DNA of 64,000 nucleotides from Candidatus Woesearchaeota archaeon. GTDB lineage: Archaea; Nanobdellota; Nanobdellia; SCGC-AAA011-G17; GW2011-AR18. Both the position numbers and the translations under genes were made by a program. The notes under the pieces are model-generated. The model worked only from the letters and a program-made list of their open reading frames with translations, did not search any database and was not told the origin of the DNA. This document shows positions 1 to 64,000 of the stretch, piece after piece. How positions within the stretch are numbered: position 1 is the first letter of the stretch; every line of letters begins with the position of its first letter. Where the stretch lies: the NCBI GenBank assembly GCA_018302765.1, contig JAGVZG010000001.1, positions 68,482 to 132,481 of the forward strand, written 5' to 3'.

Positions 1-233
1 TAGATAAGAATACATTTGTAAATATATTGTCTTATCACGGCAAGGATTTTTCTGTTTGTAAGCACGTAAGCAAGAGTATTTCTGATGTAACTTTAGCATC
101 TGTTATTGTTGATTCTAGTGATCTTAAGATGTATATTGCAAAGGGAGGTCCATGCAAAAATAAACATGAAGTTTATTCTCTTGAGTAATAAGCTTTTTAT
201 ATTATTTTGTACTTGTATATTTGAGGTGATTTA

Positions 234-512
234 ATGGTAAAAAAAGTTAATAGTAAAAAACTTAGTGATTCTAAAAAGTTTAACGTTATGGTTTATAGAA
301 CTCAAAGTTGTCCATATTGCCACATGGTTGAAGAATTTTTAAAAGAGAATAAGATTAAATATAAATCAATAGACGTAGGTAGAGATCAAAAGGCTGCTCA
401 GGAAATGATTCAAAAATCTGGGCAGATGGGTGTGCCTGTTATTGATATAAACGGAAAGATAATTGTTGGATTTGATAAAACTGCTTTGAGGAAGACATTA
501 GGAATAAGTTAA
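234..512 (+). CDS. glutaredoxin-like / NrdH-like thiol-disulfide oxidoreductase
   Basis: 92 aa with a CPYC active-site motif (SCPYCHMVEEF) and a thioredoxin-fold length; it sits upstream of thioredoxin reductase. Confidence 0.7.
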   Translation: MVKKVNSKKLSDSKKFNVMVYRTQSCPYCHMVEEFLKENKIKYKSIDVGRDQKAAQEMIQKSGQMGVPVIDINGKIIVGFDKTALRKTLGIS

Positions 513-568
513 AATTTATCTGATTAAGAACAACAATTTTAATATACAACTGTGTTTAAGAAAAAAAT

Positions 569-1066
569 ATGACAGTGCATTATTTTGGTGGTGGCAATGA
601 AGATACTAGGGCTGTATATTTAACTAGGGATTCAGATCAGAGTTGGTTAGAAGATTTAGGATTTGATGATTTGGTGCGTAGAGTTCTTGAAATTCATCCA
701 GGATTAGAAGCAGTTGATACATCAGTAAGATATGCTAGGATTCCTTTATCATCTGAGCGCGGGACACGAGACCTTGTACTTGATGGAAGCGTAGCTAGGG
801 TTTATATTAAGGCGGTTCCTCATAATGATATAAAAATAGAAGTTTGGGCATATAAAGATAACAAGCGAGTATGGGTTAGAGTTTATCATAATGGTTTAAA
901 TTATTCTGAAGATGAAATAAGAAGCTCTATGGATTCTATTATCAGAGGTAGATTAATACCTGAAGGTTTCTCACATTTATTTTCTACAGTTGAGGATGTA
1001 CCAGTAATGTTTAAGCAGGCTTCTGTGGTTAGAGTAAAACCAATTGAACGTCTAGTTTTTTCGTGA
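569..1066 (+). CDS. hypothetical protein (GC-elevated relative to surroundings)
   Basis: 165-aa ORF with no recognisable motif; composition differs from its neighbours. Confidence 0.4.
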   Translation: MTVHYFGGGNEDTRAVYLTRDSDQSWLEDLGFDDLVRRVLEIHPGLEAVDTSVRYARIPLSSERGTRDLVLDGSVARVYIKAVPHNDIKIEVWAYKDNKRVWVRVYHNGLNYSEDEIRSSMDSIIRGRLIPEGFSHLFSTVEDVPVMFKQASVVRVKPIERLVFS

Positions 1067-1100
1067 TTAATTTTATATATATGTTTATTTTTTAGTTTGT

Positions 1101-2024
1101 ATGAAAAAGGAGTATGACTGCGTTATTGTGGGTGCTGGTCCTGCTGGAATTACTGCTTCAATATATCTAGCTAGGACGCAGCTCAGTTGCTTAGTTATAG
1201 GAAAATGGAAGCTAGGGAATTTGTATAAAGCACATATAGTCGGAAACTATCCTGGTTTTTCTAATGATGTAAGTGGTGCTTTCTTAATTGATGAGATGAT
1301 TAAGCAGGCCAAGAGATTTGGAGCTGAGTTTTTAGAAGAAGAAATTATAGCTGTGGATAAAAAAGGAGATAATTTTTTTATTAGCACAGATACAAAAAAA
1401 GAGTTTAAGTCAAAAACATTAATTCTTTGTCCTGGAAGGGCTTATAAGATGAGCAACATAAAAAATGAGAAAGAATTAATAGGCAAGGGAGTTTCCTACT
1501 GTGTTACATGCGATGGCTTTTTTTTCAAGAATAAGAAAGTTGCTTTGCTTGGAAGCAAAAATCTTGCTGCAGGTGAAGCTTTAGAATTGCTTACTTATAC
1601 CAAAGATATTACTATATTCACAAATGGAAGAAATCCTGAGTTTTCTGAAGTTTTGATGAAAGAAATACAGAAAAATGGTATAAAAATTAAGAAAGAAAAA
1701 GTTGTTGAGTTTAAGATGGGTGATGGTGGTTTCTTAGAGTATCTTGTTTTTGAAAATGGAGACAGAGAAAAATTTGATGGTGCTTTTATAGCTTTAGGAA
1801 CTACCTCTGCTTTGAATTTTGCCACAAGATTAGGATTAGAACTTTCTGATACTAATCTAAAGGTTGATAAGAATTGTAAAACAAATCTTGATGGAGTTTG
1901 GGCTGCAGGAGATTGCATAGGTAGCAATGCGCAGGCTGTTGTGAGTGCTGGAGATGGATGCAGTGCAGCAATATCTGTTATAAAATACATTAAAGGAAAA
2001 AATGTTTATCTAGATTATGAGTAA
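1101..2024 (+). CDS. trxB: thioredoxin-disulfide reductase
   Basis: FAD-binding GAGPAG near the N-terminus, redox-active CVTCDG, and a second nucleotide-binding motif; ~307 aa. Confidence 0.8.
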   Translation: MKKEYDCVIVGAGPAGITASIYLARTQLSCLVIGKWKLGNLYKAHIVGNYPGFSNDVSGAFLIDEMIKQAKRFGAEFLEEEIIAVDKKGDNFFISTDTKKEFKSKTLILCPGRAYKMSNIKNEKELIGKGVSYCVTCDGFFFKNKKVALLGSKNLAAGEALELLTYTKDITIFTNGRNPEFSEVLMKEIQKNGIKIKKEKVVEFKMGDGGFLEYLVFENGDREKFDGAFIALGTTSALNFATRLGLELSDTNLKVDKNCKTNLDGVWAAGDCIGSNAQAVVSAGDGCSAAISVIKYIKGKNVYLDYE

Positions 2025-2151
2025 AAATTATTATAAATGCAGCAAGTGTGGAATTAAATATAGAAATAAGAAGTGGGCAAATAAGTGTTATAAATGGTGC
2101 AGTAAGCATAAAAGCTGCAATATTGAAATCATTAAACATGCAAATCAATAA
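2017..2151 (+). CDS. small Cys-rich Zn-ribbon-like ORF (44 aa), not in the ORF track
   Basis: The ATG overlaps the trxB stop in another frame. The product is MSKNYYKCSKCGIKYRNKKWANKCYKWCSKHKSCNIEIIKHANQ, with five Cys in CxxC-type spacing. Confidence 0.3.
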   Translation: MSKNYYKCSKCGIKYRNKKWANKCYKWCSKHKSCNIEIIKHANQ

Positions 2152-2281
2152 ATGATATATAGTTTATTTATTATGGACTAGTTATTATAATTTTAATGGA
2201 AACATTATCAATAATGAATAACCAAAATTAGATTAGAAATATTTTTATATATGTTATTTTATTAATTTAGTAGGTGGTAAC

Positions 2282-2737
2282 TTGAAAAAAGTCTTTGTTT
2301 TATTATTAATGTTGTTAGTTTCTTTAGTTGCTTTTGCTTGCACAAGCCAGAGGGACGATCCAAGTATAAAGATAGTTGACACGCCAAAAAATACTCAAGA
2401 AAGTAGTTCTTCCTCAACACAAGAGCAACAAAAAAATACCCAAAGTCCAGGAGTTGGGCAAGTTAGGGAGTTTACTATTCATGGTTCAAGCTTTAAGCTT
2501 ACTTCTTCTGATATTAAAGTTAAGAAAGGAGATAAGGTAAGAATAAATTATGTATCGGATGACATAGGACATAATTTTGTGATTAGTGAATTTGATATTA
2601 AAACTAATATAATTACTAAAGATCAAACTGAAGTCGTTGAGTTTATTGCTGATAAGGAAGGAACTTTTTCAATGTTCTGTAGCGTTGGTAGCCATAGGGC
2701 TTTAGGAATGGAAGGAAAACTAATAGTAGAACCTTAA
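2282..2737 (+). CDS. cupredoxin (blue copper) lipoprotein
   Basis: Signal peptide followed by Cys (LVAFAC). Type-1 Cu ligands are present: H in GHNF and a C-x2-G-x-H-x3-G-M pattern (FCSVGSHRALGM). Confidence 0.65.
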   Translation: MKKVFVLLLMLLVSLVAFACTSQRDDPSIKIVDTPKNTQESSSSSTQEQQKNTQSPGVGQVREFTIHGSSFKLTSSDIKVKKGDKVRINYVSDDIGHNFVISEFDIKTNIITKDQTEVVEFIADKEGTFSMFCSVGSHRALGMEGKLIVEP

Positions 2738-2991
2738 CAATCTTTTTTATCTTCTTTTTTAAGACTATTATAAACTAGTCCAACTACAGCACCTACTAAT
2801 CCTGTACCAGCAGCAGTGTACAATAAATTCTTCGGGTCTGTTGCACTCATATAATATGCGCATCCTGGAGATAGCCTATAAGTGCTATTTGCAAATTCGT
2901 CTACTCCTCTATTAAATGATGGAGAAATTTCTAGACAAAGTAATGTAGTTAATGATGCTAGTCCAATTATTTTTCCTATTGCATTTGACAT
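2734..2991 (-). CDS. small putative membrane protein
   Basis: 85-aa ORF with a hydrophobic Gly/Ala-rich segment. It lies downstream of eno and overlaps an opposite-strand ORF judged spurious. Confidence 0.25.
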   Translation of the reverse strand: MSNAIGKIIGLASLTTLLCLEISPSFNRGVDEFANSTYRLSPGCAYYMSATDPKNLLYTAAGTGLVGAVVGLVYNSLKKEDKKDC

Positions 2992-3109
2992 TTTTACCTC
3001 TAAATTTGGAGAATTTTATAATTTATATACCTTTCTATTGTTGTATCTAATTAGTGGTAAATTCTGGAAAAGTTTATGTATTGTAATTTTGGCAGTCATG
3101 TTTTCAGGC

Positions 3110-4348
3110 TTAGAATTTTGCATATTTTGCTTTTTTACCCAGATCTTCTTCTATTTTTAATAACCTGTTGAATTTTGCTGTCCTTTCTCCTCTGCAAGGA
3201 GCACCTAATTTAATTTGACCGCAACCTAATGCAACTGCAAGATCTGCTATAAAAGTATCTTCTGTTTCTCCACTTCTATGACTAATCATTGTTTTCCATT
3301 TTGCTTTTGTTGCAAGCTTGAATGCTTCCAGAGCTTCTGTTAAAGTGCCTATTTGGTTGAGTTTTAATAGTAAACAATTGCATAAGTTTCCTTTTACTAC
3401 ATATTCTATTCTATTTTTATTTGTTGCCAATAAGTCATCTCCAACAATCTGTATTCTTATTTTTTTCTTCAGTTCTTTGTAAGCAGAGAAATCATCTTGG
3501 TCAAATGGGTCTTCCAATGATATTATAGGGTATTTCTTTATTAGGTCTTTATAATATTCTATGAGCTTATCTGAATTTAGCATCTTGTCTGGCTCTACTT
3601 TGTATTGGGTTCCTGTATAAAATTCTGATGCTGCTGCGTCTATGGCAAGTTTGACTTCATTTGTGTAATTATTTTCTTCTATTGCCTTTGATAGCATATC
3701 AAGGGCTTCACTAGGAGATTTTATTGGAGGAGCAAATCCTCCTTCATCTCCTACATGAGTTGCTAATTTTCCATATTTATCATCTAAATTTTGTTTTAGT
3801 GTGTAGTAAATTTCTGCTGCCATCTGTGTTGCTTGAGAGAATGATTTTGCTTTTATAGGAACTATCATAAATTCTTGTAACTGTAAGTCTCCTTCTGAGT
3901 GCCTTCCACCATTAATTATATTGCAAAAAGGTATTGGAATTATTGTTTTATTTCCTAAGTATTTGTATAAAGGTTTGTTTAATAAATTTGATGCAGCTAC
4001 AGCTACTGCAAGAGAAACAGCAAGCGTTGCATTCGCTCCCAAGTTTGACTTGTTAGGAGTGCCATCTAGATCTACAATTAAATTATCTATATCTTGCTGT
4101 TTTGTGATTTCTTTTCCTATTAATTTTGGAGCTATTAATTTATGTATATTATTGATTGCTTTGTACACTGATTTTCCATGATATTGTCTTTCTTTATCCC
4201 TAAGTTCCAGCGCCTCATATTTTCCAGTTGATGCTCCAGATGGAACTATTGCTGACCCTTTTGATTTTTCTGTAAACACTTCGCATTCTATAGTTGGGTT
4301 TCCTCTTGAATCTAGAACTTGCCTTGCTTTTATTTTTGTTATTTTCAT
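3110..4348 (-). CDS. eno: enolase (phosphopyruvate hydratase)
   Basis: 412 aa with the enolase signature SHRSGETED and conserved Mg-binding/catalytic regions. Confidence 0.9.
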   Translation of the reverse strand: MKITKIKARQVLDSRGNPTIECEVFTEKSKGSAIVPSGASTGKYEALELRDKERQYHGKSVYKAINNIHKLIAPKLIGKEITKQQDIDNLIVDLDGTPNKSNLGANATLAVSLAVAVAASNLLNKPLYKYLGNKTIIPIPFCNIINGGRHSEGDLQLQEFMIVPIKAKSFSQATQMAAEIYYTLKQNLDDKYGKLATHVGDEGGFAPPIKSPSEALDMLSKAIEENNYTNEVKLAIDAAASEFYTGTQYKVEPDKMLNSDKLIEYYKDLIKKYPIISLEDPFDQDDFSAYKELKKKIRIQIVGDDLLATNKNRIEYVVKGNLCNCLLLKLNQIGTLTEALEAFKLATKAKWKTMISHRSGETEDTFIADLAVALGCGQIKLGAPCRGERTAKFNRLLKIEEDLGKKAKYAKF

Positions 4349-4407
4349 CTCTTTTAATAATTTATAATTGAAAATGTTATTTATATTGGTTTTGGATTCT
4401 TAAATAA

Positions 4408-4647
4408 TCAAATTAATTCTACTCCTCTTAAATATTTGAAATCATTGTCTTTTGTTACAAGACCAATATCATTCATTATTGATGTTGTGAAGATTATTGA
4501 ATCTATTAAACCTATTTTTTTATTTATCTTTCTTAGTTCAATGTAATTTTTGCCGCAATTTATTTTGGCTTTAAAAATTTCTGTCATATTATAATATATT
4601 ATAATTATATTTATAAGCTTTTCTTTATAGTTTTTGAATATTTTCAA
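4408..4647 (-). pseudogene. PIN-domain (VapC-like) C-terminal fragment
   Basis: 79 aa. The C-terminus GLIDSIIFTTSIMNDIGLVTKDNDFKYLRGVELI resembles the last PIN helix/strand (xxTxDxDF). The N-terminal acidic catalytic region is absent. Confidence 0.3.
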
Positions 4648-4722
4648 TAGCGTAAAATGATAAAGTAAAATAGATTTCTTAGAAGAGATTTATTTAAATA
4701 ATTTTGATTTAATTTAGTTTTC

Positions 4723-6333
4723 ATGACTAGTTTTACTGCTGATGAAATTGCTTTATTGGCAAGATATGTTTCGGACCCTAATGAAAATATATTTGTTGTT
4801 AGTGGATTAACCGGTATAATTGGTGCAGTTTATGCGCGTTATAGTAGATCACCAACAGGTTTTAGAGAGACATTTCTTAGAGAATTCTTGAATAATGGAA
4901 ATTTGGATCCGAGAAGAGCAGATGAATTAATAGAGAGGGTCTTGGTTGCATATGGTGATGATTCTGTTGGCGAACTTGAGGGGACTCATCTGTCTATTGA
5001 GAACATATCTATTTTAGCCACAAAAGAAATTGAAGACAGGAGAATAGGTGGCTCTCCAATAGAACAATCAACCAGGTACATAATATATAATACTAAAGAT
5101 GATAATGGGAGATTTAGGTTTTTTAGAGATCCTAAAATTATGGCTTCTGAATTTGGACAAAGATGTGAAGACACACTTAATTTTGTTTTTCAAACTTATT
5201 CTGAATTAGTCTCTTTATTGCAAGATTATTTTAAAAAATTAAAACCTATTGAAGATACACAGTATGCTATTAGAGCTGGAGATGAAAGGGAGTATATGCT
5301 TAGTGATTTATCAGAAGAAAGAGACTTAAGAGCTTTTAGATTGACTTATAAGAATGATATTAAGACAAAGGCATGTGATGTAACCAGAGTTTTATTACCT
5401 GCTGCAACATTAACCAATATTGGTATTTTTGGCAATGGAAGATTTTTTCAGGGTTTGCTTTCACATTTATATACGTTAGATGCTTTTGAAATGAATGATA
5501 TTGCTGCTAGGGCACATACTGCTTTGAATACAGTGATGCCAAGATATGTCAAGAGAGCTAGCCGTAGTTATTATCTGCATTCTGTTGATGAGAATATGAA
5601 AGATTTATCTAATAGTATTTTTAGCAGTGTAACTCCAGATAATGATGAGGATGTTGTTTTGCTTGATAATCCAAAGAATGATAAGGAGTATATGGATTTT
5701 TTATTGGCTGTAATGTTGTATAAATATTCATTATGTCCTATGAGGCAAATTAGAAGTGTTATTAGTAAATTACCAGATGAAAGAAAAATTGAGATTTTTA
5801 ATACTTATATTTGTAATAGAGAAAATAGAAGAAACAGGCCAGGCAGGGCTTTAGAATTTGGATATCCTTTGACTTTTGATTTAACTTTAGACTATGGAGA
5901 CTATAGGGATTTAGAAAGGCATAGAATATTGACACAAGAAAGACAAATGTTAACTCCTGATATTGATTTTGTAATATCTGATGAAATAGATGCAGTTGGT
6001 TTTAGAGGCAGAGTAAATGAAGCAGTTGAAAGGTCTGCTGAGCTTTATAATTTACTAAAGAAAGATTTTCCTTATGAAGCACAGTATGCTGTTTTACTTG
6101 GATTTAAAATTAGATGGATGGTGGGAATGAATCCTAGAGAAGCTATGCATATGCTGGAACTAAGAACTGGAAAGCAAGGCCATCCAAGATATAGGGCTAT
6201 GTGTCAGTCAATGCATAACTTGATTTCTCAGAGATGGCCTTTAATTGGTGAATCCATGAGTTTTGTTGACCATAGATCTTATTATTGGAGCAGAGCAGAG
6301 TCTGAAGCTGGTCAAAGAAGGAGAGAAAAATAA
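4723..6333 (+). CDS. thyX: long-form flavin-dependent thymidylate synthase-like protein (ThyX-like)
   Basis: Contains an RHR motif (DLERHRILTQE) and an ARYSRS segment reminiscent of ThyX. At 536 aa it is about twice the length of canonical ThyX. Confidence 0.5.
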   Translation: MTSFTADEIALLARYVSDPNENIFVVSGLTGIIGAVYARYSRSPTGFRETFLREFLNNGNLDPRRADELIERVLVAYGDDSVGELEGTHLSIENISILATKEIEDRRIGGSPIEQSTRYIIYNTKDDNGRFRFFRDPKIMASEFGQRCEDTLNFVFQTYSELVSLLQDYFKKLKPIEDTQYAIRAGDEREYMLSDLSEERDLRAFRLTYKNDIKTKACDVTRVLLPAATLTNIGIFGNGRFFQGLLSHLYTLDAFEMNDIAARAHTALNTVMPRYVKRASRSYYLHSVDENMKDLSNSIFSSVTPDNDEDVVLLDNPKNDKEYMDFLLAVMLYKYSLCPMRQIRSVISKLPDERKIEIFNTYICNRENRRNRPGRALEFGYPLTFDLTLDYGDYRDLERHRILTQERQMLTPDIDFVISDEIDAVGFRGRVNEAVERSAELYNLLKKDFPYEAQYAVLLGFKIRWMVGMNPREAMHMLELRTGKQGHPRYRAMCQSMHNLISQRWPLIGESMSFVDHRSYYWSRAESEAGQRRREK

Positions 6334-6407
6334 TTATTTAGTTAATATACATTCTGCATAATCGAAATTTATTTTTATTAGTATTATTGTTTATATTTTG
6401 ATGCTAT

Positions 6408-7349
6408 TTGATTAATCGTGAATATTTTAATTATGATATGTTAAGACTATTCTGGTATTTTGTATGTGAGAGACAGAGCGTCTGGTATAAGCGTTTTTGT
6501 TGTAAATTAGATCCGCCATGGACCAAAGATATAATTTTACAAAAAGAGAGATTTACTAATGTTTATAGAGAATTAGATCCTGGAACGATTTACGCTATTA
6601 ATAATATACTTGAGGTTGATGCTCCAAAACAAGATAAAATTTTCAATACCATGTTCTATCGTTTGGTTGGTAGTTCCAATACTCACAAAGAAGTTGGATT
6701 TCAGAAACTAAGTTATTTTAATCCAGAGCATTTAGAGGCAAAGATGAAATATATTAGGGACGTTGAAAAGAAGTCTGTTTTTACTGCAGCTTATATGGTT
6801 AGTGGTTATTCCAAAATGGGTTCAAAAGATAAGGTAGAAAATGTTGTCAGGTTATTTACCAAACTGAGAAATTCTTTTGACTCTATTTATTCAGATATTC
6901 AAGGTTGCAAGAATTCTGAAGAGGTTTATAATGTTATTAGAGGTTTGTATGGTTTTGGCAATTTTTTATCATATCAGATATTGGTTGACTTGCTTTATCC
7001 TTTGAGAATATGTAAAGGCAAGAGTCTTTTACCTTATTCACATGATGACTGGGCAAGTGCAGGGCCTGGAGCAAAAATAGGAATCGAATTATTATTGAAA
7101 AAAGGCTTAAAGTTTAGCAATCTTGATGTAATGATGTGGTTAAGAAAAAATCAGTGTGAAGAATTTTTGAGGTTTGGCTTAAATTTTAATTATTTAACTG
7201 ATGACAAAGGTGATAAAATTGAGCTGTCTTTAGCAAACATACAGAACTGCCTTTGCGAATTTCATAAATACATTAAGATTAGGGATGGAACTGGAAGAGG
7301 AAGAAGAAAGTTTACTAGTGGTTTTTTTAATGTAAACAAAATATCCTAA
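6408..7349 (+). CDS. hypothetical protein (Trp/Tyr-rich N-terminus, no P-loop)
   Basis: 313-aa ORF. Its stop overlaps the convergent HIT gene. It is adjacent to the ThyX-like gene. Confidence 0.45.
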   Translation: MINREYFNYDMLRLFWYFVCERQSVWYKRFCCKLDPPWTKDIILQKERFTNVYRELDPGTIYAINNILEVDAPKQDKIFNTMFYRLVGSSNTHKEVGFQKLSYFNPEHLEAKMKYIRDVEKKSVFTAAYMVSGYSKMGSKDKVENVVRLFTKLRNSFDSIYSDIQGCKNSEEVYNVIRGLYGFGNFLSYQILVDLLYPLRICKGKSLLPYSHDDWASAGPGAKIGIELLLKKGLKFSNLDVMMWLRKNQCEEFLRFGLNFNYLTDDKGDKIELSLANIQNCLCEFHKYIKIRDGTGRGRRKFTSGFFNVNKIS

Positions 7350-7786
7350 TTTGATTTCAACATTCTTTTCATTTCCCTATGCAGTTTTAAAAATTCTTCA
7401 GATGATACATTCTTTTTTTTGTAAGATTCAATTCTAATTTTGTCTCCCCTATCTCTTGGTATTATGTGAAAATGTGTATGAGGGATTGTCTGGCTAGCTG
7501 ACTTGCCTTCATTAAGCAGAATATTACATCCTTCATGGTTTTTACGTAAAATATTTACAATTAAAATAGTATGAGTCATTAATTCTTTTAGAATATATTG
7601 TGGAACTTCTCCAATATTACAGTAATGTCTTATTGGAATTACCAGTATCTGTCCATCTTGTTTTTCTGGAACTGCATTTGATAAAAATGATATGGTGTGT
7701 TCTTTTCTATGAATTATTTTAAATGGAAGCCCATCTGAATGAGTTTTTCTTTCACCGTCTACAAATTGGCAAAAAATACATTGCAT
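7346..7786 (-). CDS. HIT-family (histidine triad) nucleotide hydrolase
   Basis: Histidine triad HTHFHIIPR (HxHxHxx) and an N-terminal CxxC. Confidence 0.75.
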   Translation of the reverse strand: MQCIFCQFVDGERKTHSDGLPFKIIHRKEHTISFLSNAVPEKQDGQILVIPIRHYCNIGEVPQYILKELMTHTILIVNILRKNHEGCNILLNEGKSASQTIPHTHFHIIPRDRGDKIRIESYKKKNVSSEEFLKLHREMKRMLKSN

Positions 7787-7870
7787 GAATTTTTGGGACT
7801 CTGCTTGTATTAAAAAGTTTCTAATTTGTATCTTAAAAATTATACCTAGAAAAAATTAAAAAATAAAAAT

Positions 7871-8623
7871 TTATTTTAATAAAACCATTTTTAAGTCTTC
7901 TATTTTGAATACAACGTTAACATTTGCATTTATATTAACTTGTTCTGGTTGTATTGGTGTTTCTTCTCTTTTAGCAGTGCTTTCTGCTGTTAACATATCT
8001 GTATTATAATATCTGTAATATGGAGTTATTGGTGTTTCCAAAGATATGGATTTTATGCCTTTTATTTTGAAACTAACAGACAATCCTAATTTTTTTGCTC
8101 TTTCTCTTGCATTTTCTCCAGCTTTAGCCAGCGCTTCCTGATATATTTCTTCTTTTTTCTCTTCAGACAGCGTGAACTGCAAATTATTTATGTTTTCAAC
8201 ACCATTCTTTGAAGCTAGGTCTATATATTTTCCGATCTTATCAATGTTTTTTGTTTTAATCTGCATTGAATTAATCACCTGAAAGTCTTTGTCAACATAC
8301 TTGTTATTCTCCCAGACAGTTCTTTTATTAGTGTAATAATTAATAGTTTGTATTTCTTTTTCTGTCATTCCAGCTTCTAATAGTACCTTAATTAAGTTAT
8401 TTGCAAGTTCTAAATTCATTTGTTGCGCTTCTAATATAGTGTCTGCCCTAGTTATTAAGTTGAAAGTAATTTCTGCTTGGTCAGGATCAACTTTTGTTGA
8501 ATATGAGCCTGTTATTGCTATTGTTTTTATCTCTTCGACTTTAGTCTGATATATTAAAAACAAAGATATTAATACCAGACCTATTGCCAAAATTATTGTT
8601 AGTATTGTGTTTTTGTTTTCCAT
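7871..8623 (-). CDS. SIMPL/DUF541-like secreted protein
   Basis: N-terminal TM/signal segment. The residue pattern (ITGSYSTKVDPDQAEITF... LGLSVSFKIKGI) is typical of the SIMPL domain; 250 aa. Confidence 0.5.
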   Translation of the reverse strand: MENKNTILTIILAIGLVLISLFLIYQTKVEEIKTIAITGSYSTKVDPDQAEITFNLITRADTILEAQQMNLELANNLIKVLLEAGMTEKEIQTINYYTNKRTVWENNKYVDKDFQVINSMQIKTKNIDKIGKYIDLASKNGVENINNLQFTLSEEKKEEIYQEALAKAGENARERAKKLGLSVSFKIKGIKSISLETPITPYYRYYNTDMLTAESTAKREETPIQPEQVNINANVNVVFKIEDLKMVLLK

Positions 8624-8724
8624 AAAAGTATGAAAATCAAACTTATTTAAATAGCTTTTTTAGACTTCAAATCAAATTGAAGCTTTAAGAAGGCTTATAT
8701 ATCATTATTTTTATAAAGGTTTTA

Positions 8725-9324
8725 ATGAAACAAGACAAATTTTTACTTGTTAATTTAGAAGATGAAAAATCCAAGAATCTGGCCAATGTTATTTCTTCAG
8801 ACAGTGCAAGAAAGATATTAAATTTATTAACAGACAAGCCTTTGTCTGAAACAGATATTTCTAAGAATTTAAATATTCCATTAACGACTGTGCATTATAA
8901 TATTAGTCAGTTACTTAATGCAAATCTGGTTGAGGTTCATGATTTTTTGTGGAGTGAAAAAGGCAAGAAGATTAATTTTTATAAGTTATCCAATAAGTTT
9001 ATTATTATAGCACCATTGAAAAATTCTAGTTCTTTTATTGACAAATTAAAGGAAATCATTCCTGTTGTGATATTTGGCAGTTTAACTTCATTTGGGATTT
9101 ATATTTATCAGTTGTACAAAAGTAAATTAAGTTTTGATAATATACTTTTAGAGGAGTCTATTGCTGATATACCTTTAAGTATGGCACAAGTTACATCCAG
9201 TGCTCCTGTAATGCCTACATTAAGCACTGATTTTAATTACGCTCTGTGGTTTTTCTTAGGATTTCTGAGCTTCACTTTGGTTTATGTTATTGTTGTTTAT
9301 TTAAAAACAAAGAAGAGACATTAA
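8725..9324 (+). CDS. membrane-anchored winged-helix (ArsR-type) transcriptional regulator
   Basis: N-terminal HTH (ARKILNLLTDKPLSETDISKNLNIPLTTVHYNISQL) followed by two hydrophobic helices at the C-terminus. Confidence 0.55.
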   Translation: MKQDKFLLVNLEDEKSKNLANVISSDSARKILNLLTDKPLSETDISKNLNIPLTTVHYNISQLLNANLVEVHDFLWSEKGKKINFYKLSNKFIIIAPLKNSSSFIDKLKEIIPVVIFGSLTSFGIYIYQLYKSKLSFDNILLEESIADIPLSMAQVTSSAPVMPTLSTDFNYALWFFLGFLSFTLVYVIVVYLKTKKRH

Positions 9325-9346
9325 AGGTATTTTTTATTTTATATGT

Positions 9347-10279
9347 TTAGTATATTTCTTTTTTCTTTATAATTAATAATCCTAAATAATATAATAATGA
9401 TGTTAATATCAATATAATAATTACCAATAAAAATAATGAAATGTTAGATACTTTTGCAGGTTCCATTACATAAGAGGGCAGGTTAGTGGACTGAAAATAA
9501 ATATTGCTAAAAACACCAGTAGGAGAAGCAATATTTTCTTTAGCTGCAGGAGTTAGATCAATGCCAAAGGTTTCTAAAATTTTAACAGAAGTTGAACCTA
9601 ATAAAAATGCCAAGTCTGGTACTTTATCTTGATAGCTGCCTATGGTTGCATTTATAATTGGAGGTATAAAAAATATAGATAAAATTAAAACAAAAAGTAC
9701 TGACATACTTATTATATTCTTTTTTATGTTGCTAGACAGAAACATACCAAATGATATTATAAAAAAAGTTAGAAGTATATTATAGAAAAATAAGCTAAAT
9801 GAGGCAGTATACAGACTTTTCATAATAGTTGCATCTAAAGCATAAAAAATGCCCACTAATGATGATACAAAAAATAAAATCATTGTATTTATGAATAAAC
9901 CGTAAAAAAATAATCCTAAGAATTTACCAAGTAAAAATTCATATCTTCTTAAAGGCCTAGTGAAGACTAACATTATAGTTCCATCGTTTATTTCCTTAGA
10001 AACAGAATTCACAGACAAAGCACCTATATAAAGCATGTAAGGCAGACCTACAATCCAGAAAAAGCCCATTAAGAAGTACCAGCTTACAAATTCAGCATTC
10101 TTATCTATAAAGTTTAGGTAACCTGGCTGAATAGATAGTTTCAGGCCTAAAAGTGTTATAGAAACAACAAAAATAAAATATATCCAAGTTTTCTTAAGAC
10201 TTAAGTTCTCTATAAATGTTTGTTTAGCTATAATAAGTGCCTTATTCATTTTTTCAGTTTCTCCATAACAACACTCCAA
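9347..10279 (-). CDS. ABC-2 type transporter permease
   Basis: Six predicted TM segments. It overlaps the downstream end of the ABC ATPase gene in an operon arrangement. Confidence 0.65.
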   Translation of the reverse strand: MECCYGETEKMNKALIIAKQTFIENLSLKKTWIYFIFVVSITLLGLKLSIQPGYLNFIDKNAEFVSWYFLMGFFWIVGLPYMLYIGALSVNSVSKEINDGTIMLVFTRPLRRYEFLLGKFLGLFFYGLFINTMILFFVSSLVGIFYALDATIMKSLYTASFSLFFYNILLTFFIISFGMFLSSNIKKNIISMSVLFVLILSIFFIPPIINATIGSYQDKVPDLAFLLGSTSVKILETFGIDLTPAAKENIASPTGVFSNIYFQSTNLPSYVMEPAKVSNISLFLLVIIILILTSLLYYLGLLIIKKKEIY

Positions 10280-11178
10280 AGTGATTTTCTAGATGTATGA
10301 ACAGATATTAATTCTTCACCGCTAGATATTATTGTTTCTAAAATACTTTTTCTTAATTTATCTATTCCTTTCGCTGACAGCACAATCTTGTCATCTATTA
10401 TAGTGGTGCTTTGCAAGTTGAATTTTTTTCTTAAAATATTGGCTACATTCTCTAAATTTGTAGTTTTTATTTCCAGCTGTTCACTTGAACCTTTCTTTAA
10501 TGATTCTATATCTGAATTAATAATTATTTTTCCAGCATCAAAAATTAAAACATAATCAACAATCATTTCCAATTCTTCCATATGATGACTACTAATAATA
10601 ATAGTTACGCCTTTTTTTTCTGATAAAAACTTAATCACATTCAGCAATTGTTTTTGTCCAATGGGATCCAGAGCAGTAGTAGGTTCGTCCAATATTAATA
10701 TTTCAGGATCGTGCATTAGAGCTTGTATAATTAGTAATTTTTGTTTCATACCAGAACTAAATGTTTCTATTTTCTTTTCTATAGCATTATCTAAATCAAA
10801 ATTCTTTAGAAATTCTTGAGCATAATTAATGGCTTTATCTTTATCCATTCCAGATAATCCTCCCATATATATTAAATAATCTAATGGAAGCATATCGCCG
10901 TATAGTGCTGGCTTTTCAGGAACGTAACCAATTTTGGAATAAATTTTTGTCAGCCCGCCAGCAATGTTAAATTTGACATTTCCAAAAGTAGGCTTAATCA
11001 AGCCCATAAGCATTTTTATTGTTGTTGTTTTACCAGAACCATTTTCTCCGACTAAACCATAAACTTTGCCTTTATTTATACTAAAGCTTATATCATCAAC
11101 TGCTTTAAATAAACCTTTTCTTGTTTTGAAATATTTTTTTATGTTGTTTACTTCTATTATCGTTTCATTCTTTTCCAT
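10246..11178 (-). CDS. ABC transporter ATP-binding protein
   Basis: Walker A GENGSGKTT, ABC signature FSSGMKQK, Walker B ILILDEPT, and an H-loop. Confidence 0.85.
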   Translation of the reverse strand: MEKNETIIEVNNIKKYFKTRKGLFKAVDDISFSINKGKVYGLVGENGSGKTTTIKMLMGLIKPTFGNVKFNIAGGLTKIYSKIGYVPEKPALYGDMLPLDYLIYMGGLSGMDKDKAINYAQEFLKNFDLDNAIEKKIETFSSGMKQKLLIIQALMHDPEILILDEPTTALDPIGQKQLLNVIKFLSEKKGVTIIISSHHMEELEMIVDYVLIFDAGKIIINSDIESLKKGSSEQLEIKTTNLENVANILRKKFNLQSTTIIDDKIVLSAKGIDKLRKSILETIISSGEELISVHTSRKSLWSVVMEKLKK

Positions 11179-14015
11179 TTTAGTATACTTCCTATTGCTA
11201 AAAATGATATTAAAATAAGTGCTATTATGTATTGTGAGATTGAAGTACTTCTAGATATATTTACAGTCAGGTAATCAACATTTGAGACTGTTGTTCCTGG
11301 TATTGTACTTAGAACAATTAAATTATGTTGGCCTGCTGATAATTTTATATCTTCTGAGTTACCAAGTGTTGATGTATAAAATTGATTGTCAGCGTATATT
11401 AATTTTAAATCTCCATTTGTAAATTGTATGTTAAAATCTCCTTTGAAGTATGCATTATCTGCTAAATTTAGTATAGATTGTGGCTTGCTTAGTTCTACAT
11501 CATTTGAATATATTTTACTATCGTATATAGATAGAGGCATTAAGGATATAATTTTTATTTTGTAGTCATTTAAATCAACTAGTATATTACTTGTTGGCCT
11601 AAAGGCTTCTCCACTTGTGCCATATTTTTGAGTTTCACTGGATTTAATTATTAGGTAATTTCCTGCAATATCTATATTTTTTAGTTCTCTAATGTCGATG
11701 TTCTGGTTGAATTTTCCTTTTTCATATACAATGTTACTTTTAGAAGAAGAAACATCAGTTACTATATCGTAACTATTTATAACAGATTTTGAGATTTTAT
11801 CAATGCAATATAGTTTTAAGTTAGAGCTTCCATCACTGCCAACTACAACGACGTCTTTTCTTTCATCCCCGCCACAATTATAAATCAAAACAGAATCTTT
11901 TCCAGGATTTAAGTAGTTAGGCAAGAAATCTAAAATTACATTGTTATTTTCATCTACTAAGACCGGAGCTCTTTCTGAATAATACAGAAGATGTTCACTG
12001 TCTAAAATTTCAGTAAACTGTAAATTATTAAAACTTTCTTCATTTACAACAGATAAGTCATTAACTCTGTATCTTAATATTTTGTTTCCACCAAATAATA
12101 TTATATTATTTCCAATTATATACTTGTGCTGCTGTATAAAATAAGTACCATTAATTATTTTGCTCTTTATCAGATTGTATTTTGCTCCATCAACAATACC
12201 AAACTTATCATTGCTTACAACTAAAACCTCTTTAACACCATCGTTGTTTATATCCTTAGTGCCATCTGTAAAAGAAAAATAAAAGTCTATATTTCCATCT
12301 TTGATCTCAACTTTATTCTTCTCAAATGTTGCAAGGCTTACTTCATAAGTATGTCCAGAATACAATAAGATAAATATTTTATTGCCTAAGTAAGCATAAC
12401 TGCTAATTTGCATTTTTTTCCCTATGTCAGAAGATTCCCAAAAAATCTTTTCATTCTGCAGTTTAAAAAGTTCATCTTGTGATACTTTATTTTTATTTTC
12501 TAATTTTGTTACATCTTCTCTAACGCTAATTATATTTTTCTCTATAGCTGGCTTATCACTTGCATTTGCAGCTGCTAACTTGGTCTGTAATTCATTAAAT
12601 TTGGTTTGCTTTTCAGATATTGACTTAAAATTACTATTTATAGAATTATTAACAGAACTAATTTTATTTATTATATCATCAATTATATCTGCCTGTTCTG
12701 CAGGAGAAACTTGGAAACTTATTTGCTTTAAAGCACTGGTTTTTGGGTATAAAATTCCTAAGGAATTTATATCAATGCCGCTTCCAAATAAAACTAAAAC
12801 CTCTTTAACACCATCGTTATTAATGTCATTTATTTCTTCTAGTCTAGAAATCTGAACGTTTTGTAGTTTGGTATCATCTACAGTACCAGAATATTGTTTA
12901 TATTTATAACTAAACGGCCAGTTTTTACTTATTATGAATTTAGAACTATCTAAATTTAAATTTACAAACTGTTTGTCAATTGAAAAAGTTCCTACTAATT
13001 TATTGTTTTTATATATGTTTACATTATTGTTACTATATGTCAAAATCAATGAATTATCAAACCAAGCTATTTTTGATGAAGAGTCTAAACTTATATTGCT
13101 AACATCAGCTATGTATTTTAATTCATTATCTTTTAGTACTTTAAGTTGTTTGTCCTGCACTATAAATGCTTGCTCATCATCTATGTTTGGCTGGTTTGTG
13201 GTGTCTAATTTAGTCTCTTCACTTCCAAATGTATTATAAATATAAAATTTATTTTCAAATTCATCAACTAAAATAATTTTATCACTAATAGCACTTACAA
13301 GTGTTTTTTGCAAACTAAAGCTGCTGTATTTATTTAATCTAGAATCATAGACAGTAAATTCAGTAGTAGTTCTGGCAGAATAAACTAATTTATACTGCAC
13401 AATAAAATTGCTTGTTAGAAAATACTTTTCCTGTCCGGTTTTTATGCTTTTTTCCTTTATTTTATTAAAATTTAAGTCATATACAACTATTTTTTGTGGT
13501 GTAATAATCACAAAATTATTTCCTAAAACACCAAAGTTTATTATATAATTTCCGGCATTTATTACTTTATTTATTTCACCGTTAATTGATTCATATATAT
13601 TATTAAAGTTTGAAAAAAATGTTCTTCCATTGTTTTTTAATATTTTTGTGGTTGGTGTAGGATAATTATTCTTGTAAGTTTTTTTTGTTATTGGAATTGT
13701 TTTAATTACTTTACCTTGTTTGCCATCTATAATTTTAGTGCTGGGAACAATAAAACTTTGCGAGCCAATTAAAATATCTTGATAACCATTACCATTTACA
13801 TCTTCTATTATTTCAAGGTCATTTATTTTGTCTTCATCAAAAAAGCTCCACATAAATTCTCCTTCTTTAGAAAATGCTAAAATATTACTTCCAGAACCAA
13901 ATAAAATGTAATTTGATGAAGATTTACTTATACTAAATTCAGCATAGCCTGCTGCACCAACAACCGGAAAAATTACTAAAGCCATCAAAATTAAGTATAT
14001 TGTTTGTTTTAGCAT
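11157..14015 (-). CDS. large surface protein with beta-propeller-like (FG-GAP/VCBS-like DxNGDG) repeats, central coiled coil and C-terminal TM anchor
   Basis: 952 aa with an N-terminal signal peptide and repeated motifs VNGNGYQDILIGS, NNDGVKEVLV (x2) and CGGDERKDVVVVGSDG. A heptad-like Lys/Glu stretch is present. The C-terminus is hydrophobic followed by KWKRMKR. It overlaps the ABC ATPase start. Confidence 0.6.
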   Translation of the reverse strand: MLKQTIYLILMALVIFPVVGAAGYAEFSISKSSSNYILFGSGSNILAFSKEGEFMWSFFDEDKINDLEIIEDVNGNGYQDILIGSQSFIVPSTKIIDGKQGKVIKTIPITKKTYKNNYPTPTTKILKNNGRTFFSNFNNIYESINGEINKVINAGNYIINFGVLGNNFVIITPQKIVVYDLNFNKIKEKSIKTGQEKYFLTSNFIVQYKLVYSARTTTEFTVYDSRLNKYSSFSLQKTLVSAISDKIILVDEFENKFYIYNTFGSEETKLDTTNQPNIDDEQAFIVQDKQLKVLKDNELKYIADVSNISLDSSSKIAWFDNSLILTYSNNNVNIYKNNKLVGTFSIDKQFVNLNLDSSKFIISKNWPFSYKYKQYSGTVDDTKLQNVQISRLEEINDINNDGVKEVLVLFGSGIDINSLGILYPKTSALKQISFQVSPAEQADIIDDIINKISSVNNSINSNFKSISEKQTKFNELQTKLAAANASDKPAIEKNIISVREDVTKLENKNKVSQDELFKLQNEKIFWESSDIGKKMQISSYAYLGNKIFILLYSGHTYEVSLATFEKNKVEIKDGNIDFYFSFTDGTKDINNDGVKEVLVVSNDKFGIVDGAKYNLIKSKIINGTYFIQQHKYIIGNNIILFGGNKILRYRVNDLSVVNEESFNNLQFTEILDSEHLLYYSERAPVLVDENNNVILDFLPNYLNPGKDSVLIYNCGGDERKDVVVVGSDGSSNLKLYCIDKISKSVINSYDIVTDVSSSKSNIVYEKGKFNQNIDIRELKNIDIAGNYLIIKSSETQKYGTSGEAFRPTSNILVDLNDYKIKIISLMPLSIYDSKIYSNDVELSKPQSILNLADNAYFKGDFNIQFTNGDLKLIYADNQFYTSTLGNSEDIKLSAGQHNLIVLSTIPGTTVSNVDYLTVNISRSTSISQYIIALILISFLAIGSILKWKRMKR

Positions 14016-14060
14016 ATTTCTCTTAATGTTTTATTATTTATATATTTTAGTAATCTTAAT

Positions 14061-15521
14061 TTATTTAACATTTCCTATCGGAATTAATTTTGTTACAGGT
14101 TTAGAAATTCCTGCTTTAGCTAATGCATCAATTACGTCATTTATTTCTTTGTATGCAGATCCTGCTTCTTCAGCTAATCCAGACATTGATCCAGACTTAA
14201 CATAAATCCCTCTTTGTTCCATTTCTTTTTGTAGTTGATCTCCTCTAAATTCTTTCTTGGCTTGATGCCTTGACATTGTTCTGCCAGAACCATGTGCTGT
14301 ACTTGAGAAAGTTTCATTGTCTGCTTTTTCTGTACCGACTAATAAATAACTTCCTGTTTCCATTGAGCCGCCAATTATTACTGGTGATCCTATATCTCTA
14401 TATAATTTTGAAACCTCTGAATTTCCTGGACCCTGACACAAAGTTGCGCCTTTTCTATGAACAACTAATTTTTTCTTTTTTCCATCAATTTTAAATTCTT
14501 GTAATCTTGCTAAATTATGAGCTACATCATAGACACAGTGCATCTCCATATCTTCTGCTTTAGTTTTGAAAATTTTTTCAAAACCTTCTCTTATTCTATG
14601 TAAAATTACTTGTCTATTTGCGAAAGCCATATTTGCTGCACAAGCCATTGCTTTGTAATAATCTTGTCCTTCCTTGCTTGAAAATGGAGCACATGATAAT
14701 TCTTTATCTAAAATTTTTATTTTTTCTCTTTGCATTACATTTTCAAAAATTTTTAAGTAGTCTGTAGCAACCTGATGACCAAAACCTCTAGAGCCACAGT
14801 GGAACATTATTACAATCTGATCTGGAAAAATTCCAAATTTCCTTGCTATATCTTTATCAATAATATTTTCTGGTTTTACATGCTGAATTTCTAGATAATG
14901 ATTACCTGAGCCAAGTGTTCCTAGTTGATCAATTCCTCTTTGTCTTGCTTTTTGTGAAACTTTACTTGAGTCAGCCCAGTCAATTCTTCCATTACTTTCT
15001 ATTCTTTCTAAGTCTTTTTGCCAACCATAATTATTTTCAACACACCATTTAACACCTTCTTCCATTACATTATTGAATTGCTGATTATTTATTTTTACAA
15101 AACCTTTGCAGCCTACACCAGATGGTACTGTTTGGAAGAAAGTATTCACTAGTTCTTTTAATTTAGGCTGAACGTCTTTAATTGTGAGATTTGTTGTAAC
15201 AAGCCTCATGCCACAATTTATATCAAAACCAATTCCTCCTGGAGAGATTACTCCTGTCTCAGCATCCATTGCAGCAACTCCACCAATTGGAAAACCATAC
15301 CCCCAATGCCCATCAGGCATGCATAGTGCAGCTTTTTGTATTCCAGGTAGGCATGCTACATTGGTTACTTGGTCAAACACTCCGGGATCCATTGTTTCTA
15401 ATAATTTTTTAGTTGCGTAAATCCTTGCAGGTACGTTCATACCTTGCTTGAAACTAGTTGGGATTTCCCAAACTGCTTCTTCTATCTGTTTTGTATCTTT
15501 TGGTATATTTGACATAATCAA
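14061..15521 (-). CDS. rtcB: RNA-splicing ligase RtcB
   Basis: 486 aa. Metal-binding motifs typical of RtcB are present, including DGHWGYGFPIGGV, HCGSRGFGH and NHYLE. Confidence 0.9.
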   Translation of the reverse strand: MIMSNIPKDTKQIEEAVWEIPTSFKQGMNVPARIYATKKLLETMDPGVFDQVTNVACLPGIQKAALCMPDGHWGYGFPIGGVAAMDAETGVISPGGIGFDINCGMRLVTTNLTIKDVQPKLKELVNTFFQTVPSGVGCKGFVKINNQQFNNVMEEGVKWCVENNYGWQKDLERIESNGRIDWADSSKVSQKARQRGIDQLGTLGSGNHYLEIQHVKPENIIDKDIARKFGIFPDQIVIMFHCGSRGFGHQVATDYLKIFENVMQREKIKILDKELSCAPFSSKEGQDYYKAMACAANMAFANRQVILHRIREGFEKIFKTKAEDMEMHCVYDVAHNLARLQEFKIDGKKKKLVVHRKGATLCQGPGNSEVSKLYRDIGSPVIIGGSMETGSYLLVGTEKADNETFSSTAHGSGRTMSRHQAKKEFRGDQLQKEMEQRGIYVKSGSMSGLAEEAGSAYKEINDVIDALAKAGISKPVTKLIPIGNVK

Positions 15522-15590
15522 AATAAATTATGGTGAGTTTATTAAGTTTTACTGTTATTTTACATTATAAAGAAGTCTTATTTTTGGAAT

Positions 15591-15679
15591 TATATTCAAC
15601 GGCTTTGTGTAAGAAGTAGCTGGATTTAATCACTTTATACACAGATTTTGGACTTTTTACACAAAGCTATATTCAACGG
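15591..15679. promoter_or_regulatory. divergent rtcB/downstream-gene intergenic region with direct repeat TATATTCAACGG (x2) nested with 10-bp inverted repeat CTTTGTGTAA/TTACACAAAG
   Basis: Direct repeats at 15591-15602 and 15668-15679. Inverted repeat arms at 15603-15612 and 15657-15666. A TATA-like TTTATAAAT at 15684-15692 lies ~33 bp upstream of the 15725 ATG. Confidence 0.3.
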
Positions 15680-15724
15680 AACATTTATAAATAATTAACT
15701 ATTGCTTAGTAGTGTATTTAAAAT

Positions 15725-17041
15725 ATGGCAGACGTAGTTGTTCCGGATGGATCTAGCAGAGATGACGATACAGATAAAATTATAACTATAGATATGAGTG
15801 CAATAGCAGATGATACTACGCCTTTACTTCAACAAGTTCATAATGAAAAAAGTGAACCAATGGCTATACCTAATTCTTTAAATTTAAATCTTATTCATGA
15901 TACTAAAATTCATGAGCAAATTGAAGATTTGCGTGTTAGAGACTGTCCTAGTTTAGAAAAGGTTTTGATAGGTTTGGGATATGATGATTCACACAATATT
16001 GTTAATGTATCTGTAGAAGACGCTGATCCTATTTATTATAAGGTTGGAACTGGTCTTGTATTTCAAGTAGACTTAGAAATTAATATTGGTACGACTACAA
16101 GTGGTTTTGTTGGAATTGATTATAGGACATGTGAAATTCCGAATTTGCATGTTTTGGCAAGAAATTCTTCTAATTTAAATCGTAATAATAAATTAGCGAG
16201 CTTGTATAAGAAATGGGTAGATTTTAGTTATAAACATAATTTTAGTAAAATTGTAGGAATGATGGACAGCGATGATGTCGTTAGAATATTCAGAATTTTT
16301 GATTATGATAATATTGAAAATGTTGAAATTCATAAAGTTGAATTAGTTAAAAATGAATATTATTTAGAGGCTTCTTGTTTTTATAGATCTTCTGTTGGGA
16401 GTATAAAATCAAGTTTATTTTGTGGAAAAATTCCAGCGAGTAAAATTTTATTAGACGTACGTTATTTGGAAGCAAATGTGATGAATTTGAAGAGAAAATC
16501 TTCAGCAGGAAAAATTATATCTATTGGCGCTTTTGGACTTGCTAGTTTGCTTGGCTTAGCTTATTTAGGATTGAGTACTCAGGATGTTTCTGGCTATAGT
16601 CCTGATTTATTGACTTCAAGTGGCGGTGATTTAGTAAGTCCTGCAGATATGACGCTTCATGAAGATCTTAAGTCTGAATATTTAGGTGACGCTAGCAATG
16701 GCGTTGCGGTTGATTTAGGAAGTAGTTCTAGTCATCCACCAGTTAGAATTTCTTTTATGGCACGCAGACCTAAAACTAAGGGCAGTTTATTTGTTAAGGT
16801 TGGTGGTGCTTCAGATGGAAGACATGTATTTAAGTATACTGCTGGAAAAGTAGGTTCTTATAGTACAAAAACAGGTAAGCCATCTTTTTATTCAGATGCA
16901 TTTAATGATTGGGTTGGCACAACTGCTGACAAATATGAAAAAGTTGATTCAGACGGTGTTTATAATAATAAAAATTGCAACAAACCACAGAAAGGTTTAA
17001 TGAAAGATATGCCTGCTTATGTTTGTGCGCAGCCAAAGTAA
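15725..17041 (+). CDS. membrane protein P1: acidic N-terminal domain, central TM helix, C-terminal FKY/CKPQ/AYVC domain (paralog family)
   Basis: TM segment ISIGAFGLASLLGLAYLGL. The C-terminus (VRISFMARRPKTKGSLFVKVGG...VFKY...VYNNKNCNKPQKGLMKDMPAYVCAQPK) is near-identical in key motifs to the 32512 and 33830 proteins. Confidence 0.55.
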   Translation: MADVVVPDGSSRDDDTDKIITIDMSAIADDTTPLLQQVHNEKSEPMAIPNSLNLNLIHDTKIHEQIEDLRVRDCPSLEKVLIGLGYDDSHNIVNVSVEDADPIYYKVGTGLVFQVDLEINIGTTTSGFVGIDYRTCEIPNLHVLARNSSNLNRNNKLASLYKKWVDFSYKHNFSKIVGMMDSDDVVRIFRIFDYDNIENVEIHKVELVKNEYYLEASCFYRSSVGSIKSSLFCGKIPASKILLDVRYLEANVMNLKRKSSAGKIISIGAFGLASLLGLAYLGLSTQDVSGYSPDLLTSSGGDLVSPADMTLHEDLKSEYLGDASNGVAVDLGSSSSHPPVRISFMARRPKTKGSLFVKVGGASDGRHVFKYTAGKVGSYSTKTGKPSFYSDAFNDWVGTTADKYEKVDSDGVYNNKNCNKPQKGLMKDMPAYVCAQPK

Positions 17042-17102
17042 GATTCTTAGCAATAGAAATGTTTATTTATCTTCACTATTTTAAAGTAGTGCAAATGATA
17101 AA

Positions 17103-18176
17103 ATGGCTGCAATAATTCCAGATGTTTTACCTTTATTGATTGGACAAGATTTATTAGTTAGATATAGTGACGCTGCTACATTGCCTCCTTTTTATGAGGG
17201 GTATGTTGCTAAACTTGTCGATTCTTCGTTAGGAGGTATAAGTAGGATAGCTGATTTAGACACTTTGACTGCAGATCCATGTGATTTAGACGGTATGTTT
17301 TTTAATAGTACTAATGACACTGCTGCCAGGATAGAATACTTTAGAATTTATAGTGGTCGTATTGATAGATTTGATGCAAGTTCTGGAAAATTGTTTTACA
17401 GAGCTGACGCTAGTCTAGGAGTAATTGGAAGTATTGGTGACAGCAGCAGTATATTTGAAGTTGGTAGAAGAGAATATTTATTTTGCTATTACAATGCTAG
17501 AAATGGTAAATGTTCTGTATTAAACGTTAATAATGATTTATGTAATGTGAGTTCTTATCTTCTTCCTTTTCTAAAAACATTTGTTCCTATTACGCATGTT
17601 GAATGCAGCAGTTCTCCTGTAGGAGTTATATATAATAAAGTATTTTTGGATAAGTTAGACATTCCTGAAGATTTTGTTAAAGGTATTCAGGGCGTTGTGC
17701 TTAAAGAAATAAAAAGAGAAAAGTCAAGTAATAGTTATATTTTATCAGGTACAGTTTATTATGCTAACCCAAATGCCAGAGGATTTTCGTTTGTTAAAGG
17801 TGCTTTTAGTAAATTTGATAATTTATTTTTAGAACATGGAACTAATTTTTTTGTAGATGGTGATTATTTGAAATCATGTGGCGTTGATTTAGGCCAAGAT
17901 AATGACTATTCTTATGGTAGTCTTGTTATCAGTAGAGGCACTAATCTTGATTGGAAATTGATTGGATTGGCTGGAGGTATTGCTTTAGGAGTTTTATCTG
18001 CAATTTGGATTGCTTATAATATTGTTCCTGGTTATTCTGCTGTAATGGCTCCAAGTGTTGATGCTGGCGCTGACTTAATTAAATCCTCTGCAGATAAAGA
18101 CAATAGTGGACCAAAATATAAGAAAAAAATTTCTAAACCTAAAAAACATAAAGCCAAGAAAAAATCATCTAAATAA
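17103..18176 (+). CDS. tail-anchored Cys-containing protein P2 with Lys-rich C-terminus
   Basis: 357 aa with several N-x-S/T sequons, a TM helix near the C-terminus (LIGLAGGIALGVLSAIWIAY) and the tail KKKISKPKKHKAKKKSSK. Its stop abuts the convergent archease stop. Confidence 0.5.
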   Translation: MAAIIPDVLPLLIGQDLLVRYSDAATLPPFYEGYVAKLVDSSLGGISRIADLDTLTADPCDLDGMFFNSTNDTAARIEYFRIYSGRIDRFDASSGKLFYRADASLGVIGSIGDSSSIFEVGRREYLFCYYNARNGKCSVLNVNNDLCNVSSYLLPFLKTFVPITHVECSSSPVGVIYNKVFLDKLDIPEDFVKGIQGVVLKEIKREKSSNSYILSGTVYYANPNARGFSFVKGAFSKFDNLFLEHGTNFFVDGDYLKSCGVDLGQDNDYSYGSLVISRGTNLDWKLIGLAGGIALGVLSAIWIAYNIVPGYSAVMAPSVDAGADLIKSSADKDNSGPKYKKKISKPKKHKAKKKSSK

Positions 18177-18611
18177 TTAAATGTCAACAAGCACTTTTGC
18201 TTTCCATTTGTCTTCTTCTTTTATTATTTCAAATTCATGCATTGTAATTGCCTTTGCATCGTCATGGAGATCCTGAGTTTCTCTGTTGATAAAATCACCT
18301 TCACATCTTGCAAATATTTCATATACTTTATTTTTGTGTGATATAACAACATCGAACTTGTTAAACAGCAAACCTTCTGTGTCTTTAACAAATATAAGTT
18401 CTGAAAGAAAATCATAAAGAAGATTTTCTATGGAATTTGTTTTTAGTGATATTTCATAATGCTCTTTAGTCTCCAATGTTTTTATGTCTACCATGATTTC
18501 TTCTAGAGCCAGAGCTGAATTTTCAAATAGGCTTTCTAATGTTTTTCCATAGGCTTCAAAAATTATATCTGCTGTGTGTGGTAGAAATTTATACTTCATC
18601 TTCTTTAACAT
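18177..18611 (-). CDS. archease (RtcB activator)
   Basis: 144 aa. The N-terminal FLPHTADIIFEAYG motif (HTAD) and a C-terminal ...KVLVDI match the archease family. Confidence 0.8.
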   Translation of the reverse strand: MLKKMKYKFLPHTADIIFEAYGKTLESLFENSALALEEIMVDIKTLETKEHYEISLKTNSIENLLYDFLSELIFVKDTEGLLFNKFDVVISHKNKVYEIFARCEGDFINRETQDLHDDAKAITMHEFEIIKEEDKWKAKVLVDI

Positions 18612-19053
18612 TCCTTCTTTCTACAACAATATTTATTTGCGTTGTCACACCTTCTTTATCTTCCCTTATTAAAATATTTCTGTCAGTTATTTGTTTTACA
18701 ATGTCTTTTATTGTGTAATCTGACTTCATTTTATCTCCAATCAAAACAGCATTTAGCATATATTCATTTGAAATTTGTTCTATTGTGATCTGCTTTATTG
18801 CTGATAATACAAATAACTCGTTATTTGCTAGTTCAAATAATCTTTTTAGAAATTGGAAAAGCAGATTTTTAAGATCCCTTGCTCTTATTATCAGTGTTTT
18901 TGTAATAGCTAGATCTATTTCTTCTGTGTTTATTACAATTTCAAATAATGACTTTGCTATTTTTGAGAACGATGCTTCTAAACTTGATGCTTTTTCTGAT
19001 ATTGTTATTTCTTCGACTTTGTGCTTTGACATAAGCTTTTTAATGCAATGCAC
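18589..19053 (-). CDS. archease-like paralog lacking the HTAD motif
   Basis: 154 aa. ASSLEASFSKIAKSLFEIV and ARDLKNLLFQFLKRLFELANNELFV align with archease core helices, but the metal-binding H-T-A-D is replaced by T-I-S-E. It overlaps the archease start by 23 nt. Confidence 0.45.
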   Translation of the reverse strand: MHCIKKLMSKHKVEEITISEKASSLEASFSKIAKSLFEIVINTEEIDLAITKTLIIRARDLKNLLFQFLKRLFELANNELFVLSAIKQITIEQISNEYMLNAVLIGDKMKSDYTIKDIVKQITDRNILIREDKEGVTTQINIVVERRNVKEDEV

Positions 19054-19144
19054 TTTATATAATTAACCTTGATAATGTTATTACTTTTAAGTAGCTAAAT
19101 ATAGGAAGATTTTTAAATAACTGAAGTTTTATTTTCATGTTAAT

Positions 19145-21649
19145 ATGGGAAAGGTTTTGAACTACGTAGGTAGAGGCATAAGAAATTTTGTTAGAAGGCA
19201 CAAGAAAGGGATTTCGCTAGCTGGAGCTTTAGTATTTGGCACTTCTGCTGCTTTAACTTGTGGCATTTATAAGTATATAACTACTCCTCCAAAGGATTTT
19301 GGAAGAGTAGGGCAATACTGGCATACTTACAAAGAACGTGAAAAATTAAAAAGTATAGAAAATAATGGTGCTTTAGAAAATAAGTTGAATATAAATAGAA
19401 AAGATAATGGTTCTTCAGGCGGGGCTTATCCTGATCCTAATATAATAGGCATTTGGCCGTTAACTCCGGATAACGGAATTAAGGTAGTTACTTCCAGTGG
19501 CAGAGAAATTGTTACTAGATACGCCACTTGGAACTATGCTTCTTTGGATGAAGTACCTAAAACTGTTATAAATTCTGTTTTAAGTGTAGAAGATGCAGAC
19601 TATCTTGAGCATAAAGGAGTAAACTGGAATTTAAGGAAGATTAAGGGTTTATTTTCTCCTATTCTTGGTGGAAGACGTGTTGGTGGAAGTGGCATAACAG
19701 AACAAGTATCTAAAATGATGTTTACTGATTTTGGTAAGATAAAGCCTAGGAGATCAGCAATGCAGAAACTTCGTGAGTTGCGTTATGCTTATTATTTAGA
19801 TAGTGTGCTTGGCAAGGAACAAGTATTAGAATTTTATTTGAATACAACGCCATTAGGAGACAGTTGTTATGGCGTAAAGTGCGCTGCTATGAATTACTTT
19901 GGTAAGGAACTGAGTAATTTAACTTTTCCTGAGAGTTTGTTTTTAGCAGCAATTATTAAAAATCCAGGAGCAAATCCAAAGAATAGTGGTTTTGAATTTC
20001 AAAAACGTAGATATGACATGCTCTGTGAGTCTTTGCACGATCTTGAAAGGATTACTGAAGATCAATATAAGGAGTGCAAATCTGCAGATGTGATTAAAAT
20101 GAAGCCTGGCTTAAAAAGAAGAAGATCTCCAATAAGTGATCCTAGTGTTTTTAGTGCTTTGGCTTATGAATTAGAAAATTATGATTTTGATTTAGTTGAC
20201 AATGTTGTTCATCAGCCAAATCCAGGTTTTGGGTTTACAGTTTATACTACAATAAATGATGAGATGCATGACGCTTTAGGCCAAGCATTTGTGGATGGAC
20301 TTAAACCAAATCAAGAACAGGTTCAACTTGGCGCTGGCGCTGTGCTGAATAGCGAGGCTCAAATAGTTGCTATTTTAGGCAGGACAGACTACAGTACGCT
20401 AAGCGGAGCTTGGAGTTTTAGGAATCTTGCTGTAGCTGGGAGACGTGCTGCTGCTTCTTCAATAAAGCCTTTTGTTTATGGTTCTTGCTATGACCAAGAG
20501 AATTCAAATATTACATGCAAACCAGGCAATGTTATTTCTGATTCTAAAAAAGGATTGAGAAATCCTCCTCATAATTTTGATGGAAAGTATGAAAGAAGAA
20601 TGTCTTTAGCAGAAGCTTTAACTTCATCGAATAATGTAATAGCTTATAAAGTGTGTCGTAGAATTGGACTTAGAAATGTACTTCCAGTTATAGAAGCTGT
20701 TGGATTTGATGTTGCTGAATATGAAACAGTATTTAGGGACTGCAGAAATACTGCTTTAGGCTCAGGGCGTGTAACTCCTTTAGAACTTGCTGCTGCTTAT
20801 CGTGTTTTTGTAAAAGACGATGATGGTAATTTTTCTGCAGAATATAGAAAGCCAACAATTATTGATAGGGTTGATTTATGGTCTTTTAATTACAAAGTAA
20901 ATCTATCTGCAACAAAAGTTTTTCGTAGTGCTAACACAGTTGAATCTGTTAGAATTAGCTTAGACAGGCTTGGAAATAAAATTGTTGGCAGTAAATATGA
21001 AGCAGATATAGGTTTTAAGACTGGCACTCCAAACCCCACTACACATTGGTATTTAGGTGGAGTTCTTGACCTTGATAGTGTTTCTTATTCTATAGGTTTT
21101 CTGGCTGTGGCTAAACCTAAAGTTGTACCTTCAAAAAAAAATCCTAAGGTTTTAGTAAAAGTTTATCCTAATAAGTTGTATGCTAGTGGCGTTCTTGGTC
21201 CTGTGGTAAAAAGTTTTGTTGACGGAGTTGCTCCTAGAAAAGAAATGAAGCCTATTGATCTATATGTTCCTGCTGTTGCTAGCTTGGACAGCGTATGCAG
21301 TAATTATAATTTAGCAAGCGTTGAGCTAACTTTGCCTAGTGCTGATAATCACGATCTTGAGACACTGGGAGATATTTTAAGTGCTTGCTCTTCTTATTTT
21401 TCTGCTAATAATGAAAATGAAAAGTATGGCTTATTTTCTTACGCTGCAGGCCGTGTCTGGGAGACTTTGTACAGTAATGAAGCAACGTCTTCTCCAGGCA
21501 GCAAAACTGCTTTGCTTTACTATAGCAGTGCAATTAATTCTTATAAAACAGCTGTTCAGGAAGACAGTTTTAGTAGTTTAGCTGAAGAAAGAATTAGAGA
21601 TTTAAAGATTAAAAGAGAACAGGAAGCTAATAGAATTCATGCAGATTAA
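19145..21649 (+). CDS. class A penicillin-binding protein (bifunctional GT51 peptidoglycan glycosyltransferase / D,D-transpeptidase), N-terminal TM anchor
   Basis: GT51 motifs EDADYLEHKG, GGSGITEQ, QKLRE and VLEFYLNTTPLG...YGVKCAAMNYFGK...LTFPESLFLAAIIKNP. Transpeptidase motifs SSIKP (SxxK), SSN (SxN) and KTGT appear with canonical spacing. A TM segment lies near the N-terminus. Confidence 0.8.
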   Translation: MGKVLNYVGRGIRNFVRRHKKGISLAGALVFGTSAALTCGIYKYITTPPKDFGRVGQYWHTYKEREKLKSIENNGALENKLNINRKDNGSSGGAYPDPNIIGIWPLTPDNGIKVVTSSGREIVTRYATWNYASLDEVPKTVINSVLSVEDADYLEHKGVNWNLRKIKGLFSPILGGRRVGGSGITEQVSKMMFTDFGKIKPRRSAMQKLRELRYAYYLDSVLGKEQVLEFYLNTTPLGDSCYGVKCAAMNYFGKELSNLTFPESLFLAAIIKNPGANPKNSGFEFQKRRYDMLCESLHDLERITEDQYKECKSADVIKMKPGLKRRRSPISDPSVFSALAYELENYDFDLVDNVVHQPNPGFGFTVYTTINDEMHDALGQAFVDGLKPNQEQVQLGAGAVLNSEAQIVAILGRTDYSTLSGAWSFRNLAVAGRRAAASSIKPFVYGSCYDQENSNITCKPGNVISDSKKGLRNPPHNFDGKYERRMSLAEALTSSNNVIAYKVCRRIGLRNVLPVIEAVGFDVAEYETVFRDCRNTALGSGRVTPLELAAAYRVFVKDDDGNFSAEYRKPTIIDRVDLWSFNYKVNLSATKVFRSANTVESVRISLDRLGNKIVGSKYEADIGFKTGTPNPTTHWYLGGVLDLDSVSYSIGFLAVAKPKVVPSKKNPKVLVKVYPNKLYASGVLGPVVKSFVDGVAPRKEMKPIDLYVPAVASLDSVCSNYNLASVELTLPSADNHDLETLGDILSACSSYFSANNENEKYGLFSYAAGRVWETLYSNEATSSPGSKTALLYYSSAINSYKTAVQEDSFSSLAEERIRDLKIKREQEANRIHAD

Positions 21650-21745
21650 TTTTATATATATGTACTATTATTACTATTGAATATAGCAAATCATTTAAGG
21701 TATGAAAAAATAACCAGACTTTACACACAAAAATTTTTCGTAAGC

Positions 21746-21754
21746 TTTATAAAT
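21746..21754 (+). promoter_or_regulatory. putative archaeal TATA box (TTTATAAAT) for the EF-1alpha operon
   Basis: AT-rich TATA-like element ~49 bp upstream of the ATG. A GAGGGGGA Shine-Dalgarno-like element lies 9-16 nt upstream of the start. Confidence 0.35.
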
Positions 21755-21802
21755 TACTTAAAAATCCAAGTTTTATTGAAATTTTGAGGGGGATATTCAA
21801 AT

Positions 21803-23083
21803 ATGGCTAAGGCAAAACCACATTTAAACGTTGTATTTGTAGGTCACGTAGACCACGGAAAGAGCACTACAGTTGGGAGATTAATGTATGACGCAGGTGT
21901 TATTCCTGAGCAGGATATGAGAAAACTTAAGGAAATGGCTCAGCAGTTAGGAAAGGTTGGTTTTGAATTTGCTTTTGTTATGGATAATCTTAAAGAAGAA
22001 AGAGAGAGAGGAGTTACTATTGATTTAAGCCATAAAAAATTTGACACTCCTAAATTCGAATGTACAATTATAGATGCTCCAGGGCACAGAGATTTCATTA
22101 AAAATATGATTACAGGCGCTAGCCAAGCAGACGTTGCTTTCTTAGTTGTGGCTGCACCTGACGGAGTAATGGCACAAACTAAAGAACATGTTTTCTTGTT
22201 AAAGACTTTTGGTGTAAATCAGATTGCTATTGTTGTTAACAAGATGGACGTAGTAAAATATGACCAAGCTAGATTTAATAAAGTAAAGGAAGATGTAAGT
22301 GCTTTGTTAAAGTCTGTTGGATACAAGCCAGATCAAGTTAAGTTTATTCCAGCTGCTTCTTTCTTAGGAGATAACGTAGTGAAGAAGAGTACAAATATGT
22401 CTTGGTATACTGGATCAACTATCTTAGAACAAATAGATAATTTCAGTCCTCCTGAAAAACCAACAAACTTGCCGCTAAGATTGCCTTTGCAAGATGTTTA
22501 TAATATTACAGGCATTGGCGTTGTTCCAGTTGGTAGAGTTGAAACTGGAGTAATGAAAGTTGGCGATAAAGTGATTATAGTTCCTGGAAGGGAAGGAACT
22601 GGTATAAAAGGAGAAGTTAAAACTATTGAGATGCATCACGAGCAAATACAAGAGGCTGTTCCAGGTGATAATATAGGATTTTCAGTCAGAGGAGTTAATA
22701 AAAAAGATATTGCTAGAGGAGATGTTGTAGGACATGAAAATAATTCACCAATAGTTGTAAGTGAGTTTACAGCACAGATAGTTGTTTTAAATCATCCTAC
22801 AGTATTGACAGTTGGATACACTCCTGTATTTCATATACACACTGCACAAGTTGCTTGCCAATTTGTTAAGTTGTTAGCAAAACTTGATCCTGCAACAGGA
22901 CAAGTAATGCAAGAAAATCCTGACATGCTAAAGAACGGAGATGCAGCTAGGGTTGTTATAAAACCTACAAAACCTTTAGTAATTGAGAAACAGAAAGATA
23001 TACCTCAAATGAGTAGGTTTGCAGTTAGAGATGCAGGTCAAACTGTTGCTGCAGGCATGTGTATTGATTATGTGAAAAAGTAA
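21803..23083 (+). CDS. tuf: translation elongation factor 1-alpha (aEF-1A)
   Basis: 426 aa. [14 protein letters not shown] and the FKYAWV-like segment ([22 protein letters not shown]) are diagnostic of the archaeal/eukaryotic EF-1alpha form. Confidence 0.95.
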
Positions 23084-23091
23084 ATTTAACT

Positions 23092-23110
23092 TCTTTTTTT
23101 AATTTTTAAT
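23092..23110 (+). terminator. T-rich tract downstream of EF-1alpha (archaeal oligo-T terminator-like)
   Basis: cttctttttttaatttttaa lies immediately after the stop. Confidence 0.25.
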
Positions 23111-23185
23111 ATAAAATCAAGAAAGTATAAATTCTGTAAAACTGAACTAAGAAAGCTTTAAAAATAGTCGTCTTTTCTAAATGTC

Positions 23186-23497
23186 ATGCAAAAAGCAAGA
23201 ATAAAATTGGCAAGCGCTGAAATTGACTTACTCAATGAAGTAGTTAATTCTATAGTCGATATAGCTAAAAAAACTAATACTGTTATTAGAGGACCAATTC
23301 CTTTGCCAACTAAGAAATTAAAAATAACCACTAGAAAGTGCCCTTGCGGCGACGGCAGGGCTAGTTTTGATAGGTTTGAAATGAGAGTTCATAAAAGACT
23401 AATTGATTTAGGCGTTGATGAGAGAGCATTAAGATTAGTTATGAGAGTTCCTTTACCAAAAGGGGTGAACATAGAAATAAACCTTTTGGAGAAGTAA
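23186..23497 (+). CDS. rps10: 30S ribosomal protein S10
   Basis: 103 aa. The conserved tuf-rps10 order of archaea is present, and [11 protein letters not shown] matches the S10 loop. Confidence 0.85.
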
Positions 23498-23956
23498 ATG
23501 ACTAGAGAATTAGAATTAATGTTGGGCGTTGACCTTGCTGGTGAAAATGCACCAAATAGATTAGCTATTTTTCTAAATGATTTTGTTAAAGTATTACATT
23601 CTCCCAATTTAAGAGTTTTTCAATTTCATCCTTTGCCTTCTAAGAAAGGAGATAACTATAGAAGATTAATATCCTTAGGTTCTCATGAAGTTCCTCTCGA
23701 TGTTTTTAGTCAAAGTGACTGGGGTCCAAAGGTTTCTTTGTATGATGCTGTAAGAAAGGATAGATTTTTTTCTTTTGAGTTAAATTATGGTAGGATTGTT
23801 CCTGTTGAAATTCTTCCAGACAATTTACTTCCAGGTAACTATCTTTTGATGGAATTGCATAATGGAAATAGTCATAAATCTTATCATATTCTATATTTAG
23901 ATGAAGGATTACAAGAGTTTGCTTTTTCTGGCGGACCAAAGTATAAGAAACAGTAA
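23498..23956 (+). CDS. hypothetical protein
   Basis: 152-aa ORF that starts directly at the S10 stop. Confidence 0.4.
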   Translation: MTRELELMLGVDLAGENAPNRLAIFLNDFVKVLHSPNLRVFQFHPLPSKKGDNYRRLISLGSHEVPLDVFSQSDWGPKVSLYDAVRKDRFFSFELNYGRIVPVEILPDNLLPGNYLLMELHNGNSHKSYHILYLDEGLQEFAFSGGPKYKKQ

Positions 23957-24304
23957 TTATAAGAATTCTACTTCAGTTTCTAATTCTTGTTCATCTGGAA
24001 TAAATTCTACAATTGCAGGTATTAAGTTTTTGGATTTTATTTCTTGTTTATGTCTAAGAACAATTCTTCTGGATGTCCATAATCTGTAATGTTTTTCATC
24101 GACTAAAATATCTTGCTTATTTATTCTAAGATCTTGGCATATTTCTGTTCTTAAGTGCTTTAGCTTTTCTATTTCCTCTTGTTTGTTTTTTTGTTTTAGG
24201 TATTCTGTATAATTGAAAGAAGGTTTTTCTGTATATATTGCCCCTCTTATTATTGTTCCTTGTTCTGTTTTTAGATCAAATTTTGCTTTTTTAAACTCTT
24301 TCAT
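23957..24304 (-). CDS. hypothetical protein (charged, Lys/Glu-rich)
   Basis: 115-aa ORF. Confidence 0.35.
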   Translation of the reverse strand: MKEFKKAKFDLKTEQGTIIRGAIYTEKPSFNYTEYLKQKNKQEEIEKLKHLRTEICQDLRINKQDILVDEKHYRLWTSRRIVLRHKQEIKSKNLIPAIVEFIPDEQELETEVEFL

Positions 24305-24339
24305 GGGATTGTTTCTTTAGGAAAAGATTTAAATATTAG

Positions 24340-25383
24340 TTGCATTTATTTTTATACCTTGATGGTGATAACATAAATAAGATGGCAAGAGAAATTAAAC
24401 GTACAAGATTTGGAGATGGTCCTAATGATATTCTTGTTATAGAGATTGATACAGGAGATGAAGGAGGCGCCAAGGAAGTTGAACCAAGTTCATCTGCTCA
24501 TTGCCTTGCAATAAAATATTTGCATGAAAGTATGAATACAGTTTATCCAGATAGCTATGTTAAATATAGGGTTGCTTTGTACGACGCTGCTAATCTTGCA
24601 CATAAGAACAGGGTTGGTTCAAGTAATGTTAAAGAGGGCAGAACAGTAGGATACGTTAAACCTTATGAAGGTATAAATCCTGAAATACTTCTTCTTAACC
24701 CTAGTGTTGTTAGCTATACTTTTTCAGTTTTGGAGCGCTGTAGAAAGGATCCTAAAAGATCGCTTAACGGGCAATCTTATATTAAACTAGAGAACCTTGT
24801 TAGATCAACTTTAGAGAAAAGAAGAAGGCTGGAAGCGCAAGATTTAGAGACTGGTTTAATTGAGACAGTTTACAGCCCTTTTATTTCTAATGTGCCAGAT
24901 GACTTTAAGATTGAAGCAGCAGTTTTGGATTATCTTATAAACCAGGGAGTGCCGCCTACTTTTGTTCCTGTAGAATATGAAATGCCAATTTCCCAGCTTT
25001 ATAATTCTGTACCTAAAAATCACCCTAAGGTAAGTAAAGATTTTCAGGCAGGTATTTTAACTGCATTAAATCTTGTTAGTACACAATTAGCTTCTTTTGT
25101 TAAGACGTTATCACCTGATGCTAAAAATGCAACTGCAATTAAAAAGAGTCAGTTTTTTTCTGCAATAATGGATTTGAATAAAGGAAAGTCACTTATTCCT
25201 GATTCATGTATGCATCAACTACTTGAGGTTTATGATAGATTTACTGGAGCAAAAATTTTTGATGATGGAAGTAAGCCTCCTATGTTTTACCTTAATAGGC
25301 CAGGTAATCATTTTTTAACAAGTTTAACTATACGTATGATAATTAAAGAACTAGAGAAAAAAGAATTTATAGTTGTTGGTTAA
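24340..25383 (+). CDS. hypothetical protein
   Basis: 347-aa ORF. The true start is possibly at the internal MAREIK (24382). Confidence 0.45.
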   Translation: MHLFLYLDGDNINKMAREIKRTRFGDGPNDILVIEIDTGDEGGAKEVEPSSSAHCLAIKYLHESMNTVYPDSYVKYRVALYDAANLAHKNRVGSSNVKEGRTVGYVKPYEGINPEILLLNPSVVSYTFSVLERCRKDPKRSLNGQSYIKLENLVRSTLEKRRRLEAQDLETGLIETVYSPFISNVPDDFKIEAAVLDYLINQGVPPTFVPVEYEMPISQLYNSVPKNHPKVSKDFQAGILTALNLVSTQLASFVKTLSPDAKNATAIKKSQFFSAIMDLNKGKSLIPDSCMHQLLEVYDRFTGAKIFDDGSKPPMFYLNRPGNHFLTSLTIRMIIKELEKKEFIVVG

Positions 25384-25430
25384 TTCTTTAGAACAAACTA
25401 TTTAAATTTGTATTTCTCTTTATTTAAGAG

Positions 25431-25748
25431 GTGATGTTAATGTCTGAATTTGTCAAAGTAGCAGGTGTTGATGAAATAAAAAATGGTAAGATGAAGAGCT
25501 TTTCTGTTAATGGAAGTAAATTGTTAATAGCAAATGTTGATGGAAAATATTATTCTATGTGTTCTGTTTGTACTCACAAAGGTGGTCCTTTAGAGTATGG
25601 CAAACTTAATGGCAATATAGTGACTTGCCCGTGGCATGGTGCTGAATTTGATGTTACAAACGGGAAAGTTTTGAAAGGGCCTGCTGAGAAGAATGAAAAA
25701 AAATATGAAGTAAAGATACAAGGTAATGATATATTAGTTAAAATTTAA
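25431..25748 (+). CDS. Rieske [2Fe-2S] domain protein
   Basis: CSVCTHKGGPL (CxH) and CPWHGAEF (CxxH) with canonical spacing; 105 aa. Confidence 0.75.
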   Translation: MMLMSEFVKVAGVDEIKNGKMKSFSVNGSKLLIANVDGKYYSMCSVCTHKGGPLEYGKLNGNIVTCPWHGAEFDVTNGKVLKGPAEKNEKKYEVKIQGNDILVKI

Positions 25749-26156
25749 TATTTGTTGATATTAATTTGGGAGCGTTTGGGCTTCTGATATTTAGAAGCAT
25801 TTTTCCTGGAAATTGATCTGAATGGTATAAACAGTAAGTTATATTTGTTTTATATTTATTATTTATTTTTTTAATAATATTACTTAATTCTTTTAAATCC
25901 ACTTCTGTAATATGGGTGTTTCCTAGATTGAAATCTATTTCTAAATCGTTTTTTGATATTAGTTTAGAAGGAATTTTTCCGTATAGTTTGAATTTTATTG
26001 ATATTATATTTTTAATTATACTATTTAAGAATTCTTTATTTTTGAATGGCTTTTGTGTATTAATTTTGGTTCACCCTAAACTATTTAGATTTTTATTTTA
26101 TTTAAAATTATCTGTAAAGCGAAAGGTTAATTTATTACCTATTTTTTGATTTTACC

Positions 26157-26702
26157 ATGAGAAAATTAATTTTAGTATTGTTTTTTATCTTAGCTGTTTC
26201 TTCAGTTTTTGCTGGCTGTTCTGGACAAAGTAATACATCTTTGCCTATGGGTCATAGTGTTCAGGATGTTGGAAATGACAAAGGAGATGTAGCTCCTGAT
26301 TTCAGTGTTAAACTTATTGATGGTACAGATTTTAAATTAAGTGATTACAAAGGTGAGAAACCAGTTTTACTTTATTTCTGGGCTACTTGGTGCCCTTATT
26401 GCAAGGAAGATTTTTCTGTTGTGAAAAATGTTTATCCTAAATATAAAGACGGTGTTGAGTTTTTAGCAATGGATTTGGATTCTAGTGAAGACATTGAATC
26501 TATTAAGGAATATGTTAATAAAATGGGTTTGCATGATATTAAGTTTACAACTGCTCAATCAAGTGTATTAGTTGATTATGGAGTTCATTCTACTACAACT
26601 AAATACGCTATTGGCAGAAATGGTCTTATTTTATGGAAGGGTAGTGGGGCAGTAGATGAAGAAACTTGGGAGACAATATTTACAGGTTTGAAGAATTCTT
26701 AG
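26157..26702 (+). CDS. TlpA/ResA-like thioredoxin-fold lipoprotein
   Basis: Signal peptide followed by Cys (VFAGCSG) and a WCPYC thioredoxin active site (FWATWCPYCKED). Confidence 0.7.
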   Translation: MRKLILVLFFILAVSSVFAGCSGQSNTSLPMGHSVQDVGNDKGDVAPDFSVKLIDGTDFKLSDYKGEKPVLLYFWATWCPYCKEDFSVVKNVYPKYKDGVEFLAMDLDSSEDIESIKEYVNKMGLHDIKFTTAQSSVLVDYGVHSTTTKYAIGRNGLILWKGSGAVDEETWETIFTGLKNS

Positions 26703-26910
26703 ATTTTTGAATATTTAGACAATTTTATAAACTAATTATGTTCATTCAGATCACGCTGATGTTTTCCGATGTTCTAATTTTACACTGTTTTTGTGTTTTA
26801 AACTTTATATCTTTGTTTCTTGCTTAGCTGTGCAATGGAACACTTGACTTATAGATGTCATAGTTTTCTAAAACCTTATCTACATAATAAAGACGTGACT
26901 TATATTTAAG

Positions 26911-26936
26911 CTCATCCCTGTTTTTCTAATATTTGT
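26911..26936. repeat. 26-bp direct repeat CTCATCCCTGTTTTTCTAATATTTGT (copy 1 of 2, flanking the Fic gene)
   Basis: Exact copy also at 27899-27924. Confidence 0.85.
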
Positions 26937-27003
26937 GCTATATTTACCCCTACATTTTGTATAAAATGGTAATATTTATATAGTTGTAGAGGTAGTTATT
27001 TGT

Positions 27004-27894
27004 ATGGTTTTGATAAGAAAAAAATCAATAGATAGCAAGGAGTATTATTATTTGGAACATTCATTTAGAGAAGCAGGTTCTGTCAAAAAAAAAGAACTTT
27101 ACTTAGGAACTGAGATTCCCAAAAATATTGAAGAAATCAAGATAAAATTTACTGAAGAAATATATAAAGAAAGATGGAGTAAAACATTAGAAGAGATAAA
27201 AAAAGAGTATAATAAAGAAAATAGATCAATACCAGAATCGTTAACTGAAAAAGAAATAGAATCTTTTATGATTAAATTTACTTATAATACTCAAAGGATA
27301 GAAGGTTCAAGGTTAACATTAAGAGAAACTGCAAATTTATTAGAAAAAGGAATAACGCCCAAAGAAAAACCTGTTAGAGATGTTAGAGAAGCAGAAGCAC
27401 ATAAAAAAGTATTCTATGAAGTGTTAAAATTCAAAAAAGACTTGTCATTAGATTTAATTCTTCATTGGCATAGAATGTTGTTTTTAGAAACAAAAAAAGA
27501 TATGGCTGGAATACTAAGAAAACACCAGGTTGCAATATCTGGGAGTAAGTTTATACCTTCCTCTCCTGTAGAAGTTTATTTATTATTAAGGGAATTCTTT
27601 AAATGGTATGAAAAAAATAAAAGTAAGATAAATCCTGTAGAATTAGCAGCATGCGTTCATTTAAAATTTGTTACAATACACCCATTTGGAGATGGGAATG
27701 GGAGAATATCAAGACTGATGATGAATTTTGTTCTCAAAAAAAATAAATATCCAATGTTAAATATAAAATATGAAGGAAGAAATAGTTATTATAATGCGCT
27801 TGAAAGATCGCAAGTAAAGAAAAATGAAGGAATATTTATACAATGGTTTATAAAAACTTATATAAAAGAAAATAAAAGATATTTGAAGAAATAA
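27004..27894 (+). CDS. fic: Fic-family protein (AMPylase-type) with putative inhibitory helix
   Basis: Fic motif HPFGDGNGRISR (HPFx[DE]GNGR). An upstream TQRIEG matches the [ST]xxxE[GN] auto-inhibition motif. Confidence 0.8.
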   Translation: MVLIRKKSIDSKEYYYLEHSFREAGSVKKKELYLGTEIPKNIEEIKIKFTEEIYKERWSKTLEEIKKEYNKENRSIPESLTEKEIESFMIKFTYNTQRIEGSRLTLRETANLLEKGITPKEKPVRDVREAEAHKKVFYEVLKFKKDLSLDLILHWHRMLFLETKKDMAGILRKHQVAISGSKFIPSSPVEVYLLLREFFKWYEKNKSKINPVELAACVHLKFVTIHPFGDGNGRISRLMMNFVLKKNKYPMLNIKYEGRNSYYNALERSQVKKNEGIFIQWFIKTYIKENKRYLKK

Positions 27895-27898
27895 GTTC

Positions 27899-27924
27899 CT
27901 CATCCCTGTTTTTCTAATATTTGT
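27899..27924. repeat. 26-bp direct repeat (copy 2 of 2)
   Basis: Identical to 26911-26936. Confidence 0.85.
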
Positions 27925-28078
27925 ACAAATATAGATCCTTTAATTCGTTTTGGAAAAATTTTTAGCTATCTCTCTTGAAGTTAAACTAAACTATGAATTT
28001 CCGCAAGGGTATGCTCATACTATCTAAATAAAACTTTGAAATTTTAAAAATTTAAGATGAATAGTCGCCAGAAATCTA

Positions 28079-28665
28079 GCGAGCTTCTAAATTGAGAAAT
28101 TATTTAATTAAGCTCGCGACCACTCTTTAGAGTGGAGTGAATGGTGTGTAGAAACATTATTCTAGAAATAGTTTAGGAATAATGCTGGTAAAGTGATGCA
28201 TCCCGAAGGAGGCAACGATGAGCATCTACTAGCAAAATACTCATGCACATTCAATCGCATGGAGCACATGGCATTTTGAATGGTGCACTAAGTATTGGTA
28301 TAATATATTCAGGCAAGACTACATTAAAAATCTTTGCCTGATTGCAATAAGCGAAGCTGCAAAGAAGAATAAGATAGAAATTATGGAAATTGAAGTGGAT
28401 GTAGATCACATTCATCTTATTGCTTCAATTCCACTAACAATGGCGCCTAGTAAAGCACTAAACTTAATCAAAGGATTTAGTGCTTACTTATTGTTTAAGA
28501 TTGTACCAAATCTCAGGCTTAGATATAGAAAAGGACATTTATGGAGCAAGGGAAAATTTGCAGCAAGTGTTGGGCATATAACTTTAGAAAATGCGAAAAA
28601 ATATCTCGAGGAGCATCACGCCAAATCAATTAAAGGAATCTCCACCCTTTAGGGTGTGAGAGGAT
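28079..28665 (+). mobile_element. IS200-like (tnpA-only IS200/IS605 family) element with subterminal hairpins
   Basis: Left hairpins GCGAGCTT/AAGCTCGC (28079-28117) and CCACTC-TTTA-GAGTGG (28120-28135). A similar CACCC-TTTA-GGGTG hairpin sits at the tnpA stop (~28645-28660). An HUH/Y1 transposase ORF lies in between. Confidence 0.55.
28233..28652 (+). pseudogene. tnpA: IS200/IS605 family transposase TnpA (HUH Y1), N-terminally degenerate or frameshifted
   Basis: The C-terminal two-thirds is conserved (EIEVDVDHIHLI HUH motif; GHLWSKGKFAASVG; catalytic Tyr region KKYLEEH). The in-frame upstream part has no ATG, and an ATG is found only in another frame. Confidence 0.55.
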
Positions 28666-29193
28666 GTCAATTTTTAGAAATGTGGAAACAAGCTGAGAGA
28701 TGATACAGGGTGTTTTATGGGATGTACTTTATATTCTAATTCTACTTATTATAACTATGAAAACAAAAATTAAATTGGAGGTAAATAAAATGCACTTATG
28801 TCATGAAACTGAGGATTTTGTGATTGTTTCAAAAGATCTCAAAAGTTAATTTTATATAGGTATGGAAGACTTTCTAAAATTACGCCGAGGTCGCCTAACC
28901 TGGTATGGCACAGGATTGCTATATAATGGTTTGCAAATATCCTGCGTCCTCACGGACTTGTGGGTTCAAAAACCATTTAGCACTATCAATGATGTGGCTT
29001 AGTGCCTTTAGATGATTGATAGTCCCACCCTATAAAGGTTCATTTAGAATCTTTAGGTGAACGGCGTTTATAGTAACTGTGCTTAAGACCTCGGATAAAC
29101 TTTTTTAATAGATAAAAATGGTAAAATAAAAGATATTATTGATAAAATTAATTGTGAAACACATGGTAAAGATGTTTTGGAGATGTTTTAAAA

Positions 29194-29454
29194 ATGGGAA
29201 AAAAATATAGGGTTGAATTGGATAGAGAAGGTTGTATAGGTGCAGCAGCCTGCGTTGCTGTAGATTCTGATAATTGGATAATTGTTGAAGATGGAAAAGT
29301 TGATTTGAAAGATAGTATTAAAGATCAAAAAACTAGTTTTTTTGTAAGAGAAATTGATGAGTCTGAATTACAGAAATGGAAGGAAGCTGCTGAAGCTTGT
29401 CCTGTTACTGTAATACATATTGTTGATTTAGAAACTGGTAAGAGGATAATATGA
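29194..29454 (+). CDS. small ferredoxin-like protein (single-cluster 4Fe-4S/3Fe-4S type)
   Basis: CIGAAACVAV...EACP Cys pattern; 86 aa. Confidence 0.45.
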   Translation: MGKKYRVELDREGCIGAAACVAVDSDNWIIVEDGKVDLKDSIKDQKTSFFVREIDESELQKWKEAAEACPVTVIHIVDLETGKRII

Positions 29455-29651
29455 AAACTGAATGTCCCAAATGCAAAAGCAAGCACATTGATGCTGTTGA
29501 ATTAATGGGAAGTAAATTTCTAATATGTTTAAGTTGTGGTTATGATGAAAGTGAAAGTGTGTTAGATGTTTATCCAGAATCCAGGGGTGGAAAAGGCGGG
29601 AAAGGTACCCCTTATAAACGTGGTGGACCAATGAGAAGTGTAAAAAGATAA
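29451..29651 (+). CDS. small zinc-ribbon protein with Gly/Lys-rich basic tail
   Basis: CPKC...CLSCG (two CxxC pairs); the start overlaps the ferredoxin-like stop. Confidence 0.45.
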   Translation: MKTECPKCKSKHIDAVELMGSKFLICLSCGYDESESVLDVYPESRGGKGGKGTPYKRGGPMRSVKR

Positions 29652-29655
29652 TTTT

Positions 29656-30018
29656 TTATATTTTTACTCTAAAATGGAATTTTCTTCCTATATAATATCC
29701 TTTAAGATATGACTCTGAAGCCTCACTTGGGGAAATATTTATTAATCCGTCGTTTAATCCCCTAGAGAACTTAATGGCAGCAACGTCTTGTGTCCTTGCT
29801 TTGGCTAAATCTTGACCAGCTTGATATAGTTTTGATCCGTCACCACAACTTATATCTTGATTTGTATTCATTATTCTTTTATCATAAAATCCTTTAATAA
29901 TATATTCTATATTAATAAAAGTTAATTTATTTAAGATTGTGTCTAAAGAATTACTTGGTAATTGGTATTTTGTAGCAATGCGTTTTAAAGTTACTACTTC
30001 TTCATCTGCGCCAAACAT
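29656..30018 (-). CDS. hypothetical protein
   Basis: 120-aa ORF downstream of trpS on the same strand. Confidence 0.4.
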   Translation of the reverse strand: MFGADEEVVTLKRIATKYQLPSNSLDTILNKLTFINIEYIIKGFYDKRIMNTNQDISCGDGSKLYQAGQDLAKARTQDVAAIKFSRGLNDGLINISPSEASESYLKGYYIGRKFHFRVKI

Positions 30019-30055
30019 AAATCATCAATTTTTTCTTTACTTTTTAAATATTTAG

Positions 30056-31186
30056 TTATTTCATCATATTATTTTTATAAATAAATTTGTCAATTTGCTT
30101 TTTTGCCAATTCTCTTTTTCTTTGATGTTCTTTTAGAAAAGAATTTATTTTTTCAATTAATATTTCTTTCAGTTCTCCTGTTAATAATTTTCCTGATTTG
30201 TAATCGTAGTAAATTTTTTCTAGTTTTTTATCATCAGGTTCAAACAACATTCTTAACCATTGGTAGCTTATATCTATTTCTGGATTGCCGCCTTTTTTTC
30301 TGTGTTCCTCTACTGTTGCTTGACCGCCTGAAAATGCGTACTTTCTGATTTTTTTAGCTACTACTTCAGGCGGATCTATTGTGTGTAGTGCAGATGATTC
30401 TTCTGATGATGACATTTTTCCACTTGATCCTGTTAGTGATGGCAAGAACATGCACTGAATACTTGCTGGTTTGTAATAACCTAATTTTGGTAGAATATCT
30501 CTTGTAATTCTGAAATGTGGATCTTGATCGATGGCATGTGGTATTAAACAAGGGATATTTTTATTTTTTATAACTGAAGGTAGGAATGCTGGAACAGTTT
30601 GCATTGAAGTATAAAATATGGCACCTATATTTGTTTGTTCATTTAATCCAAAAGAGGATTTAACCATAGAAAATGTTATTTTTTTAGCGATTTTGCATGC
30701 TTCTTTATACATTAAGTCAGCATGTTTTGTATCAACTAAGAATTTTGTTTTTTTCTGATCAAAACCAATAGCAATAACGTCTAGCATATTTTCATGTAAA
30801 TATTTTTCTGTATCTTCAGATGTTAATTCTTGTTTGAATAAAAATTTTTCTTCATCTGGAAATTGGAACCACAATTCCGCATCAAATTGGTCTTGCAACC
30901 ACTTTGTGAACAACCAAGGCATTAAATGTCCTAAATGTACATTACCAGATGGAGCCCTGCCACTATATAAGTAAAATTTATTTCCTTTTTCGTATTCGTT
31001 AAGCAGCCAATTTAAATCTCTATGAGCAAAGAATACTTTTCTTCTTAACATGAAATGTAGATCTTTTGTGTGTTTTTTTATTCTTGTTAGGATTTCATCA
31101 TTAATTTTTTCAACGCCAAATTCCTTGATTAATCTGTCGTAATCAACTTCCCCTTTTACATCCCATGGAGTTACTGTGAAATTCAT
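30056..31186 (-). CDS. trpS: tryptophanyl-tRNA synthetase (archaeal/eukaryotic type)
   Basis: Class I HIGH-type motif PSGNVHLGHL and KMSSS (KMSKS variant typical of TrpRS); 376 aa. Confidence 0.75.
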   Translation of the reverse strand: MNFTVTPWDVKGEVDYDRLIKEFGVEKINDEILTRIKKHTKDLHFMLRRKVFFAHRDLNWLLNEYEKGNKFYLYSGRAPSGNVHLGHLMPWLFTKWLQDQFDAELWFQFPDEEKFLFKQELTSEDTEKYLHENMLDVIAIGFDQKKTKFLVDTKHADLMYKEACKIAKKITFSMVKSSFGLNEQTNIGAIFYTSMQTVPAFLPSVIKNKNIPCLIPHAIDQDPHFRITRDILPKLGYYKPASIQCMFLPSLTGSSGKMSSSEESSALHTIDPPEVVAKKIRKYAFSGGQATVEEHRKKGGNPEIDISYQWLRMLFEPDDKKLEKIYYDYKSGKLLTGELKEILIEKINSFLKEHQRKRELAKKQIDKFIYKNNMMK

Positions 31187-31282
31187 ACAAGAATTGGTTT
31201 TAGCTTATTTTTAATTTTATTGTTTTACTTTTTAATGGTGTTAATATGCTTTTGAAGCTAGTTTTATAAGTTTTTTGTATTT

Positions 31283-32281
31283 TTGTTATTTATGGTTTAT
31301 AAAGAAGCAGCAAATATGCACACTGTAGGAGATGGCGAAATACCTTATTTAATTATTAGGCTATTAAACGGTAGAGGAAGCCTTAAGAATTTAGACATTA
31401 ATGCAGTGATATGTTCTCCTTTAGAAAGTCAACATAGTGATATAATTAGAACTGGAGGACTAAATGCTATTAATTGTGTTTATTCTGATTTAAGTCCTGA
31501 TTATATAAGAATGAAAATTGCAGAGAAGGGCAACTATAAATTTAATGTTCTTTTGGTTTTTCCCGGTGGTCCTGTTGTTGATTCTTTTATGTATGATAAA
31601 GTTTCTTCTGCTTTGGAAATATCAATGGAAGAAATTCAAATGCCTATTAATCTAATTGTTTCTGATGATACAATACTTAATGATAGAGCTTTTGTTCCTA
31701 CTGATGTTGAATTTATATTGAGATACGGATATAAATATTTTGTTGGAAAAAAAGAATATGAAAAATTTGATTTAGACGTTCCTGATAAATTAAAAGCCAG
31801 ATTTGCAAACAACTTGTCTGCTGTAAGAGCTAATTTATTAACTTCTAGACATTACTTAGCTTATAATGAAGAAAAGTTCTATGAAAATTTTAAAGAATCT
31901 GTGCGTATTGCAATTGGCTCTATAGGCCTTATGACATCAATACTCAGAAGTGACGGCCACAACATACCTGACGTTAAATTACTAAGCAACTTAAAAACAT
32001 ATCTTGGCGAATTAGACTTTAGTGGGCTTATTGAATTAGTTGATGAAGGTAAATTAGACCACAATTACAATCACTTAAGAGGAAGAGCTGACGAAGTGTT
32101 AAAATATTCTAAGGTTTGTGTTAACATTTTGGAAAACTTAGTAAGATCTTATTTGAGAACTTATAGAGTTGACAGTGATATTTATGAACAATTTCTTGTT
32201 ACTAGATGTTCTGCAGAAAGACTTGTTGGGCTACAAGCATTTAGGGGAAATTCTCTGCAGCATTTAGAGTGCAGAATTTAG
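31283..32281 (+). CDS. hypothetical protein
   Basis: 332-aa ORF. Confidence 0.45.
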   Translation: MLFMVYKEAANMHTVGDGEIPYLIIRLLNGRGSLKNLDINAVICSPLESQHSDIIRTGGLNAINCVYSDLSPDYIRMKIAEKGNYKFNVLLVFPGGPVVDSFMYDKVSSALEISMEEIQMPINLIVSDDTILNDRAFVPTDVEFILRYGYKYFVGKKEYEKFDLDVPDKLKARFANNLSAVRANLLTSRHYLAYNEEKFYENFKESVRIAIGSIGLMTSILRSDGHNIPDVKLLSNLKTYLGELDFSGLIELVDEGKLDHNYNHLRGRADEVLKYSKVCVNILENLVRSYLRTYRVDSDIYEQFLVTRCSAERLVGLQAFRGNSLQHLECRI

Positions 32282-32511
32282 TAAATTTTATTATTTTGTA
32301 GTTATTTTATTTTTTGTGAGCACTTTCAGATTTATCAGAACGGCCCCAATTGTTAATATAAAATAATAAGCATTGCTGGGGAAAGATGCTGTGCGCAGGA
32401 GTTGCGGCTACAAAAAGCTTCGTTATTAAATTGCTGTTTTTGATAAATGCTGCAAAATAGAAATCTTTATAAGTATGTTACTACTTTAGGGATGTTACGG
32501 AGTTTTGAATT

Positions 32512-33774
32512 ATGTCTATTAAAAATTGGACAATAGGTGGCCTTGGTGCACTTGTTTTAGGACTTGCTGCTTCTTCTTTAACTTGTAAGCCTTGCAATGA
32601 TTTAGCAAGAAAAGTTAGTGGTAAAGAACTTCCTTTATTTGGTCGTGTTAATGGAAATACGCAAAACAAAAATCCTGCTCCTTTGCCTAAGCCTCATGTT
32701 GCAGATGACGAACCTGCTGCTGACGAAGGTAGTAGTGATGATAGTTCTGAAAAAACTACAGAATCTGCAGAAGTAGAATCAAAAAGTTCTGGTTCATCAG
32801 ACGCAGATTCTTCTTCTAAAAAACCTAGTTTTGTTAAAGTTGGCAATGTTGGAAATAAAGACGTATTCAAATATGACTTAGGTAAAGTTAGGGATGGAGA
32901 GGGTTCATTTTTGTACGCTGTTAGATTTAATAAATGGGACGACAGTTCTGAAGGAGACACCTATAAAAAAGTTGGTCAAAATGATGTTTACAATAATAAA
33001 AATTGTAAGCCACAGAAAAATTTTATGAAAGGTATGCCTGCTTATGTTTGTGTTCTTCCTAATAATGGGGAAAGTGGAGACACTCCTGGAGATGCTGGTG
33101 ATCGTGCTCCAAATAATGTTGAAGTGAGGTCAGATTCTGGTGCAGTTGCAACAACAGATCCTACATCTACTCGAACTTTGCACGTAGCAATAGAACGTCC
33201 AAGTTCTCCAGATCTTGGTTCAGATTCTGGCGTAGGCAGTTCTGGAACAATTGAATTAGTTGTTAATCCTTATGCTAATGCTACTGAGACAGCAACTCCT
33301 GCTGAGAGTGGCGACTCTGAAGATGATAGTTCTGGCGATACTTACGATGAAGATGCTGCTGGCACTTCTGGTCGTCGTGATTATACTGACCCTTTTGGCG
33401 TTGTTTTGTCTGGCGACCCAGTTGCAGCACAATATGGCACTGCAATAATAAGTGGTTTTAATGAAGCTTATCAAGATAAATATAGGACTAAGAACAGCGG
33501 TAAATGCTTAAGTGTAAATATTGGTTTAGAATACGCTGTTGGAGCAAAAGGCGAACTTGTTAGTATAAGGGGATATTTTTGTGGGGACTTAGAATCATGC
33601 GCTGGAAGAGGAAAACTTTATTTGGATCAACCTCATGATTCTAGTTTAGATGAAAATTTTACTTTTGGAAGAGAGCTGATTAAGGTAATAAGAGTAGAGA
33701 ATTCTAAAAGGCCACTTGTTTCTGTCAAAAGAGGAAACTACGTAGGTTCTATAATTGAATTTGGTTGTGAATGA
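32512..33774 (+). CDS. secreted protein P3: signal/TM N-terminus, acidic Ser/Asp/Glu-rich low-complexity linkers, FKY/CKPQ/AYVC domain (paralog family)
   Basis: N-terminal hydrophobic segment GGLGALVLGLAASSL. The KKPSFVKVGNVG...VFKY...VYNNKNCKPQKNFMKGMPAYVCVLP domain matches the C-terminus of the 15725 protein. Confidence 0.55.
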   Translation: MSIKNWTIGGLGALVLGLAASSLTCKPCNDLARKVSGKELPLFGRVNGNTQNKNPAPLPKPHVADDEPAADEGSSDDSSEKTTESAEVESKSSGSSDADSSSKKPSFVKVGNVGNKDVFKYDLGKVRDGEGSFLYAVRFNKWDDSSEGDTYKKVGQNDVYNNKNCKPQKNFMKGMPAYVCVLPNNGESGDTPGDAGDRAPNNVEVRSDSGAVATTDPTSTRTLHVAIERPSSPDLGSDSGVGSSGTIELVVNPYANATETATPAESGDSEDDSSGDTYDEDAAGTSGRRDYTDPFGVVLSGDPVAAQYGTAIISGFNEAYQDKYRTKNSGKCLSVNIGLEYAVGAKGELVSIRGYFCGDLESCAGRGKLYLDQPHDSSLDENFTFGRELIKVIRVENSKRPLVSVKRGNYVGSIIEFGCE

Positions 33775-33829
33775 TAAGTTTTAAATAGTAGTAATCACTC
33801 TTGTGTGATAACACCATTGGGAGGAGTAA

Positions 33830-36061
33830 ATGTCTTTAAGATCACTACTATATGCAGCGCTTTTTTTATTTATTGGCAGTGCTGAAACTAACGTTGATGC
33901 TGCTAGAAAACCTAGGTCAGAGAGAACAGCGTTTTCTAAAATAAAAGAAAAGGGTAATGTACATGTTTTTAAGTACAGAGTATCTAGTGGTGAAAAAGAC
34001 AGTGATATTGCTTTGAAATTTGGGATTTGGGACAGAGGCCAAGGCAGTTTGTATGAAACAGTTACTTCTGCAAGCGTTACTGGCGACCCTTCTTGTAAAC
34101 CTCAACTTCTTAAAAAAGAAAACATTGCTTATGTTTGCGCTAATAGAAAACTACGTGTAGTGCCTAATGATTTCAAAGGGCCTTCTATTGAATTTATAGA
34201 TTTGTTTGATACTCCTTATTGGGGTTCTTTGTTGAAGGTTACAAAGAGTTTTGGTCCTGATGGATTTCCAGTTCACACTGTTGATTTAAATATAACTGCA
34301 AGAGAAAAAATAAATGTTAATTCTAGGAGAAGTGCTTATGCTTATAGAGGTTCACATGATTTGGAAAGTATAACTATTTTTGCTTTTGATAGAGATGCTG
34401 AGAGAGATCTTACTTTATGTCCAGAAAAAGTCTATGAGTTTAAGTATGACGAGCTAGTTACTTTGCCTAATTGCATTACTGATGGTTCTTATGGTATTTT
34501 GGCAGCTTTAGAACATTTTGCTAAGTTTGAGTATGGCGTTTTAGATAAATATACAGAAACTGTTCCGCCAGGATTAGCAGGTTTTAAGGCTGGAAGATTA
34601 GTTAAACCATCTGCAGAACTTGCACCAGCTCCGATAATATTTATAACTCCTCCACCTTCTCCAACACCTTTAGTTCCAGTTCCAGTTTCAACAATACCAG
34701 CAGCTCCTAGTGGTTCAAGTGCTTCATCTTCTGCTACTACAACAGTTCATTCTCCACCTATTAGTTTCAAAGCTAGAAGACCAGGACCTGGTTCAGCTGT
34801 ACCTTCAGTTGGTTCAGGAATTTCAACAATACCAGCAGCTCCTAGTGGTTCAAGTGCTTCATCTTCTGCTACTACAACAGTTCCTTCTCCACCTATTAGT
34901 TTCAAAGCTAGAAGACCAGGACCTGGTTCAGCTGTACCTTCAGTTCCAGCTTCGGTTTCTGTTTTTAGCGGTTGGACTGATACCGCTTTAGGTTCAAGCA
35001 CTGAATCTTGTAGTGCCTGCGCATCAACAAACTCAGTACAATTTGTAGGAGGAGTTAGAGTTCGTGGCTTGTTAAGTAACGTTGAATTTAATAGCAACAC
35101 AGGTTTAGAATCTTCTTATGGTTTTATTGGTGGAGATTTACGTTTAGTTTTGGGTGGGGGTGTTGGGAATAATTATTTAGCAGTTTCTGCAGCTGCTGGA
35201 TTAAGAAAAGTTGGCGTAGATGGATTATTAAGTAAAAGGCTTTTGGACTTTGGTGACAATAGTAATACAACTCATGTAGAAGTTGGACCGTCTGGAAGAT
35301 TACATTTAGCTAAAGGAAATAAATTGGAAGTTGATGCTGTACTTAATCCTGCTTTTTTATATAGTAGAGAGCGTGTAAATAATTTTGGCGGAAATAGTTT
35401 CTTAGAGGAAGGTAAAGGGCTTAGGATAAATGGCAGTGTAGCTTTACCTCGTCTCTTATTTAATGGAGAAAAATTTGCTTGGGGTTTATACGGTGATTTT
35501 GATTTAGAGGCATTGAGACTAAAGCAAACTAATCTGAATAGTGGACAGGAAACTTTGTTTGGCTGGAGAACTAGAGGATCTTATGGCGGAGGCAGTTCTT
35601 TTAGTTTTGATGCTTTAGGAACAGACGTTAATATTGGTGTTGGATTTAGGACGCACCATAATTATAATTTAGCTTTAAGAAGTAATTTATCTCCTAATGA
35701 TTTAAAGTGGTTACAATACAGACAACAGAGAGGTTTTATACTTGATTTAAGTGATCTTACTGTAGGTGATTCTAGAGGGTATACTTTAGACCCAGCTTTA
35801 ACTATTGAAAATGATAGGTTTTATTTAAGACTTGAAGGACAAGTATCTATTTATGGAAATGTAAGGAGAGGGGGATTTTGCTTAAATACTGGTGGCAAAA
35901 CCAGAGGTGGTTTATACATTGGTAGTGGGTTTTGTTACAGTGATATTACTCAAGAATCTGAAGCAGGCAGTGCCAGAAGCAGGGGAGGATCAGTTAATAT
36001 TACTTTAGGAAGTCCCAGTATTAAATTAAATCCAAGAATTGATCAGGCAGACATAAGATAA
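33830..36061 (+). CDS. secreted protein P4: signal peptide, divergent FKY/CKPQ/AYVC domain, Pro/Ser-rich region with tandem ISFKARRP-containing repeat, Gly/aromatic-rich beta-strand-like C-terminal domain
   Basis: Signal peptide LLYAALFLFIGSA. Motifs VFKY...SCKPQ...IAYVCA are present. SPPISFKARRPGPGSAVPSV appears twice. The C-terminal ~350 aa shows alternating hydrophobic/polar residues rich in G, N, R, Y and F. Confidence 0.55.
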   Translation: MSLRSLLYAALFLFIGSAETNVDAARKPRSERTAFSKIKEKGNVHVFKYRVSSGEKDSDIALKFGIWDRGQGSLYETVTSASVTGDPSCKPQLLKKENIAYVCANRKLRVVPNDFKGPSIEFIDLFDTPYWGSLLKVTKSFGPDGFPVHTVDLNITAREKINVNSRRSAYAYRGSHDLESITIFAFDRDAERDLTLCPEKVYEFKYDELVTLPNCITDGSYGILAALEHFAKFEYGVLDKYTETVPPGLAGFKAGRLVKPSAELAPAPIIFITPPPSPTPLVPVPVSTIPAAPSGSSASSSATTTVHSPPISFKARRPGPGSAVPSVGSGISTIPAAPSGSSASSSATTTVPSPPISFKARRPGPGSAVPSVPASVSVFSGWTDTALGSSTESCSACASTNSVQFVGGVRVRGLLSNVEFNSNTGLESSYGFIGGDLRLVLGGGVGNNYLAVSAAAGLRKVGVDGLLSKRLLDFGDNSNTTHVEVGPSGRLHLAKGNKLEVDAVLNPAFLYSRERVNNFGGNSFLEEGKGLRINGSVALPRLLFNGEKFAWGLYGDFDLEALRLKQTNLNSGQETLFGWRTRGSYGGGSSFSFDALGTDVNIGVGFRTHHNYNLALRSNLSPNDLKWLQYRQQRGFILDLSDLTVGDSRGYTLDPALTIENDRFYLRLEGQVSIYGNVRRGGFCLNTGGKTRGGLYIGSGFCYSDITQESEAGSARSRGGSVNITLGSPSIKLNPRIDQADIR
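34688..34945 (+). repeat. near-perfect tandem duplication: two 123-bp units separated by 12 bp (period 135 bp) inside the P4 coding sequence
   Basis: Units 34688-34810 and 34823-34945 differ at about one base (cattct vs ccttct). Each encodes STIPAAPSGSSASSSATTTV[H/P]SPPISFKARRPGPGSAVPSV. Confidence 0.85.
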
Positions 36062-36091
36062 ATTTTTATAGCTTTAATTTTTTAAAAAATC

Positions 36092-36565
36092 ATGATATTT
36101 TCTATTATAGTTATTTTGGGATGCTTTTTTGGATATTTAATAGCTAGGCTTACAAAGGAGGAATTGAAGAAAGGCTTGGTTTATTTTAAAATATTAGAAC
36201 TTTTTATTTTGGCTTTGTTGCCTTTTATATTTTTATATCATTCTTTTAATATTTTCTTTTTTATTTTAGGAATGTTATTTGGATTTGTTTTTAGATACGA
36301 ATATTTTTATTTTGGTGTTGGTTTTTTTTCTAGTTTTCTGAATAAAGACTTAAATTTTTTAACTTCTTCTTTGATTTTTATTTACGGTCTGCCTTATGGA
36401 AGCGTATTATTTTTTGTTAAGAAATTTAGAATGTTGTTTTATAATGTTGTTTTATTTTTTATACCATTTTTAATTTATTATCTGAATTATGATTTTTTGT
36501 CTTTCTCTGCTGGGGGCTTGTTAGTATTGTTTTTCATGAATTTTTATAGGCTTTTTAATAAATGA
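36092..36565 (+). CDS. Phe-rich small integral membrane protein
   Basis: 157 aa with 4-5 hydrophobic segments; immediately downstream of P4. Confidence 0.4.
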   Translation: MIFSIIVILGCFFGYLIARLTKEELKKGLVYFKILELFILALLPFIFLYHSFNIFFFILGMLFGFVFRYEYFYFGVGFFSSFLNKDLNFLTSSLIFIYGLPYGSVLFFVKKFRMLFYNVVLFFIPFLIYYLNYDFLSFSAGGLLVLFFMNFYRLFNK

Positions 36566-36632
36566 ATATACTTTATGAAATTTATATTGAATTTACAAAA
36601 TTTTTATAAGTTAAATATCTAAGAATTATTAA

Positions 36633-37091
36633 ATGGGATTTAAAGCAAGAGTTATTTTGCCTGAAAATAGACCGCCTGGCAGGGCTTATATTCATTACCT
36701 TGGAATGAACGAAGTTTATGGCTCTGTTAAATCAGCTTATAATTATTTGTTTTTTGCTCTTTCAAAGCATGGTGATAAATTATTGACTTTTGATTTCTTT
36801 TTGGCTAATGTTTGGGGAGATATTAAAGAGGACAAGAAGGTTATAGATTTTTTTGGCTATAAAGATATTAAAGTATGGGGCAATAGTAATCCAAGTGCAA
36901 TTCCATTTCAAGTTGTAAATGGGGATTATTTTCCAGATGGAATTATCACTTGCGAAGATACTCTTATTGCTTTTGGTAGAGAAGGTGAATTTAGGAGAAA
37001 AACTAATAATCTAGATGAGTTTATGAGAAATTATCCAAGTGATATTGGCGGTTTAGAAAAAGGAATAATTACTATTTATCCTAGAAAATAG
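36633..37091 (+). CDS. hypothetical protein
   Basis: 152-aa ORF. Confidence 0.4.
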   Translation: MGFKARVILPENRPPGRAYIHYLGMNEVYGSVKSAYNYLFFALSKHGDKLLTFDFFLANVWGDIKEDKKVIDFFGYKDIKVWGNSNPSAIPFQVVNGDYFPDGIITCEDTLIAFGREGEFRRKTNNLDEFMRNYPSDIGGLEKGIITIYPRK

Positions 37092-37127
37092 CACTAATCT
37101 TATAAACTTTCTTGAAGTTTTATTTTT

Positions 37128-37871
37128 ATGTTATACTTAATTGGACTAGGATTGGGAGATGAGAAGGATTTAACTCTTAATTCTCTGGACGTTATTAAAA
37201 ACTGCAGTTTTGTTTACTTAGAAAATTATACTTCTTTTTTAGTATTTGATGTTAAGAAATTAGAATCTTTAATTGGCAAAAATGTTATTTTAGCAGAAAG
37301 GGAGTTTGTTGAAACCAGTGATGAAATGATTAACAATGCTTTAAATTCTGATGTTGCATTTTTAGTAAAAGGTGATGTTTTTTCCGCAACAACGCATGTG
37401 GACTTGTTTTTGAGAGCAGTTCATCATGGCATTAGGTGTAGTGTTTTGCATAATTCTTCCGTGCTTACAGCTGTAAGTGATACTGGATTAAGCTTATATA
37501 AATTTGGAAGAGTTGTTTCTATACCTTTTGATTATAATAATGTTTACAGTTCTTATGAAACATTTTTAAGCAACGGAGATTCACATACACTTTTCTTACT
37601 AGACTTAAAACCCAGTGAGAATAAATTCATGAACTTTAAAGACGGATTTAATTATTTATTAAATAAAAGTGGAGAAAGAAATGACAGTAGAATTGGCCTT
37701 GACACTATGTGTGTTGTTTGCGCAGCATTAGGAACTGATAAGGCTGTTATAAAATATGGCAAGATCTGTGACTTATTAAATTTTAATATTGATGCTTACC
37801 CGCAGTGCATTATAATTCCTGGCAAGACGCATTTTGTTGAAGAAGAAGTTCTTAATTTATTTAGACTATAA
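37128..37871 (+). CDS. dph5: diphthine synthase
   Basis: MLYLIGLGLGDEKDLT at the N-terminus, and a tetrapyrrole-methylase fold pattern characteristic of Dph5; 247 aa. Confidence 0.8.
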   Translation: MLYLIGLGLGDEKDLTLNSLDVIKNCSFVYLENYTSFLVFDVKKLESLIGKNVILAEREFVETSDEMINNALNSDVAFLVKGDVFSATTHVDLFLRAVHHGIRCSVLHNSSVLTAVSDTGLSLYKFGRVVSIPFDYNNVYSSYETFLSNGDSHTLFLLDLKPSENKFMNFKDGFNYLLNKSGERNDSRIGLDTMCVVCAALGTDKAVIKYGKICDLLNFNIDAYPQCIIIPGKTHFVEEEVLNLFRL

Positions 37872-38566
37872 TGGTGTCGGAACAATACAAGAGATATGTA
37901 GAAAATTTTTCTCGAGTAAATGGCAATGGTGATTTATTTAATCCTATTCGTGAAATTTTTAGAACTAGAAGTGATTGGGTATTACCTATTGATTTTTTCT
38001 TAGTTGGATATCTAAATGATTCTGGAGACTATATTGAAAGTCTTGGAATTCCCGGTCTTCGTATAATGTGTCGAAGAGATTCTGCAATGTGGAATGGTTT
38101 TTGTTCTTATACTGAAAGACAATTAAATACTATTATTAATTATCTAAATAATAGTTATGGTTTACCAACAAAAGATAGATTAAATTTTTCTAGTAGAAAA
38201 TTTGTTATGCACACTGTTAAAATAACTGATATTCTTGATAGTTGTTGTTTGGAATTACCTGGCGATGAAGTAGTTGATTTATCTTCTAAAATTGACTCAA
38301 TTACTGTTAGAATTATACCAAGACTATCCCATCCATCAAAGTTTAATGTTGAACAAGGATTTTATCATGCGAATGGCGTTCTTGATATTTATCAATCTCC
38401 TGTTTTAAGAGGAGATATTTTAGCTCATGAAATAGGGCATGGCATATTTGGTTATGACCATCATGAAATAAAGGGTTGTTTGATGGATAGTACTTCAAAT
38501 AAAAATGAACCAAATATTAGCTTTTGTGAAGAAGATCAAAAAGTACTTGCAAGATTAATATCTTAA
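37871..38566 (+). CDS. archaemetzincin-like zinc metalloprotease
   Basis: HEIGHGIFGYDHH...GCLMD...FCEED matches the HExxHxxGxxH...CxM...C pattern of the archaemetzincin family. Confidence 0.55.
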   Translation: MVSEQYKRYVENFSRVNGNGDLFNPIREIFRTRSDWVLPIDFFLVGYLNDSGDYIESLGIPGLRIMCRRDSAMWNGFCSYTERQLNTIINYLNNSYGLPTKDRLNFSSRKFVMHTVKITDILDSCCLELPGDEVVDLSSKIDSITVRIIPRLSHPSKFNVEQGFYHANGVLDIYQSPVLRGDILAHEIGHGIFGYDHHEIKGCLMDSTSNKNEPNISFCEEDQKVLARLIS

Positions 38567-38803
38567 TTATTCTTCATCTGCCACAATCAATGTGCTTGTT
38601 TTTACTACGCCTTTTACTTTTCCTATTTTTTCCAAAGCCAGTTCTTTTAAGTCAATTAGGTTTTTTGATTTTACATGCACCATTATATCATATTCACCAT
38701 ATATTAAATGCACATTCTCTATTTCTTCTATATTTGTTAGTTCTTTGGCTACTTTATTTACATCTACACCTTCAACTGCAATCATAACATAAGCTCTTAC
38801 CAC
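38567..38803 (-). CDS. stand-alone Lrp/AsnC C-terminal (RAM) domain protein
   Basis: 78 aa. RAYVMIAVEGVDVNKVAKELTNIEEIENVHLIYGEYDIMVHVKSKNLIDLKELALEKIGKVKGV fits the RAM-domain beta-alpha-beta-beta-alpha-beta pattern. Confidence 0.5.
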   Translation of the reverse strand: MVRAYVMIAVEGVDVNKVAKELTNIEEIENVHLIYGEYDIMVHVKSKNLIDLKELALEKIGKVKGVVKTSTLIVADEE

Positions 38804-38815
38804 ATTAAAGCCTCC

Positions 38816-39340
38816 TTATTTTTTCTCCTTTACCAGCTCTAATTTTGTTAGGTTTGAATTAGGTATAAATATTATCTCATTATTATTTGTTTCTATTTTT
38901 GTTTCTAATAGTTTTATCTCTATTACTTTGCCTTTTATATCTTTGGTTTTTATTTTATCCCCTAGTTTTATTTTTTCAGTCCTTATTATATAAATTCCTG
39001 ATATAAGGTTTGGAAGCCAGTCTTTGAATGCCAAAATTATAAATATAACTATTAAAATAATGAATACTACAAGAATTGTCTGCAATATCTTTGTTGATAC
39101 ACCTAATTGGTTTAGTGCAAATATTATTGTTATCAGGTATATTATATATTTTACAATTGCGCTTATGTAATTCTCTAGATTTATTTTTATCTTTAATTGT
39201 TGTTCTAGTGTTTTGTTTACTTCTATGCCTTTTATAAATCTTCTAAGTATGTTGCTTGTTACTTGCGCTATTATTAGACCCATAATTAATATTAAAAACC
39301 CAGTTAATAGCCTTATTAATAATTCTTGATACGGGACCAT
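38816..39340 (-). CDS. small MscS-family mechanosensitive channel
   Basis: N-terminal TM helices followed by an MscS-like beta domain (KLGDKIKTKDIKGKVIEIKLLETKIETNNNEIIFIPNSNL). Confidence 0.55.
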   Translation of the reverse strand: MVPYQELLIRLLTGFLILIMGLIIAQVTSNILRRFIKGIEVNKTLEQQLKIKINLENYISAIVKYIIYLITIIFALNQLGVSTKILQTILVVFIILIVIFIILAFKDWLPNLISGIYIIRTEKIKLGDKIKTKDIKGKVIEIKLLETKIETNNNEIIFIPNSNLTKLELVKEKK

Positions 39341-39416
39341 ATTTGTTGTTTTGATTAAATCTTTTTAATTTTATGGCTATGAATTTATAAAAGTTGTGCT
39401 TTTTTATAGTTTTATT

Positions 39417-40016
39417 CTAAGAATCTGAATTTTTGCTTATATAAATCCTGTAGCCTGAGGATTTTGATATTTCAGTTACGTTGTTAAAAACCTCTTTCAT
39501 TTTCCTTGAGAGCTCTTTTCCGCCCTTGTTGTGCCTTGCTACTACCTGCAGTAAACCATTTTTTTCTAAGTATTCTTTAGAATTTTCTATTAATTTAAAG
39601 CACAATTCTTTGCCTGCAGTTTGCGGTGGATTTAATAGTATTGCATTAAATTTTTCTCTTATATTTTCAAACCCATTGCTTTGGACAACTGTTGCTTTTA
39701 GTTTATATATATCTAAGTTTTTCTTTGTTAACTGTATTGCTCTTTCATTTATGTCTGAGAAAGTTAATTTTAATGTTTTATTTGATTTAAGTAAAGCTAG
39801 ACCTATAATTCCATAACCGCAGCCTAAATCTAAAACTTTCCAGTTGTCTTCTATTATACATTTATTTATTAATATTTCAGAACCTAGGTCTACTCTAGAA
39901 ATTGAGAATAAACCAGATGCTGTGAAGAACTCTATTTCTTTGTTTCTTAATTTAACTTTTAATTTCTTTATTATTAATTTTGATTGGGGTGACTTGGTAA
40001 AGTAATGTTCTTGCAT
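39417..40016 (-). CDS. class I SAM-dependent methyltransferase (MTS small domain, NPPQ motif)
   Basis: SAM-binding LDLGCGYGIIG and catalytic NPPQ; 199 aa. Confidence 0.65.
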   Translation of the reverse strand: MQEHYFTKSPQSKLIIKKLKVKLRNKEIEFFTASGLFSISRVDLGSEILINKCIIEDNWKVLDLGCGYGIIGLALLKSNKTLKLTFSDINERAIQLTKKNLDIYKLKATVVQSNGFENIREKFNAILLNPPQTAGKELCFKLIENSKEYLEKNGLLQVVARHNKGGKELSRKMKEVFNNVTEISKSSGYRIYISKNSDS

Positions 40017-40090
40017 ATCTTTTATAAAATCTATAAATCTTTTAATAATTGCTCCGAAACATATTAAAATCTGAATAAGTTATTATTTTT

Positions 40091-41089
40091 ATGTCTGTCT
40101 ATGAATTGATAAAAATTAATTGGAAAGCCTATTGCTTAATGTCTGCTATTGCTTATATTGAAGAAATGACTAAACCTAAACATAAAGTTGAATATAAAAC
40201 TCGTTATGGTAAAAATTACAAATGTAATTCTTTTAGAAGTTTAAGACTTAAAATGAAAGATAAAGAATTTATTGATTATTTATTTAATATAACTAAAGAA
40301 TGGGGAAAAAAGAAAGGCATTAGATTTATTGGGCCTTCTTATAAAAAACCTAGATTAGAAAACTATGATAAACAATATTCATTTTTATTTAGTCCTTTAT
40401 GGTTGAATTTAATAATAGCTGAATGTGGAAAATTACCTAATAATTATTCTTATTCTACAGCATTAAAAAGAATTGAATATATGAAACATTATGATATAGT
40501 CCCAATAGATAAAGATAAAAATCTCTTTAATTTATTATTTAAAGATAAAAAATTAGCTGCTGGTGCTTTTATATTAAGTTTTGATTTAGAATGCCGTGGA
40601 GTACAATTTGGAAGAATTTCTTTGTGTATGAGTGAACCATTTAAAGATTTTTTAGAATTTATGCTAAATGTTGCTAAACATTATAGATGGACTAATAATA
40701 AAAATTTATCTCCTGTGAGTGTTGAGTATAGTAGAAAAATAGGAATAAAAGCATCAAATCAATACCAATTTGGAATAAGTATTAAAGGCTTAAAAGAAAT
40801 CTATGAATTAGCTGGCCCATTGATAATTAAAAATAAAGATCAATGTGTTAATTTTCATGTTCAACGTTCTAAAAATTATGTAAATCTAGGTGGAAAAGGC
40901 AGATTTAAATTAACTAGAGATAAAATATTAAATCAATTCAAAAATAAAAGTAATTTAACAACAACTCAATTACAATTTGTTGCTGGTGTTGGCGGTGATG
41001 TAGTTCTTGATCACTTAAATAAATTATATAAGGATGGAAAAATAAATAAAAAAAGACAGGGAAAAAGATATATATGGAACTTAATTTAA
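40091..41089 (+). CDS. hypothetical protein
   Basis: 332-aa ORF, Lys-rich, with no convincing motif. Confidence 0.45.
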   Translation: MSVYELIKINWKAYCLMSAIAYIEEMTKPKHKVEYKTRYGKNYKCNSFRSLRLKMKDKEFIDYLFNITKEWGKKKGIRFIGPSYKKPRLENYDKQYSFLFSPLWLNLIIAECGKLPNNYSYSTALKRIEYMKHYDIVPIDKDKNLFNLLFKDKKLAAGAFILSFDLECRGVQFGRISLCMSEPFKDFLEFMLNVAKHYRWTNNKNLSPVSVEYSRKIGIKASNQYQFGISIKGLKEIYELAGPLIIKNKDQCVNFHVQRSKNYVNLGGKGRFKLTRDKILNQFKNKSNLTTTQLQFVAGVGGDVVLDHLNKLYKDGKINKKRQGKRYIWNLI

Positions 41090-41104
41090 TTCTAATGAGA
41101 TAAA

Positions 41105-42091
41105 ATGCCAACAAATGCAGGAGTAGAATACAGCTTAGCTTTAGTAGAATATAATAAAGCTAAAACTAACGAGGAGAAAATTAGAGCTTTAGAAAAGGTT
41201 TATGCAGCTGCTCCCAAACACAAATCAGCGGAAAAGCTTTTACAAGAAATAAAAACTAAAATTTCAAAATTAAAAGCGAAAGTTGAAAAAGATAGAAGTA
41301 AAAAATCCGGAGGTTTTAGTTTAAGCATTAAAAAAGAAGGTGCTGCACAAGTTGCTTTAGTTGGATTGCCCAATTCTGGCAAAAGTACTATATTAAATAA
41401 ATTGACAGGAGCTAAAGTTGAGATTGCTGCTTATCCATTCACAACTAAAATGCCTGAAGTTGGAGTAATGGATTACAATGGGGTAAAGATACAAATTATA
41501 GAAATACCTGCTTTATTTGAAGGATTTATAGAAAGTGATAGAGGACCAAGTTTTTTAGCTATAGCAAGAAGCGCTGATTTAGTTATTGTTGTTTTAGATG
41601 GTACTGAGAACTGTGAGAAACAATTAGAAATTATTGAGGGGGAAATTGACAAAGCTTTTTTTAGATTAAAAACAGTAAAAAATTATAAAGCTAAAAATAA
41701 GACCGGTTTTGCCCAAGATTTAATAAATAAATATGAAAAGGAATTAGAGGAAAATACAAAAAAGTGTTTAGTTGTAGTAAATAAACTCATAAATAATTTT
41801 AAGTGTCCATATCCTGTATGCTGGGTTGATGATTTAAAAAATGCCATATGGAGTCTGCTAGATTTGGTTTATGTGCAGACTAAGATGCCTGGAAAAAAAG
41901 CAGACTGGCCTCCTGTTGCTTTGAGAAAAGGAAGCACTGTTGGAGAACTAGCTGGGGTTGTACATAAAGATTTTGTTAAGAACTTTAAATATGCGAGAAT
42001 ATGGGGAAAAAGTGTGAAACATAATAGAAGCACTGTTGGTTTAGATCATGTTTTAGGCGAAGGGGACGTTGTTGAGATTCATACTAAATAA
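41105..42091 (+). CDS. Obg/DRG-family GTPase with C-terminal TGS domain
   Basis: G1 GLPNSGKST, G2 PFTT, a G3 region, and a C-terminal TGS-like RIWGKSVKH...GDVVEI. Confidence 0.75.
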   Translation: MPTNAGVEYSLALVEYNKAKTNEEKIRALEKVYAAAPKHKSAEKLLQEIKTKISKLKAKVEKDRSKKSGGFSLSIKKEGAAQVALVGLPNSGKSTILNKLTGAKVEIAAYPFTTKMPEVGVMDYNGVKIQIIEIPALFEGFIESDRGPSFLAIARSADLVIVVLDGTENCEKQLEIIEGEIDKAFFRLKTVKNYKAKNKTGFAQDLINKYEKELEENTKKCLVVVNKLINNFKCPYPVCWVDDLKNAIWSLLDLVYVQTKMPGKKADWPPVALRKGSTVGELAGVVHKDFVKNFKYARIWGKSVKHNRSTVGLDHVLGEGDVVEIHTK

Positions 42092-42148
42092 TTTTGTTGT
42101 TCTGCCACCATAAAGCTTAAAAAAGGCTTATATCTTAATAGTTTTGGT

Positions 42149-42778
42149 ATGATTAGCAGGATAAAGGGTTTTTTCGGCGGCGTTTTTAGTGTATTTAAAA
42201 AAAGAAGATCTATAAAATTAGGAATATATGGTCACCCGAATGCAGGTAAGAGTACAATCGCAAATAGAATTTCTAAGGACTGGTTAGGTGAAGAGTTTAC
42301 AAAATCAAGTGCAGTTCCTCATGAAACTAGAGAAGTAATAGTAAAGGAAAAGGTTACTATTAAGTCAAAAGGAAAAGAACTTACTTTTAATTTAGTTGAT
42401 ACTCCAGGCATAGCAACAAAGATTGATTATGAAGATTTCTTGAAGTTTAAAATTAATCCTAAAGAGGCAAAGGAAAGGGCTAAGGAAGCTACCAAAGGAG
42501 TTATAGAAGCTATTAAGTGGCTTGACGATATGGATTGCGTTTTAGTAGTTATAGATTCAACACAAAACCCTTACAGTCAAGTTAATATTACAATTATTGG
42601 AAATTTAGCTGCTAGAGATATTCCAGTTTTAATAGTTGCTAATAAAATAGATTTAAGGAAGTCAGACGTTAAAAGGGTAGAATCAGCTTTCCCGCAATAC
42701 CCAACTGTTGCAGTAAGTGCTATTAAGGGAGACAATATGGAGTCATTTTATGAGCACTTGTTTAAGCTTGTCAAATAA
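42149..42778 (+). CDS. small GTP-binding protein (Era/EngB-like)
   Basis: G1 GHPNAGKST, G3 DTPG, G4 ANKID. Confidence 0.65.
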   Translation: MISRIKGFFGGVFSVFKKRRSIKLGIYGHPNAGKSTIANRISKDWLGEEFTKSSAVPHETREVIVKEKVTIKSKGKELTFNLVDTPGIATKIDYEDFLKFKINPKEAKERAKEATKGVIEAIKWLDDMDCVLVVIDSTQNPYSQVNITIIGNLAARDIPVLIVANKIDLRKSDVKRVESAFPQYPTVAVSAIKGDNMESFYEHLFKLVK

Positions 42779-42793
42779 AAAAGAGGAGGAAAC

Positions 42794-43168
42794 ATGCTAA
42801 CATTACAATATGTACCACATCATGAATTTGTTTCTTTGGACATGGATGAAAAGATAAGAAGAATTCTTAAATCTGTTAAGGATGGTAAAATTTTGTTGAT
42901 TGAAGGAAGATTGGATCATATTGAAGAATCAGAACTAATAAAGAGAACAATGCAGATAATAAACAAAACTTTCAAAGGCATAGAGATTGCAAGCATAGAT
43001 TATGAGTTCAAGGGTGATTTTTTAGACAAACTTAAGAAAGATATTGCGCATTTTTTATTAAGAAAGAGATCTGGTTTAACAATTGTAGGTCCTGCAACCA
43101 TAGTTAAGGAAATAAGGAAAGATCCTAGCAAAATAGAACTTTTAACTATGGAAAAAAAGAAGAAATGA
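42794..43168 (+). CDS. hypothetical protein (possibly DUF2073-like archaeal protein)
   Basis: 124-aa ORF downstream of the GTPase. The family assignment is from memory only. Confidence 0.35.
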   Translation: MLTLQYVPHHEFVSLDMDEKIRRILKSVKDGKILLIEGRLDHIEESELIKRTMQIINKTFKGIEIASIDYEFKGDFLDKLKKDIAHFLLRKRSGLTIVGPATIVKEIRKDPSKIELLTMEKKKK

Positions 43169-43357
43169 TATTTAGGAATCATAGGATAAACCCTGGCTTT
43201 ATTGTTGTTGGGTCTTTTGTTTTTACTTCTTTAGTACATTATTTTATATTTAGTAGATTGCAGCAGGTTAATTCTACAGTGCATGCTTTTATTGGAACAT
43301 TATTATTTTTTATAGTTTTTACTGTAAGTTCTTCTTTGAATAGGAAATAATATTTTA

Positions 43358-43759
43358 CTAAAAATATTTATTGTTTTTTCCTGATATTGAGTAAAATGCT
43401 AAGCCAACTGCAACCAGACCTAAGCCTATTTCTAGTTCATGGTTTCCTAATTTGACAGCTAGATCTCTGTCTCTTTGAATTTTTCCGCCTGTTGCTGTCA
43501 ATTCACTATAACAGCACCAAGATCCAGATATGAAACCAGATTCGTCACAAGTTCCTTCATTATAATTACTAACTCTTGTTTGATAAAGAGGAAAGCATTC
43601 GTGTTCAAGTTTAACTCCTAAAATTTTTGAAGTTATATTTACATCGGGAAGAACGCCATCATCAAGAGTATTTTCTAGAGTGCATTTAATTAAAACATTA
43701 CCAGCAAGCACCAAACCTCCTAAAAATGCAATTGCTCCAGCAGGTTTATTTTTTATCAT
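43358..43759 (-). CDS. secreted/membrane Cys-containing hypothetical protein
   Basis: N-terminal hydrophobic segment, several Cys, and a C-terminal hydrophobic segment. Confidence 0.4.
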   Translation of the reverse strand: MIKNKPAGAIAFLGGLVLAGNVLIKCTLENTLDDGVLPDVNITSKILGVKLEHECFPLYQTRVSNYNEGTCDESGFISGSWCCYSELTATGGKIQRDRDLAVKLGNHELEIGLGLVAVGLAFYSISGKNNKYF

Positions 43760-43900
43760 TTTAAGTAATTGTTCTGTTATTTTATTTAAAACTTTCTATT
43801 GGTAATTACTTGTTAGTAATTAAATAATTCAGTACAAAACTAATTATTTTTACAGAAACTTTAATATAGTACGTTTTTTTATTAATTATAGTGATACAAA

Positions 43901-44287
43901 GTGCCCCACCAATGTGTTAAGTGTAATAAAATATACGAAGATGCAAGTAACGAAATTCTGAAAGGTTGCAACAGTTGCGGTGGTAAATTTTTCTTTTTTA
44001 TTAAGAAAGAGGCTTTGGAACGTGTTAAGGAAGTTACAAGTCAATTAACAAAGGAAGATAAAGAAAAGATAGAAAGGGATGTTTTAGATATTATTGGCTA
44101 TGAAGAGGATAAGCCTATTATTTTGGATTTGGCTTCTGTCAATATCCTGAAACCTGGCAAATTTGAATTGGATATAGTTAGATTGTTTAAGGGAGAGCCA
44201 ATGGTTTATAGACTAGAAGAGGGAAAATATGTTATAGATATAGCTGAGACTTTTAAAAACGTGAAAAAGAGCTTAGTTGGAAAGTAA
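43901..44287 (+). CDS. Zn-ribbon protein
   Basis: CVKC...CNSCG (two CxxC pairs) at the N-terminus; 128 aa. Confidence 0.45.
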   Translation: MPHQCVKCNKIYEDASNEILKGCNSCGGKFFFFIKKEALERVKEVTSQLTKEDKEKIERDVLDIIGYEEDKPIILDLASVNILKPGKFELDIVRLFKGEPMVYRLEEGKYVIDIAETFKNVKKSLVGK

Positions 44288-44603
44288 AATGTCAATGCAG
44301 CATATTCAGAAACAAGTTGATGAATGGACTCAACAATTTAAAGTTCCTTATTGGAGTCCGTTAGAAATGCTGGCTAGGTTAACTGAAGAGACTGGAGAGC
44401 TAGCGAGAGAAGTAAATCATCGTTTTGGTCCTAAAAAGAAAAAACCTACTGAGGAAGTTAAAGAGGTTGGAGATGAAATAGGAGACATAATATTTACAGT
44501 TTGCTGCTTAGCTAATTCTCTCAATATAAATCTTGATGATAGCTTTTCTAGAGTAATGGATAAATGTTATGGAAGAGATAAAGATAGATATGAGAAAAAA
44601 TAA
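44277..44603 (+). CDS. MazG-like nucleoside triphosphate pyrophosphohydrolase
   Basis: EExGELAxE and EVGDEIGDIIF motifs (the EExxE...ExxD pattern of all-alpha NTP-PPases). Confidence 0.7.
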   Translation: MESKMSMQHIQKQVDEWTQQFKVPYWSPLEMLARLTEETGELAREVNHRFGPKKKKPTEEVKEVGDEIGDIIFTVCCLANSLNINLDDSFSRVMDKCYGRDKDRYEKK

Positions 44604-44611
44604 TTTCTAAA

Positions 44612-45247
44612 ATGGCATTTAAACTAATTTGTTTTGATATGGATGGCGTTATTTTTAAAGATATTAATTTTTGGATTGAGCTACATAAAAAGTTTGGAAC
44701 ACTAGAACAAGGTAAAATATTGACTGAAAAATATCTCCATTCAGATTATGCTAAATTAGTTGAGGAAGTAGTTATTAAGTTGTGGAAGGGGAAAAACGCT
44801 GAACTATATTATGATTTAGTTAATTCTTTGGAATATTTGCCTGGTGTTAAAGAAGTTTTTAATTATGTGAAGAACAATTATTATTTTACTGCAATTATTA
44901 GTGGTTCAAGTATAGATGTTGCTAGAAGAGTTCAAAGAGATTTTGGTATAGATCATATATATGCTAATGAATTAGTTATTAAAAATGGAAAAGTAAGTGG
45001 TGAATTTGTTTGGCCAATAGGTGCAGGAAAAGAGAAAAAGGCACAAATTATTATGAATTTATGTAATGATTTGAATATACTTACAAAAGAAGCTATTTAT
45101 ATTGGAGATAGTGATAATGATATAGAAGCATTTAAAGAAGTAGGTTTATCTATTGCGTTTAATTCTGATTCTAAAGAACTGAAAAAATTTGCAACTTATG
45201 TTGTTGATAGTAATAATTTATCTGATATATTGAAGTATTTACCTTAA
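44612..45247 (+). CDS. HAD-superfamily hydrolase (phosphoserine phosphatase-like, subfamily IB)
   Basis: Motif I FDMDGV and motif IV GDSDND. Confidence 0.7.
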   Translation: MAFKLICFDMDGVIFKDINFWIELHKKFGTLEQGKILTEKYLHSDYAKLVEEVVIKLWKGKNAELYYDLVNSLEYLPGVKEVFNYVKNNYYFTAIISGSSIDVARRVQRDFGIDHIYANELVIKNGKVSGEFVWPIGAGKEKKAQIIMNLCNDLNILTKEAIYIGDSDNDIEAFKEVGLSIAFNSDSKELKKFATYVVDSNNLSDILKYLP

Positions 45248-45317
45248 ACTCTAACTTCAATTTTTCTTCTATTGTCTAGGTCTTTAAGAAGCTCTTGTCC
45301 TAATTTGGATTTTTTAT
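45244..45317. repeat. 74-bp perfect direct repeat, copy 1 of 2 (flanks the hicBA cassette; duplicates the 3' end of the PIN-PhoH-KH ATPase gene)
   Basis: Identical to 45805-45878. Confidence 0.85.
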
Positions 45318-45559
45318 AAATATTTTGCAAATTCTTCTTCATCTATTTTTGCTAGTTTTAATACAGATTTAAGAGTTCCTATTTTTATTTCTTTATGCAT
45401 TGGAACAACAGTACCAACTTTTCCTTCAGGTGTTTCTTTAGATAATCTTACATGGCTTCCAGTTCTGCCACTTATTTGGAATCCAAGTTTATTACAAAGA
45501 ATTTTAATTGCTTCCTGTCCTGAAACTTTTCTTAGCTGTGGCATGAATATCAACCTCAA
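45314..45559 (-). CDS. hicA: HicA-family mRNA interferase toxin
   Basis: SGRTGSHVRL motif (GSH) and a dsRBD-like fold; 81 aa (the start may be the internal Met). Confidence 0.7.
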   Translation of the reverse strand: MRLIFMPQLRKVSGQEAIKILCNKLGFQISGRTGSHVRLSKETPEGKVGTVVPMHKEIKIGTLKSVLKLAKIDEEEFAKYL

Positions 45560-45743
45560 ATGTAGTCATTATGGGCTTCTCTATATCCTCTGCAGGAAAT
45601 TCTTCTAAGTATAACTCTGTAGCTTCTTTTAGATTAAATATTGCTTCTTCTATAGTATTGCCCTGACTAACTGTACCAATTTCAGGGCATTCGGCAACAT
45701 ACACATCTTCTTCTTTATGTAAAACTGCAGTTAACGTTTTCAT
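45504..45743 (-). CDS. hicB: HicB-family antitoxin
   Basis: YVAECPEIGTVSQGNTIEEAIFNLKEATELYLEE matches the HicB/UPF0150 N-terminal domain. It lies upstream of hicA with overlap. Confidence 0.7.
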   Translation of the reverse strand: MKTLTAVLHKEEDVYVAECPEIGTVSQGNTIEEAIFNLKEATELYLEEFPAEDIEKPIMTTFEVDIHATAKKSFRTGSN

Positions 45744-45804
45744 AATATTTTATAGTTGTACATTTTTATATACTTATCGCCCCTTTAAACGTAAATCTTT
45801 CAGA

Positions 45805-45878
45805 TTAAACTCTAACTTCAATTTTTCTTCTATTGTCTAGGTCTTTAAGAAGCTCTTGTCCTAATTTGGATTTTTTAT
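45805..45878. repeat. 74-bp direct repeat, copy 2 of 2 (native 3' end of the ATPase gene)
   Basis: Identical to 45244-45317. Confidence 0.85.
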
Positions 45879-47628
45879 TTATTTTTAATTCTGCTTTATT
45901 TCCTATAGTATATGTTAACAAAAAATGGCCATCAACGTAAACTTCTGCTATTTTTCCTGCATGTTCTTGGGGAAGTTTGAATACTAATGCTTTTTTTGAT
46001 TCTTCAACTTTATAATTTATAGGAATTTTATCAGACTCTTCATTTTCTATAACTTCTTTTAGTTCTTTTACTGTTAGACCAAAACCTAACTTTTTTTCTA
46101 TTTGAGAAATGTTCTTGCCTTCTTTGCCTATGAATTTAGCTATTTCATCTTCTGGAAGATATACTTCTGCTCTGTTATTATTTATTATTTTTACTTTGAC
46201 ATCATTAACATAAGCTCTAAGTTCTCTTTCTAGTTGTTTTGCTGCTAATGCTTTTGTAGGATCATGCAAGAATTCTTCTTGTACAGGAATTACTACTGTT
46301 TCTTCACCATAGCTGTATATTTCAAATTCTAGTTTGTTTGTTATATAATCACGAACTTCAATTACAGGTCTTGCAAGGTCTGCTTCTGTCATCCCAGAAG
46401 GGACTTTTACTATCATTTGTACTGTAAGTATTCTTGAGACATTTCCTTTTTCTATAAATATTAAAGTATCTAGAACACTTGGAATCATACCAACTTCTAA
46501 TCTTCCAATAAATCTTTGTATTGCATCTATGGGGGTAGCTGCATGTAATACTCCTAAAACATTTGATCCACCTAATCTTAAATCTGTGAATAATATAAAA
46601 TCTGGAGTATCTCTCATTTCATCAAATATAATATAATCAGGCCTTGATAAAAACAAAATGTCATGGATTTCTTCTGAGCTTGCTAGATTTTTACTGTACT
46701 GCGTAACGTCTTTGCTTAGAATTAAACTTCTAGGACTTTCTATTGTTTTTGTTATAAAACTATTAGTTGCATAATATTCTGCTAGAGATTGTGCGAAGGT
46801 AGATTTTCCAGATCCCGTAGTGCCAGCAATTATAACACCTCTTGCTTTTGTCTTTACTCTTTCTGCTATGTTAGTTGGTAAATTATAATCATCAATTTTT
46901 AAGACTTTAATCGGTCTTACAGCAGTTATTTCCCAGCCGTCAGAAACTGGTGTTTTAGTTATTACTATTCTGTAATTTTTGTATTGAACTATTGTTGATC
47001 CAGGTCTTGAAATTTCAATAAATGCATCAGACTCTATCCTTGATCTTTCTACTATTTCTTTTGCCATTTCTTGTACTTCTTGTTGAGTTAGAATATTTGT
47101 GGCTACGTCTAATAATTTCCATTCTCCTGGCTTTCCTTTTTTAGCCCTTGGAGGGCAACCTTCTCTCAGATGCACAGACATTGTTTCATAATCAAAATAT
47201 TGTTCAATTTCTAAAGCTTCTGTTAATTGCCTATGTGGAGAATATATTACTTCTACGCCTAATGCTTTTGCTGATTCTGCTTGTATTCTATCTGCTGTAA
47301 CCAGAATAGCTCCTTCATTGTAGGCAATATCCCTTATTATAGCATCTATCTCTCCACCTTGTTTTGCATAAGCAATTTGATAGAGGTTTGGACGTTCTCC
47401 TGTAAACATTAGTGTTATTTTTCCTTCTTTGAATAGCTTTTGTAAGTTTTGAACTTCTTCTAAACCTAGAAATCCAATCTCTTGGCCTGTGTTAGCCTGG
47501 TGTTCTAGTTCAGCCATTACAGCTTTAGGCACTATAATTTTACCTGAAATTTTCTTAGATTTGATAAACTGAGACACTAGGCGTTCTACAACTACAGATG
47601 TATCAACAACATATGTTTTTTCTTCCAT
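45805..47628 (-). CDS. PIN-domain + PhoH-like ATPase + KH-domain protein (archaeal PilT/PhoH2-like)
   Basis: N-terminal PIN (VVDTSVV), Walker A AGTTGSGKST, and a C-terminal KH GxxG (IGKEGKNI); 607 aa. Confidence 0.7.
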   Translation of the reverse strand: MEEKTYVVDTSVVVERLVSQFIKSKKISGKIIVPKAVMAELEHQANTGQEIGFLGLEEVQNLQKLFKEGKITLMFTGERPNLYQIAYAKQGGEIDAIIRDIAYNEGAILVTADRIQAESAKALGVEVIYSPHRQLTEALEIEQYFDYETMSVHLREGCPPRAKKGKPGEWKLLDVATNILTQQEVQEMAKEIVERSRIESDAFIEISRPGSTIVQYKNYRIVITKTPVSDGWEITAVRPIKVLKIDDYNLPTNIAERVKTKARGVIIAGTTGSGKSTFAQSLAEYYATNSFITKTIESPRSLILSKDVTQYSKNLASSEEIHDILFLSRPDYIIFDEMRDTPDFILFTDLRLGGSNVLGVLHAATPIDAIQRFIGRLEVGMIPSVLDTLIFIEKGNVSRILTVQMIVKVPSGMTEADLARPVIEVRDYITNKLEFEIYSYGEETVVIPVQEEFLHDPTKALAAKQLERELRAYVNDVKVKIINNNRAEVYLPEDEIAKFIGKEGKNISQIEKKLGFGLTVKELKEVIENEESDKIPINYKVEESKKALVFKLPQEHAGKIAEVYVDGHFLLTYTIGNKAELKINKKSKLGQELLKDLDNRRKIEVRV

Positions 47629-47736
47629 TGTATTTTGTTTTATTATATTTTATTTAAATGTTTCTAGTACTTTTCTTTGCTATGGATTTGATTTATAACT
47701 AATAAAGGACATCACAAACTATAAATATTATTTTTC

Positions 47737-48102
47737 TTGAATACATTTTATATGACAAAATTTAAAGAAATTTCAAATCATGATTTTAGAGATTTTTTAT
47801 CAAAATTAGTTTCAGATTATAGATCTGGAAAATTACCTACAAGTAAAGCAACCCATAATTTTAAAGTTGAGAAAATTGATTTTAGGATTGAGGCTGATGG
47901 TATTTTATCATCTGCTTTTAAATGCTCAGATGTTGAATTATCTATAGAAGTCTCGTATGATCTTATGCAATTTTCTATTAATTATCCTAATCGCGGAAAT
48001 CCAAGTACTAGAATTATTGTCCCAAGGTATAATATTTTGTCGCCTAGTAATGATATCTATAAAATTTCATTTAAAGATTTGGAAATTGTACTGAGATTTT
48101 AG
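47737..48102 (+). CDS. hypothetical protein
   Basis: 121-aa ORF. Confidence 0.4.
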   Translation: MNTFYMTKFKEISNHDFRDFLSKLVSDYRSGKLPTSKATHNFKVEKIDFRIEADGILSSAFKCSDVELSIEVSYDLMQFSINYPNRGNPSTRIIVPRYNILSPSNDIYKISFKDLEIVLRF

Positions 48103-48352
48103 TTTTTGATATTTATTTGTTTCTAGTTAAAATAATCTTTCTAAGTTCATTATCTAATAACTTTGTATTTTTAATCTGTGTTTTTGTTTCTATTTGCTTG
48201 CAGATTTTTCTTATTATTTCTTTCATAGTGCTGCCTTGGTAATTGTTATGGGATTTTTTGACTTAAATAGCTTTATATATTAGTTATAAGACATATTTTT
48301 TAGTCAACATCTACTTCTTTGGAAGTATTTGTTATTATAGGAGGAATATAGA

Positions 48353-48520
48353 ATGAGAGAAGGACACGGCAGATCTGGTGGTTTTAGAAGTATGGGTCCT
48401 AGAGAAATGCACGACGCAGTTTGTCATAAGTGCGGCGAACAGACTCAAGTACCATTTAAACCGGCAGAAGGAAGACCTGTATTTTGTAAGAAGTGTTACA
48501 TGGAAAATAAAGGAATGTAA
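48353..48520 (+). CDS. small Zn-ribbon protein (55 aa), not in the ORF track
   Basis: GGAGG Shine-Dalgarno 8 nt upstream of the ATG. The product is MREGHGRSGGFRSMGPREMHDAVCHKCGEQTQVPFKPAEGRPVFCKKCYMENKGM (CxxC-x17-CxxC). Confidence 0.5.
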   Translation: MREGHGRSGGFRSMGPREMHDAVCHKCGEQTQVPFKPAEGRPVFCKKCYMENKGM

Positions 48521-48567
48521 TAACCTCAATAATATAGCGTTCTAATCTAATTAATTATTTTTTATTT

Positions 48568-48939
48568 TTGTTTAATTTTTTAGGAATATTTATAATTTTT
48601 GTTCATTATGAATTTTATGGAAGCAATAGAAAATCCTTATTGCCTTATTTCAAAGCTGTAAGTCAAGTATTAAGAGGAACAGTTGTTGAAGATCTTGATA
48701 GTATTAGGGATAAATGTAATGAAAGATTTTTTGCTTCTGTTGATCGTAGTTTAGGTAGAATTGTTGGTTATACTCCGGAAGCTATCATAATAAGTTATGC
48801 AGCAGATGCGGAAAATAGAATTCTTAGGGGTGAAGATCCTATAATTTTATATAATGTTTTTAAAGGGCTTGACCCTTCTATAGCTAGGAGTAAATATAGA
48901 ACTATTCTTGAACATACTGCGTCTGAGCATTTACATTAA
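48568..48939 (+). CDS. hypothetical protein
   Basis: 123-aa ORF; the N-terminal 20 codons are doubtful. Confidence 0.35.
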   Translation: MFNFLGIFIIFVHYEFYGSNRKSLLPYFKAVSQVLRGTVVEDLDSIRDKCNERFFASVDRSLGRIVGYTPEAIIISYAADAENRILRGEDPIILYNVFKGLDPSIARSKYRTILEHTASEHLH

Positions 48940-48974
48940 AAATGTTTATATATTAGTTTAAGCCGTATAATTAT

Positions 48975-49775
48975 ATGGGAAAACTTGTCTTAGGCTTGTT
49001 TCTTCTGGTTTTACTTTTTGGTTGTACTCAACAGACTATTAATCAAGAGAAGGTTTCTTCTGGAAGGGTTGTTTTTGTGGTTACAGATGCTGCAGCAGAT
49101 ATGAAGATAGCCACAAATGTAAAATTAACTTTTGATAGTGTAGAAGTTCATAGCAATACAGAAGGATGGACAAATGTATCTTCTACTCCTAAAACTTATG
49201 ATTTGCTGCAGCTGACTGAAGGTCATAAAGTTATATTAGCTGATGTTCAATTAAAAGAAGGAACATATCAACAAGTTCGTTTAGATGTTTCAAAAGTTGT
49301 TGTGACAGATGCTAGTGGTGATCATGAAGCTAAATTGCCTTCTGGAGAATTGAAGATAGTTGGCGAGTTGGTAGTTAAATCTAATACAACTACTGCAGTA
49401 ACTTTTGACTTTATTATGAATGAGTCATTGCACGTAACTGGAAATGGTAAGTATATATTGGCTCCTGTTGTACGTTTAGAAATACATGAGGATGCTGATA
49501 TTAAACCTCAGCCATATGGTAAATTTGAAGTTATAGGTAAATTAAAAACTAATGTTAAAGTTGGTATGGATATTAATGGAAATTTTGGTACTGGTCTTAG
49601 CATTCCAAAAGGTAGCGAGTTATCAATTGAAAATGATAAAGTTAAAGTTGGCGCAAGAATTACAGGCGCTGCTGTTAGTGAGAAACCAAAAGTTGTTGTT
49701 CGTGATTTATCTTCTGATAGCGGTGATGATGGTGGTATTGTTGATATAGAGGGTTATTCTATTGTTAATCAGTAG
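48975..49775 (+). CDS. secreted lipoprotein (DUF4382-like)
   Basis: Signal peptide plus LFGC lipobox-like Cys. The YDLLQLTEG...GTYQQVRLDV...LPSGELKI pattern resembles the DUF4382 family. Confidence 0.45.
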   Translation: MGKLVLGLFLLVLLFGCTQQTINQEKVSSGRVVFVVTDAAADMKIATNVKLTFDSVEVHSNTEGWTNVSSTPKTYDLLQLTEGHKVILADVQLKEGTYQQVRLDVSKVVVTDASGDHEAKLPSGELKIVGELVVKSNTTTAVTFDFIMNESLHVTGNGKYILAPVVRLEIHEDADIKPQPYGKFEVIGKLKTNVKVGMDINGNFGTGLSIPKGSELSIENDKVKVGARITGAAVSEKPKVVVRDLSSDSGDDGGIVDIEGYSIVNQ

Positions 49776-49813
49776 AATAGTAGTTTTTTAAATTTTCTTG
49801 TTTCTCTATTTTT

Positions 49814-50340
49814 ATGAGTTTAGATAAAATTGTTTACAATGGTCTTATACTTGCAATTTATGAATATATAATAATATTTGGAGATTCTTTTTGGAGCAGT
49901 GTTAGAAAAATAGCAGCTGAAAGGCATAGTACTAATTTAGATTTATCTTTTAATTTTTTTGAATCTGCTTCTGAGGCTTGGGAAGACACTAGAAGCAAAG
50001 CTTATGATTTGTATATAATAGATGGTGCTTGCGATAATGAAGTTTTAAAAAACAAAGTTTTTCTAGAGCTCTTCGGGATATTTATCCTTCTAGATATATT
50101 TTAGGCGTTAGTGCGAATGCAGGATTTTTAAGAGCAGACTATTTTGCCAGAGAAAATAACCCTTATAGTAGTATTATATCTACACTTAGTTTAAATCCGG
50201 GGTCATTTATAAGGGTTTTAGTTGATGGTAGTTTTATACCTGAGGATACTAATAATATCACGCCTGAAGAAGATAAATTAGTTGATAGACTTATTGATGA
50301 TAGGAGAGTAGGTAGAATTCTTGAGGATGAAGGTTATTAA
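49814..50340 (+). pseudogene. frameshifted gene: ORF 49814-50104 continues in another frame (50054-50340) across a T5 homopolymer
   Basis: The second frame is stop-free for ~95 codons with protein-like sequence (ALRDIYPSRYILGVSANAGFLRADYFARENNPY...). The junction is at aaagtttttcta (~50063-50074). Confidence 0.35.
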
Positions 50341-50347
50341 CAATTGT

Positions 50348-51055
50348 TTATATTTTTCTTGCAAATACTAAAAAAGCTGTATGTCCAAGCATTTGATTTT
50401 TAGGACGGACTTTTAATCCTTCAATATGCCACTCCCTTTCCAATAATTCTGAAACTTTCCACAGGTAGAATTTATTTTCTAAGTTTTTTACAAATTCCAT
50501 AACTTGCGTTATTGTTGGAAGATAAGCAACCAGAAAAGCTCCAGATTTTAAAGATTTCTGAGCATGATCAATAACTTTCCAAGGTTCTAATAAATCTAAA
50601 GTTATAATATCTAGGTCTTTTTCTTCTATTCCTTCATAAATATCTTGGTTTTTTATTTCTACTTTTAATTTTAAGTTTTCCAGATTTTCTTTTGCTATTT
50701 TATAAAATTCTGGATTTATTTCATAAGTTGTAACATCACAACCTATTCTAGCTAGATGCGCAGCTATTTTTCCAGATCCAGATCCTACATCAACTACTTT
50801 TGATTTTACACCAATTCCTGTTTCTGTTATAATTAATCCTATATCTTTAATGTGTGCTATTGCTGGACCTCTTTTTATTCCATGAATATTATCACTAAAA
50901 TTTGCATCAAATACTAGAAATTCCTTACCTATATCACTTTTAACTATGCCAGGTTTAATTTCTTTTTCTCTTATTACTCCAAACATACTATGGAAATCTC
51001 CTTTTTTATAATTAGATAAGTTTCCTTTTCTGTCTATTATTATTTTTGTAATCAT
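50348..51055 (-). CDS. trmI: tRNA (adenine57/58-N1)-methyltransferase TrmI
   Basis: VVDVGSGSGKIAAHLA SAM motif, DLLEPW (DLPxPW) motif, and an N-terminal beta-barrel domain; 235 aa. Confidence 0.7.
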   Translation of the reverse strand: MITKIIIDRKGNLSNYKKGDFHSMFGVIREKEIKPGIVKSDIGKEFLVFDANFSDNIHGIKRGPAIAHIKDIGLIITETGIGVKSKVVDVGSGSGKIAAHLARIGCDVTTYEINPEFYKIAKENLENLKLKVEIKNQDIYEGIEEKDLDIITLDLLEPWKVIDHAQKSLKSGAFLVAYLPTITQVMEFVKNLENKFYLWKVSELLEREWHIEGLKVRPKNQMLGHTAFLVFARKI

Positions 51056-51459
51056 AGCAATTTTCTCATTGATTTTTTCAAATTTTTTATTTTATTTATT
51101 ATTAATTCTGCTTCTTCTATAGAGACATCTTTTCCATAATAATTTATATTGTTTCTTATCTTTCTTATTTCATCAAATTCTTCTGCTTGTGAATTCATTT
51201 TTAGAATTTCTTTTAGAAATGGCGTGTAACATTCATGATTGTATATTTTGTATTTGTTTTTTATTGCTATTGCTTCTAGTAGTTCTCTTAGTGAATCATA
51301 AACTAAGCTTATTTTTGAACTTGCAGTTATTTTATCCATAATTAGCTTATCTTCTGATAGTTCTTTGTTTTTACTTGATTTTATTAAAGAATTAATTAAT
51401 TCGTTATCAATGTTAATTTCTTTTGCTATTCTTTTATTGCAACATTCTTTCCAATCCAT
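51052..51459 (-). CDS. HEPN-like domain protein (partner of adjacent nucleotidyltransferase)
   Basis: All-alpha 135-aa protein. IRKIRNNINYYG resembles Rx4-6H with Tyr in place of His. Confidence 0.45.
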   Translation of the reverse strand: MDWKECCNKRIAKEINIDNELINSLIKSSKNKELSEDKLIMDKITASSKISLVYDSLRELLEAIAIKNKYKIYNHECYTPFLKEILKMNSQAEEFDEIRKIRNNINYYGKDVSIEEAELIINKIKNLKKSMRKLL

Positions 51460-51968
51460 TATAGTCTTAACCTTCCGCTTAATGTTACTCCATTAATAAT
51501 ACTATTTTTTAATTCGTTGTTTTTAACTTCCTCCATTGATTTAAACCATAATATTTGAATTTTTCTTTTTATTCTAGCTTCAAAATTTTTTATGTCTATA
51601 TCTTTTTTTATACCTATAATTGCTATGTCTATGTCTGAATCTTCCTTAATTTCTCCTTTTGAAGTTGAACCAAAAAGTATTATTGTTTGTGTTATTAGTT
51701 TTTTTTCTATGTGTTCTATAAATTCTTTTAATCTTAATCTCCAGTAGATTTTTGATAATTCTATAAACAATTTATTTTCTTTATTTGCATAGAATAACAT
51801 ATAATTTTTGTATTCTTCCATTAGCAATAATCCTTCTTTTTTGTAGTAAGATAGTAGTTTTGATGCTGTAGGGGGAGAAATCTTAACTAATTTTCCATAT
51901 TCCCTGACATTTATTCTTCTATAATTATCTTCGAAGAATGGTTGTAAATCATTAATTATTTTTAACAT
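51459..51968 (-). CDS. minimal nucleotidyltransferase (MNT) with N-terminal winged-helix domain
   Basis: GSTSKGEIKEDSDIDIAI (the GSx9-13DxD NTase motif). Its stop overlaps the HEPN-like start. Confidence 0.6.
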   Translation of the reverse strand: MLKIINDLQPFFEDNYRRINVREYGKLVKISPPTASKLLSYYKKEGLLLMEEYKNYMLFYANKENKLFIELSKIYWRLRLKEFIEHIEKKLITQTIILFGSTSKGEIKEDSDIDIAIIGIKKDIDIKNFEARIKRKIQILWFKSMEEVKNNELKNSIINGVTLSGRLRL

Positions 51969-52085
51969 ATGTAAAATATATTTAACACTTGTTTAAATAA
52001 CTTTCTATATTTTCCTGTTTTTATTGCATAGTTAAAGTGACTACAATTAATAATTATTTTGTTGTTTTGAGTCAAATTTAAATAA

Positions 52086-52598
52086 TTGTTAATGTCTTGT
52101 AATGGTGTGAATATAAAACAAAAATTAATTTACTTAAATATGATAGAGAAGGGAGAATTTCTTTTAAGGAGTGGTGGGAAAAGTAATATTTATTTTAATG
52201 TTAAAAAAGCATATGGAAATCCAGGCTTGCTGAGTAATATTGCAGATAATTTATTTAATTTGTTTGATAAGAATATCACATGCGTAGCTGCTTCTGGCCA
52301 TGGAGGTTTACCTTTAGCTACAGTTATAAGCCAGACTTATGATTTACCTTTGGTTTTAGTCAGACAAGAAATTAAAGATCATGGTTTGCAGAATAGTATT
52401 GACGGTTATATTCCTAATAAGACTGACAACGTTGCTGTAGTTGATGATGTTTTTACAACTGGAAGTAGTTTGTTAGATACAATAAGTATTTTGAAGAGTA
52501 TTACAAACATTGAAGGTTGTTATGTTGTTTTTAGAAGAACAGAGAATGATTTTAATTATAAGATTAAATTTTTATTTGATTACAGAGAATTTTTGTAA
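52086..52598 (+). CDS. type I phosphoribosyltransferase (orotate PRTase-like)
   Basis: PRPP-binding motif VAVVDDVFTTGSSL; 170 aa. Confidence 0.5.
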   Translation: MLMSCNGVNIKQKLIYLNMIEKGEFLLRSGGKSNIYFNVKKAYGNPGLLSNIADNLFNLFDKNITCVAASGHGGLPLATVISQTYDLPLVLVRQEIKDHGLQNSIDGYIPNKTDNVAVVDDVFTTGSSLLDTISILKSITNIEGCYVVFRRTENDFNYKIKFLFDYREFL

Positions 52599-52604
52599 AA
52601 ATTT

Positions 52605-52754
52605 TGGTGCGGGGGACAGGACTTTCGTTTTTGTTTAAACTTTTTCAAAAAGTTTGTATTCGAACCTGCGTAGGCCTGAGCCAGTAGCTCTTGAGGCTAC
52701 CCCGTCAAGCCATGGTTAATTTATAATCCATTTTGGCCACTCCGGCACCCCCGC
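52605..52754 (-). tRNA. tRNA-Leu(CAA) with two putative non-canonical introns (D-loop region and T-loop/T-stem junction), encoded CCA
   Basis: Acceptor GCGGGGG/CCCCCGC with discriminator A and CCA. Anticodon stem GTAGC/GCTAC with loop CTCAAGA (anticodon CAA). A long variable arm is present. The T-arm GCAGG-TTCGAAT...CCTGT is interrupted by a 37-nt insert containing hairpin AAACTTTTT-G-AAAAAGTTT. A ~26-nt insert lies between the D-loop and the 3' D-stem. Mature length is ~86 nt. Confidence 0.6.
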
Positions 52755-52841
52755 TTACAAAATAGATTTTAATGTTTATTTATAAGTATTTCTGACTAGC
52801 TATTCAAAATATTTATTAACATAACATTAACTTAATTTATT

Positions 52842-53987
52842 GTGTCTAAAATAAATAAAAAAGTTGTGTGGCTTGGAATAGCTAGCTTTTTTAGTGATGT
52901 TGCTTCTGAGATGATTTTTCCAATATTGCCTTTGTTCTTTGCTAATGTTCTAAACCTAAATAAATCAGTAATTGGATTAATTGAAGGGACAGCTGAGAGT
53001 TTTTCTTCTTTACTTAAAGTATTTGCTGGCTGGTTAAGTGATAAATTAAAGAAGAGAAGGATTTTTTTATTATTTGGCTATGGAGTTCCTGTATTAACTA
53101 AGCCAATATTAGCACTATCTACAATATGGCAATATGTTTTTTTGTTCAGATTTTTTGATAGAACTGGAAAGGGATTAAGAACAAGCCCAAGAGATGCATT
53201 GATTTCAGAGTTAAGTGATGTAAAAATAAGAGGTGAATATTTTGGTTTTCATAGAACGATGGATACACTTGGAGCTGTTCTAGGTGTTTTGGTTACTGTG
53301 TTTTTAATATATTTTGTAGGAAACCAATATAGATTTATATTCTGGCTAACATTAATACCTGCATTTATTTCTTTTCTAATTATACTTTTATTTGTCAAGG
53401 AAAGCAAAAATAAGTTTGTCAGTAATTTTAAATTTAGTTTTAGTAACCTTGACGGCAAGTTCAAGAAGTTTATTTTTGTCAGTTTCTTGTTTTCCTTGGC
53501 TAACTTTAGTTATGCTTTTTTTATTTTAAGAGTTAATGAATTAGGAATTGCTTTGTTTTTAATACCTTTATTGTATTTGGTTTACAATATTTTTTATGCT
53601 TCTGCATCATTGCCTTTTGGAAAATTGAGTGATAAAATTGGAAGATTACCAACTTTATTTTTAGGATATGTTTTATTTGCTTTATTGTGTTTAGGATTTG
53701 TATTTGTAAAGAATAGTTTATTTTTGTGGTTGTTATTCGCTATATATGGTATTGTTGTAGCAATAGTGCAGACTGTACCAAGTGCTTATATTGGTGACTT
53801 AATAGAACAAGATAAAAGAGGAACTGCTTATGGTATTTATTTTGCAGTTGTAGGATTTACTATTTTATTATCCAATATTATTGCTGGTATTTTGTGGGAT
53901 AAGTTTACTTTTGCTGGAGCTTTTTACTTTGGGGCTGTAGTTTCTTTTTTAAGTGCTATAATTTTAGTTTTATTGTTTAGAAAGTAG
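52842..53987 (+). CDS. MFS transporter
   Basis: 12 predicted TM segments and an MFS loop motif region (DRTGKGLRTSPRDAL). Confidence 0.7.
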   Translation: MSKINKKVVWLGIASFFSDVASEMIFPILPLFFANVLNLNKSVIGLIEGTAESFSSLLKVFAGWLSDKLKKRRIFLLFGYGVPVLTKPILALSTIWQYVFLFRFFDRTGKGLRTSPRDALISELSDVKIRGEYFGFHRTMDTLGAVLGVLVTVFLIYFVGNQYRFIFWLTLIPAFISFLIILLFVKESKNKFVSNFKFSFSNLDGKFKKFIFVSFLFSLANFSYAFFILRVNELGIALFLIPLLYLVYNIFYASASLPFGKLSDKIGRLPTLFLGYVLFALLCLGFVFVKNSLFLWLLFAIYGIVVAIVQTVPSAYIGDLIEQDKRGTAYGIYFAVVGFTILLSNIIAGILWDKFTFAGAFYFGAVVSFLSAIILVLLFRK

Positions 53988-54520
53988 GTTTTTAGTTTTA
54001 TTATACATAGTATTATTATTAATAACATTGCAGTTATATTCATTAAAGGTATTGTTATGTATCCATATTGCATAAAACTTGTTTGAGAACAAGAAGGTCC
54101 TGTCGCTGAGCATACTGCATTTTGCACAGTAAAAAATACATTTTTTATTTGTAAACTATAATGATAAGTCCCTATTAACAGGCTTATTGCTGCAAGAGAT
54201 AGTATACACTTTGCGTATACTCTTTCTTTTGTAATTAAGCTCACTAATGCAATTATAAGTATTGGATATGTAAATGCTCTTTGATACCAGCATAGTTTAC
54301 ATGGATCTATTCCTGCAATTTCTGATATAAATAAACTAGCTAGAACTGCTATTAGGCTTATTGCTATTATTATTTCTATGTTTCTTTCATACAGAAATTT
54401 GTTTATTTTATCTGATATTTTATTTTTTGTGACTAATGTAATTATATAAATTAAAATAAATATCTGGATAATTAAAGTCCCAGTTGATAGTATATTTATT
54501 ATTATTTCTTTGGCAGTCAT
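53924..54520 (-). CDS. DsbB/BdbC-like disulfide bond formation membrane protein
   Basis: Four TM helices. DPCKLCWYQR (the PCxLCxYQR DsbB signature) is in the first extracytoplasmic loop, with a second Cys pair CSATGPSC. Confidence 0.55.
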   Translation of the reverse strand: MTAKEIIINILSTGTLIIQIFILIYIITLVTKNKISDKINKFLYERNIEIIIAISLIAVLASLFISEIAGIDPCKLCWYQRAFTYPILIIALVSLITKERVYAKCILSLAAISLLIGTYHYSLQIKNVFFTVQNAVCSATGPSCSQTSFMQYGYITIPLMNITAMLLIIILCIIKLKTYFLNNKTKIIALKKETTAPK

Positions 54521-54522
54521 TT

Positions 54523-54900
54523 TTATTGTGGAATTTCACATCCGCTATACTGGCTTAACTGCTCAAATGGTAATTCTCTTTCTACTCTTTTACTATCTTT
54601 AAATTCCCAAGTAGGATATCTTCTTATTCCTGCTTGGTTGCATTCTTGGGTCTGGCCTTTTCCATCAGGAAGTGAACATTCAATGTAGTTAATGTGCTTG
54701 AAAGAATCTCCAAACATTTCTTTTTGATTTTTACAATGAGAGCACCAGTATGCACCATACATCTTTGTTCCATTTTCTGTCAGGCATTTTGCAAAGTTGT
54801 CATACTTACTTTCTTTTGTCACATTACCTGTTGAAGTGCAAGCACTTATAGCAGTGCCTGTTAACACAAATAGAATTATTATTATTGCTAATTTTTTCAT
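54523..54900 (-). CDS. thioredoxin-fold lipoprotein (DsbA/BdbA-like)
   Basis: Signal peptide followed by Cys (ISAC) and a WCSHC CxxC active site. It is immediately upstream of the DsbB-like gene. Confidence 0.6.
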   Translation of the reverse strand: MKKLAIIIILFVLTGTAISACTSTGNVTKESKYDNFAKCLTENGTKMYGAYWCSHCKNQKEMFGDSFKHINYIECSLPDGKGQTQECNQAGIRRYPTWEFKDSKRVERELPFEQLSQYSGCEIPQ

Positions 54901-54995
54901 AAACTTCTATTTTTTAATTCTTATTTATAAAGTTTATTAAAGTAAGTTCTTTATGTAACAAATAGTTTTATTAATCTTTAATTGAATCCTATTTT

Positions 54996-55934
54996 ATGGG
55001 ATACTTATTGTTTCTGAATAAGTTTGACTTAGACAAGGAAAAACTAAAGAATAAGATAAATAATTTGGATAACTCTGCTAAATTTGAATATGATGAAGGA
55101 AGATTATTTGTAAATACTAAACTAGATCCTGAGAATTTTTTAGAGCTTCAAGAAGTTTCTAAATTATGCGTTGTTTTTAATCATTGGAAAAAATTTAGTT
55201 TTAAAATTTTGAAGGAAGATTGTTTGAGGCTTTGCCAGGATAAAAACATTAAAAGTTATTTTATTGAAGTAAAGTTTCATAATAAAGTTCCTATGTCTGC
55301 AAGTTCTTTATACAAACATATTAATCCTTATCTTAAGCATGAAGGCATTTTAGTTAATGAAGAAAACGGAAACATAATTTATTTAGAGTTTAAGAAGATC
55401 AATGGTATATTAAATTATAGATTAAGTTATTCTAAGAAAGAATACTGGTATAAAATTAATAATATTGATGTTGATCTAAGCAGGTTTGTTGTTGTTATTG
55501 AAAATCCAACTTTGGTTAGTGAAGTTTCTGATTTTTTAAGACTATGCTGGATCTTTAGATTGCCTTTATACATTTTAACTGGAGATAAAGTTGGTTTTGG
55601 TAATATACTTAAAAAAGCAAAAGAAGAAACAAAAGGAATAGACTATGAAAAGTTTAAATTAAATATTGCTGAAAAAATTCCTACAGGATTTGTGCTTGTC
55701 GGATTTAGCAAACATGCCAATAGAAATGAAAAATATATGAAAGATGTAATTTTTAACGATGCAAAAATTGCTTTGGTATTTGGGGATGATAAATATGGAT
55801 TAACGCAAGAAACCAGAGACAAGTTAAATTATTGCTTTAGATTAACTCCTGAAATTAAAAAGCCATTAAGAGCAAGCCATGCTTTAAGTTACGTTATTGG
55901 TTTTTATACTGCTTATAAAATTTTAGATAAATAA
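54996..55934 (+). CDS. SPOUT-class RNA methyltransferase with N-terminal extension
   Basis: C-terminal SpoU-like motifs (IALVFGDDKYGLTQE ... LRASHALSYVIGFY). Confidence 0.5.
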   Translation: MGYLLFLNKFDLDKEKLKNKINNLDNSAKFEYDEGRLFVNTKLDPENFLELQEVSKLCVVFNHWKKFSFKILKEDCLRLCQDKNIKSYFIEVKFHNKVPMSASSLYKHINPYLKHEGILVNEENGNIIYLEFKKINGILNYRLSYSKKEYWYKINNIDVDLSRFVVVIENPTLVSEVSDFLRLCWIFRLPLYILTGDKVGFGNILKKAKEETKGIDYEKFKLNIAEKIPTGFVLVGFSKHANRNEKYMKDVIFNDAKIALVFGDDKYGLTQETRDKLNYCFRLTPEIKKPLRASHALSYVIGFYTAYKILDK

Positions 55935-56206
55935 CTGCCAATTGTTGCTCCTGTATAAATTCCTAATGATCCTGAAATTCTTCCTGAATTATCAGTTTTA
56001 AAAAATGGCAGATAACTCATTAATAACGTACTTGAAGTTGCAATCTCAGGATACTTTTTAATTCCTATACTTCCAAAAATATAACCACAAACTAAGCCAA
56101 ACCCTAATGCCACAATAAACTTTTCAATAAAAATTCTTTCTCCTACATTTTCTTCTCTTTTATTGCTTACTTCAACTGCTAAATCTTCTAATCTTATATC
56201 TTCCAT
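55913..56206 (-). CDS. small membrane protein
   Basis: 97-aa ORF with two hydrophobic segments. Confidence 0.3.
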   Translation of the reverse strand: MEDIRLEDLAVEVSNKREENVGERIFIEKFIVALGFGLVCGYIFGSIGIKKYPEIATSSTLLMSYLPFFKTDNSGRISGSLGIYTGATIGSYLSKIL

Positions 56207-56306
56207 AGTAAAGAGAAATTTACTTTATTTATAAATTTTACTATCTTAATTACTTATAAGTAGTAAAAATAGTAAGGTTTATAAACTTTGAACACTCATT
56301 ATTTTT

Positions 56307-57365
56307 ATGGAAATTTTTAAAGTATTCAATCCGGAAACTGGCGAAGAGGCAGTTGCGTACGTACCACCAAAAATACCTGATGAGCTTTCTGATGCTATAT
56401 TAAAATTTGATGAACGAGCTAGAAGGCCAGCATTTACTTTAGTTGAAACATTATATGATTCTTCTGATGCAGGAAATTGGGACTTGGAAAGTTTAATTTG
56501 GGTTGCAAATGCAGTTTCTAGGATTTATAGCGCAGTTCCTGAGAAAGGAGACGCTCTTGTTGAATCTGGATATTGTTTATCTCTTTTAGATGCTAAAGCT
56601 AGAGAAGCATATTTTTCTAGATTTTCTGGATGTTTAACTAATGGAATTAATAAGAGTGAATTAAATAATTTTGTTGATGCTGTTCTTAATTTAGTTTTGG
56701 GAGTAAGAGCAGGATTAGATTCTGAATATGCTGTTGATTTTGCAAATAATGCAACTGATGGCAAATTACGTGAAGCTGGAAAGGTTTTTGCAAATTTTTA
56801 TCGTTTAAAGGAAGACAATGCTGATCTTTTTGGTAGAATATATGAAATAGCTTGTGAGAAACATGGCTTGTTTAACGCTACTCTTGGATTTGCATGTCCT
56901 TATATTGCTAGTCTTCGTGTCGCTACAAATAGATTTAATGTTGAAGAATTAACATTAACTGGTTTAGCTAATTTCGTAGACCCTTGCGTAGAAATATTTC
57001 AGGATGGAATGGTAAGAATAGATAATTTAGATAACTTAGCTTATCATGCTTTAGGTGCACAACTAAGTGGAATGACTAATTGCCCAGACCAAGCTTGGTG
57101 GTACGCTACTGCTTTATTAGAAGCTGCTTCAGAGAAATGGAATATAAATAGATGGAGTGAATCTGTTAAAAGATATGTTTCAAATCGTTTAAGTTTAGAT
57201 GGGGCAGTATCTTTGGCTAGTTCATTAGAGATGCATGCTAAGGAAAAAGGTCAATATTGCGATAATACTGTAGATAGATGTGTAAATTTGCAGCAAGGTA
57301 TGATATTTGATAATGAAGAGAAATTGGTAAATAATGCTGTTAGTGCACTATATGATTATCTTTGA
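56307..57365 (+). CDS. hypothetical protein (GC-elevated)
   Basis: 352-aa ORF with multiple Cys and no recognised motif. Confidence 0.45.
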   Translation: MEIFKVFNPETGEEAVAYVPPKIPDELSDAILKFDERARRPAFTLVETLYDSSDAGNWDLESLIWVANAVSRIYSAVPEKGDALVESGYCLSLLDAKAREAYFSRFSGCLTNGINKSELNNFVDAVLNLVLGVRAGLDSEYAVDFANNATDGKLREAGKVFANFYRLKEDNADLFGRIYEIACEKHGLFNATLGFACPYIASLRVATNRFNVEELTLTGLANFVDPCVEIFQDGMVRIDNLDNLAYHALGAQLSGMTNCPDQAWWYATALLEAASEKWNINRWSESVKRYVSNRLSLDGAVSLASSLEMHAKEKGQYCDNTVDRCVNLQQGMIFDNEEKLVNNAVSALYDYL

Positions 57366-57375
57366 TATAGTTGCA

Positions 57376-59139
57376 TTATTTTTTAACTATGTCTAATTTT
57401 ATATTAAGTTCTTTTAACTGTTTTTCATCAATGTCGCTTGGTGAGCCATCCATAGGACATTGAGCTGCTTTGTTTTTTGGAAATGCTATTACTTCTCTAA
57501 TGTCTTTTAATCCTATTAGTAGTGTAACTAATCTGTCTAAACCTATACCAACTCCTCCGTGTGGCGGACCAGCATACTTATATGCTTCAAGTAAAAATCC
57601 GAATTTCTTTTCTGCTTCTTTTTCACTTAACCCTATTATTGAGAATATTTTTTTTTGTATTTCTGGTTTGTGGATACGTAAGCTTCCTGAGCATAATTCT
57701 ACTCCATTTAAGACAAGATCATAAAGTGTTGCATATACTTTACCTGGATCAGAATCTAAAAATTTAATATGTTCTTGCTTTGGCATGCAAAACGGATGAT
57801 GTTCTGGTTCCCATTTTTGTTCTTCTTCATTCCATGCAAAAAGTGGAAAGTCTGTAATCCAGCAGAATTTATATTCATTTTTTGGAATGGTTTTAAGTTT
57901 TTCTGCTATTGCTAATCTAACTTGACCAAGCGCAGTGCAAGTAGTCTTGAAACTGTCTGCTATAAATAATAACAAATCACCTTCTTTTGCTTTTGTTACT
58001 TTTATTAATTCTTTTTGTAATTTTTCATCTATATATTTTGTAATTGAACTTTCTAGTTTTCCTTTTTCTACTTTTGCCCATGCCATTCCCTTAGCGTGAT
58101 ATCTTTTTGACAGTTCAATTAATTCATCAATGTCTTTTCTTGAGAAATTGGAGCAGCCGACTGCATTTAGACATTTAATTAATCCTTTATTTTTAACTGC
58201 TGACTTAAATACTTCAAAATCTGAATCTGCAACAGTATTAGTTACGTCAATTAATTCTAAATTAAATCTTAAGTCTGGCTTGTCAGATCCGTATCTTGAC
58301 ATTGCTTCATTATAAGATAATCTAACAAATGGTTTTTTGATTTTTATATTTCTTGTTTTAAATACTGCTTCCATTAATCCTTCTACAGTTTTAAATATGT
58401 CTTCTTCAGTAACAAAACTCATTTCTATGTCGATCTGCGTGTGCTCTGGCTGTCTGTCTGCTCTTAGATCTTCATCTCTTAGACATCTAGCTAATTGAAA
58501 GTATCTATCGCAGCCAGCCACCATAAGAATTTGCTTATATAATTGTGGGCTTTGAGGCAGGGCATAAAATTTTCCAGGATTTATCCTGCTTGGAACTAAG
58601 TAATCACGTGCTCCTTCAGGAGTTGGTTTTACGAGCATTGGTGTTTCTATTTCTAGGAATCCTTGAGACGATAGATATTCTCTTGCAGCTTGGGCAGCTT
58701 TATGCCTTATTAACAAACGTTCCTGCATTACAGGTCTTCTTAAATCTAGATATCTATATTTTAGTCTTATTTCTTCATTTGCTTCTATTCTGTCATCAAT
58801 TTCAAAAGGCGGAATTTCTGATTCATTTATTATTTCTAGTTTTTTAACCTCTACTTCAATTTCTCCTGTTATTAGTTTTTTATTTTCCATTCCTTTTGGT
58901 CTTTCTCTTACTTTACCTTCTATTTTTATACACCATTCTCTTCTTAGCTTATTTGCATCTGGAATTTTACTTGGATCTAGAACTACTTGGGTAAAACCAT
59001 ATTTGTCTCTTAAATCTATAAAGATAATACCGCCATGATCTCTTCTAGAGTTAACCCAACCACATAACTTAATCTCTTTTTTAATATCTTTACTTGTAAG
59101 TTGTCCACAAGTGTGGGTTCTTAGTGTTGTTGTTAACAT
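57376..59139 (-). CDS. aspS: aspartyl-tRNA synthetase, bacterial-type (with GAD insertion domain)
   Basis: 587 aa. N-terminal OB fold (GGIIFIDLRD) and class II motifs (FRAD...QPEHTQIDIE; GGVGIGLDRLV). Confidence 0.85.
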   Translation of the reverse strand: MLTTTLRTHTCGQLTSKDIKKEIKLCGWVNSRRDHGGIIFIDLRDKYGFTQVVLDPSKIPDANKLRREWCIKIEGKVRERPKGMENKKLITGEIEVEVKKLEIINESEIPPFEIDDRIEANEEIRLKYRYLDLRRPVMQERLLIRHKAAQAAREYLSSQGFLEIETPMLVKPTPEGARDYLVPSRINPGKFYALPQSPQLYKQILMVAGCDRYFQLARCLRDEDLRADRQPEHTQIDIEMSFVTEEDIFKTVEGLMEAVFKTRNIKIKKPFVRLSYNEAMSRYGSDKPDLRFNLELIDVTNTVADSDFEVFKSAVKNKGLIKCLNAVGCSNFSRKDIDELIELSKRYHAKGMAWAKVEKGKLESSITKYIDEKLQKELIKVTKAKEGDLLLFIADSFKTTCTALGQVRLAIAEKLKTIPKNEYKFCWITDFPLFAWNEEEQKWEPEHHPFCMPKQEHIKFLDSDPGKVYATLYDLVLNGVELCSGSLRIHKPEIQKKIFSIIGLSEKEAEKKFGFLLEAYKYAGPPHGGVGIGLDRLVTLLIGLKDIREVIAFPKNKAAQCPMDGSPSDIDEKQLKELNIKLDIVKK

Positions 59140-59207
59140 AGAGTTGTTAGTTCTTAGTACATTTATAAAATTAATTGTTTTAAAAGTAAAATAGCTTTTG
59201 ACTTTAT

Positions 59208-60218
59208 TTATTCAGCTAAGCCATCTCCTCTTTTTACAAGCCTTTCTTTAATTATTGTAGTTATGTAAGGGGTAATTTCATCAGATAGTTTGTTTTTAAG
59301 ATCATATAAAGAGTCACCAAAGTAGCCTTGTTTTTTCTTTGCAGCTATTAGTTCATTGACTCTTTCTACAATTTCTGATAGTGACTTAAATTCATGAATC
59401 TCAATTTTCTCTTTTATCTTATCAAGACCAATTCTGCGTTTTTCCCAATTGTCTTGGACTCCGAATATTACACATATCGAATCTAAGGGTTTTCCTAGCA
59501 ATAGTGTACTTGTTTTATAATTAAGAACGAAAGTGAATGGCGTATGAGATAATCCTATAATTCCTTCGTATGAATCATCCAGGTTTTCTCCCTTAACAAT
59601 TCTCGTACTTCCATTTTCTATTTTTCTTCCTTCTAATGATGTCACACCAATGCCATTCGGTAAGCTGTAGCCATATGAAAGATATTCTCTGACTGTTTTT
59701 TCAGCTTCAATATCACCTTTGAATTCATCTTCAATCAAATTGTATGATATTGCTAGATTTGATTTTCCTTTTGGAGTAAATCTTGTAAACCTGAAGTCGT
59801 ATTCTCCATTTCTAATATTTACCCCATCTAGAAAGTCAATTGCAGCAAGTTCCTTATCTAAATAATGGTGTTTTCCTTCATCAAAACATAAGTTTGCTAT
59901 ATGGTCAACTATATTATCCAATAAGTTTTCATCAAATAGGAAACCTCCTGAAGAATATTGACTTGTTTGATCAACATCGTAATTTCTTTGTTTTAGTCTT
60001 TGCAATATTAATGGAATTTGTTCTCTTCTTTCTTCTTTTGAATCATATGCTGTTAATAAACCGTGAGTTGATGTAATAACTCTTCTAGTGTCGTCGTCAT
60101 TTGCAATATTGTCTAACCATAAGTCTTTTAACTCAGTACCTTTTTGTACTGCGCTTAGTGCAATAAGTAAGTGATTGTATATATTTGATTCACTATAAAT
60201 ATGCATAATATTTGGCAC
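59208..60218 (-). CDS. hypothetical protein
   Basis: 336-aa ORF. Confidence 0.45.
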   Translation of the reverse strand: MPNIMHIYSESNIYNHLLIALSAVQKGTELKDLWLDNIANDDDTRRVITSTHGLLTAYDSKEERREQIPLILQRLKQRNYDVDQTSQYSSGGFLFDENLLDNIVDHIANLCFDEGKHHYLDKELAAIDFLDGVNIRNGEYDFRFTRFTPKGKSNLAISYNLIEDEFKGDIEAEKTVREYLSYGYSLPNGIGVTSLEGRKIENGSTRIVKGENLDDSYEGIIGLSHTPFTFVLNYKTSTLLLGKPLDSICVIFGVQDNWEKRRIGLDKIKEKIEIHEFKSLSEIVERVNELIAAKKKQGYFGDSLYDLKNKLSDEITPYITTIIKERLVKRGDGLAE

Positions 60219-60224
60219 TTCTTT

Positions 60225-60719
60225 TTAATATTTTTCTCTTGCTTTTTCTGCTAAGATTTCATATATTTCATTGAAATTATCTTTGTTCTTATCAAAAGAA
60301 GCAATGATGTCTAAAATACCTATTAATCTATTAAACTGTGGTGAGAATTTTCTTACTGCTTCTCTAGTTACACTTTTATGTTTACACCATTCTCTTAGTT
60401 CTCTTTTAAATTCTACTAGCATTTCATTGTAATGTGGTCTTACTACATCAGCAAACTTGTCTTTCTTGAAATCATTTCTTAATTGTTCTTTAGTTCCACC
60501 ATATTGTTCATAGACTTCTTCTAGTGTAATTGGCCTTTCTGTTTTTTTAACTTCTACTTCAAATCTGGCCTTGATGTCTTTATCTTTACCAGCAACATTT
60601 TGATCAGTAGCAAGCGGTAAAATATATGAAACTTTGTATAAATTAATAGAAAAAGGCTTAGTTGAAGTTTTTGTTGAAAATGGAGTAAAGCAGTTTATAG
60701 CAGCTGACCCTGATAGCAT
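60225..60719 (-). CDS. hypothetical protein (start uncertain; the N-terminal ~45 codons are antisense to a TrmB-like remnant)
   Basis: 164-aa ORF; the C-terminal 120 aa look protein-like. Confidence 0.35.
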   Translation of the reverse strand: MLSGSAAINCFTPFSTKTSTKPFSINLYKVSYILPLATDQNVAGKDKDIKARFEVEVKKTERPITLEEVYEQYGGTKEQLRNDFKKDKFADVVRPHYNEMLVEFKRELREWCKHKSVTREAVRKFSPQFNRLIGILDIIASFDKNKDNFNEIYEILAEKAREKY

Positions 60720-61230
60720 ACTGCTTTACATGGAAGAAAGAAAAAGAGCAATAAGCGAGCAAGCAAAAAAACTTCAGGATGCTCTTCCTGAAATGCAGAA
60801 ATTAAAGAGGTTTAAGAATTTTGACAATGTTTATCTAATTAAAGGATTTAGAGGAATACAGCCCATTGTTTACAAGGCGTTAAGAGAAGCTAATGGTGAG
60901 ATAAAAATCATGGGAGTAAGGTCTTCCAAAGATAAAAAATTTAATATTTTTTGGCAACATTGGCATAAGGAACGCGTTGATTTAAAGATTAATGCAAAAA
61001 TGTTGTTTACAGATAGAAATACAGAATATTGGAATTTTTTTAAAAGTTTAGGCAATACTGTTATTAGAACTGTATCTGAATTAAGCCCTTCAGCAATAAT
61101 GATTATTGATGAAAATGTCTTTATACTTTCTTATGAAAAAGAATTTACATGCATACATATAAGATCTGAAGATATTTCTAAATCATTTAGTTCATTTTTT
61201 GATGGGCTTTGGAACACAGGGAAACTTTAG
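60604..61230 (+). pseudogene. TrmB-family transcriptional regulator, N-terminally truncated (HTH lost)
   Basis: The frame opens after a stop at 60601-60603. It retains only the end of the recognition helix (SGKIYETLYKLIEKGLV) plus the C-terminal domain. The annotated start is TTG at 60634. Confidence 0.4.
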
Positions 61231-61347
61231 GATTTTGTATTGCAATTGTTTATTGAATTGAGTTTTCGCTCTAACTACCAAGTGGTTGCTATGACTGGCT
61301 ATAGAAATCTTTTTATATTTAAGCATTTACAGTATTTCGAGGGTTTT

Positions 61348-62739
61348 ATGATGAAGGGGAAATTAACTATACTGTTGCCTATTTTGTTTGTTTTATTGTC
61401 TAGTTTTGTATTTGCTGCTCCTATAGCTCCTACTAATTTTCAAGCCAGAGCAGTCAGTATAAATACTATTAATTTAACTTGGAACTACAATTTTGGCAGT
61501 GAAGACCGTTATTATATATACCAATCTACAGACGGTACAAATTTTGCATATAAAACTACAGTTCTTTTTAGTGCTTTTGCCATGAGTACTTTGATTGGAA
61601 GTTTATCTCCTAATACTAGGTATTGGTATTCTATTAGGTCTTCAGACGGATTTCAAAATTCCACTGCTGTTTTTGCATTTCCGGTTTATACTTTGGCTAG
61701 TACACCTACATCTGTGGCAGCCGCAACCTTAAACAAAACCTCTGTTTTTGTTTCGTGGAATGGAGATGGAAATGATTATTATGTAACAGCAACTACAGGT
61801 TTAACTTCAAAGGCTTCAGGTTTTGTGACAGGCAAAAATTATACTTTTACAGATTTAAGTTGTTCTTCTACTTACGGTTTTCGTGTTTTAGGTAGAAATG
61901 GAGATGGACGTAATTCAAGTTTTTCGTTCCCTGAATTTTCTGCAACAACAAGTTCTTGTTTTACTCCTCCTCCTGCAGACGCTGTTAGTCCGCGAGTTAC
62001 TGGGGTTGTTGATAAATCTATAGCTGTTAGTTGGGACGATGGTGGCGGAGGAGAAATCCAATATAAATTAGAGCAGTCTACAAATGGAACAGATTTTGTT
62101 CAGATTGCTACAGTTCCTGCAACAACTTTACAATTTGCTTTTAGTTCTTTGGTGCCAAACACCCCTTATTGGTTTAAGATTAAAGCTACAAATGGCGAAA
62201 CTACTACTGACGGAGTTATAGCGATTGTAGCTCCTACTCATACAAGAGCAGAACCTCCAGGGTTAACTCAAGGTACTGCAACAGAGACTGAAATTCCTTT
62301 GTTTATAGATCCAGGAAATAATACTGATTATACATTATATAATATTAGAGTAAATAATGGCGGCTTTTTAGGTTCTTGGCAAAATCTTTCTTCTTGGGGC
62401 AATATAGTTGCTAGAAATCTAATACCTAATACTGTTTATGTTTTTGATGTTTACGCTGTAAATGAAGGTGGGTATATAGCACAGGGCTCAACAGTTGTTG
62501 AAAGTACACTTCCTACAACTACTCCATTGGCTCCTTATAATTTAGCTGTTAGTGACGTAGTAAATGATTCAGTAACATTACAATGGTCTCCAAGTTTTGG
62601 AACAGAAACAAATTTCTTGATAGAGCAAGACAGCGGAGCAGGATTTGTTCAGGTAGGTTCAGTTCCATCAACATCAACATCATACCAGGCTACAGGTCTT
62701 CTTCAGCATATACAAATACAGAACAGGCAACTACATTAG
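61348..62739 (+). CDS. fibronectin type III repeat surface protein (N-terminal part, up to the frameshift)
   Basis: Signal peptide MMKGKLTILLPILFVLLSSFVFAA and a GAGGG Shine-Dalgarno. Repeated ~95-aa FN3-like units (PTNF..L.W; Y.Y.V.A.N..G). Confidence 0.6.
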   Translation: MMKGKLTILLPILFVLLSSFVFAAPIAPTNFQARAVSINTINLTWNYNFGSEDRYYIYQSTDGTNFAYKTTVLFSAFAMSTLIGSLSPNTRYWYSIRSSDGFQNSTAVFAFPVYTLASTPTSVAAATLNKTSVFVSWNGDGNDYYVTATTGLTSKASGFVTGKNYTFTDLSCSSTYGFRVLGRNGDGRNSSFSFPEFSATTSSCFTPPPADAVSPRVTGVVDKSIAVSWDDGGGGEIQYKLEQSTNGTDFVQIATVPATTLQFAFSSLVPNTPYWFKIKATNGETTTDGVIAIVAPTHTRAEPPGLTQGTATETEIPLFIDPGNNTDYTLYNIRVNNGGFLGSWQNLSSWGNIVARNLIPNTVYVFDVYAVNEGGYIAQGSTVVESTLPTTTPLAPYNLAVSDVVNDSVTLQWSPSFGTETNFLIEQDSGAGFVQVGSVPSTSTSYQATGLLQHIQIQNRQLH

Positions 62740-64000
62740 CTAATATTCCTACTGGTGTTGTAGCCAATACAATTGATAGAGACTCTATTATCGTTTCATG
62801 GAATGGGGATGCAACTGAATACTATGTTTTTGATATTTTTAATCCAAGTACTAATTCAGATTGGATTACTGGAACGTCTTATACTTTTAATAATTTAAAT
62901 TGTGGCGTTTTTTATAGCTTTAGTGTTAGAGGAAGAAATTCTATTGGTAATGAGACAACAGATTCTGAAGTTGTTTCAAATAGAACAGCTGACTGCCCAG
63001 CACCATTAAATCCTACTAGTGTTATTGCAGAAAATGCTACCAATGAAAGTATGGACATAAGTTGGACTCCTGCAAGTGGAGGTATAGAAACTAATTATAT
63101 AGTACAAAAATCTACTAATGGGTTTAGTTTTTCAACAATAGCAACAGTTCCTGCAATAGTTACATCATATCAAGCTAGAGATTTATTTACAGATACTAGT
63201 TATTGGTTTAGGATACAGTCAACTGACGGAACAATAATATCAAGTGGCACTGTATCAAGTCCTCTTTATACACTAGCAAATATTCCAGGAATTCCCACAT
63301 TGACTAGTGAAACTTCAAATACTATTAAAGTAGTAATAGATCCAGCTAATAATCCATTTAACACAGGGTACTTTTTATATGATTCTACAACAAATAAATA
63401 TCTTCAATCAGATTATAGTTGGGGAGATGTTTCTACTCGTGGTTTGTTTGGTTATTTTGGTTTAGGTGGACCAAATGGAGCAACTACAATAGGAATAAGT
63501 CCAAATAGTTTACATAGTATAAATGTTGCTTCTGTTAATGGTAATGGGATTGTAAGAGGTGGCTCTGCTGCTAATGTATATACTTTAGCAAGCATCCCTG
63601 CAAATGTTACAACAAATGCAAATAATAATAGTGCCATTACTGTTTCATGGAATGGAGATGCAACTGATTATTATGTTCTTGAGTCTTCTGGAATGAATTC
63701 AGACTGGATTACTGGAACGTCTTATACTTTTAATAATTTAAATTGTGGCGCTTTTTATAGCTTTAGAGTGAAGGGAAATAATGCTGTGGGCGCTGAGACA
63801 ATATATTCAAATGATTTTGGTCAGAGTACCCAAGCTTGTGATCCTACAGTTAATGCTCCTACAGATCTTCAAGTTGATTTTGTAACTAATGAGACAGTAG
63901 ATTTAAGCTGGACATCAGGAAGAGGAAGTGAGAGTACTTTTATAATAGAACAAAGTTTAAATGGAAATGATTTCAGTGTTGTAGGTTTCACTCAGTCTCT
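62697..64000 (+). pseudogene. continuation of the FN3-repeat protein in the +2 frame (more FN3 units; runs off the window end)
   Basis: Stop-free frame to the window end. It encodes repeats such as IVSWNGDATEYYV...NLNCG.FYSF.V.G.N. The junction lies inside an FN3 unit. Confidence 0.5.

What the first reader, a model, noticed from the sequence alone, without database searches (positions are those of the whole stretch)
19145..21649. Complete class-A penicillin-binding protein (murein transglycosylase + transpeptidase) encoded in an archaeal gene neighbourhood
The 834-aa ORF carries every diagnostic motif of a bifunctional PBP. The GT51 glycosyltransferase motifs are EDADYLEHKG, GGSGITEQ, QKLRE and VLEFYLNTTPLG...YGVKCAAMNYFGK...LTFPESLFLAAIIKNP. 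The acyl-serine transferase triad is SSIKP (SxxK), SSN (SxN) and KTGT, with textbook spacing, behind a single N-terminal TM anchor. Its neighbours are unambiguously archaeal: aEF-1alpha and S10 sit 150 bp downstream, RtcB and archease upstream, and Dph5 elsewhere. Archaea are not known to build murein, and class-A PBPs are a bacterial hallmark. The gene is therefore either a horizontal acquisition used for an unknown envelope polymer or for interaction with a bacterial partner, or it signals a murein-like layer in this lineage. The secreted paralog family elsewhere in the window (15725, 32512, 33830) may be functionally connected.
Basis: partly seen in the sequence, partly recalled or inferred. 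Interest (0 to 1): 0.8.

Follow-up and report, generated by a model that had tools for sequence, protein, structure and literature searches.

The report
Orphan class-A PBP in a Woesearchaeon
A tiny groundwater archaeon (Woesearchaeota) carries an intact, long-resident bacterial-type cell-wall synthase but none of the genes that make that enzyme's substrate, so it most likely works on the wall material of a bacterial partner and does not build an archaeal murein wall.

Summary
Window 19145-21649(+) encodes an 834-aa class-A penicillin-binding protein: TM anchor, GT51 glycosyltransferase, acyl-serine transpeptidase, all catalytic motifs, and a confident PBP fold. It is not an assembly artefact: the identical protein sits in the same RtcB/archease/EF-1alpha/S10 neighbourhood on at least 22 independently assembled contigs. 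Orthologues lie beside the same archease pair in five other Woesearchaeota genomes. Composition matches native genes.

It belongs to a fast-evolving PBP clade whose members with known context are nearly all DPANN archaea. Same-genus PBP identity is 32%, against 74-95% for housekeeping neighbours, yet every catalytic residue is kept. In the order, GT51 occurs only in this family (9 of 27 genomes).

The "archaeal murein" reading is not supported. Mur ligases, MurG, MurA and FtsW/RodA were not found in five PBP-bearing genomes, and Ddl was found in one only. The only MraY-like and MurJ-like hits fall far below those families' cut-offs. The same genome encodes a 2257-aa SLT + M23 protein and a second SLT protein.

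Best reading, by inference: a surface murein-remodelling enzyme that acts on bacterial lipid II or peptidoglycan. Activity, substrate and host are untested.

The parts
19145..21649 (+). Whole gene: 834-aa class-A PBP (P0001)
19211..19270 (+). N-terminal membrane anchor, aa 23-42, preceded by RRHKK (type II, catalytic domains outside)
   Evidence: hydropathy maximum at aa 23; helix in the model; topology is inferred
19277..19525 (+). Clade-specific juxtamembrane segment, aa 45-127, with conserved GQYW and PD...P...N.I motifs and a long helix at aa 57-86
   Evidence: invariant G56, W59, P96, D97, P105, N110, I112 in six orthologues; model
19526..20080 (+). GT51 glycosyltransferase domain, aa 128-312; catalytic E149 (19589-19591) and E211 (19775-19777)
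   Evidence: PF00912 131.9 bits; residues conserved across the clade
20081..20353 (+). Interdomain linker region, aa 313-403
   Evidence: model; aligned to PBP2/PBP1b structures
20354..21244 (+). Acyl-serine transpeptidase domain, aa 404-700; S438/K441 (20456-20467), S495/N497 (20627-20635), KTGT 625-628 (21017-21028)
   Evidence: PF00905 41.7 bits; triad invariant
21245..21646 (+). Clade-specific C-terminal all-helical (TPR-like) domain, aa 701-834, with conserved C718 and C748
   Evidence: helices 714-833; weak TPR-like structural neighbours only; Cys invariant in six orthologues
18177..19053 (-). Tandem archease pair, divergently transcribed. A synteny marker that accompanies the PBP in other Woesearchaeota; not claimed as a functional partner.
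21803..23497 (+). aEF-1alpha and ribosomal protein S10: native archaeal genes that anchor the PBP in the chromosome

Best explanation
This is a genuine chromosomal gene of a Woesearchaeota (DPANN) archaeon. It encodes a membrane-anchored, outward-facing, catalytically intact bifunctional class-A PBP. It was acquired from bacteria long ago and belongs to a rapidly diverging PBP clade made up mostly of DPANN sequences. The genome cannot make lipid II. The enzyme is therefore inferred to act on murein precursors or peptidoglycan of a bacterial partner, at the cell-cell contact. There it would work alongside the archaeon's own murein-cutting surface proteins (SLT and M23). The GT51 domain would bind or extend glycan strands. 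The transpeptidase domain would form an acyl-enzyme with D-Ala-D-Ala stem peptides, then cross-link or trim them. Together they would remodel, re-seal or hook onto the host wall. Shown: identity, integrity, phylogenetic distribution and absence of the pathway. Inferred: topology, activity, substrate source and the bacterial host.
For: Domains, motifs and fold. Catalytic residues are identical in all 13 family representatives and in the wider DPANN clade, at only 26-40% overall identity. Residency: the identical protein occurs in the same archaeal gene order on at least 22 contigs from ENA, JGI and Logan assemblies. Orthologues sit next to the archease pair in G001, G005, G006, G017, G021 and on the P0146 contig. 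GC is 0.362 and GC3 0.217, against 0.365 and 0.23 for EF-1alpha. Clade: a full HMMER scan of 1.84e9 representatives gives 12 relatives at 478-200 bits, then a continuous cloud of weaker PBP matches. IQ-TREE gives a 15-row Woesearchaeota clade (96), an 18-row clade (99) and a 21-row clade (97). P0134 and P0135 lie in archaeal context. Fast evolution: same-genus identity is 32% for the PBP, against 95% for EF-1alpha, 89% for S10, 88% for RtcB and 74-76% for archease. Orphan status: no Mur_ligase_M, MurG, EPSP/MurA or FtsW/RodA in five PBP-bearing genomes, and Ddl in one only. The GT4 scores 46 bits against the mraY cut-off of 192, and the flippase 27 bits against the murJ cut-off of 235. Nineteen further PBP-bearing genomes of the phylum, one of them a single 1.3-Mb contig, have at most one roughly 400-aa Mur-ligase-like (probably FPGS-type) hit, with one exception, G454. 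Murein-targeting context: G000 encodes a 2257-aa SLT + Peptidase_M23 protein and a 380-aa SLT protein. SLT domains occur in 21 of 27 genomes of the family. The literature already proposes bacterial-wall targeting by Woese- and Pacearchaeota through lytic transglycosylases (PMC8204110, PMC9723730) and by archaeal PG hydrolases (PMC12352652).
Against: There is no direct evidence of a bacterial host, of expression or of activity. By established knowledge, GT51 enzymes take lipid II from the membrane in which they are themselves anchored, so action on a partner's lipid II needs very close contact or lipid transfer. The gene is present in only 9 of 27 genomes of the family, so it is accessory. SLT is nearly universal in the family whether or not the PBP is present, so co-occurrence does not discriminate. 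The protein scores below NCBIfam's trusted cut-offs for every PBP subfamily (225 bits against 509 for PBP_1a_fam), so substrate specificity may have drifted.
Confidence: 0.5

Rival explanations
1. The archaeon builds a murein or murein-like layer of its own. It would use lipid II, or undecaprenyl-linked precursors, taken over from a bacterial host along with other membrane lipids, and the PBP would polymerise and cross-link them in the archaeal membrane.
For: The enzyme is anchored in the archaeal membrane, which is where GT51 enzymes normally meet their substrate (established knowledge). Both activities are conserved. DPANN commonly depend on hosts for lipids (general knowledge). No endogenous pathway exists, so any substrate must be imported.
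Against: The gene is missing from two thirds of the family, which is hard to reconcile with a structural wall. No Mur, MraY or MurG step is present, even in part. There is no second PBP, no SEDS polymerase and no recycling gene set. No archaeon with murein has been reported (PMC3541169, PMC10117817).
Confidence: 0.12
2. The enzyme has been re-purposed for an endogenous, non-murein polymer. It would polymerise a polyprenyl-PP-linked glycan made by the archaeon's own GT4/Wzx cluster and cross-link or process a peptide on it.
For: The genome has a GT4 + two Wzx flippases + phosphonate cluster. The PBP is highly divergent and falls below NCBIfam subfamily cut-offs. It carries clade-specific N- and C-terminal segments.
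Against: All GT51 and transpeptidase residues that contact lipid II and D-Ala-D-Ala chemistry are retained exactly as in bacteria. There is no D-Ala-D-Ala ligase and no peptide ligase to make a stem peptide. The PBP is not linked to that cluster, which lies on a different contig.
Confidence: 0.1
3. It works mainly as an adhesin or sensor. It would recognise bacterial stem peptides or glycan strands, possibly forming a long-lived acyl-enzyme tether, without net synthesis of wall.
For: It evolves very fast, as host-recognition surface proteins do. It has an extra TPR-like C-terminal domain. It is accessory in distribution. Some PBP-like domains act as sensors (general knowledge: BlaR/MecR, PASTA kinases).
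Against: Both glutamates of the GT51 site and motifs 1-5 are conserved, not only the serine triad. A pure binder would be expected to lose some of them, as the sister long-form group did at motif 3 (E to Q).
Confidence: 0.15
4. It is an artefact: bacterial DNA mis-joined or mis-binned into an archaeal MAG.
For: Class-A PBPs are a bacterial hallmark, and MAGs can be chimeric.
Against: At least 22 independent contigs show identical gene order. Synteny with archease is conserved across genera and studies. The contig is 132.7 kb. GC and GC3 match native genes. The nearest relatives are themselves in archaeal context.
Confidence: 0.01

Closest known systems
Bacterial class-A PBPs of the simple TM-GT51-TP type (S. 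aureus PBP2, PDB 2olu/2olv/3dwk; also H. influenzae PBP1A 5u2g, E. coli PBP1b 3vma/5hlb)
   Same: Same domain order, the same five GT51 motifs and the same SxxK/SxN/KTG triad. Same fold: Foldseek E down to 4.8e-26, target-normalised TM 0.69 to 2olu; phmmer E 6.3e-30 to 5u2g.
   Different: Sequence identity to solved structures is 16-20%. It lacks the OB/ODD (PF17092) and UB2H inserts. It has an extra conserved juxtamembrane segment and a TPR-like C-terminal domain. The host is an archaeon without a lipid II pathway. It scores below all NCBIfam PBP subfamily cut-offs.
[quoted passage not shown]
   Same: Same lineages. Both are bacterial-wall-directed surface enzymes taken as signs of bacterial hosts or prey. 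G000 has such a protein (2257 aa, SLT + M23) elsewhere in the genome.
   Different: Those are degradative GH23 enzymes. The present gene is a synthase type (GT51 + DD-transpeptidase) with no SLT domain. No paper found in the searchable library describes class-A PBPs in DPANN.
Archaeal peptidoglycan hydrolases that kill bacteria (PMC12352652)
   Same: Horizontally acquired murein-directed enzymes in archaea, prominent in Nanoarchaeota.
   Different: Those are hydrolases with shown antibacterial activity. This is a synthase/transpeptidase of untested activity.
Other GT51 proteins in the same phylum (20 of 401 sampled high-quality genomes)
   Same: Same domain pair, and mostly the same orphan status.
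   Different: Several branch among the remaining rows, which are named bacterial or of unchecked origin; one, for example, branches next to a Paceibacterota PBP. A single origin of all DPANN PBPs is rejected (AU p 8e-48). A long-form group in the same family (1059-1350 aa) has Q in place of the motif-3 glutamate.
Prey-wall remodelling by Bdellovibrio (DD-endopeptidases and L,D-transpeptidases that modify and re-seal the prey sacculus). Recalled from memory, not checked here.
   Same: It is a functional analogy: an invader that both cuts and re-links another cell's murein.
   Different: That is a bacterium acting on a bacterium, with different enzyme families, and it is experimentally shown.

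Membership tests
Class-A (bifunctional) penicillin-binding protein | GT51 glycosyltransferase domain recognised by profile | tested here: met
   PF00912 131.9 bits against cut-off 27; 136 bits in the genome scan
Class-A (bifunctional) penicillin-binding protein | GT51 motifs 1-5 with both catalytic glutamates | tested here: met
   EDADYLEHKG (E149), GGSGITEQ, QKLRE (E211), KEQVLEFYLN, RRYDML; E149 and E211 are invariant in the orthologues
Class-A (bifunctional) penicillin-binding protein | Penicillin-binding transpeptidase domain recognised by profile | tested here: met
   PF00905 41.7 bits against cut-off 22.1
Class-A (bifunctional) penicillin-binding protein | SxxK, SxN and KTG(T/S) active-site triad in order | tested here: met
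   S438-K441, S495-N497, K625-T628; invariant across the clade
Class-A (bifunctional) penicillin-binding protein | Single N-terminal membrane anchor with the catalytic domains outside | tested here: met
   The hydropathy peak is at aa 23-42, after a basic stretch. Orientation is inferred from the positive-inside rule.
Class-A (bifunctional) penicillin-binding protein | Three-dimensional fold of GT51 + TP | tested here: met
   pLDDT 89.0, pTM 0.82; the top 27 Foldseek hits are all class-A PBPs
Class-A (bifunctional) penicillin-binding protein | Covalent beta-lactam binding, plus lipid II polymerisation and cross-linking | not testable with these tools
   Needs a biochemical assay
NCBIfam PBP1A, PBP1B and PBP1C subfamilies | Score above the curated subfamily cut-off | tested here: not met
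   PBP_1a_fam 225.5 bits against 508.75; PBP_1c 160.8 against 494.2; PBP_1b 116.2 against 717.75. It belongs to none of the named bacterial subfamilies.
Murein-synthesising organism (lipid II pathway) | MurC-F ligases, MurG, MurA, MraY, Ddl, MurJ or FtsW/RodA encoded | tested here: not met
   No Mur_ligase_M, Glyco_transf_28, EPSP_synthase or FTSW_RODA in G000, G001, G006, G017 or G021; Ddl only in G021. The GT4 and the flippase score far below the mraY and murJ cut-offs.
Minimal 3-gene peptidoglycan set GT28 + GT51 + GH23/73/102-104 (PMC3541169) | All three present | tested here: not met
   GT51 is present and GH23/SLT is present. GT28 was not found.
Woese-/Pacearchaeota large lytic-transglycosylase proteins (fam00969 of PMC8204110) | SLT/GH23 domain in a very large secreted protein | tested here: not met
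   P0001 has no SLT domain. A separate 2257-aa SLT + M23 protein exists at G000 C26.

The most novel reading that the evidence does not exclude
Members of this Woesearchaeota family use a captured class-A PBP to polymerise and cross-link lipid II drawn from a bacterial host. The product would be a murein structure that is their own or is shared with the host, such as a collar or bridge at the contact site. That would be the first murein-synthesising archaeon, and a symbiosis built on a stolen cell-wall precursor.
Probability: 0.1. Interest if true: 0.9.

Novelty: new member of a known kind. Interest (0 to 1): 0.58.

Why it matters
GT51 and class-A PBPs are treated as markers of peptidoglycan and of Bacteria: none of 101 archaeal genomes had GT51 in PMC3541169. 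Here a catalytically intact one has been kept for a long time in an archaeal lineage that cannot make its substrate, next to murein-cutting giant surface proteins. This extends the picture of DPANN-bacteria interaction from cutting the bacterial wall to possibly rebuilding or grafting onto it. It also gives a concrete handle for testing whether some Woesearchaeota live on bacteria: Bocillin or fluorescent D-amino-acid labelling, moenomycin or beta-lactam sensitivity of the association, and a recombinant enzyme. Finally, it warns against reading GT51 hits in metagenomes as bacterial or as proof of a sacculus.

Tried and rejected
Contig integrity rests on independent assemblies instead.
- The word-indexed homologue search found only the protein itself plus distant bacterial PBP1A at about 145 bits or less. 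The full HMMER scan was needed to find the archaeal family.
- The first AF2 run, with 9 sequences, gave pLDDT 62.8. It was replaced by a 90-sequence alignment. A 144-sequence alignment was too large to send.
- The search for related loci with the 9-sequence alignment had no conserved stretch but worked with 6 orthologues.
- MAFFT in the script box timed out and align_proteins failed on 90 mixed rows. hmmalign to a profile built from A4 was used instead.
- C-terminal domain: only weak TPR-like structural neighbours (TM about 0.6) and no sequence family. No function was assigned.
- 'Secreted paralog family' link: only an 84-aa shared stretch between 15725 and 32512, with no Pfam family. Rejected as evidence.
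- The MurJ hit in G000 (28.8 bits) proved to be a Wzx/Polysacc_synt flippase.
- A single origin of all DPANN PBPs is rejected by the AU test. Caveats: the group was defined after the tree was seen, and some short contigs, such as L035 (7.3 kb), could be mis-binned.
- Rfam: nothing in the window.
Full report
**1.

Window 19145-21649(+) is one 834-aa ORF.
- Pfam finds Transgly (PF00912, E 2.3e-38, 131.9 bits, aa 128-292) and Transpeptidase (PF00905, E 1.1e-10, 41.7 bits, aa 404-632). Both are above the gathering scores.
- The strongest hydrophobic segment is aa 23-42, behind a basic stretch. This is read as a type-II anchor with the catalytic domains outside; the orientation is inferred.
- With a 90-sequence alignment, AlphaFold2 gives pLDDT 89.0 and pTM 0.82. 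The top Foldseek matches are class-A PBPs only: S. aureus PBP2, E. coli PBP1b and A. baumannii and H. influenzae PBP1A, with E down to 4.8e-26.
- A sequence search of the PDB agrees: 5u2g at 6.3e-30.

**2. The gene is archaeal and not an assembly artefact**

The neighbours are two archease genes, RtcB, aEF-1alpha and S10. A Dph5-like methylase lies further on.
- The window lies on a 132.7-kb contig of a 1.02-Mb genome that is 100% complete with 1.15% contamination.
- Relatives found in named records are all Candidatus Woesearchaeota MAGs from different studies, including GW2011_AR18.
- The exact protein occurs, in the same order RtcB ... archease x2 - PBP - EF-1alpha - S10, on at least 22 contigs assembled independently by ENA, JGI and Logan.
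- Orthologues sit beside the same archease pair in G001, G005, G006, G017 and G021, and on the P0146 contig.
- GC (0.362) and GC3 (0.217) equal those of EF-1alpha (0.365 and 0.23). There is no compositional trace of recent transfer.

**3. Family and history**

The word-indexed search saw only distant bacterial PBP1A. A full HMMER scan of 1.84 billion representatives found 12 relatives at 478-200 bits (34-39% identity), followed by a continuous cloud of weaker PBP matches below 180 bits.
- NCBI's pipeline already names two of the relatives 'penicillin-binding protein [Candidatus Woesearchaeota archaeon]'.
- The next-best hits, P0134 and P0135, lie next to Lon_C, L11, ArgRS and a PUA/DUF1947 gene, which is an archaeal context.
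- P0155 lies on a 697-kb contig with a long RelA/SpoT and is probably bacterial.
- FastTree and IQ-TREE (LG+C20 PMSF) agree on a Woesearchaeota clade (96), an 18-row clade that adds P0134, P0135 and P0155 (99), and a 21-row clade with further DPANN sequences (97).
- Other DPANN PBPs branch among the remaining rows. Most of those rows are unnamed and were labelled bacterial by assumption. One DPANN PBP branches next to a Paceibacterota PBP.
- One origin for all DPANN PBPs is rejected (AU p 8e-48). Caveat: the group was named after the tree was seen.

Distribution of GT51:
- 9 of 27 genomes of the family
- 0 of 213 in the other 28 families of the order
- 20 of 401 sampled high-quality genomes of the phylum

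**4. Rapid evolution with a conserved active site**

Between G000 and its genus-mate G001, identities are:
- EF-1alpha 95%
- S10 89%
- RtcB 88%
- archeases 74-76%
- PBP only 32%, similar to other predicted surface proteins of the region at 22-30%

Even so, E149, D150, E211, S438, K441, S495, N497 and KTG are identical in all 13 family representatives and in nearly every row of the wider clade. This pattern fits a working enzyme whose surface is under diversifying or relaxed pressure.

Clade-specific additions are a conserved juxtamembrane segment (GQYW, PD...P...N.I) and a C-terminal helical, TPR-like domain with two conserved cysteines. Neither has an assigned function.

**5. No substrate pathway**

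Five PBP-bearing genomes were searched: G000, at 100% completeness, and four others at 73-95%.
- No Mur_ligase_M, MurG (Glyco_transf_28), MurA/EPSP_synthase or FtsW/RodA was found. Ddl was found in one genome only. The only transpeptidase is the PBP itself.
- The single GT4 scores 46 bits against the mraY cut-off of 192. The 'MurJ' hit is a Wzx/Polysacc_synt flippase scoring 27 bits against 235.
- Both of these lie in a cluster with PEP mutase, a TPP decarboxylase-like gene and an Fe-ADH. This is a phosphonate-decorated glycan cluster on another contig.
- Nineteen further PBP-bearing genomes of the phylum, one of them a single 1.3-Mb contig, have at most one roughly 400-aa Mur-ligase-like (probably FPGS-type) hit, apart from G454.

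The reading 'this lineage makes murein by itself' is therefore not supported.

**6. Murein-directed context**

G000 encodes a 2257-aa protein with SLT and Peptidase_M23 domains, and a 380-aa SLT protein. SLT domains occur in 21 of 27 genomes of the family. Such proteins have been described in Woese- and Pacearchaeota and taken as signs of bacterial hosts or prey (PMC8204110, PMC9723730). Archaeal PG hydrolases that kill bacteria have been demonstrated (PMC12352652). I found no paper in the searchable library on class-A PBPs in DPANN.

**7. Mechanism (inferred)**

The most economical reading is a surface enzyme that works on a bacterial partner's lipid II or nascent peptidoglycan at the contact site. 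It would complement the cutting enzymes by re-sealing, remodelling or covalently engaging the host wall through the acyl-enzyme step.

The main difficulty is that GT51 enzymes normally take lipid II from their own membrane. That keeps alive the rarer alternative that host lipid II is transferred to the archaeon and polymerised there. Re-purposing for an endogenous glycan, or a binding-only role, remain possible. The exact retention of all catalytic residues in both domains argues against both.

**8. Verdict**

This is a real class-A PBP, a long-term resident of a Woesearchaeota family, and an orphan with respect to the lipid II pathway. It is a new member of a known enzyme kind in an unexpected host and context. 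Its function with a bacterial partner is plausible but untested.

Noticed in passing
window 4723-6333 (+) and 6408-7349 (+): A 536-aa protein with two Thy1 (ThyX-like) stretches sits next to a 313-aa 5-hmdU DNA kinase helical-domain protein (HMUDK_hel, E 4.9e-57). This pair is typical of phage thymidine-hypermodification systems, but here it is in an archaeal chromosome.
   Followed up: no
window 18177-18611 (-) and 18589-19053 (-): Two tandem, overlapping archease paralogues (E 6.9e-40 and 1.5e-14). The pair is conserved next to the PBP in several genera, and the second copy diverges much faster (37-76% identity).
   Followed up: partly
L014:2495-5455 (-) (G001), orthologue of window 14061-15521: RtcB of the genus-mate lies in a 986-aa ORF, against 486 aa here. 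The shared part is 88% identical, which suggests an intein or a fusion in G001.
   Followed up: no
window 57376-59139 (-): An aspartyl-tRNA synthetase with a GAD insertion domain, i.e. the bacterial type. It is another gene of bacterial kind in this archaeon.
   Followed up: no
L064:7255-14025 (-) (G000 contig C26): A giant 2257-aa protein carries SLT (aa 1883-1936) and Peptidase_M23 (aa 2105-2202) near its C-terminus. Similar 2100-2400-aa SLT proteins occur in G001, G003, G008, G013 and G018.
   Followed up: partly
L063 (G000 contig C10:33000-49000): A surface-glycan cluster: GT4, two Wzx-type flippases, PEP mutase fused to a nucleotidyltransferase, a TPP enzyme (phosphonopyruvate decarboxylase-like) and an Fe-ADH. 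This suggests phosphonate-decorated glycans.
   Followed up: no
L016:6726-10385 (-), L019:2096-5272 (-), L020:6892-10941 (-): A second, long-form GT51 + TP group (1059-1350 aa) occurs in genus g13 of the same family. It has a large insert between the domains, Q instead of the motif-3 glutamate, and the KTGT motif shifted far downstream. It forms its own clade with L044.
   Followed up: partly
window 15725-17041 (+) and 32512-33774 (+): These two proteins without any Pfam family share one 84-aa stretch at 51% identity (the second has a hydrophobic N-terminus; secretion was not tested). The 743-aa ORF at 33830 is not detectably related. The orthologue of 15725 in the genus-mate is only 22% identical.
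   Followed up: partly
window 27004-27894 (+) and 45805-47628 (-): A Fic/DOC-domain protein, and a PIN-domain protein fused to a T2SSE/PilT-like ATPase.
   Followed up: no
G454 contig C37 (L048): One genome of the phylum has a monofunctional 284-aa GT51 gene beside two strong Mur-ligase genes, with a third on C26. This is either a real partial murein cluster in a DPANN genome or a mis-binned bacterial contig.
   Followed up: no

What the first reader, a model, noticed from the sequence alone, without database searches (positions are those of the whole stretch)
19145..21649. Complete class-A penicillin-binding protein (murein transglycosylase + transpeptidase) encoded in an archaeal gene neighbourhood
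The 834-aa ORF carries every diagnostic motif of a bifunctional PBP. The GT51 glycosyltransferase motifs are EDADYLEHKG, GGSGITEQ, QKLRE and VLEFYLNTTPLG...YGVKCAAMNYFGK...LTFPESLFLAAIIKNP. The acyl-serine transferase triad is SSIKP (SxxK), SSN (SxN) and KTGT, with textbook spacing, behind a single N-terminal TM anchor. Its neighbours are unambiguously archaeal: aEF-1alpha and S10 sit 150 bp downstream, RtcB and archease upstream, and Dph5 elsewhere. Archaea are not known to build murein, and class-A PBPs are a bacterial hallmark. The gene is therefore either a horizontal acquisition used for an unknown envelope polymer or for interaction with a bacterial partner, or it signals a murein-like layer in this lineage. 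The secreted paralog family elsewhere in the window (15725, 32512, 33830) may be functionally connected.
Basis: partly seen in the sequence, partly recalled or inferred. Interest (0 to 1): 0.8.

Follow-up and report, generated by a model that had tools for sequence, protein, structure and literature searches.

The report
Bacterial-type wall synthase in DPANN archaeon
A tiny groundwater archaeon (Woesearchaeota) carries an intact, long-resident gene for a bacterial peptidoglycan-building enzyme although it cannot make peptidoglycan precursors, so the enzyme most likely acts on the cell wall material of a bacterial partner.

Summary
Window 19145-21649 (+) encodes an 834-aa class A penicillin-binding protein. 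It has an N-terminal membrane anchor, a GT51 glycosyltransferase domain (Pfam 132 bits) and a transpeptidase domain (42 bits). Every catalytic motif is present, and the confident AlphaFold model matches solved aPBPs best.

It is not an assembly artefact:
- It lies 88 kb inside a 133-kb archaeal contig.
- Independent metagenome contigs bridge both junctions.
- Its synonymous codon usage is typical of the genome.
- Five related Woesearchaeota genera carry an ortholog at the same site, divergent from an archease gene pair.

The gene belongs to a discrete DPANN-only clade of about 20 clusters at 50% identity, with no close bacterial sister. Both active sites are conserved, yet the protein evolves fast: 40% identity within the genus, against 74-95% for its neighbours. 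It is also dispensable, since a congener lacks it at the same site.

The 100%-complete genome has no MurA, MurB, Mur ligases, Ddl, MurG, true MraY or SEDS, so a self-made murein layer is not supported. It does encode two SLT and two M23 peptidoglycan-cleaving domains.

Best reading: an anciently acquired, exported aPBP that acts on a bacterial partner's peptidoglycan or lipid II. That function is inferred, not shown.

The parts
19145..21649 (+). Gene for an 834-aa class A penicillin-binding protein (P0001)
   Evidence: ORF, translation, Pfam PF00912 + PF00905, PDB profile hits to PBP1a/PBP2/PBP1b, AF2 pLDDT 89.9 with Foldseek top hits 2OLV/2OLU/3VMA/3UDF
19208..19279 (+). N-terminal signal-anchor (residues about 22-45) preceded by RRHKK; places the catalytic domains outside the cell
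   Evidence: Highest hydropathy window of the protein starts at residue 23, KD 1.73; helix in both AF2 models
19526..20104 (+). GT51 peptidoglycan glycosyltransferase domain (residues about 128-320). Catalytic E149 (nt 19589-19591) and E211. Motifs EDADYLEHKG, GGSGITEQ, QKLRE, EFYLN
   Evidence: Pfam 131.9 bits. E149, K208 and E211 are kept in 18-20 of 20 clade members. Clade-specific T183G, Q186E and loss of the motif-3 Arg. Alignment to Aquifex PBP1a GT domain 2OQO
20345..21244 (+). Acyl-serine transpeptidase domain (residues about 401-700). S438 (nt 20456-20458), K441, S495, N497, K625-T626-G627
   Evidence: Pfam 41.7 bits; all seven residues kept in 21 of 21 clade members and 78-79 of 79 other aPBPs
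21245..21646 (+). Clade-specific C-terminal all-helical (TPR-like) domain with two conserved cysteines (C718, C748); no known family
   Evidence: No Pfam/NCBIfam hit; helices with pLDDT about 80-97; structural look-alikes are TPR-type repeats at TM about 0.6 (lead only); C718/C748 invariant in 6 orthologs
19110..19119 (+). TTTTTAAATA, an archaeal TATA-box-like element 26-35 nt upstream of the ATG (would give a leaderless or short-leader mRNA)
   Evidence: Read directly from the sequence; weak evidence in 70% A+T DNA
18177..19053 (-). Two tandem archease genes, divergently transcribed from the PBP gene; conserved synteny anchor
   Evidence: Pfam PF01951; same arrangement next to the PBP ortholog in G001, G005, G006, G017 and G021
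21803..23497 (+). aEF-1alpha and ribosomal protein S10 genes directly downstream; archaeal housekeeping context
   Evidence: Pfam GTP_EFTU + GTP-eEF1A_C, Ribosomal_S10; contigs from independent runs bridge PBP to EF-1alpha
14061..15521 (-). RtcB tRNA-splicing ligase, partner of archease; archaeal context
   Evidence: Pfam PF01139, 565 bits

Best explanation
The gene encodes a catalytically competent, membrane-anchored, outward-facing class A penicillin-binding protein (GT51 glycosyltransferase plus DD-transpeptidase).

Origin and history:
- An ancestor of this Woesearchaeota family, or of a wider DPANN group, acquired it from bacteria long ago.
- It has since stayed at one chromosomal site, beside the archease pair and the EF-1alpha/S10 genes.
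- It has been lost repeatedly, has diverged quickly and has gained a clade-specific helical C-terminal domain.

Proposed function (inferred):
- The organism cannot make UDP-MurNAc-pentapeptide or lipid II, so the enzyme must work on peptidoglycan material made by bacteria.
- The most likely site is the contact zone with a bacterial partner or prey.
- There it would act with the genome's lytic transglycosylase and M23 endopeptidase proteins: these open the sacculus, and the aPBP re-polymerises, cross-links or trims stem peptides.
- The purpose would be to stabilise or remodel the attachment site.

Shown: identity, integrity, archaeal residence, age, active-site conservation, absence of the precursor pathway, and presence of wall-cleaving domains. 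Inferred: substrate, partner and physiological role.
For: Identity:
- Pfam and NCBIfam hits and PDB profile hits at 1e-55 to 1e-47 to PBP1a/PBP2/PBP1b.
- AF2 model with pLDDT 89.9 and pTM 0.82; best Foldseek matches are S. aureus PBP2, E. coli PBP1b and A. baumannii PBP1a.

Archaeal residence, not an artefact:
- The contig is 132,669 bp.
- GC3 is at the 67th percentile and synonymous-codon distance at the 49th percentile of 590 genes.
- The stretch occurs in 20 runs of 11 studies. Error-free contigs bridge archease to PBP (X6 18727-20881, X9 17000-19709, X12 18450-19312) and PBP to EF-1alpha (X12 20497-21855, X8 20908-21988).
- Orthologs lie at the same site in five other genera of Candidatus Woesearchaeota MAGs.

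Age and clade:
- An exhaustive profile search finds a discrete set, P0122-P0140, at 1164 to 285 bits. A plateau of generic aPBPs follows at 261 bits or less.
- A core clade of 19 has SH-aLRT 99; FastTree supports give 93-99.
- Members with a source name or genomic context are archaeal.

Constraint:
- S438, K441, S495, N497 and K625-T626-G627 are kept in 21 of 21 members.
- E149 is kept in 20 of 20 and K208 in 20 of 20; position 211 is E in 18 and D in 2.

No precursor pathway in a 100%-complete genome:
- No Mur_ligase_M, Ddl, MurG, SEDS, MurB or MurA/EPSP hits.
- The one GT4 protein scores 46 bits against the MraY cut-off of 192. The 'MurJ' hit is a generic Wzx flippase.
- No Mur ligase hit in any of the 9 carriers of the family: the window's own genome and the eight others.

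Wall-directed toolkit:
- A 2257-aa protein with SLT + Peptidase_M23, a 380-aa SLT protein and a second M23 protein.
- SLT occurs in 21 of 27 genomes of the family.
- The literature already infers bacterial-wall interaction for Woese-/Pacearchaeota from such lytic enzymes (PMC8204110, PMC9723730).

Accessory, fast-evolving behaviour typical of interaction proteins:
- 40% identity to the same-genus ortholog, against 74-77% for the archeases, 86% for RtcB and 95% for EF-1alpha.
- In the congener G002 the archease pair abuts EF-1alpha with a 140-bp spacer, so the gene is absent at that site.
Against: - No partner is known, and there are no expression data.
- The GT51 site of an aPBP works at the surface of the membrane that holds its own anchor. 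How it would reach another cell's lipid II is unexplained; it would need membrane contact or fusion, or scavenged lipid II.
- SLT domains are about as common in non-carriers of the family as in carriers, so there is no specific co-occurrence.
- The clade has changed residues in GT51 motifs 2 and 3 (T183G, Q186E, Arg207 lost). From my memory of aPBP-moenomycin structures these line the donor-substrate site, so the substrate may not be canonical lipid II.
- Absence of pathway genes rests on profile searches of a MAG.
Confidence: 0.5

Rival explanations
1. The enzyme builds or cross-links an endogenous envelope polymer of the archaeon. This could be a murein-like layer, or an unrelated glycan made from a lipid-linked sugar supplied by the genome's GT4 transferase and Wzx-type flippase. 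It could also be true peptidoglycan assembled on the archaeon's own surface from lipid II scavenged from a bacterial partner.
For: - The anchor places the GT51 site at the archaeon's own membrane.
- The clade has distinctive changes in GT51 motifs 2 and 3, which could mean a different lipid-linked substrate.
- A GT4 polyprenyl-phosphate sugar transferase and a MOP flippase exist.
- The sister protein P0190 lies beside a cis-prenyltransferase gene.
Against: - There is no route to a D-Ala-D-Ala-type peptide stem: no Mur ligases, Ddl, MurA/B or MurG, none of them in the 9 carriers either. Yet the transpeptidase site is strictly conserved.
- The gene is missing from a same-genus species at the same site.
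- It was not found in 18 of 27 genomes of the family, which is unexpected for a core wall synthase.
- It evolves far faster than housekeeping neighbours.
Confidence: 0.2
2. The protein no longer synthesises anything. It serves as a peptidoglycan- or muropeptide-binding adhesin or sensor, or uses only one domain (for example DD-carboxypeptidase or endopeptidase trimming of a partner's stem peptides to harvest D-Ala or loosen the wall).
For: - Other DPANN aPBP-like proteins have lost one active site. Type-2 proteins of genus g13 have Gln in place of the motif-3 Glu, and P0190 lacks the SxxK serine. Single-domain use therefore occurs in the group.
- Divergence is fast, and the added C-terminal domain looks like a protein-interaction module.
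Against: In the window's own clade both catalytic sets are conserved together across proteins only 25-40% identical. That argues for selection on both chemistries.
Confidence: 0.2
3. The gene is bacterial DNA wrongly joined or binned into an archaeal MAG, or a very recent transfer without function.
For: Class A PBPs are near-universal in bacteria (29,007 of 36,145 genera) and the sample is a mixed community. One other DPANN MAG (G454) does carry a short contig with GT51 plus three Mur ligases that looks bacterial.
Against: - The gene lies 88 kb inside a 133-kb contig, between archease and aEF-1alpha.
- Junctions are bridged by contigs of four independent runs, with even depth of about 4-6x.
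- Codon usage is native.
- Synteny is conserved in five other genera.
- The nearest non-DPANN relatives score about a quarter of the clade's bits.
Confidence: 0.02
4. The gene is a decaying relic on its way to loss.
For: Patchy distribution: 6 archease-adjacent (type-1) carriers plus 3 type-2 carriers among the 27 genomes of the family, and absent in a congener. Divergence is fast.
Against: The frame is intact and full length in all six orthologs, and all catalytic residues are invariant and kept across 21 clusters. The fold is predicted with high confidence.
Confidence: 0.04

Closest known systems
Bacterial class A penicillin-binding proteins (PBP1a/PBP1b of E. coli, PBP2 of S. aureus, PBP1a of A. 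baumannii and Aquifex)
   Same: The architecture matches: TM anchor, GT51, linker, transpeptidase. All GT51 motifs with both catalytic glutamates are present, as are SxxK/SxN/KTG. The predicted fold matches 2OLV, 2OLU, 3VMA and 3UDF.
   Different: - It is encoded in an archaeon with no lipid II pathway.
- It is only 20-27% identical to any bacterial aPBP and falls below the NCBIfam PBP_1a_fam cut-off (225 against 509 bits).
- Motif 2 is GGSGITEQ instead of GGSTITQQ, and motif 3 lacks the Arg.
- It has no UB2H/OB (PF17092) insert.
- It carries a clade-specific helical C-terminal domain and a conserved juxtamembrane segment (GQYW, PD, WP.T..N).
Lytic murein transglycosylase (GH23) giant proteins of Woesearchaeota and Pacearchaeota (fam00969 of Castelle et al. 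2021, PMC8204110; Vigneron et al. 2022, PMC9723730)
   Same: They are also bacterial-wall-directed extracellular proteins in the same archaeal groups, and are taken as evidence of association with bacteria. This genome has one (2257 aa, SLT + M23).
   Different: Those are degradative enzymes (GH23, M23), whereas this is a synthase-type enzyme (GT51 + DD-transpeptidase). I found no discussion of such an enzyme in the held literature.
Peptidoglycan hydrolases of archaea that kill bacteria (PMC12352652)
   Same: They are archaeal proteins of bacterial origin that target peptidoglycan, a polymer the producer lacks.
   Different: They are hydrolases with shown antibacterial activity. Here the enzyme is a synthase/transpeptidase and its activity is untested.
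Predator-secreted PBP-type enzymes that remodel prey walls in Bdellovibrio (DD-endopeptidases and transpeptidases; from my own knowledge, not checked here)
   Same: The concept is the same: a cell uses penicillin-binding-type enzymes on another cell's sacculus.
   Different: Those are class C-type DD-endopeptidases or L,D-transpeptidases from a bacterium that also makes its own wall. They are not bifunctional GT51 enzymes.
Pseudomurein biosynthesis of Methanobacteriales/Methanopyrales (PMC10117817)
   Same: It is the only archaeal wall polymer related to murein, and it uses Mur-ligase and MraY homologs.
   Different: That pathway has no GT51 or PBP-type transpeptidase, and that paper reports little or no evidence for such orthologs in archaea. 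This genome has neither Mur ligases nor the archaeal MraY (44 bits against a cut-off of 450).

Membership tests
Class A PBP (bifunctional GT51 + transpeptidase) | GT51 domain recognised by a curated profile above threshold | tested here: met
   PF00912, 131.9 bits against cut-off 27; 136 bits in the genome scan
Class A PBP (bifunctional GT51 + transpeptidase) | GT51 catalytic glutamates and the five conserved motifs | tested here: met
   E149 in EDxxYxxHxG, GGSGITEQ, QKLRE with E211, EFYLN, and a motif-5-like KRRYDML. Variants T183G, Q186E and R207Q are clade-typical
Class A PBP (bifunctional GT51 + transpeptidase) | Penicillin-binding transpeptidase domain above threshold with SxxK, SxN and KTG at canonical spacing | tested here: met
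   PF00905, 41.7 bits against 22.1; S438/K441, S495/N497 and K625-T-G invariant in the clade and in other aPBPs
Class A PBP (bifunctional GT51 + transpeptidase) | Single N-terminal membrane anchor with extracytoplasmic catalytic domains | tested here: met
   Hydropathy maximum at residues 23-41 after RRHKK; topology is inferred from the positive-inside rule
Class A PBP (bifunctional GT51 + transpeptidase) | Three-dimensional fold of solved aPBPs | tested here: met
   AF2 pLDDT 89.9; Foldseek E 1e-25, probability 1.00 to 2OLV, 3DWK, 5HLB, 3UDF and 5U2G.
Class A PBP (bifunctional GT51 + transpeptidase) | Lipid II polymerase and DD-transpeptidase activity; beta-lactam acylation | not testable with these tools
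   Needs biochemistry
NCBIfam PBP_1a_fam (TIGR02074) subfamily | Score above the curated cut-off of 508.75 bits | tested here: not met
   225.5 bits, matching only residues 131-558. It is a divergent lineage outside the curated bacterial subfamilies (PBP1C 161 against 494; PBP1B 116 against 718)
Murein (peptidoglycan) biosynthesis system | Cytoplasmic precursor enzymes MurA, MurB, MurC-F and Ddl | tested here: not met
   No hit for PF00275, PF02873, PF08245 or PF07478 in a 100%-complete genome, while the control genomes do hit
Murein (peptidoglycan) biosynthesis system | Membrane steps MraY, MurG, MurJ flippase and SEDS polymerase | tested here: not met
   No MurG and no SEDS. The GT4 protein scores 46 bits against the MraY cut-off of 192. 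The flippase fits Polysacc_synt/Wzx better than MurJ (27 against 236 bits)
DPANN bacterial-wall interaction toolkit (GH23 lytic transglycosylase proteins) | Large extracellular SLT-domain proteins in the same genome | tested here: met
   A 2257-aa SLT + M23 protein (G000 C26:27251-34024), a 380-aa SLT protein and a second M23 protein

The most novel reading that the evidence does not exclude
These DPANN archaea carry out real peptidoglycan synthesis chemistry outside the cell with building blocks they do not make. One version: they polymerise and cross-link lipid II scavenged from a bacterial host onto their own surface, giving a chimeric, host-fed murein layer. The other: they weld themselves into the host sacculus at the attachment site. 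Either would be the first murein synthase activity in Archaea and a molecular handle on a cross-domain DPANN-bacterium symbiosis.
Probability: 0.25. Interest if true: 0.85.

Novelty: new variant of a known kind. Interest (0 to 1): 0.62.

Why it matters
[quoted passage not shown] This case shows a whole archaeal clade of such enzymes with both active sites under constraint. They sit in genomes that lack the substrate pathway but hold wall-cleaving enzymes.

That turns the long-standing idea that some Woese-/Pacearchaeota live on bacteria rather than on archaea into something testable. The protein can be expressed and probed with Bocillin, lipid II and fluorescent D-amino acids, and it can be used as a marker to find the partner.

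It also cautions against using GT51 as a purely bacterial marker in metagenome binning and contamination checks.

Tried and rejected
- Single-sequence search of the 5.8-billion-cluster index. It returned only itself and generic bacterial PBP1A, because common GT51 words crowded out the true relatives. Genome searches and the exhaustive profile search found them.
- AF2 with only six archaeal sequences gave a poor model, pLDDT 51. It was replaced by a 100-sequence alignment.
- The census across genera lists only the big bacterial phyla, so it gave no archaeal counts. The archease-neighbour count was fewer than 3 of 300, which is uninformative for this lineage.
- Expression: no RNA holder was listed among the runs, so nothing can be said.
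- dN/dS: near-identical variants differ by one residue and orthologs are saturated, so it was not computed.
The donor is unresolved. Whether all divergent DPANN aPBP groups stem from one acquisition cannot be told apart from long-branch attraction.
- Pfam/NCBIfam on the N-terminal 130 and C-terminal 200 residues gave nothing.
- The 'secreted paralog family' gave nothing: no families, and only one short shared segment.
- Co-occurrence of SLT with the PBP inside the family: SLT is nearly family-wide, so it is not discriminating.
Full report
**1. What is there**

The window has an 834-codon ORF at 19145-21649 on the + strand.
- Its product (P0001) matches Pfam Transgly PF00912 (131.9 bits, residues 128-292) and Transpeptidase PF00905 (41.7 bits, residues 404-632). 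Both are above the curated cut-offs.
- A profile of it and its orthologs hits solved PBP1a, PBP2 and PBP1b chains at E 1e-55 to 1e-47 over both domains.
- The strongest hydropathy window starts at residue 23 (KD 1.73) and follows RRHKK, so there is a single N-terminal signal-anchor.
- With a 100-sequence alignment AlphaFold2 gives pLDDT 89.9 and pTM 0.82.
- The best Foldseek matches are S. aureus PBP2 (2OLV, 2OLU, 3DWK), E. coli PBP1b and A. baumannii PBP1a, at E 1e-25 to 1e-20.

**2. It truly belongs to an archaeal chromosome**

- The window is part of contig C27 (132,669 bp) of a 1.02-Mb genome in 28 contigs, rated 100% complete and 1.15% contaminated.
- Flanking genes are RtcB, two archeases, aEF-1alpha and S10.
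- The gene's GC3 (0.217) lies at the 67th percentile of 590 long ORFs of the genome, and its synonymous-codon distance at the 49th. Only total GC is high (96th percentile), which reflects codon positions 1 and 2 rather than synonymous choice.
- The 7-kb stretch around the gene is held by 20 public runs of 11 studies of groundwater and soil or sediment.
- In four runs from four further studies, mismatch-free contigs cross the archease/PBP junction (X6 18727-20881, X9 17000-19709, X12 18450-19312). Others cross the PBP/EF-1alpha junction (X12 20497-21855, X8 20908-21988). Depth is even at about 4-6x.

The chimera hypothesis is rejected.

**3. Relatives and history**

Within the family:
- Five species from five genera of the same GTDB family carry full-length homologs (29-38% identity in the alignment).
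- In each, the homolog is divergently transcribed from the same archease pair. In one, EF-1alpha follows it, as in the window.
- Their public records are all named Candidatus Woesearchaeota archaeon, including GW2011_AR18.

Across the order and phylum:
- GT51 was found in 9 of 240 genomes of the order, all in this one family, and in none of the 213 genomes of the 28 other families.
- Across the phylum it was found in 20 of 401 high-quality genomes, including closed ones.

The clade:
- An exhaustive profile search of 1.84 billion representatives gives a discrete group of about 20 clusters, P0122-P0140, at 1164 to 285 bits. A plateau of ordinary aPBPs follows at 261 bits or less.
- A core of 19 forms a clade with SH-aLRT 99 (IQ-TREE) and FastTree support 99.
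- No unnamed, presumably bacterial, sequence is its specific sister.
- Members that could be placed are archaeal. P0124 and P0274 are named Woesearchaeota. P0190 is named Nanoarchaeota/DPANN and sits beside L7Ae-S28e-L24e-aEF-2-aEF-1alpha. P0138 sits beside a PUA/DUF1947 gene.
- P0137 sits on a 698-kb contig whose context is ambiguous.

Since GT51 is near-universal in bacteria (29,007 of 36,145 genera) and sporadic here, the direction of transfer was bacteria to archaea. The transfer is old, and the donor is unresolved.

**4. Constraint and tempo**

- Across the 21 DPANN clade members, the transpeptidase residues S438, K441, S495, N497, K625, T626 and G627 are invariant.
- GT51 E149 is kept in 20 of 20 and K208 in 20 of 20. 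Position 211 is E in 18 and D in 2.
- The proteins are nevertheless only 25-40% identical.
- Against the same-genus ortholog the PBP is 40% identical. The archeases are 74-77%, RtcB 86% and EF-1alpha 95% identical.
- GT51 is the best-kept part (36-43%) and the C-terminal domain the least (13-29%).
- In a second species of the genus (G002) the archease pair abuts EF-1alpha with about 140 bp between them, so the gene is absent at exactly this site.

The gene is therefore functional but accessory, and it evolves like a surface-interaction protein.

**5. Clade-specific features**

- Motif 2 reads GGSGITEQ rather than GGSTITQQ. Position 183 is G in 16 of 20 members against T in 78 of 79 other aPBPs. 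Position 186 is E in 16 of 20 against Q in 74 of 79.
- The Arg of motif 3 (RKxxE) is replaced: position 207 is Q, R, E or H in the clade against R in 78 of 79 others.
- From my memory of aPBP-moenomycin structures these residues line the donor site. That mapping was not verified here.
- A conserved juxtamembrane segment (GQYW, PD, WP.T..N.I) precedes GT51.
- An all-helical C-terminal domain with two conserved cysteines follows the TP domain. It has no known family and looks TPR-like by structure (TM about 0.6, a lead only).

**6. What it can act on**

The genome has no hits for MurA/EPSP, MurB, Mur ligases, Ddl, MurG or SEDS, while control genomes respond.
- Its one GT4 protein is far below both the MraY cut-off (46 against 192 bits) and the archaeal pseudomurein MraY cut-off (44 against 450 bits).
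- Its 'MurJ' hit is a generic Wzx/Polysacc_synt flippase.
- None of the 9 carriers of the family has a Mur ligase hit (for the window's own genome, for the other eight).

The genome does encode wall-cleaving modules:
- a 2257-aa protein ending in SLT + Peptidase_M23;
- a 380-aa SLT protein;
- a second M23 protein.

SLT is found in 21 of 27 genomes of the family. Such lytic proteins have already been read as signs that small-genome Woese-/Pacearchaeota attach to or prey on bacteria (PMC8204110, PMC9723730). Archaeal peptidoglycan hydrolases that kill bacteria have been demonstrated (PMC12352652).

My best explanation is that this exported aPBP works on a bacterial partner's peptidoglycan or lipid II at the contact site. 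The open mechanistic problem is that a GT51 site works at the membrane that holds its own anchor. The enzyme would therefore need membrane apposition or scavenged lipid II.

**7. Rivals**

- An endogenous polymer or a host-fed murein layer (0.2). This is favoured by the anchor geometry and the altered GT51 motifs. It is disfavoured by the missing peptide-stem pathway and by dispensability.
- Binding-only or single-domain use (0.2). This is suggested by other DPANN aPBP-like proteins that have lost one site, but both sites are kept in this clade.
- Relic (0.04).
- Mis-assembly (0.02).

**8. Novelty**

Databases already label relatives 'penicillin-binding protein [Candidatus Woesearchaeota archaeon]'. 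Seven full-text searches found only lytic enzymes discussed for DPANN, and statements that archaea lack GT51 and PBP-type enzymes. I rate this as a new variant of a known kind: a divergent, archaeal, orphan clade of class A PBPs.

Noticed in passing
L040:2726-6385(-), L041:2096-5272(-), L042:2892-6941(-) (genus g13 of the same family): There is a second, larger aPBP-like type (1059-1350 aa) encoded next to aEF-2 rather than archease. Its GT51 domain is clear but the motif-3 Glu is replaced by Gln in all three, while SxxK/SxN/KTG are kept. It groups with a 1468-aa protein of another family (L079).
   Followed up: partly
L047/L048:6001-8541 (P0190, Nanoarchaeota/DPANN MAG): This sister-lineage aPBP has intact canonical GT51 motifs, but the SxxK serine and the KTG lysine are lost. 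It lies tail-to-tail with a cis-prenyltransferase (PF01255) gene and next to the L7Ae-S28e-L24e...aEF-2-aEF-1alpha-S10 cluster.
   Followed up: partly
G000 C26:27251-34024 (-) = L043:3255-10025(-): A giant 2257-aa protein carries SLT and Peptidase_M23 domains at its C-terminal end. It is probably the Woese-/Pacearchaeota 'fam00969' type of wall-degrading protein. Similar proteins of over 2000 aa with SLT occur in G001, G003, G008, G013 and G018.
   Followed up: partly
window 18177-18611 (-) and 18589-19053 (-): Two tandem, overlapping archease paralogs (one strong and one weak Pfam match) are conserved as a pair across the family. RtcB lies 2.6 kb away.
   Followed up: partly
L094 (G002:C50), about 4823-7084: A same-genus species has S10-EF-1alpha directly beside the archease pair with about 140 bp between them. 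This is a clean presence/absence polymorphism of the PBP gene.
   Followed up: yes
window 57376-59139 (-): The aspartyl-tRNA synthetase carries a GAD insertion domain, which is the bacterial-type architecture, in an archaeal genome.
   Followed up: no
window 4723-6333 (+) and 27004-27894 (+): A 536-aa protein has two Thy1 (ThyX) matches in its C-terminal part and an unassigned N-terminal 380 residues. A Fic/DOC-domain protein lies 3.5 kb downstream of S10.
   Followed up: no
window 15725-17041, 32512-33774, 33830-36061: ORFs 15725 and 32512 share an 84-residue segment at 51% identity. ORF 33830 is unrelated by BLAST. All lack Pfam families, and 32512 and 33830 have signal-peptide-like N-termini.
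   Followed up: partly
G454:C37 (L071) and G454:C26: A 284-aa GT51 fragment sits on a 12-kb contig together with Mur ligases. This looks like bacterial contamination of that DPANN MAG, which shows that not every 'archaeal' GT51 hit is real.
   Followed up: partly
window 21914-22147 and 23084-23551 in run X12: Summed contig depth spikes (up to 320x) over EF-1alpha and S10 in one run. Contigs of other organisms probably match these conserved genes, so this is not a feature of the locus.
   Followed up: no

Follow-up and report, generated by a model that had tools for sequence, protein, structure and literature searches.

Archaeal SSV/pNOB8-type elements and tycheposons are bounded by direct repeats copied from the 3' end of a host gene, whether a tRNA or another, which is itself left intact, and successive insertions of tRNA-integrating elements build islands adjoining tRNA genes. 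Integron cassettes end with an attC site, those of the Vibrio superintegron being separated by VCRs, and in pdif modules short sites enclose toxin-antitoxin (TA) genes. Tycheposons have been described with partial tRNAs at their flanks and with degenerate remnants (bioRxiv 10.1101/2020.12.28.424599). Integrons are known in archaea, and clusters of cassettes lacking an integrase exist, thought to be mobilized in trans (PMC9668308). Non-autonomous elements lack an enzyme of their own and depend on helpers (PMC11389934).

The fic locus found in the window (the whole 64-kb stretch of DNA analyzed) resembles each of these systems in part. It shares flanking direct repeats with SSV/pNOB8-type elements and tycheposons, but the fic unit measures about 1 kb, and its single cargo gene is accompanied by no integrase, excisionase or replication gene; the repeat is no tRNA sequence, and the cassette sits 5' of a tRNA-Ser gene. 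Of the hallmarks of integrase-type elements, the flanking direct repeats are found (26/26 bp), an element-encoded tyrosine or serine recombinase is not. Integron cassettes, CALINs and Vibrio VCR arrays are similar in being made of gene-sized cassettes, often TA or defence genes, split by a recurring short site. The fic cassette, in contrast, has no attC imperfect hairpin, R''/R' core or IntI and has its own promoter; its site, of about 16-26 bp, is not palindromic, and beyond the clade the repeats are host gene ends. 'Hitcher' elements (MITEs, CIME-like elements, pdif modules) are likewise bounded by repeats or recombination sites, enzyme-less and helper-dependent. MITEs, however, are non-coding and feature terminal inverted repeats, neither of which holds for the fic cassette, and pdif modules rest on 28-bp XerC/D sites in alternating orientation, not seen at fic. 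No description of such an arrangement was found in the literature on repeat-flanked archaeal Fic or TA cassettes. We read the interval 26911-27924, with a probability of roughly 0.5, as an integrative cassette that holds one gene, is non-autonomous and has att-like duplications at its junctions. Its features are as follows:

26911-26936, plus strand: direct repeat copy 1, exact 26-mer, upstream (attL-like) junction
26922-26937, plus strand: core motif TTTTCTAATATTTGTG, inside the 3' part of repeat copy 1
26945-26994, plus strand: fic promoter and its inverted repeat, which almost all orthologues have in the same place
26945-26954, plus strand: left arm of the promoter inverted repeat, TACCCCTACA
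26975-26982, plus strand: predicted TATA box TTTATATA, placed by archaeal promoter geometry
26985-26994, plus strand: right arm of the promoter inverted repeat, TGTAGAGGTA
27004-27894, plus strand: fic gene, 296 aa, stop codon at 27892-27894, Pfam PF02661 (4e-22)
27289-27306, plus strand: codons of the inhibitory motif T96-Q-R-I-E100-G101, of the type [S/T]xxxE[G/N], read from the sequence
27679-27714, plus strand: codons of the catalytic motif H226-PFGDGNGRISR237, of the type HxFx(D/E)GNGRxxR, read from the sequence
27899-27924, plus strand: direct repeat copy 2, exact 26-mer, downstream (attR-like) junction
27917-27932, no strand: perfect 16-bp palindrome, ATATTTGT followed by ACAAATAT, centred on the right edge of repeat copy 2

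The 26-mer CTCATCCCTGTTTTTCTAATATTTGT occurs exactly twice in the window, both times on the plus strand; no match is expected from 100 dinucleotide-preserving shuffles, and a scan of the 64 kb tolerating up to 7 mismatches retrieved a single extra match, at 13622, at chance level. The flanking bases differ between the copies (left g/c, right g/a), and repeat-to-repeat spacing is 988. Copy 1 stops 67 bp short of the ATG, and copy 2 begins 4 bp past the fic stop. Only fic and its promoter lie in between, the one other ORF of at least 40 aa being 48 aa long and antisense. Perfect repeats, a second copy set 4 bp after the stop and fic as the sole enclosed gene had all been claimed in the sequence-only reading, and are confirmed. 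Both copies were found in 10/10 contigs checked, from different samples and assemblers, and 16 more loci of the same population align at 99.7-100%; the pattern is therefore no assembly artefact. A chance repeat or artefact, favoured solely by the AT-richness of the genome, has a negligible probability, given that shuffles predict no match, that the repeats are identical in many samples and assemblers, and that the same geometry recurs in relatives. Dyad symmetry of the Xer/dif-like, tyrosine-recombinase core type is absent from the 26-mer by inspection, and no outer repeats above noise surround the 26-mers in the window. The placement of the palindrome at the edge of copy 2 is striking, but was noticed post hoc, and 16-bp palindromes of this kind number only 3 per 64 kb, matching the shuffle expectation.

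The fic product scores 79.3 bits against the Fic/DOC profile PF02661 (cut-off 24), and is named at NCBI Fic family protein, Candidatus Woesearchaeota archaeon. A three-stranded beta sheet at the N-terminus (residues 1-35) is followed by a FICD-like class II Fic core. Residues 226-237 (HPFGDGNGRISR) include H226, P227, D230, G231, N232, G233, R234 and R237, invariant in 41 homologues, as are I99, E100 and G101 in the inhibitory motif. TQRIEG aligns to the inhibitory TVAIEG(N) of FICD, lies N-terminal to the intact HPFGDGNGR core, and falls within a predicted helix (78-99/100) of the AlphaFold model (pLDDT 91.7). The best Foldseek matches of the model are FICD (TM 0.74), and a phmmer search of the PDB retrieved FICD and 3cuc. 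The likeness to FICD/HYPE and class II Fic AMP-transferases extends to the HxFxDGNGRxxR motif, to the N-terminal inhibitory TxxxEG helix and to the fold; differences are the extra N-terminal beta domain, conserved across archaeal phyla, and the lack of TPR, transmembrane or C-terminal wHTH domains. Judged by its motifs, the protein is a class II, FICD-like Fic, for which auto-inhibition is predicted. No plausible second ORF of the class I FicT/FicA kind was found between or adjoining the repeats, and the inhibitory motif is internal. The identity of the gene, its class II-like character and the lack of an antitoxin partner within the repeats agree with what had been proposed. The family to which it belongs is 62-73% identical across archaeal phyla. 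PADLOC models, used with no curated cut-off, match PDC-S04 (1.3e-35) and SoFic (2.4e-30), single-gene phage-defence candidates, and a defence role is putative; once released, this Fic is probably a defence or addiction toxin.

The inverted repeat around the predicted TATA box co-varies and travels with fic. In 113 sequences both sides change in 12/12 pairs; compensatory cells are 126, against 33.7 in shuffles (0/500), and paired cells make up 87.5%, against 31-52% when the arms are slid. The inverted repeat is likely an operator. Archaeal promoter geometry suggests that the fic mRNA is probably leaderless. The arms differ in another clade, the TTACCATTACA clade.

About 130 relatives (133 loci) were compared. 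Homology is block-wise and set in other contexts: six relatives, sharing 80-87% nucleotide identity, match only the interval from 26885/26945 to 27894, and beyond that only tRNA-Ser, homology starting at repeat 1 or a few bases outside it and running to the fic stop. Fic of the window and of L027 are 87% identical, against 77% for EF-1alpha and 42% for Dph5, which indicates horizontal transfer. A single close relative (47%) was found in viral contigs, and the family is therefore not mainly virus-borne. As several clade members lie near tRNA-Ser, some contexts may be inherited, and thus not independent.

A motif related to the repeat, TTTTSTRATRTYTGYR, is found at both ends in most close relatives. 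It resides at the homologous spot upstream of fic in L193, L027, L194 and L029, in diverged versions in L030 and L028, and recurs 0-10 bp past the fic stop in L193, L027, L029, L030 and L028. Repeats in L029 (1734-1758 and 2720-2744) are spaced by 986, close to the 988 of the window. An outer 25-bp repeat was detected in L195. A search for the 26-mer elsewhere had been called for in the sequence-only reading. JGI metagenome contigs gave 0 matches in an exact 24-mer scan, a result uninformative on further copies, and a loose motif scan (up to 3 mismatches) gave noise only. The same reading had raised the doubt that the 26-mer might be a widespread intergenic repeat not specific to fic. The doubt is justified in part, since the motif also bounds TA cassettes in relatives, but it is a cassette-boundary motif, no general intergenic repeat.

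The position of the motif may also be seen in another way, each accessory cassette ending with one motif copy just past its stop. The upstream 26-mer would then be the tail of a decayed preceding cassette or of a docking site, and no duplication caused by fic insertion. The motif trails the stops of TA pairs (at +21) as it does fic stops (+0 to +10), one copy is common to a TA pair and fic in L029, and copies surround several adjacent cassettes in L027. Upstream copies follow a TAAG, mirroring the fic stop TAA-G ahead of copy 2, and the segment 26709-26731, resembling fic codons 27830-27854 (score 34 vs. a shuffle maximum of 29), may be the relic of an older fic copy. We regard such an array as unlikely. 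The upstream copy lies at a fixed, gap-free distance from the fic promoter in all clade members, and therefore was inherited with fic; the two copies of the window are identical at 26/26 positions, whereas cassette tails of relatives differ; beyond the clade, flanking repeats are clearly host 3' ends and share no tail motif. Nor was IntI or an attC-like hairpin found, DNA folds of both repeats on both strands giving z scores of -1.36 to +1.13 vs. shuffles. A GTTRRRY/RYYYAAC pair is missing from the sequence, and the 64 kb contain two motif copies only, no run of successive attC sites. An integron/attC reading was rejected, as neither a hairpin nor an Rfam match was found at the repeats.

On the coding strand the motif is rich in T (TTTTT/TTTT runs); it occurs directly past stops, is oriented as the gene on both sides, and is kept at both ends by clade members in different contexts. 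This would suit a cis-element with a function of its own, and not a scar of recombination. An archaeal terminator or insulator, T-rich and set on both sides, might for example block read-through into a toxic gene and end the transcript of that gene; alternatively, one regulator might bind at both repeats, their identity being maintained by gene conversion. Selection for termination, however, would not hold 26/26 identity while orthologous motifs differ at many positions, and repeats of other clades are tRNA or ORF 3' ends with no T-run, such as CTCCGGCGGCTCCAC in L032. Moreover, fic is intact in L194, where the downstream copy is missing, and in L195, where the upstream copy is missing. A cis-element is, in our judgement, an improbable account of the repeats.

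Flanking direct repeats are enriched throughout the family. With a score of at least 12, they were found at 15/56 fic genes in GTDB genomes and at 9/197 neighbouring genes (4.6%; Fisher p = 8e-6). An independent metagenome set, in which 22/68 fic genes are repeat-flanked, replicates the result, the proportion being 27-32% in the two sets. Repeats of different loci are unrelated in sequence, and often correspond to tRNA or host-gene 3' ends, which are targeted by insertion: 3' ends of tRNA-Thr and tRNA-Ala are duplicated in L032 and L047, host ORF 3' ends in L054 (30 bp) and L076 (81 bp, perfect). About 11/133 loci abut a tRNA 3' end, and in L048 and L078 the inverted repeat begins 2-3 nt past it. 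In 11/15 repeat-flanked loci the left repeat ends ~60-80 bp ahead of the ATG, shortly before the promoter inverted repeat; in L034, L036, L043 and L050 it lies 125-216 bp upstream of the ATG. Repeats with a score of at least 12 vary in length from 12 to 81 bp, and their right ends from +1 to +176. Genes other than fic are found in the same setting: in L074, 45-bp tRNA-half repeats enclose a DUF4143 ATPase, and in L027 a ParE pair is enclosed by the S10 3' end, duplicated over 68 bp. The repeat of the window is intergenic, and tRNA-Ser is 960 bp downstream, beyond an IS:

28051-28669, plus strand: IS200/IS605 element, homologous to an intact copy from 28051, neighbour outside the cassette
28218-28652, plus strand: tnpA remnant, with an in-frame TAG at codon 5 (28230-28232)
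28884-29066, plus strand: tRNA-Ser(GCU) with three putative introns (17, 53 and 30 nt), aligning to L029, L030 and the tRNA-Ser of L027, which has no introns

ARAGORN recognizes the tRNA-Ser, as tRNA-Ser(gct), only once it is spliced; neither ARAGORN nor Rfam detected the unspliced gene. This tRNA is the conserved downstream neighbour of the fic clade. The IS200-like element noted earlier is present. The C-terminal 89 aa of TnpA match Pfam Y1_Tnp (PF01797, 5.6e-18) and NCBIfam transpos_IS200 (NF033573, 2.4e-17), and an intact homologue of 144 aa is found in L023. Because contigs break here (at 28030, 28082 and 28669) and an intact copy exists in L023, the IS family is considered multi-copy in the population. 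What had been taken as one accessory insertion of ~2.5 kb (26703-29193) is in fact several items, namely the cassette, a dead IS200 and the three-intron tRNA-Ser(GCU).

Given a multi-copy IS200 family with a copy 127 bp downstream, the cassette might have been moved by the adjoining IS200/IS605, or by a conventional transposon with target-site duplication. Yet tnpA is dead, the unit has neither terminal inverted repeats at its ends nor a transposase inside, and relatives with the same repeat geometry lack an adjoining IS. The Y1 transposases of IS200/IS605 work on subterminal hairpins and leave the target unduplicated, and duplications of 26 bp (13-81 bp in the wider family) are far longer and more variable than those of known transposases. 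Such an origin is very unlikely.

The machinery moving the cassette was sought inside and around it. No recombinase is encoded between the repeats, fic being the only gene, and no recurrent integrase family was found among 112 neighbouring ORFs of 57 orthologous loci, where extra Fic, DUF4143 ATPase and housekeeping genes recur. Empty sites in relatives, suggested as a check, were looked for and not found: about 25 contigs all carry the cassette, and exact searches with the flanking TlpA-like and ferredoxin proteins retrieved the same arrangement or contig breaks only. The nearest TlpA homologues (62-66%) reside in unrelated contexts, the nearest host relatives being too distant for comparison. 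A check for circular 1-kb contigs with fic revealed no terminal overlaps, and no excision product was found. An alternative junction in L026, 15 bp past repeat 2, is a probable chimera, being carried by a 2x-coverage node both ends of which turn into higher-GC unrelated DNA. The idea of a self-contained mobile cassette is strongly favoured by block-wise homology and by a conservation of Fic exceeding that of EF-1alpha; the failure to find an integrase, an empty site or an excision product speaks against it.

As a non-autonomous integrative cassette, the unit would have been acquired horizontally and inserted upstream of tRNA-Ser(GCU). The 26-bp repeats would represent a duplicated, attL/attR-like junction, created by recombination between a site in the incoming cassette and a matching chromosomal site, and if the two repeats recombined with each other, a circle of 988 bp with one copy would be set free; the cassette would in this sense be mobile. 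Since it encodes no recombinase, insertion would depend on an enzyme provided in trans (a resident integrase or a Xer-type recombinase), or on host recombination at a short shared sequence. The payload would be a Fic AMP-transferase of class II, FICD-like, driven by a promoter of its own. The inverted repeat around this promoter is most likely an operator ensuring tight, probably auto-regulated expression. An internal inhibitory glutamate, E100, would keep Fic inactive; if released, Fic would probably act as a defence or addiction toxin. Against the cassette, both ends carry homologous motifs in the loci of the clade, and the motif may travel with the unit instead of deriving from the target; in L027 the motif copies of the TA cassette lie within a 68-bp target duplication, and L195 likewise has its outer 25-bp repeat. 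In addition, repeat lengths of 12-81 bp and variable right ends fit poorly with one precise site-specific enzyme.

Tentatively, and with more doubt than confidence, we suggest an undescribed class of mobile cassettes in archaea, above all in DPANN and Nitrososphaerota. These cassettes would be gene-sized, lack a recombinase and be inserted by a route unlike those of known integrases, integrons or transposases. Fic, DUF4143/PDC-S01 ATPases and TA pairs would belong to the class, and insertion may take place at 3' ends, both of tRNA genes and of protein genes, with long, variable target duplications (about 13-81 bp). The palindromic promoter element and the N-terminal beta domain could be part of the insertion machinery, or of a self-contained autoregulatory addiction circuit. 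If the reading of the fic unit as a cassette is right, it would explain how small-genome DPANN and other archaeal phyla exchange single defence or toxin genes while carrying no integrases for the purpose: a 1-kb unit with a tightly controlled promoter would settle at the 3' ends of genes, where att-like duplications stay behind. A TATA box flanked by an inverted repeat, joined to flanking direct repeats, would provide a genomic signature for further cassettes. The highly conserved archaeal FICD-like Fic family, with its likely operator, would make a tractable system for studies of Fic regulation, and the cassettes a testable handle on horizontal gene flow in lineages so far uncultured.

Judged from sequence comparison, the block running from one 26-bp direct repeat to the other is a one-gene cassette, complete in itself and acquired by horizontal transfer. 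Its components and downstream neighbors are as follows.

26911-26936, + strand: repeat copy 1
26945-26954: left arm of the promoter inverted repeat, TACCCCTACA
26975-26982: TATA box, TTTATATA
26985-26994: right arm of the promoter inverted repeat, TGTAGAGGTA
27004-27894, + strand: fic ORF, 296 aa
27899-27924, + strand: repeat copy 2
~28051-28669: IS200/IS605 copy (tnpA 28218-28652)
28884-29066, + strand: tRNA-Ser(GCU), three putative introns

The repeat (CTCATCCCTGTTTTTCTAATATTTGT) is exact at both sites and present in just two copies in 64 kb; the number of matches expected in dinucleotide-preserving shuffles of the window is 0, and no real third copy was found in the 64 kb with up to 7 mismatches allowed. 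As the sequence-only reading had it, fic is the sole gene between the repeats, and copy 2 starts 4 bp past the fic TAA stop. The rest of the enclosed DNA consists of the 67 bp ahead of fic, and an antisense ORF of 48 aa is probably spurious. A 16-bp perfect palindrome (ATATTTGT/ACAAATAT, 27917-27932) has its centre at the exact right edge of copy 2; it could be a symmetric target-site mark or a coincidence, such palindromes numbering only 3 in 64 kb, which is the shuffle expectation. About 30 contigs encode the Fic protein sequence; they stem from several assemblers and from many samples of the Rifle aquifer, and NCBI lists the organism as a Candidatus Woesearchaeota archaeon. Both repeat copies are present in all 10 same-protein loci checked, and 16 more loci align to the window locus at 99.7-100%.

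The protein matches the Pfam Fic domain (4e-22), its closest solved structures being FICD/HYPE and Bacteroides BT_2513. The AlphaFold model, obtained with 41 homologues as input, has a mean pLDDT of 91.7 and aligns on FICD with a TM of 0.74 across ~258 columns. Across the family there is little or no variation in the catalytic HPFGDGNGRISR (residues 226-237) and in the inhibitory T96-QRI-E100-G101. The latter is internal and aligned with FICD TVAIEG, in agreement with the class II assignment initially made; because the arrangement is class II, no antitoxin gene is found, fic being the sole plausible gene inside the repeats. Residues 1-35 form, according to model and family alignment, an additional three-stranded beta sheet with a conserved YYYLEHSFR. 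PADLOC groups the protein with PDC-S04 (1e-35) and SoFic (2e-30), both of them candidates for single-gene defence. The family is very large (4759 matches at E <= 1e-5) and its conservation across archaeal phyla is unusually high, Woese-, Nano-, Pace-, Micr-, Had-, Bathy- and Nitrososphaerota sequences being 62-73% identical to the window protein. Near-full-length orthologues (40-67% identity) also occur in L035, L047 and L082, contigs binned as Parcubacteria, Planctomycetota and Neomarinimicrobiota, a placement due either to mis-binning or to cross-domain transfer.

In every clade an inverted repeat surrounds the TATA box, at a constant distance from the ATG. The arms co-vary between clades (TTACCCCTACA/TGTAGGGGTAA, TTACCATTACA/TGTAATGGTAA, TTACGGTGACAT/ATGTCACCGTAA, GTATCCAGTGT/ACACTGGATAC and others). 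In a covariation test on 113 distinct sequences, two-sided changes were found in 12 of 12 pairs, compensatory cells were 126 vs. 33.7 in shuffles (0/500), and paired cells 87.5% vs. 31-52% with the partner slid. Lying upstream of the TATA box, the left arm is not transcribed, which makes a palindromic operator, presumably for a dimeric repressor, the simplest reading; the Fic N-terminal domain is a candidate for this repressor.

Six close relatives carry fic at 80-87% nt identity (L193, L027, L029, L194, L030 and L028). The block they have in common with the window extends from 26885 or 26945 to 27894, and nothing aligns beyond it save the tRNA-Ser. All six have a homologous counterpart of the upstream 26-mer region, always equally far from the promoter; a related motif is found 0-10 bp past the fic stop in L193, L027, L029 and L030, its place being taken in L028 by a repeat of its own. 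The L029 pair is CATTCTTTTGTGATGTTTGCGCAAA / CATTCTTTTGTGATGTCTGTGCAAA, with a spacing of 986, vs. 988 in the window. The common core TTTTSTRATRTYTGYR (up to 1 mismatch) is highly specific, residing in 1.4 Mb of fetched loci almost exclusively at the ends of fic-clade cassettes. It is not tied to fic alone, since it also bounds TA and ATPase genes: a third copy lies 5' of a DUF3368/UPF0175 TA pair in L029, and L027 has copies around a ParE TA pair and on either side of a DUF4143 ATPase. Between window and L027, Fic proteins are 87% identical, EF-1alpha 77% and Dph5 42%, and thus the module and its non-coding leader (84% nt identity) are younger than the host genomes.

The 26703-29193 interval, originally taken for one accessory insertion of ~2.5 kb, holds the cassette, the IS200/IS605 copy and the tRNA-Ser(GCU). 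A role of IS200 in cassette movement is unlikely, codon 5 of tnpA being an in-frame TAG (28230-28232); L023, another locus, has an intact version of 144 aa (~95% nt) in the corresponding position. That assemblies break at the element indicates that it is multi-copy in the population. The putative introns of the tRNA measure 17 nt (canonical 37/38 site), 53 nt (T-loop) and 30 nt (3' acceptor strand). Unspliced, the gene is missed by ARAGORN and Rfam, 0 tRNAs being called across the 64-kb window; it aligns with the intron-less tRNA-Ser adjoining fic in L027, and its spliced form is recognised as tRNA-Ser(gct). Intron-less or two-intron homologues adjoin fic in L027 and L029, and, apart from the window, at least four clade members have a serine-type tRNA downstream of fic, a recurrence which suggests a common docking region upstream of tRNA-Ser for the clade.

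Elsewhere in the window, ORF 33830-36061 features a near-identical 125-bp segment twice (34686-34810 and 34821-34945), 135 bp (45 aa) apart; its product has 743 aa, vs. 698 aa in some strains (L003, L024), a difference reflecting repeat copy-number variation in a large unannotated protein. An 834-aa PBP1-like ORF (19145-21649, + strand) has Pfam transglycosylase and transpeptidase domains, and adjoins two tandem archease genes (Pfam; 18177-19053, - strand). In an archaeon, here a Woesearchaeote, one would not expect a peptidoglycan-type synthase.

Flanking repeats were monitored in 57 full-length orthologous fic loci fetched from GTDB species representatives, each scored by comparing the 300 bp ahead of fic with the 200 bp after it and taking the best ungapped match. 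Scores of at least 12 were found at 15 of 56 fic genes, vs. 9 of 197 control genes adjoining fic in the same loci (Fisher p = 8e-6), the control matches including mobile-looking genes (a second Fic, a DUF4143 ATPase, an rve transposase). In independent metagenome contigs, 22 of 68 fic genes score at least 12, and 12 of 68 at least 15. The repeats are unrelated in sequence between loci, and often recognisably derived from the host: the final 15 nt of tRNA-Thr in L032 and of tRNA-Ala in L047, the final 30 nt of the upstream ORF in L054, and, in L076, a perfect 81-bp repeat running from the end of a gene into the start of its neighbour. The left repeat stops 60-80 bp ahead of the ATG in 11 of the 15 repeat-flanked loci; the right one starts +1 to +176 past the fic stop. 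Only 2-3 nt separate a tRNA 3' end from the start of the promoter element in L048 and L078. A tRNA 3' end abuts one module side in ~11 of 133 loci, and such tRNAs are the majority of those found in fic flanks. Other genes are similarly bounded. In L074 a DUF4143/AAA_14 (PDC-S01) ATPase (5227-6528, - strand) lies between 45-bp repeats corresponding to a tRNA 3' half; in L027, the ParE TA pair is enclosed by perfect 68-bp repeats (2097-2164 and 2826-2893) corresponding to the end of the ribosomal S10 gene, and the DUF4143 ATPase (4588-5883, - strand; PADLOC PDC-S01, 2e-111) is related to that of L074. No recurrent integrase family was found among 112 neighbouring ORFs (230-480 aa) of fic orthologues. 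Many metagenome contigs with the Fic family (L206 and L230 being noted here) are just ~1.0-1.3 kb, roughly the cassette length, and some begin exactly at the promoter inverted repeat, as would be expected of a repeated or mobile unit at which assemblies break.

For the 26-bp repeats, the best explanation is an att-like duplicated junction produced by a recombinational insertion. The cassette would insert by recombination, the junction sequence being duplicated into two 26-bp copies, and recombination between the repeats would excise a 988-bp circle. Because a recombinase is absent in cis, it would be a 'hitcher', moved either by an enzyme acting in trans or through the host's own recombination at a short common sequence. 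Trans-acting mobilisation is the weakest link of the cassette reading, because repeat lengths and right ends are variable, both cassette ends have homologous motifs in the window's clade, the motif lies inside an outer target duplication in two relatives, and no empty site or excised circle was seen in same-population contigs, nearest TlpA relatives or short fic contigs. The self-contained cassette proposed in the sequence-only reading is upheld by comparison, its mobility being presumed.

Two alternatives stay alive. The upstream copy may be a 3' tail belonging to another cassette, preceding or decayed, on the integron-like principle of 'one site per cassette', as hinted by the TAAG preceding upstream motif copies and by a 23-nt stretch (GAATATTTAGACAATTTTATAAA, 26709-26731) just past the TlpA stop. 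This stretch resembles the fic codons GIFIQWFIK at 27830-27854 (score 34; shuffle maximum 29, 0/300), and may be left over from a previous copy of fic. Alternatively, the motif may be a T-rich terminator or insulator, required on both sides. Membership of known classes fails for integrons on attC structure, and for transposons on terminal inverted repeats and duplication length. A 2x-coverage SPAdes node, L026, is 100% identical to window 27939-31219 and ends in unrelated higher-GC genes (1-409 and 3691-4330), the left breakpoint falling 15 bp past copy 2; it is probably a chimera and, less likely, a real alternative junction.

Att-flanked elements, integrase-less hitchers and class II Fic enzymes are already known. 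A literature search on archaeal repeat-flanked Fic/TA cassettes found no description of such a Fic family. That Fic, DUF4143 ATPase and TA cassettes have a distinct insertion mechanism in common is a more radical and less likely reading. What is undescribed in the literature found is a gene-sized, recombinase-less Fic cassette present across archaeal phyla, with duplications of host 3' ends and a putative co-varying operator.
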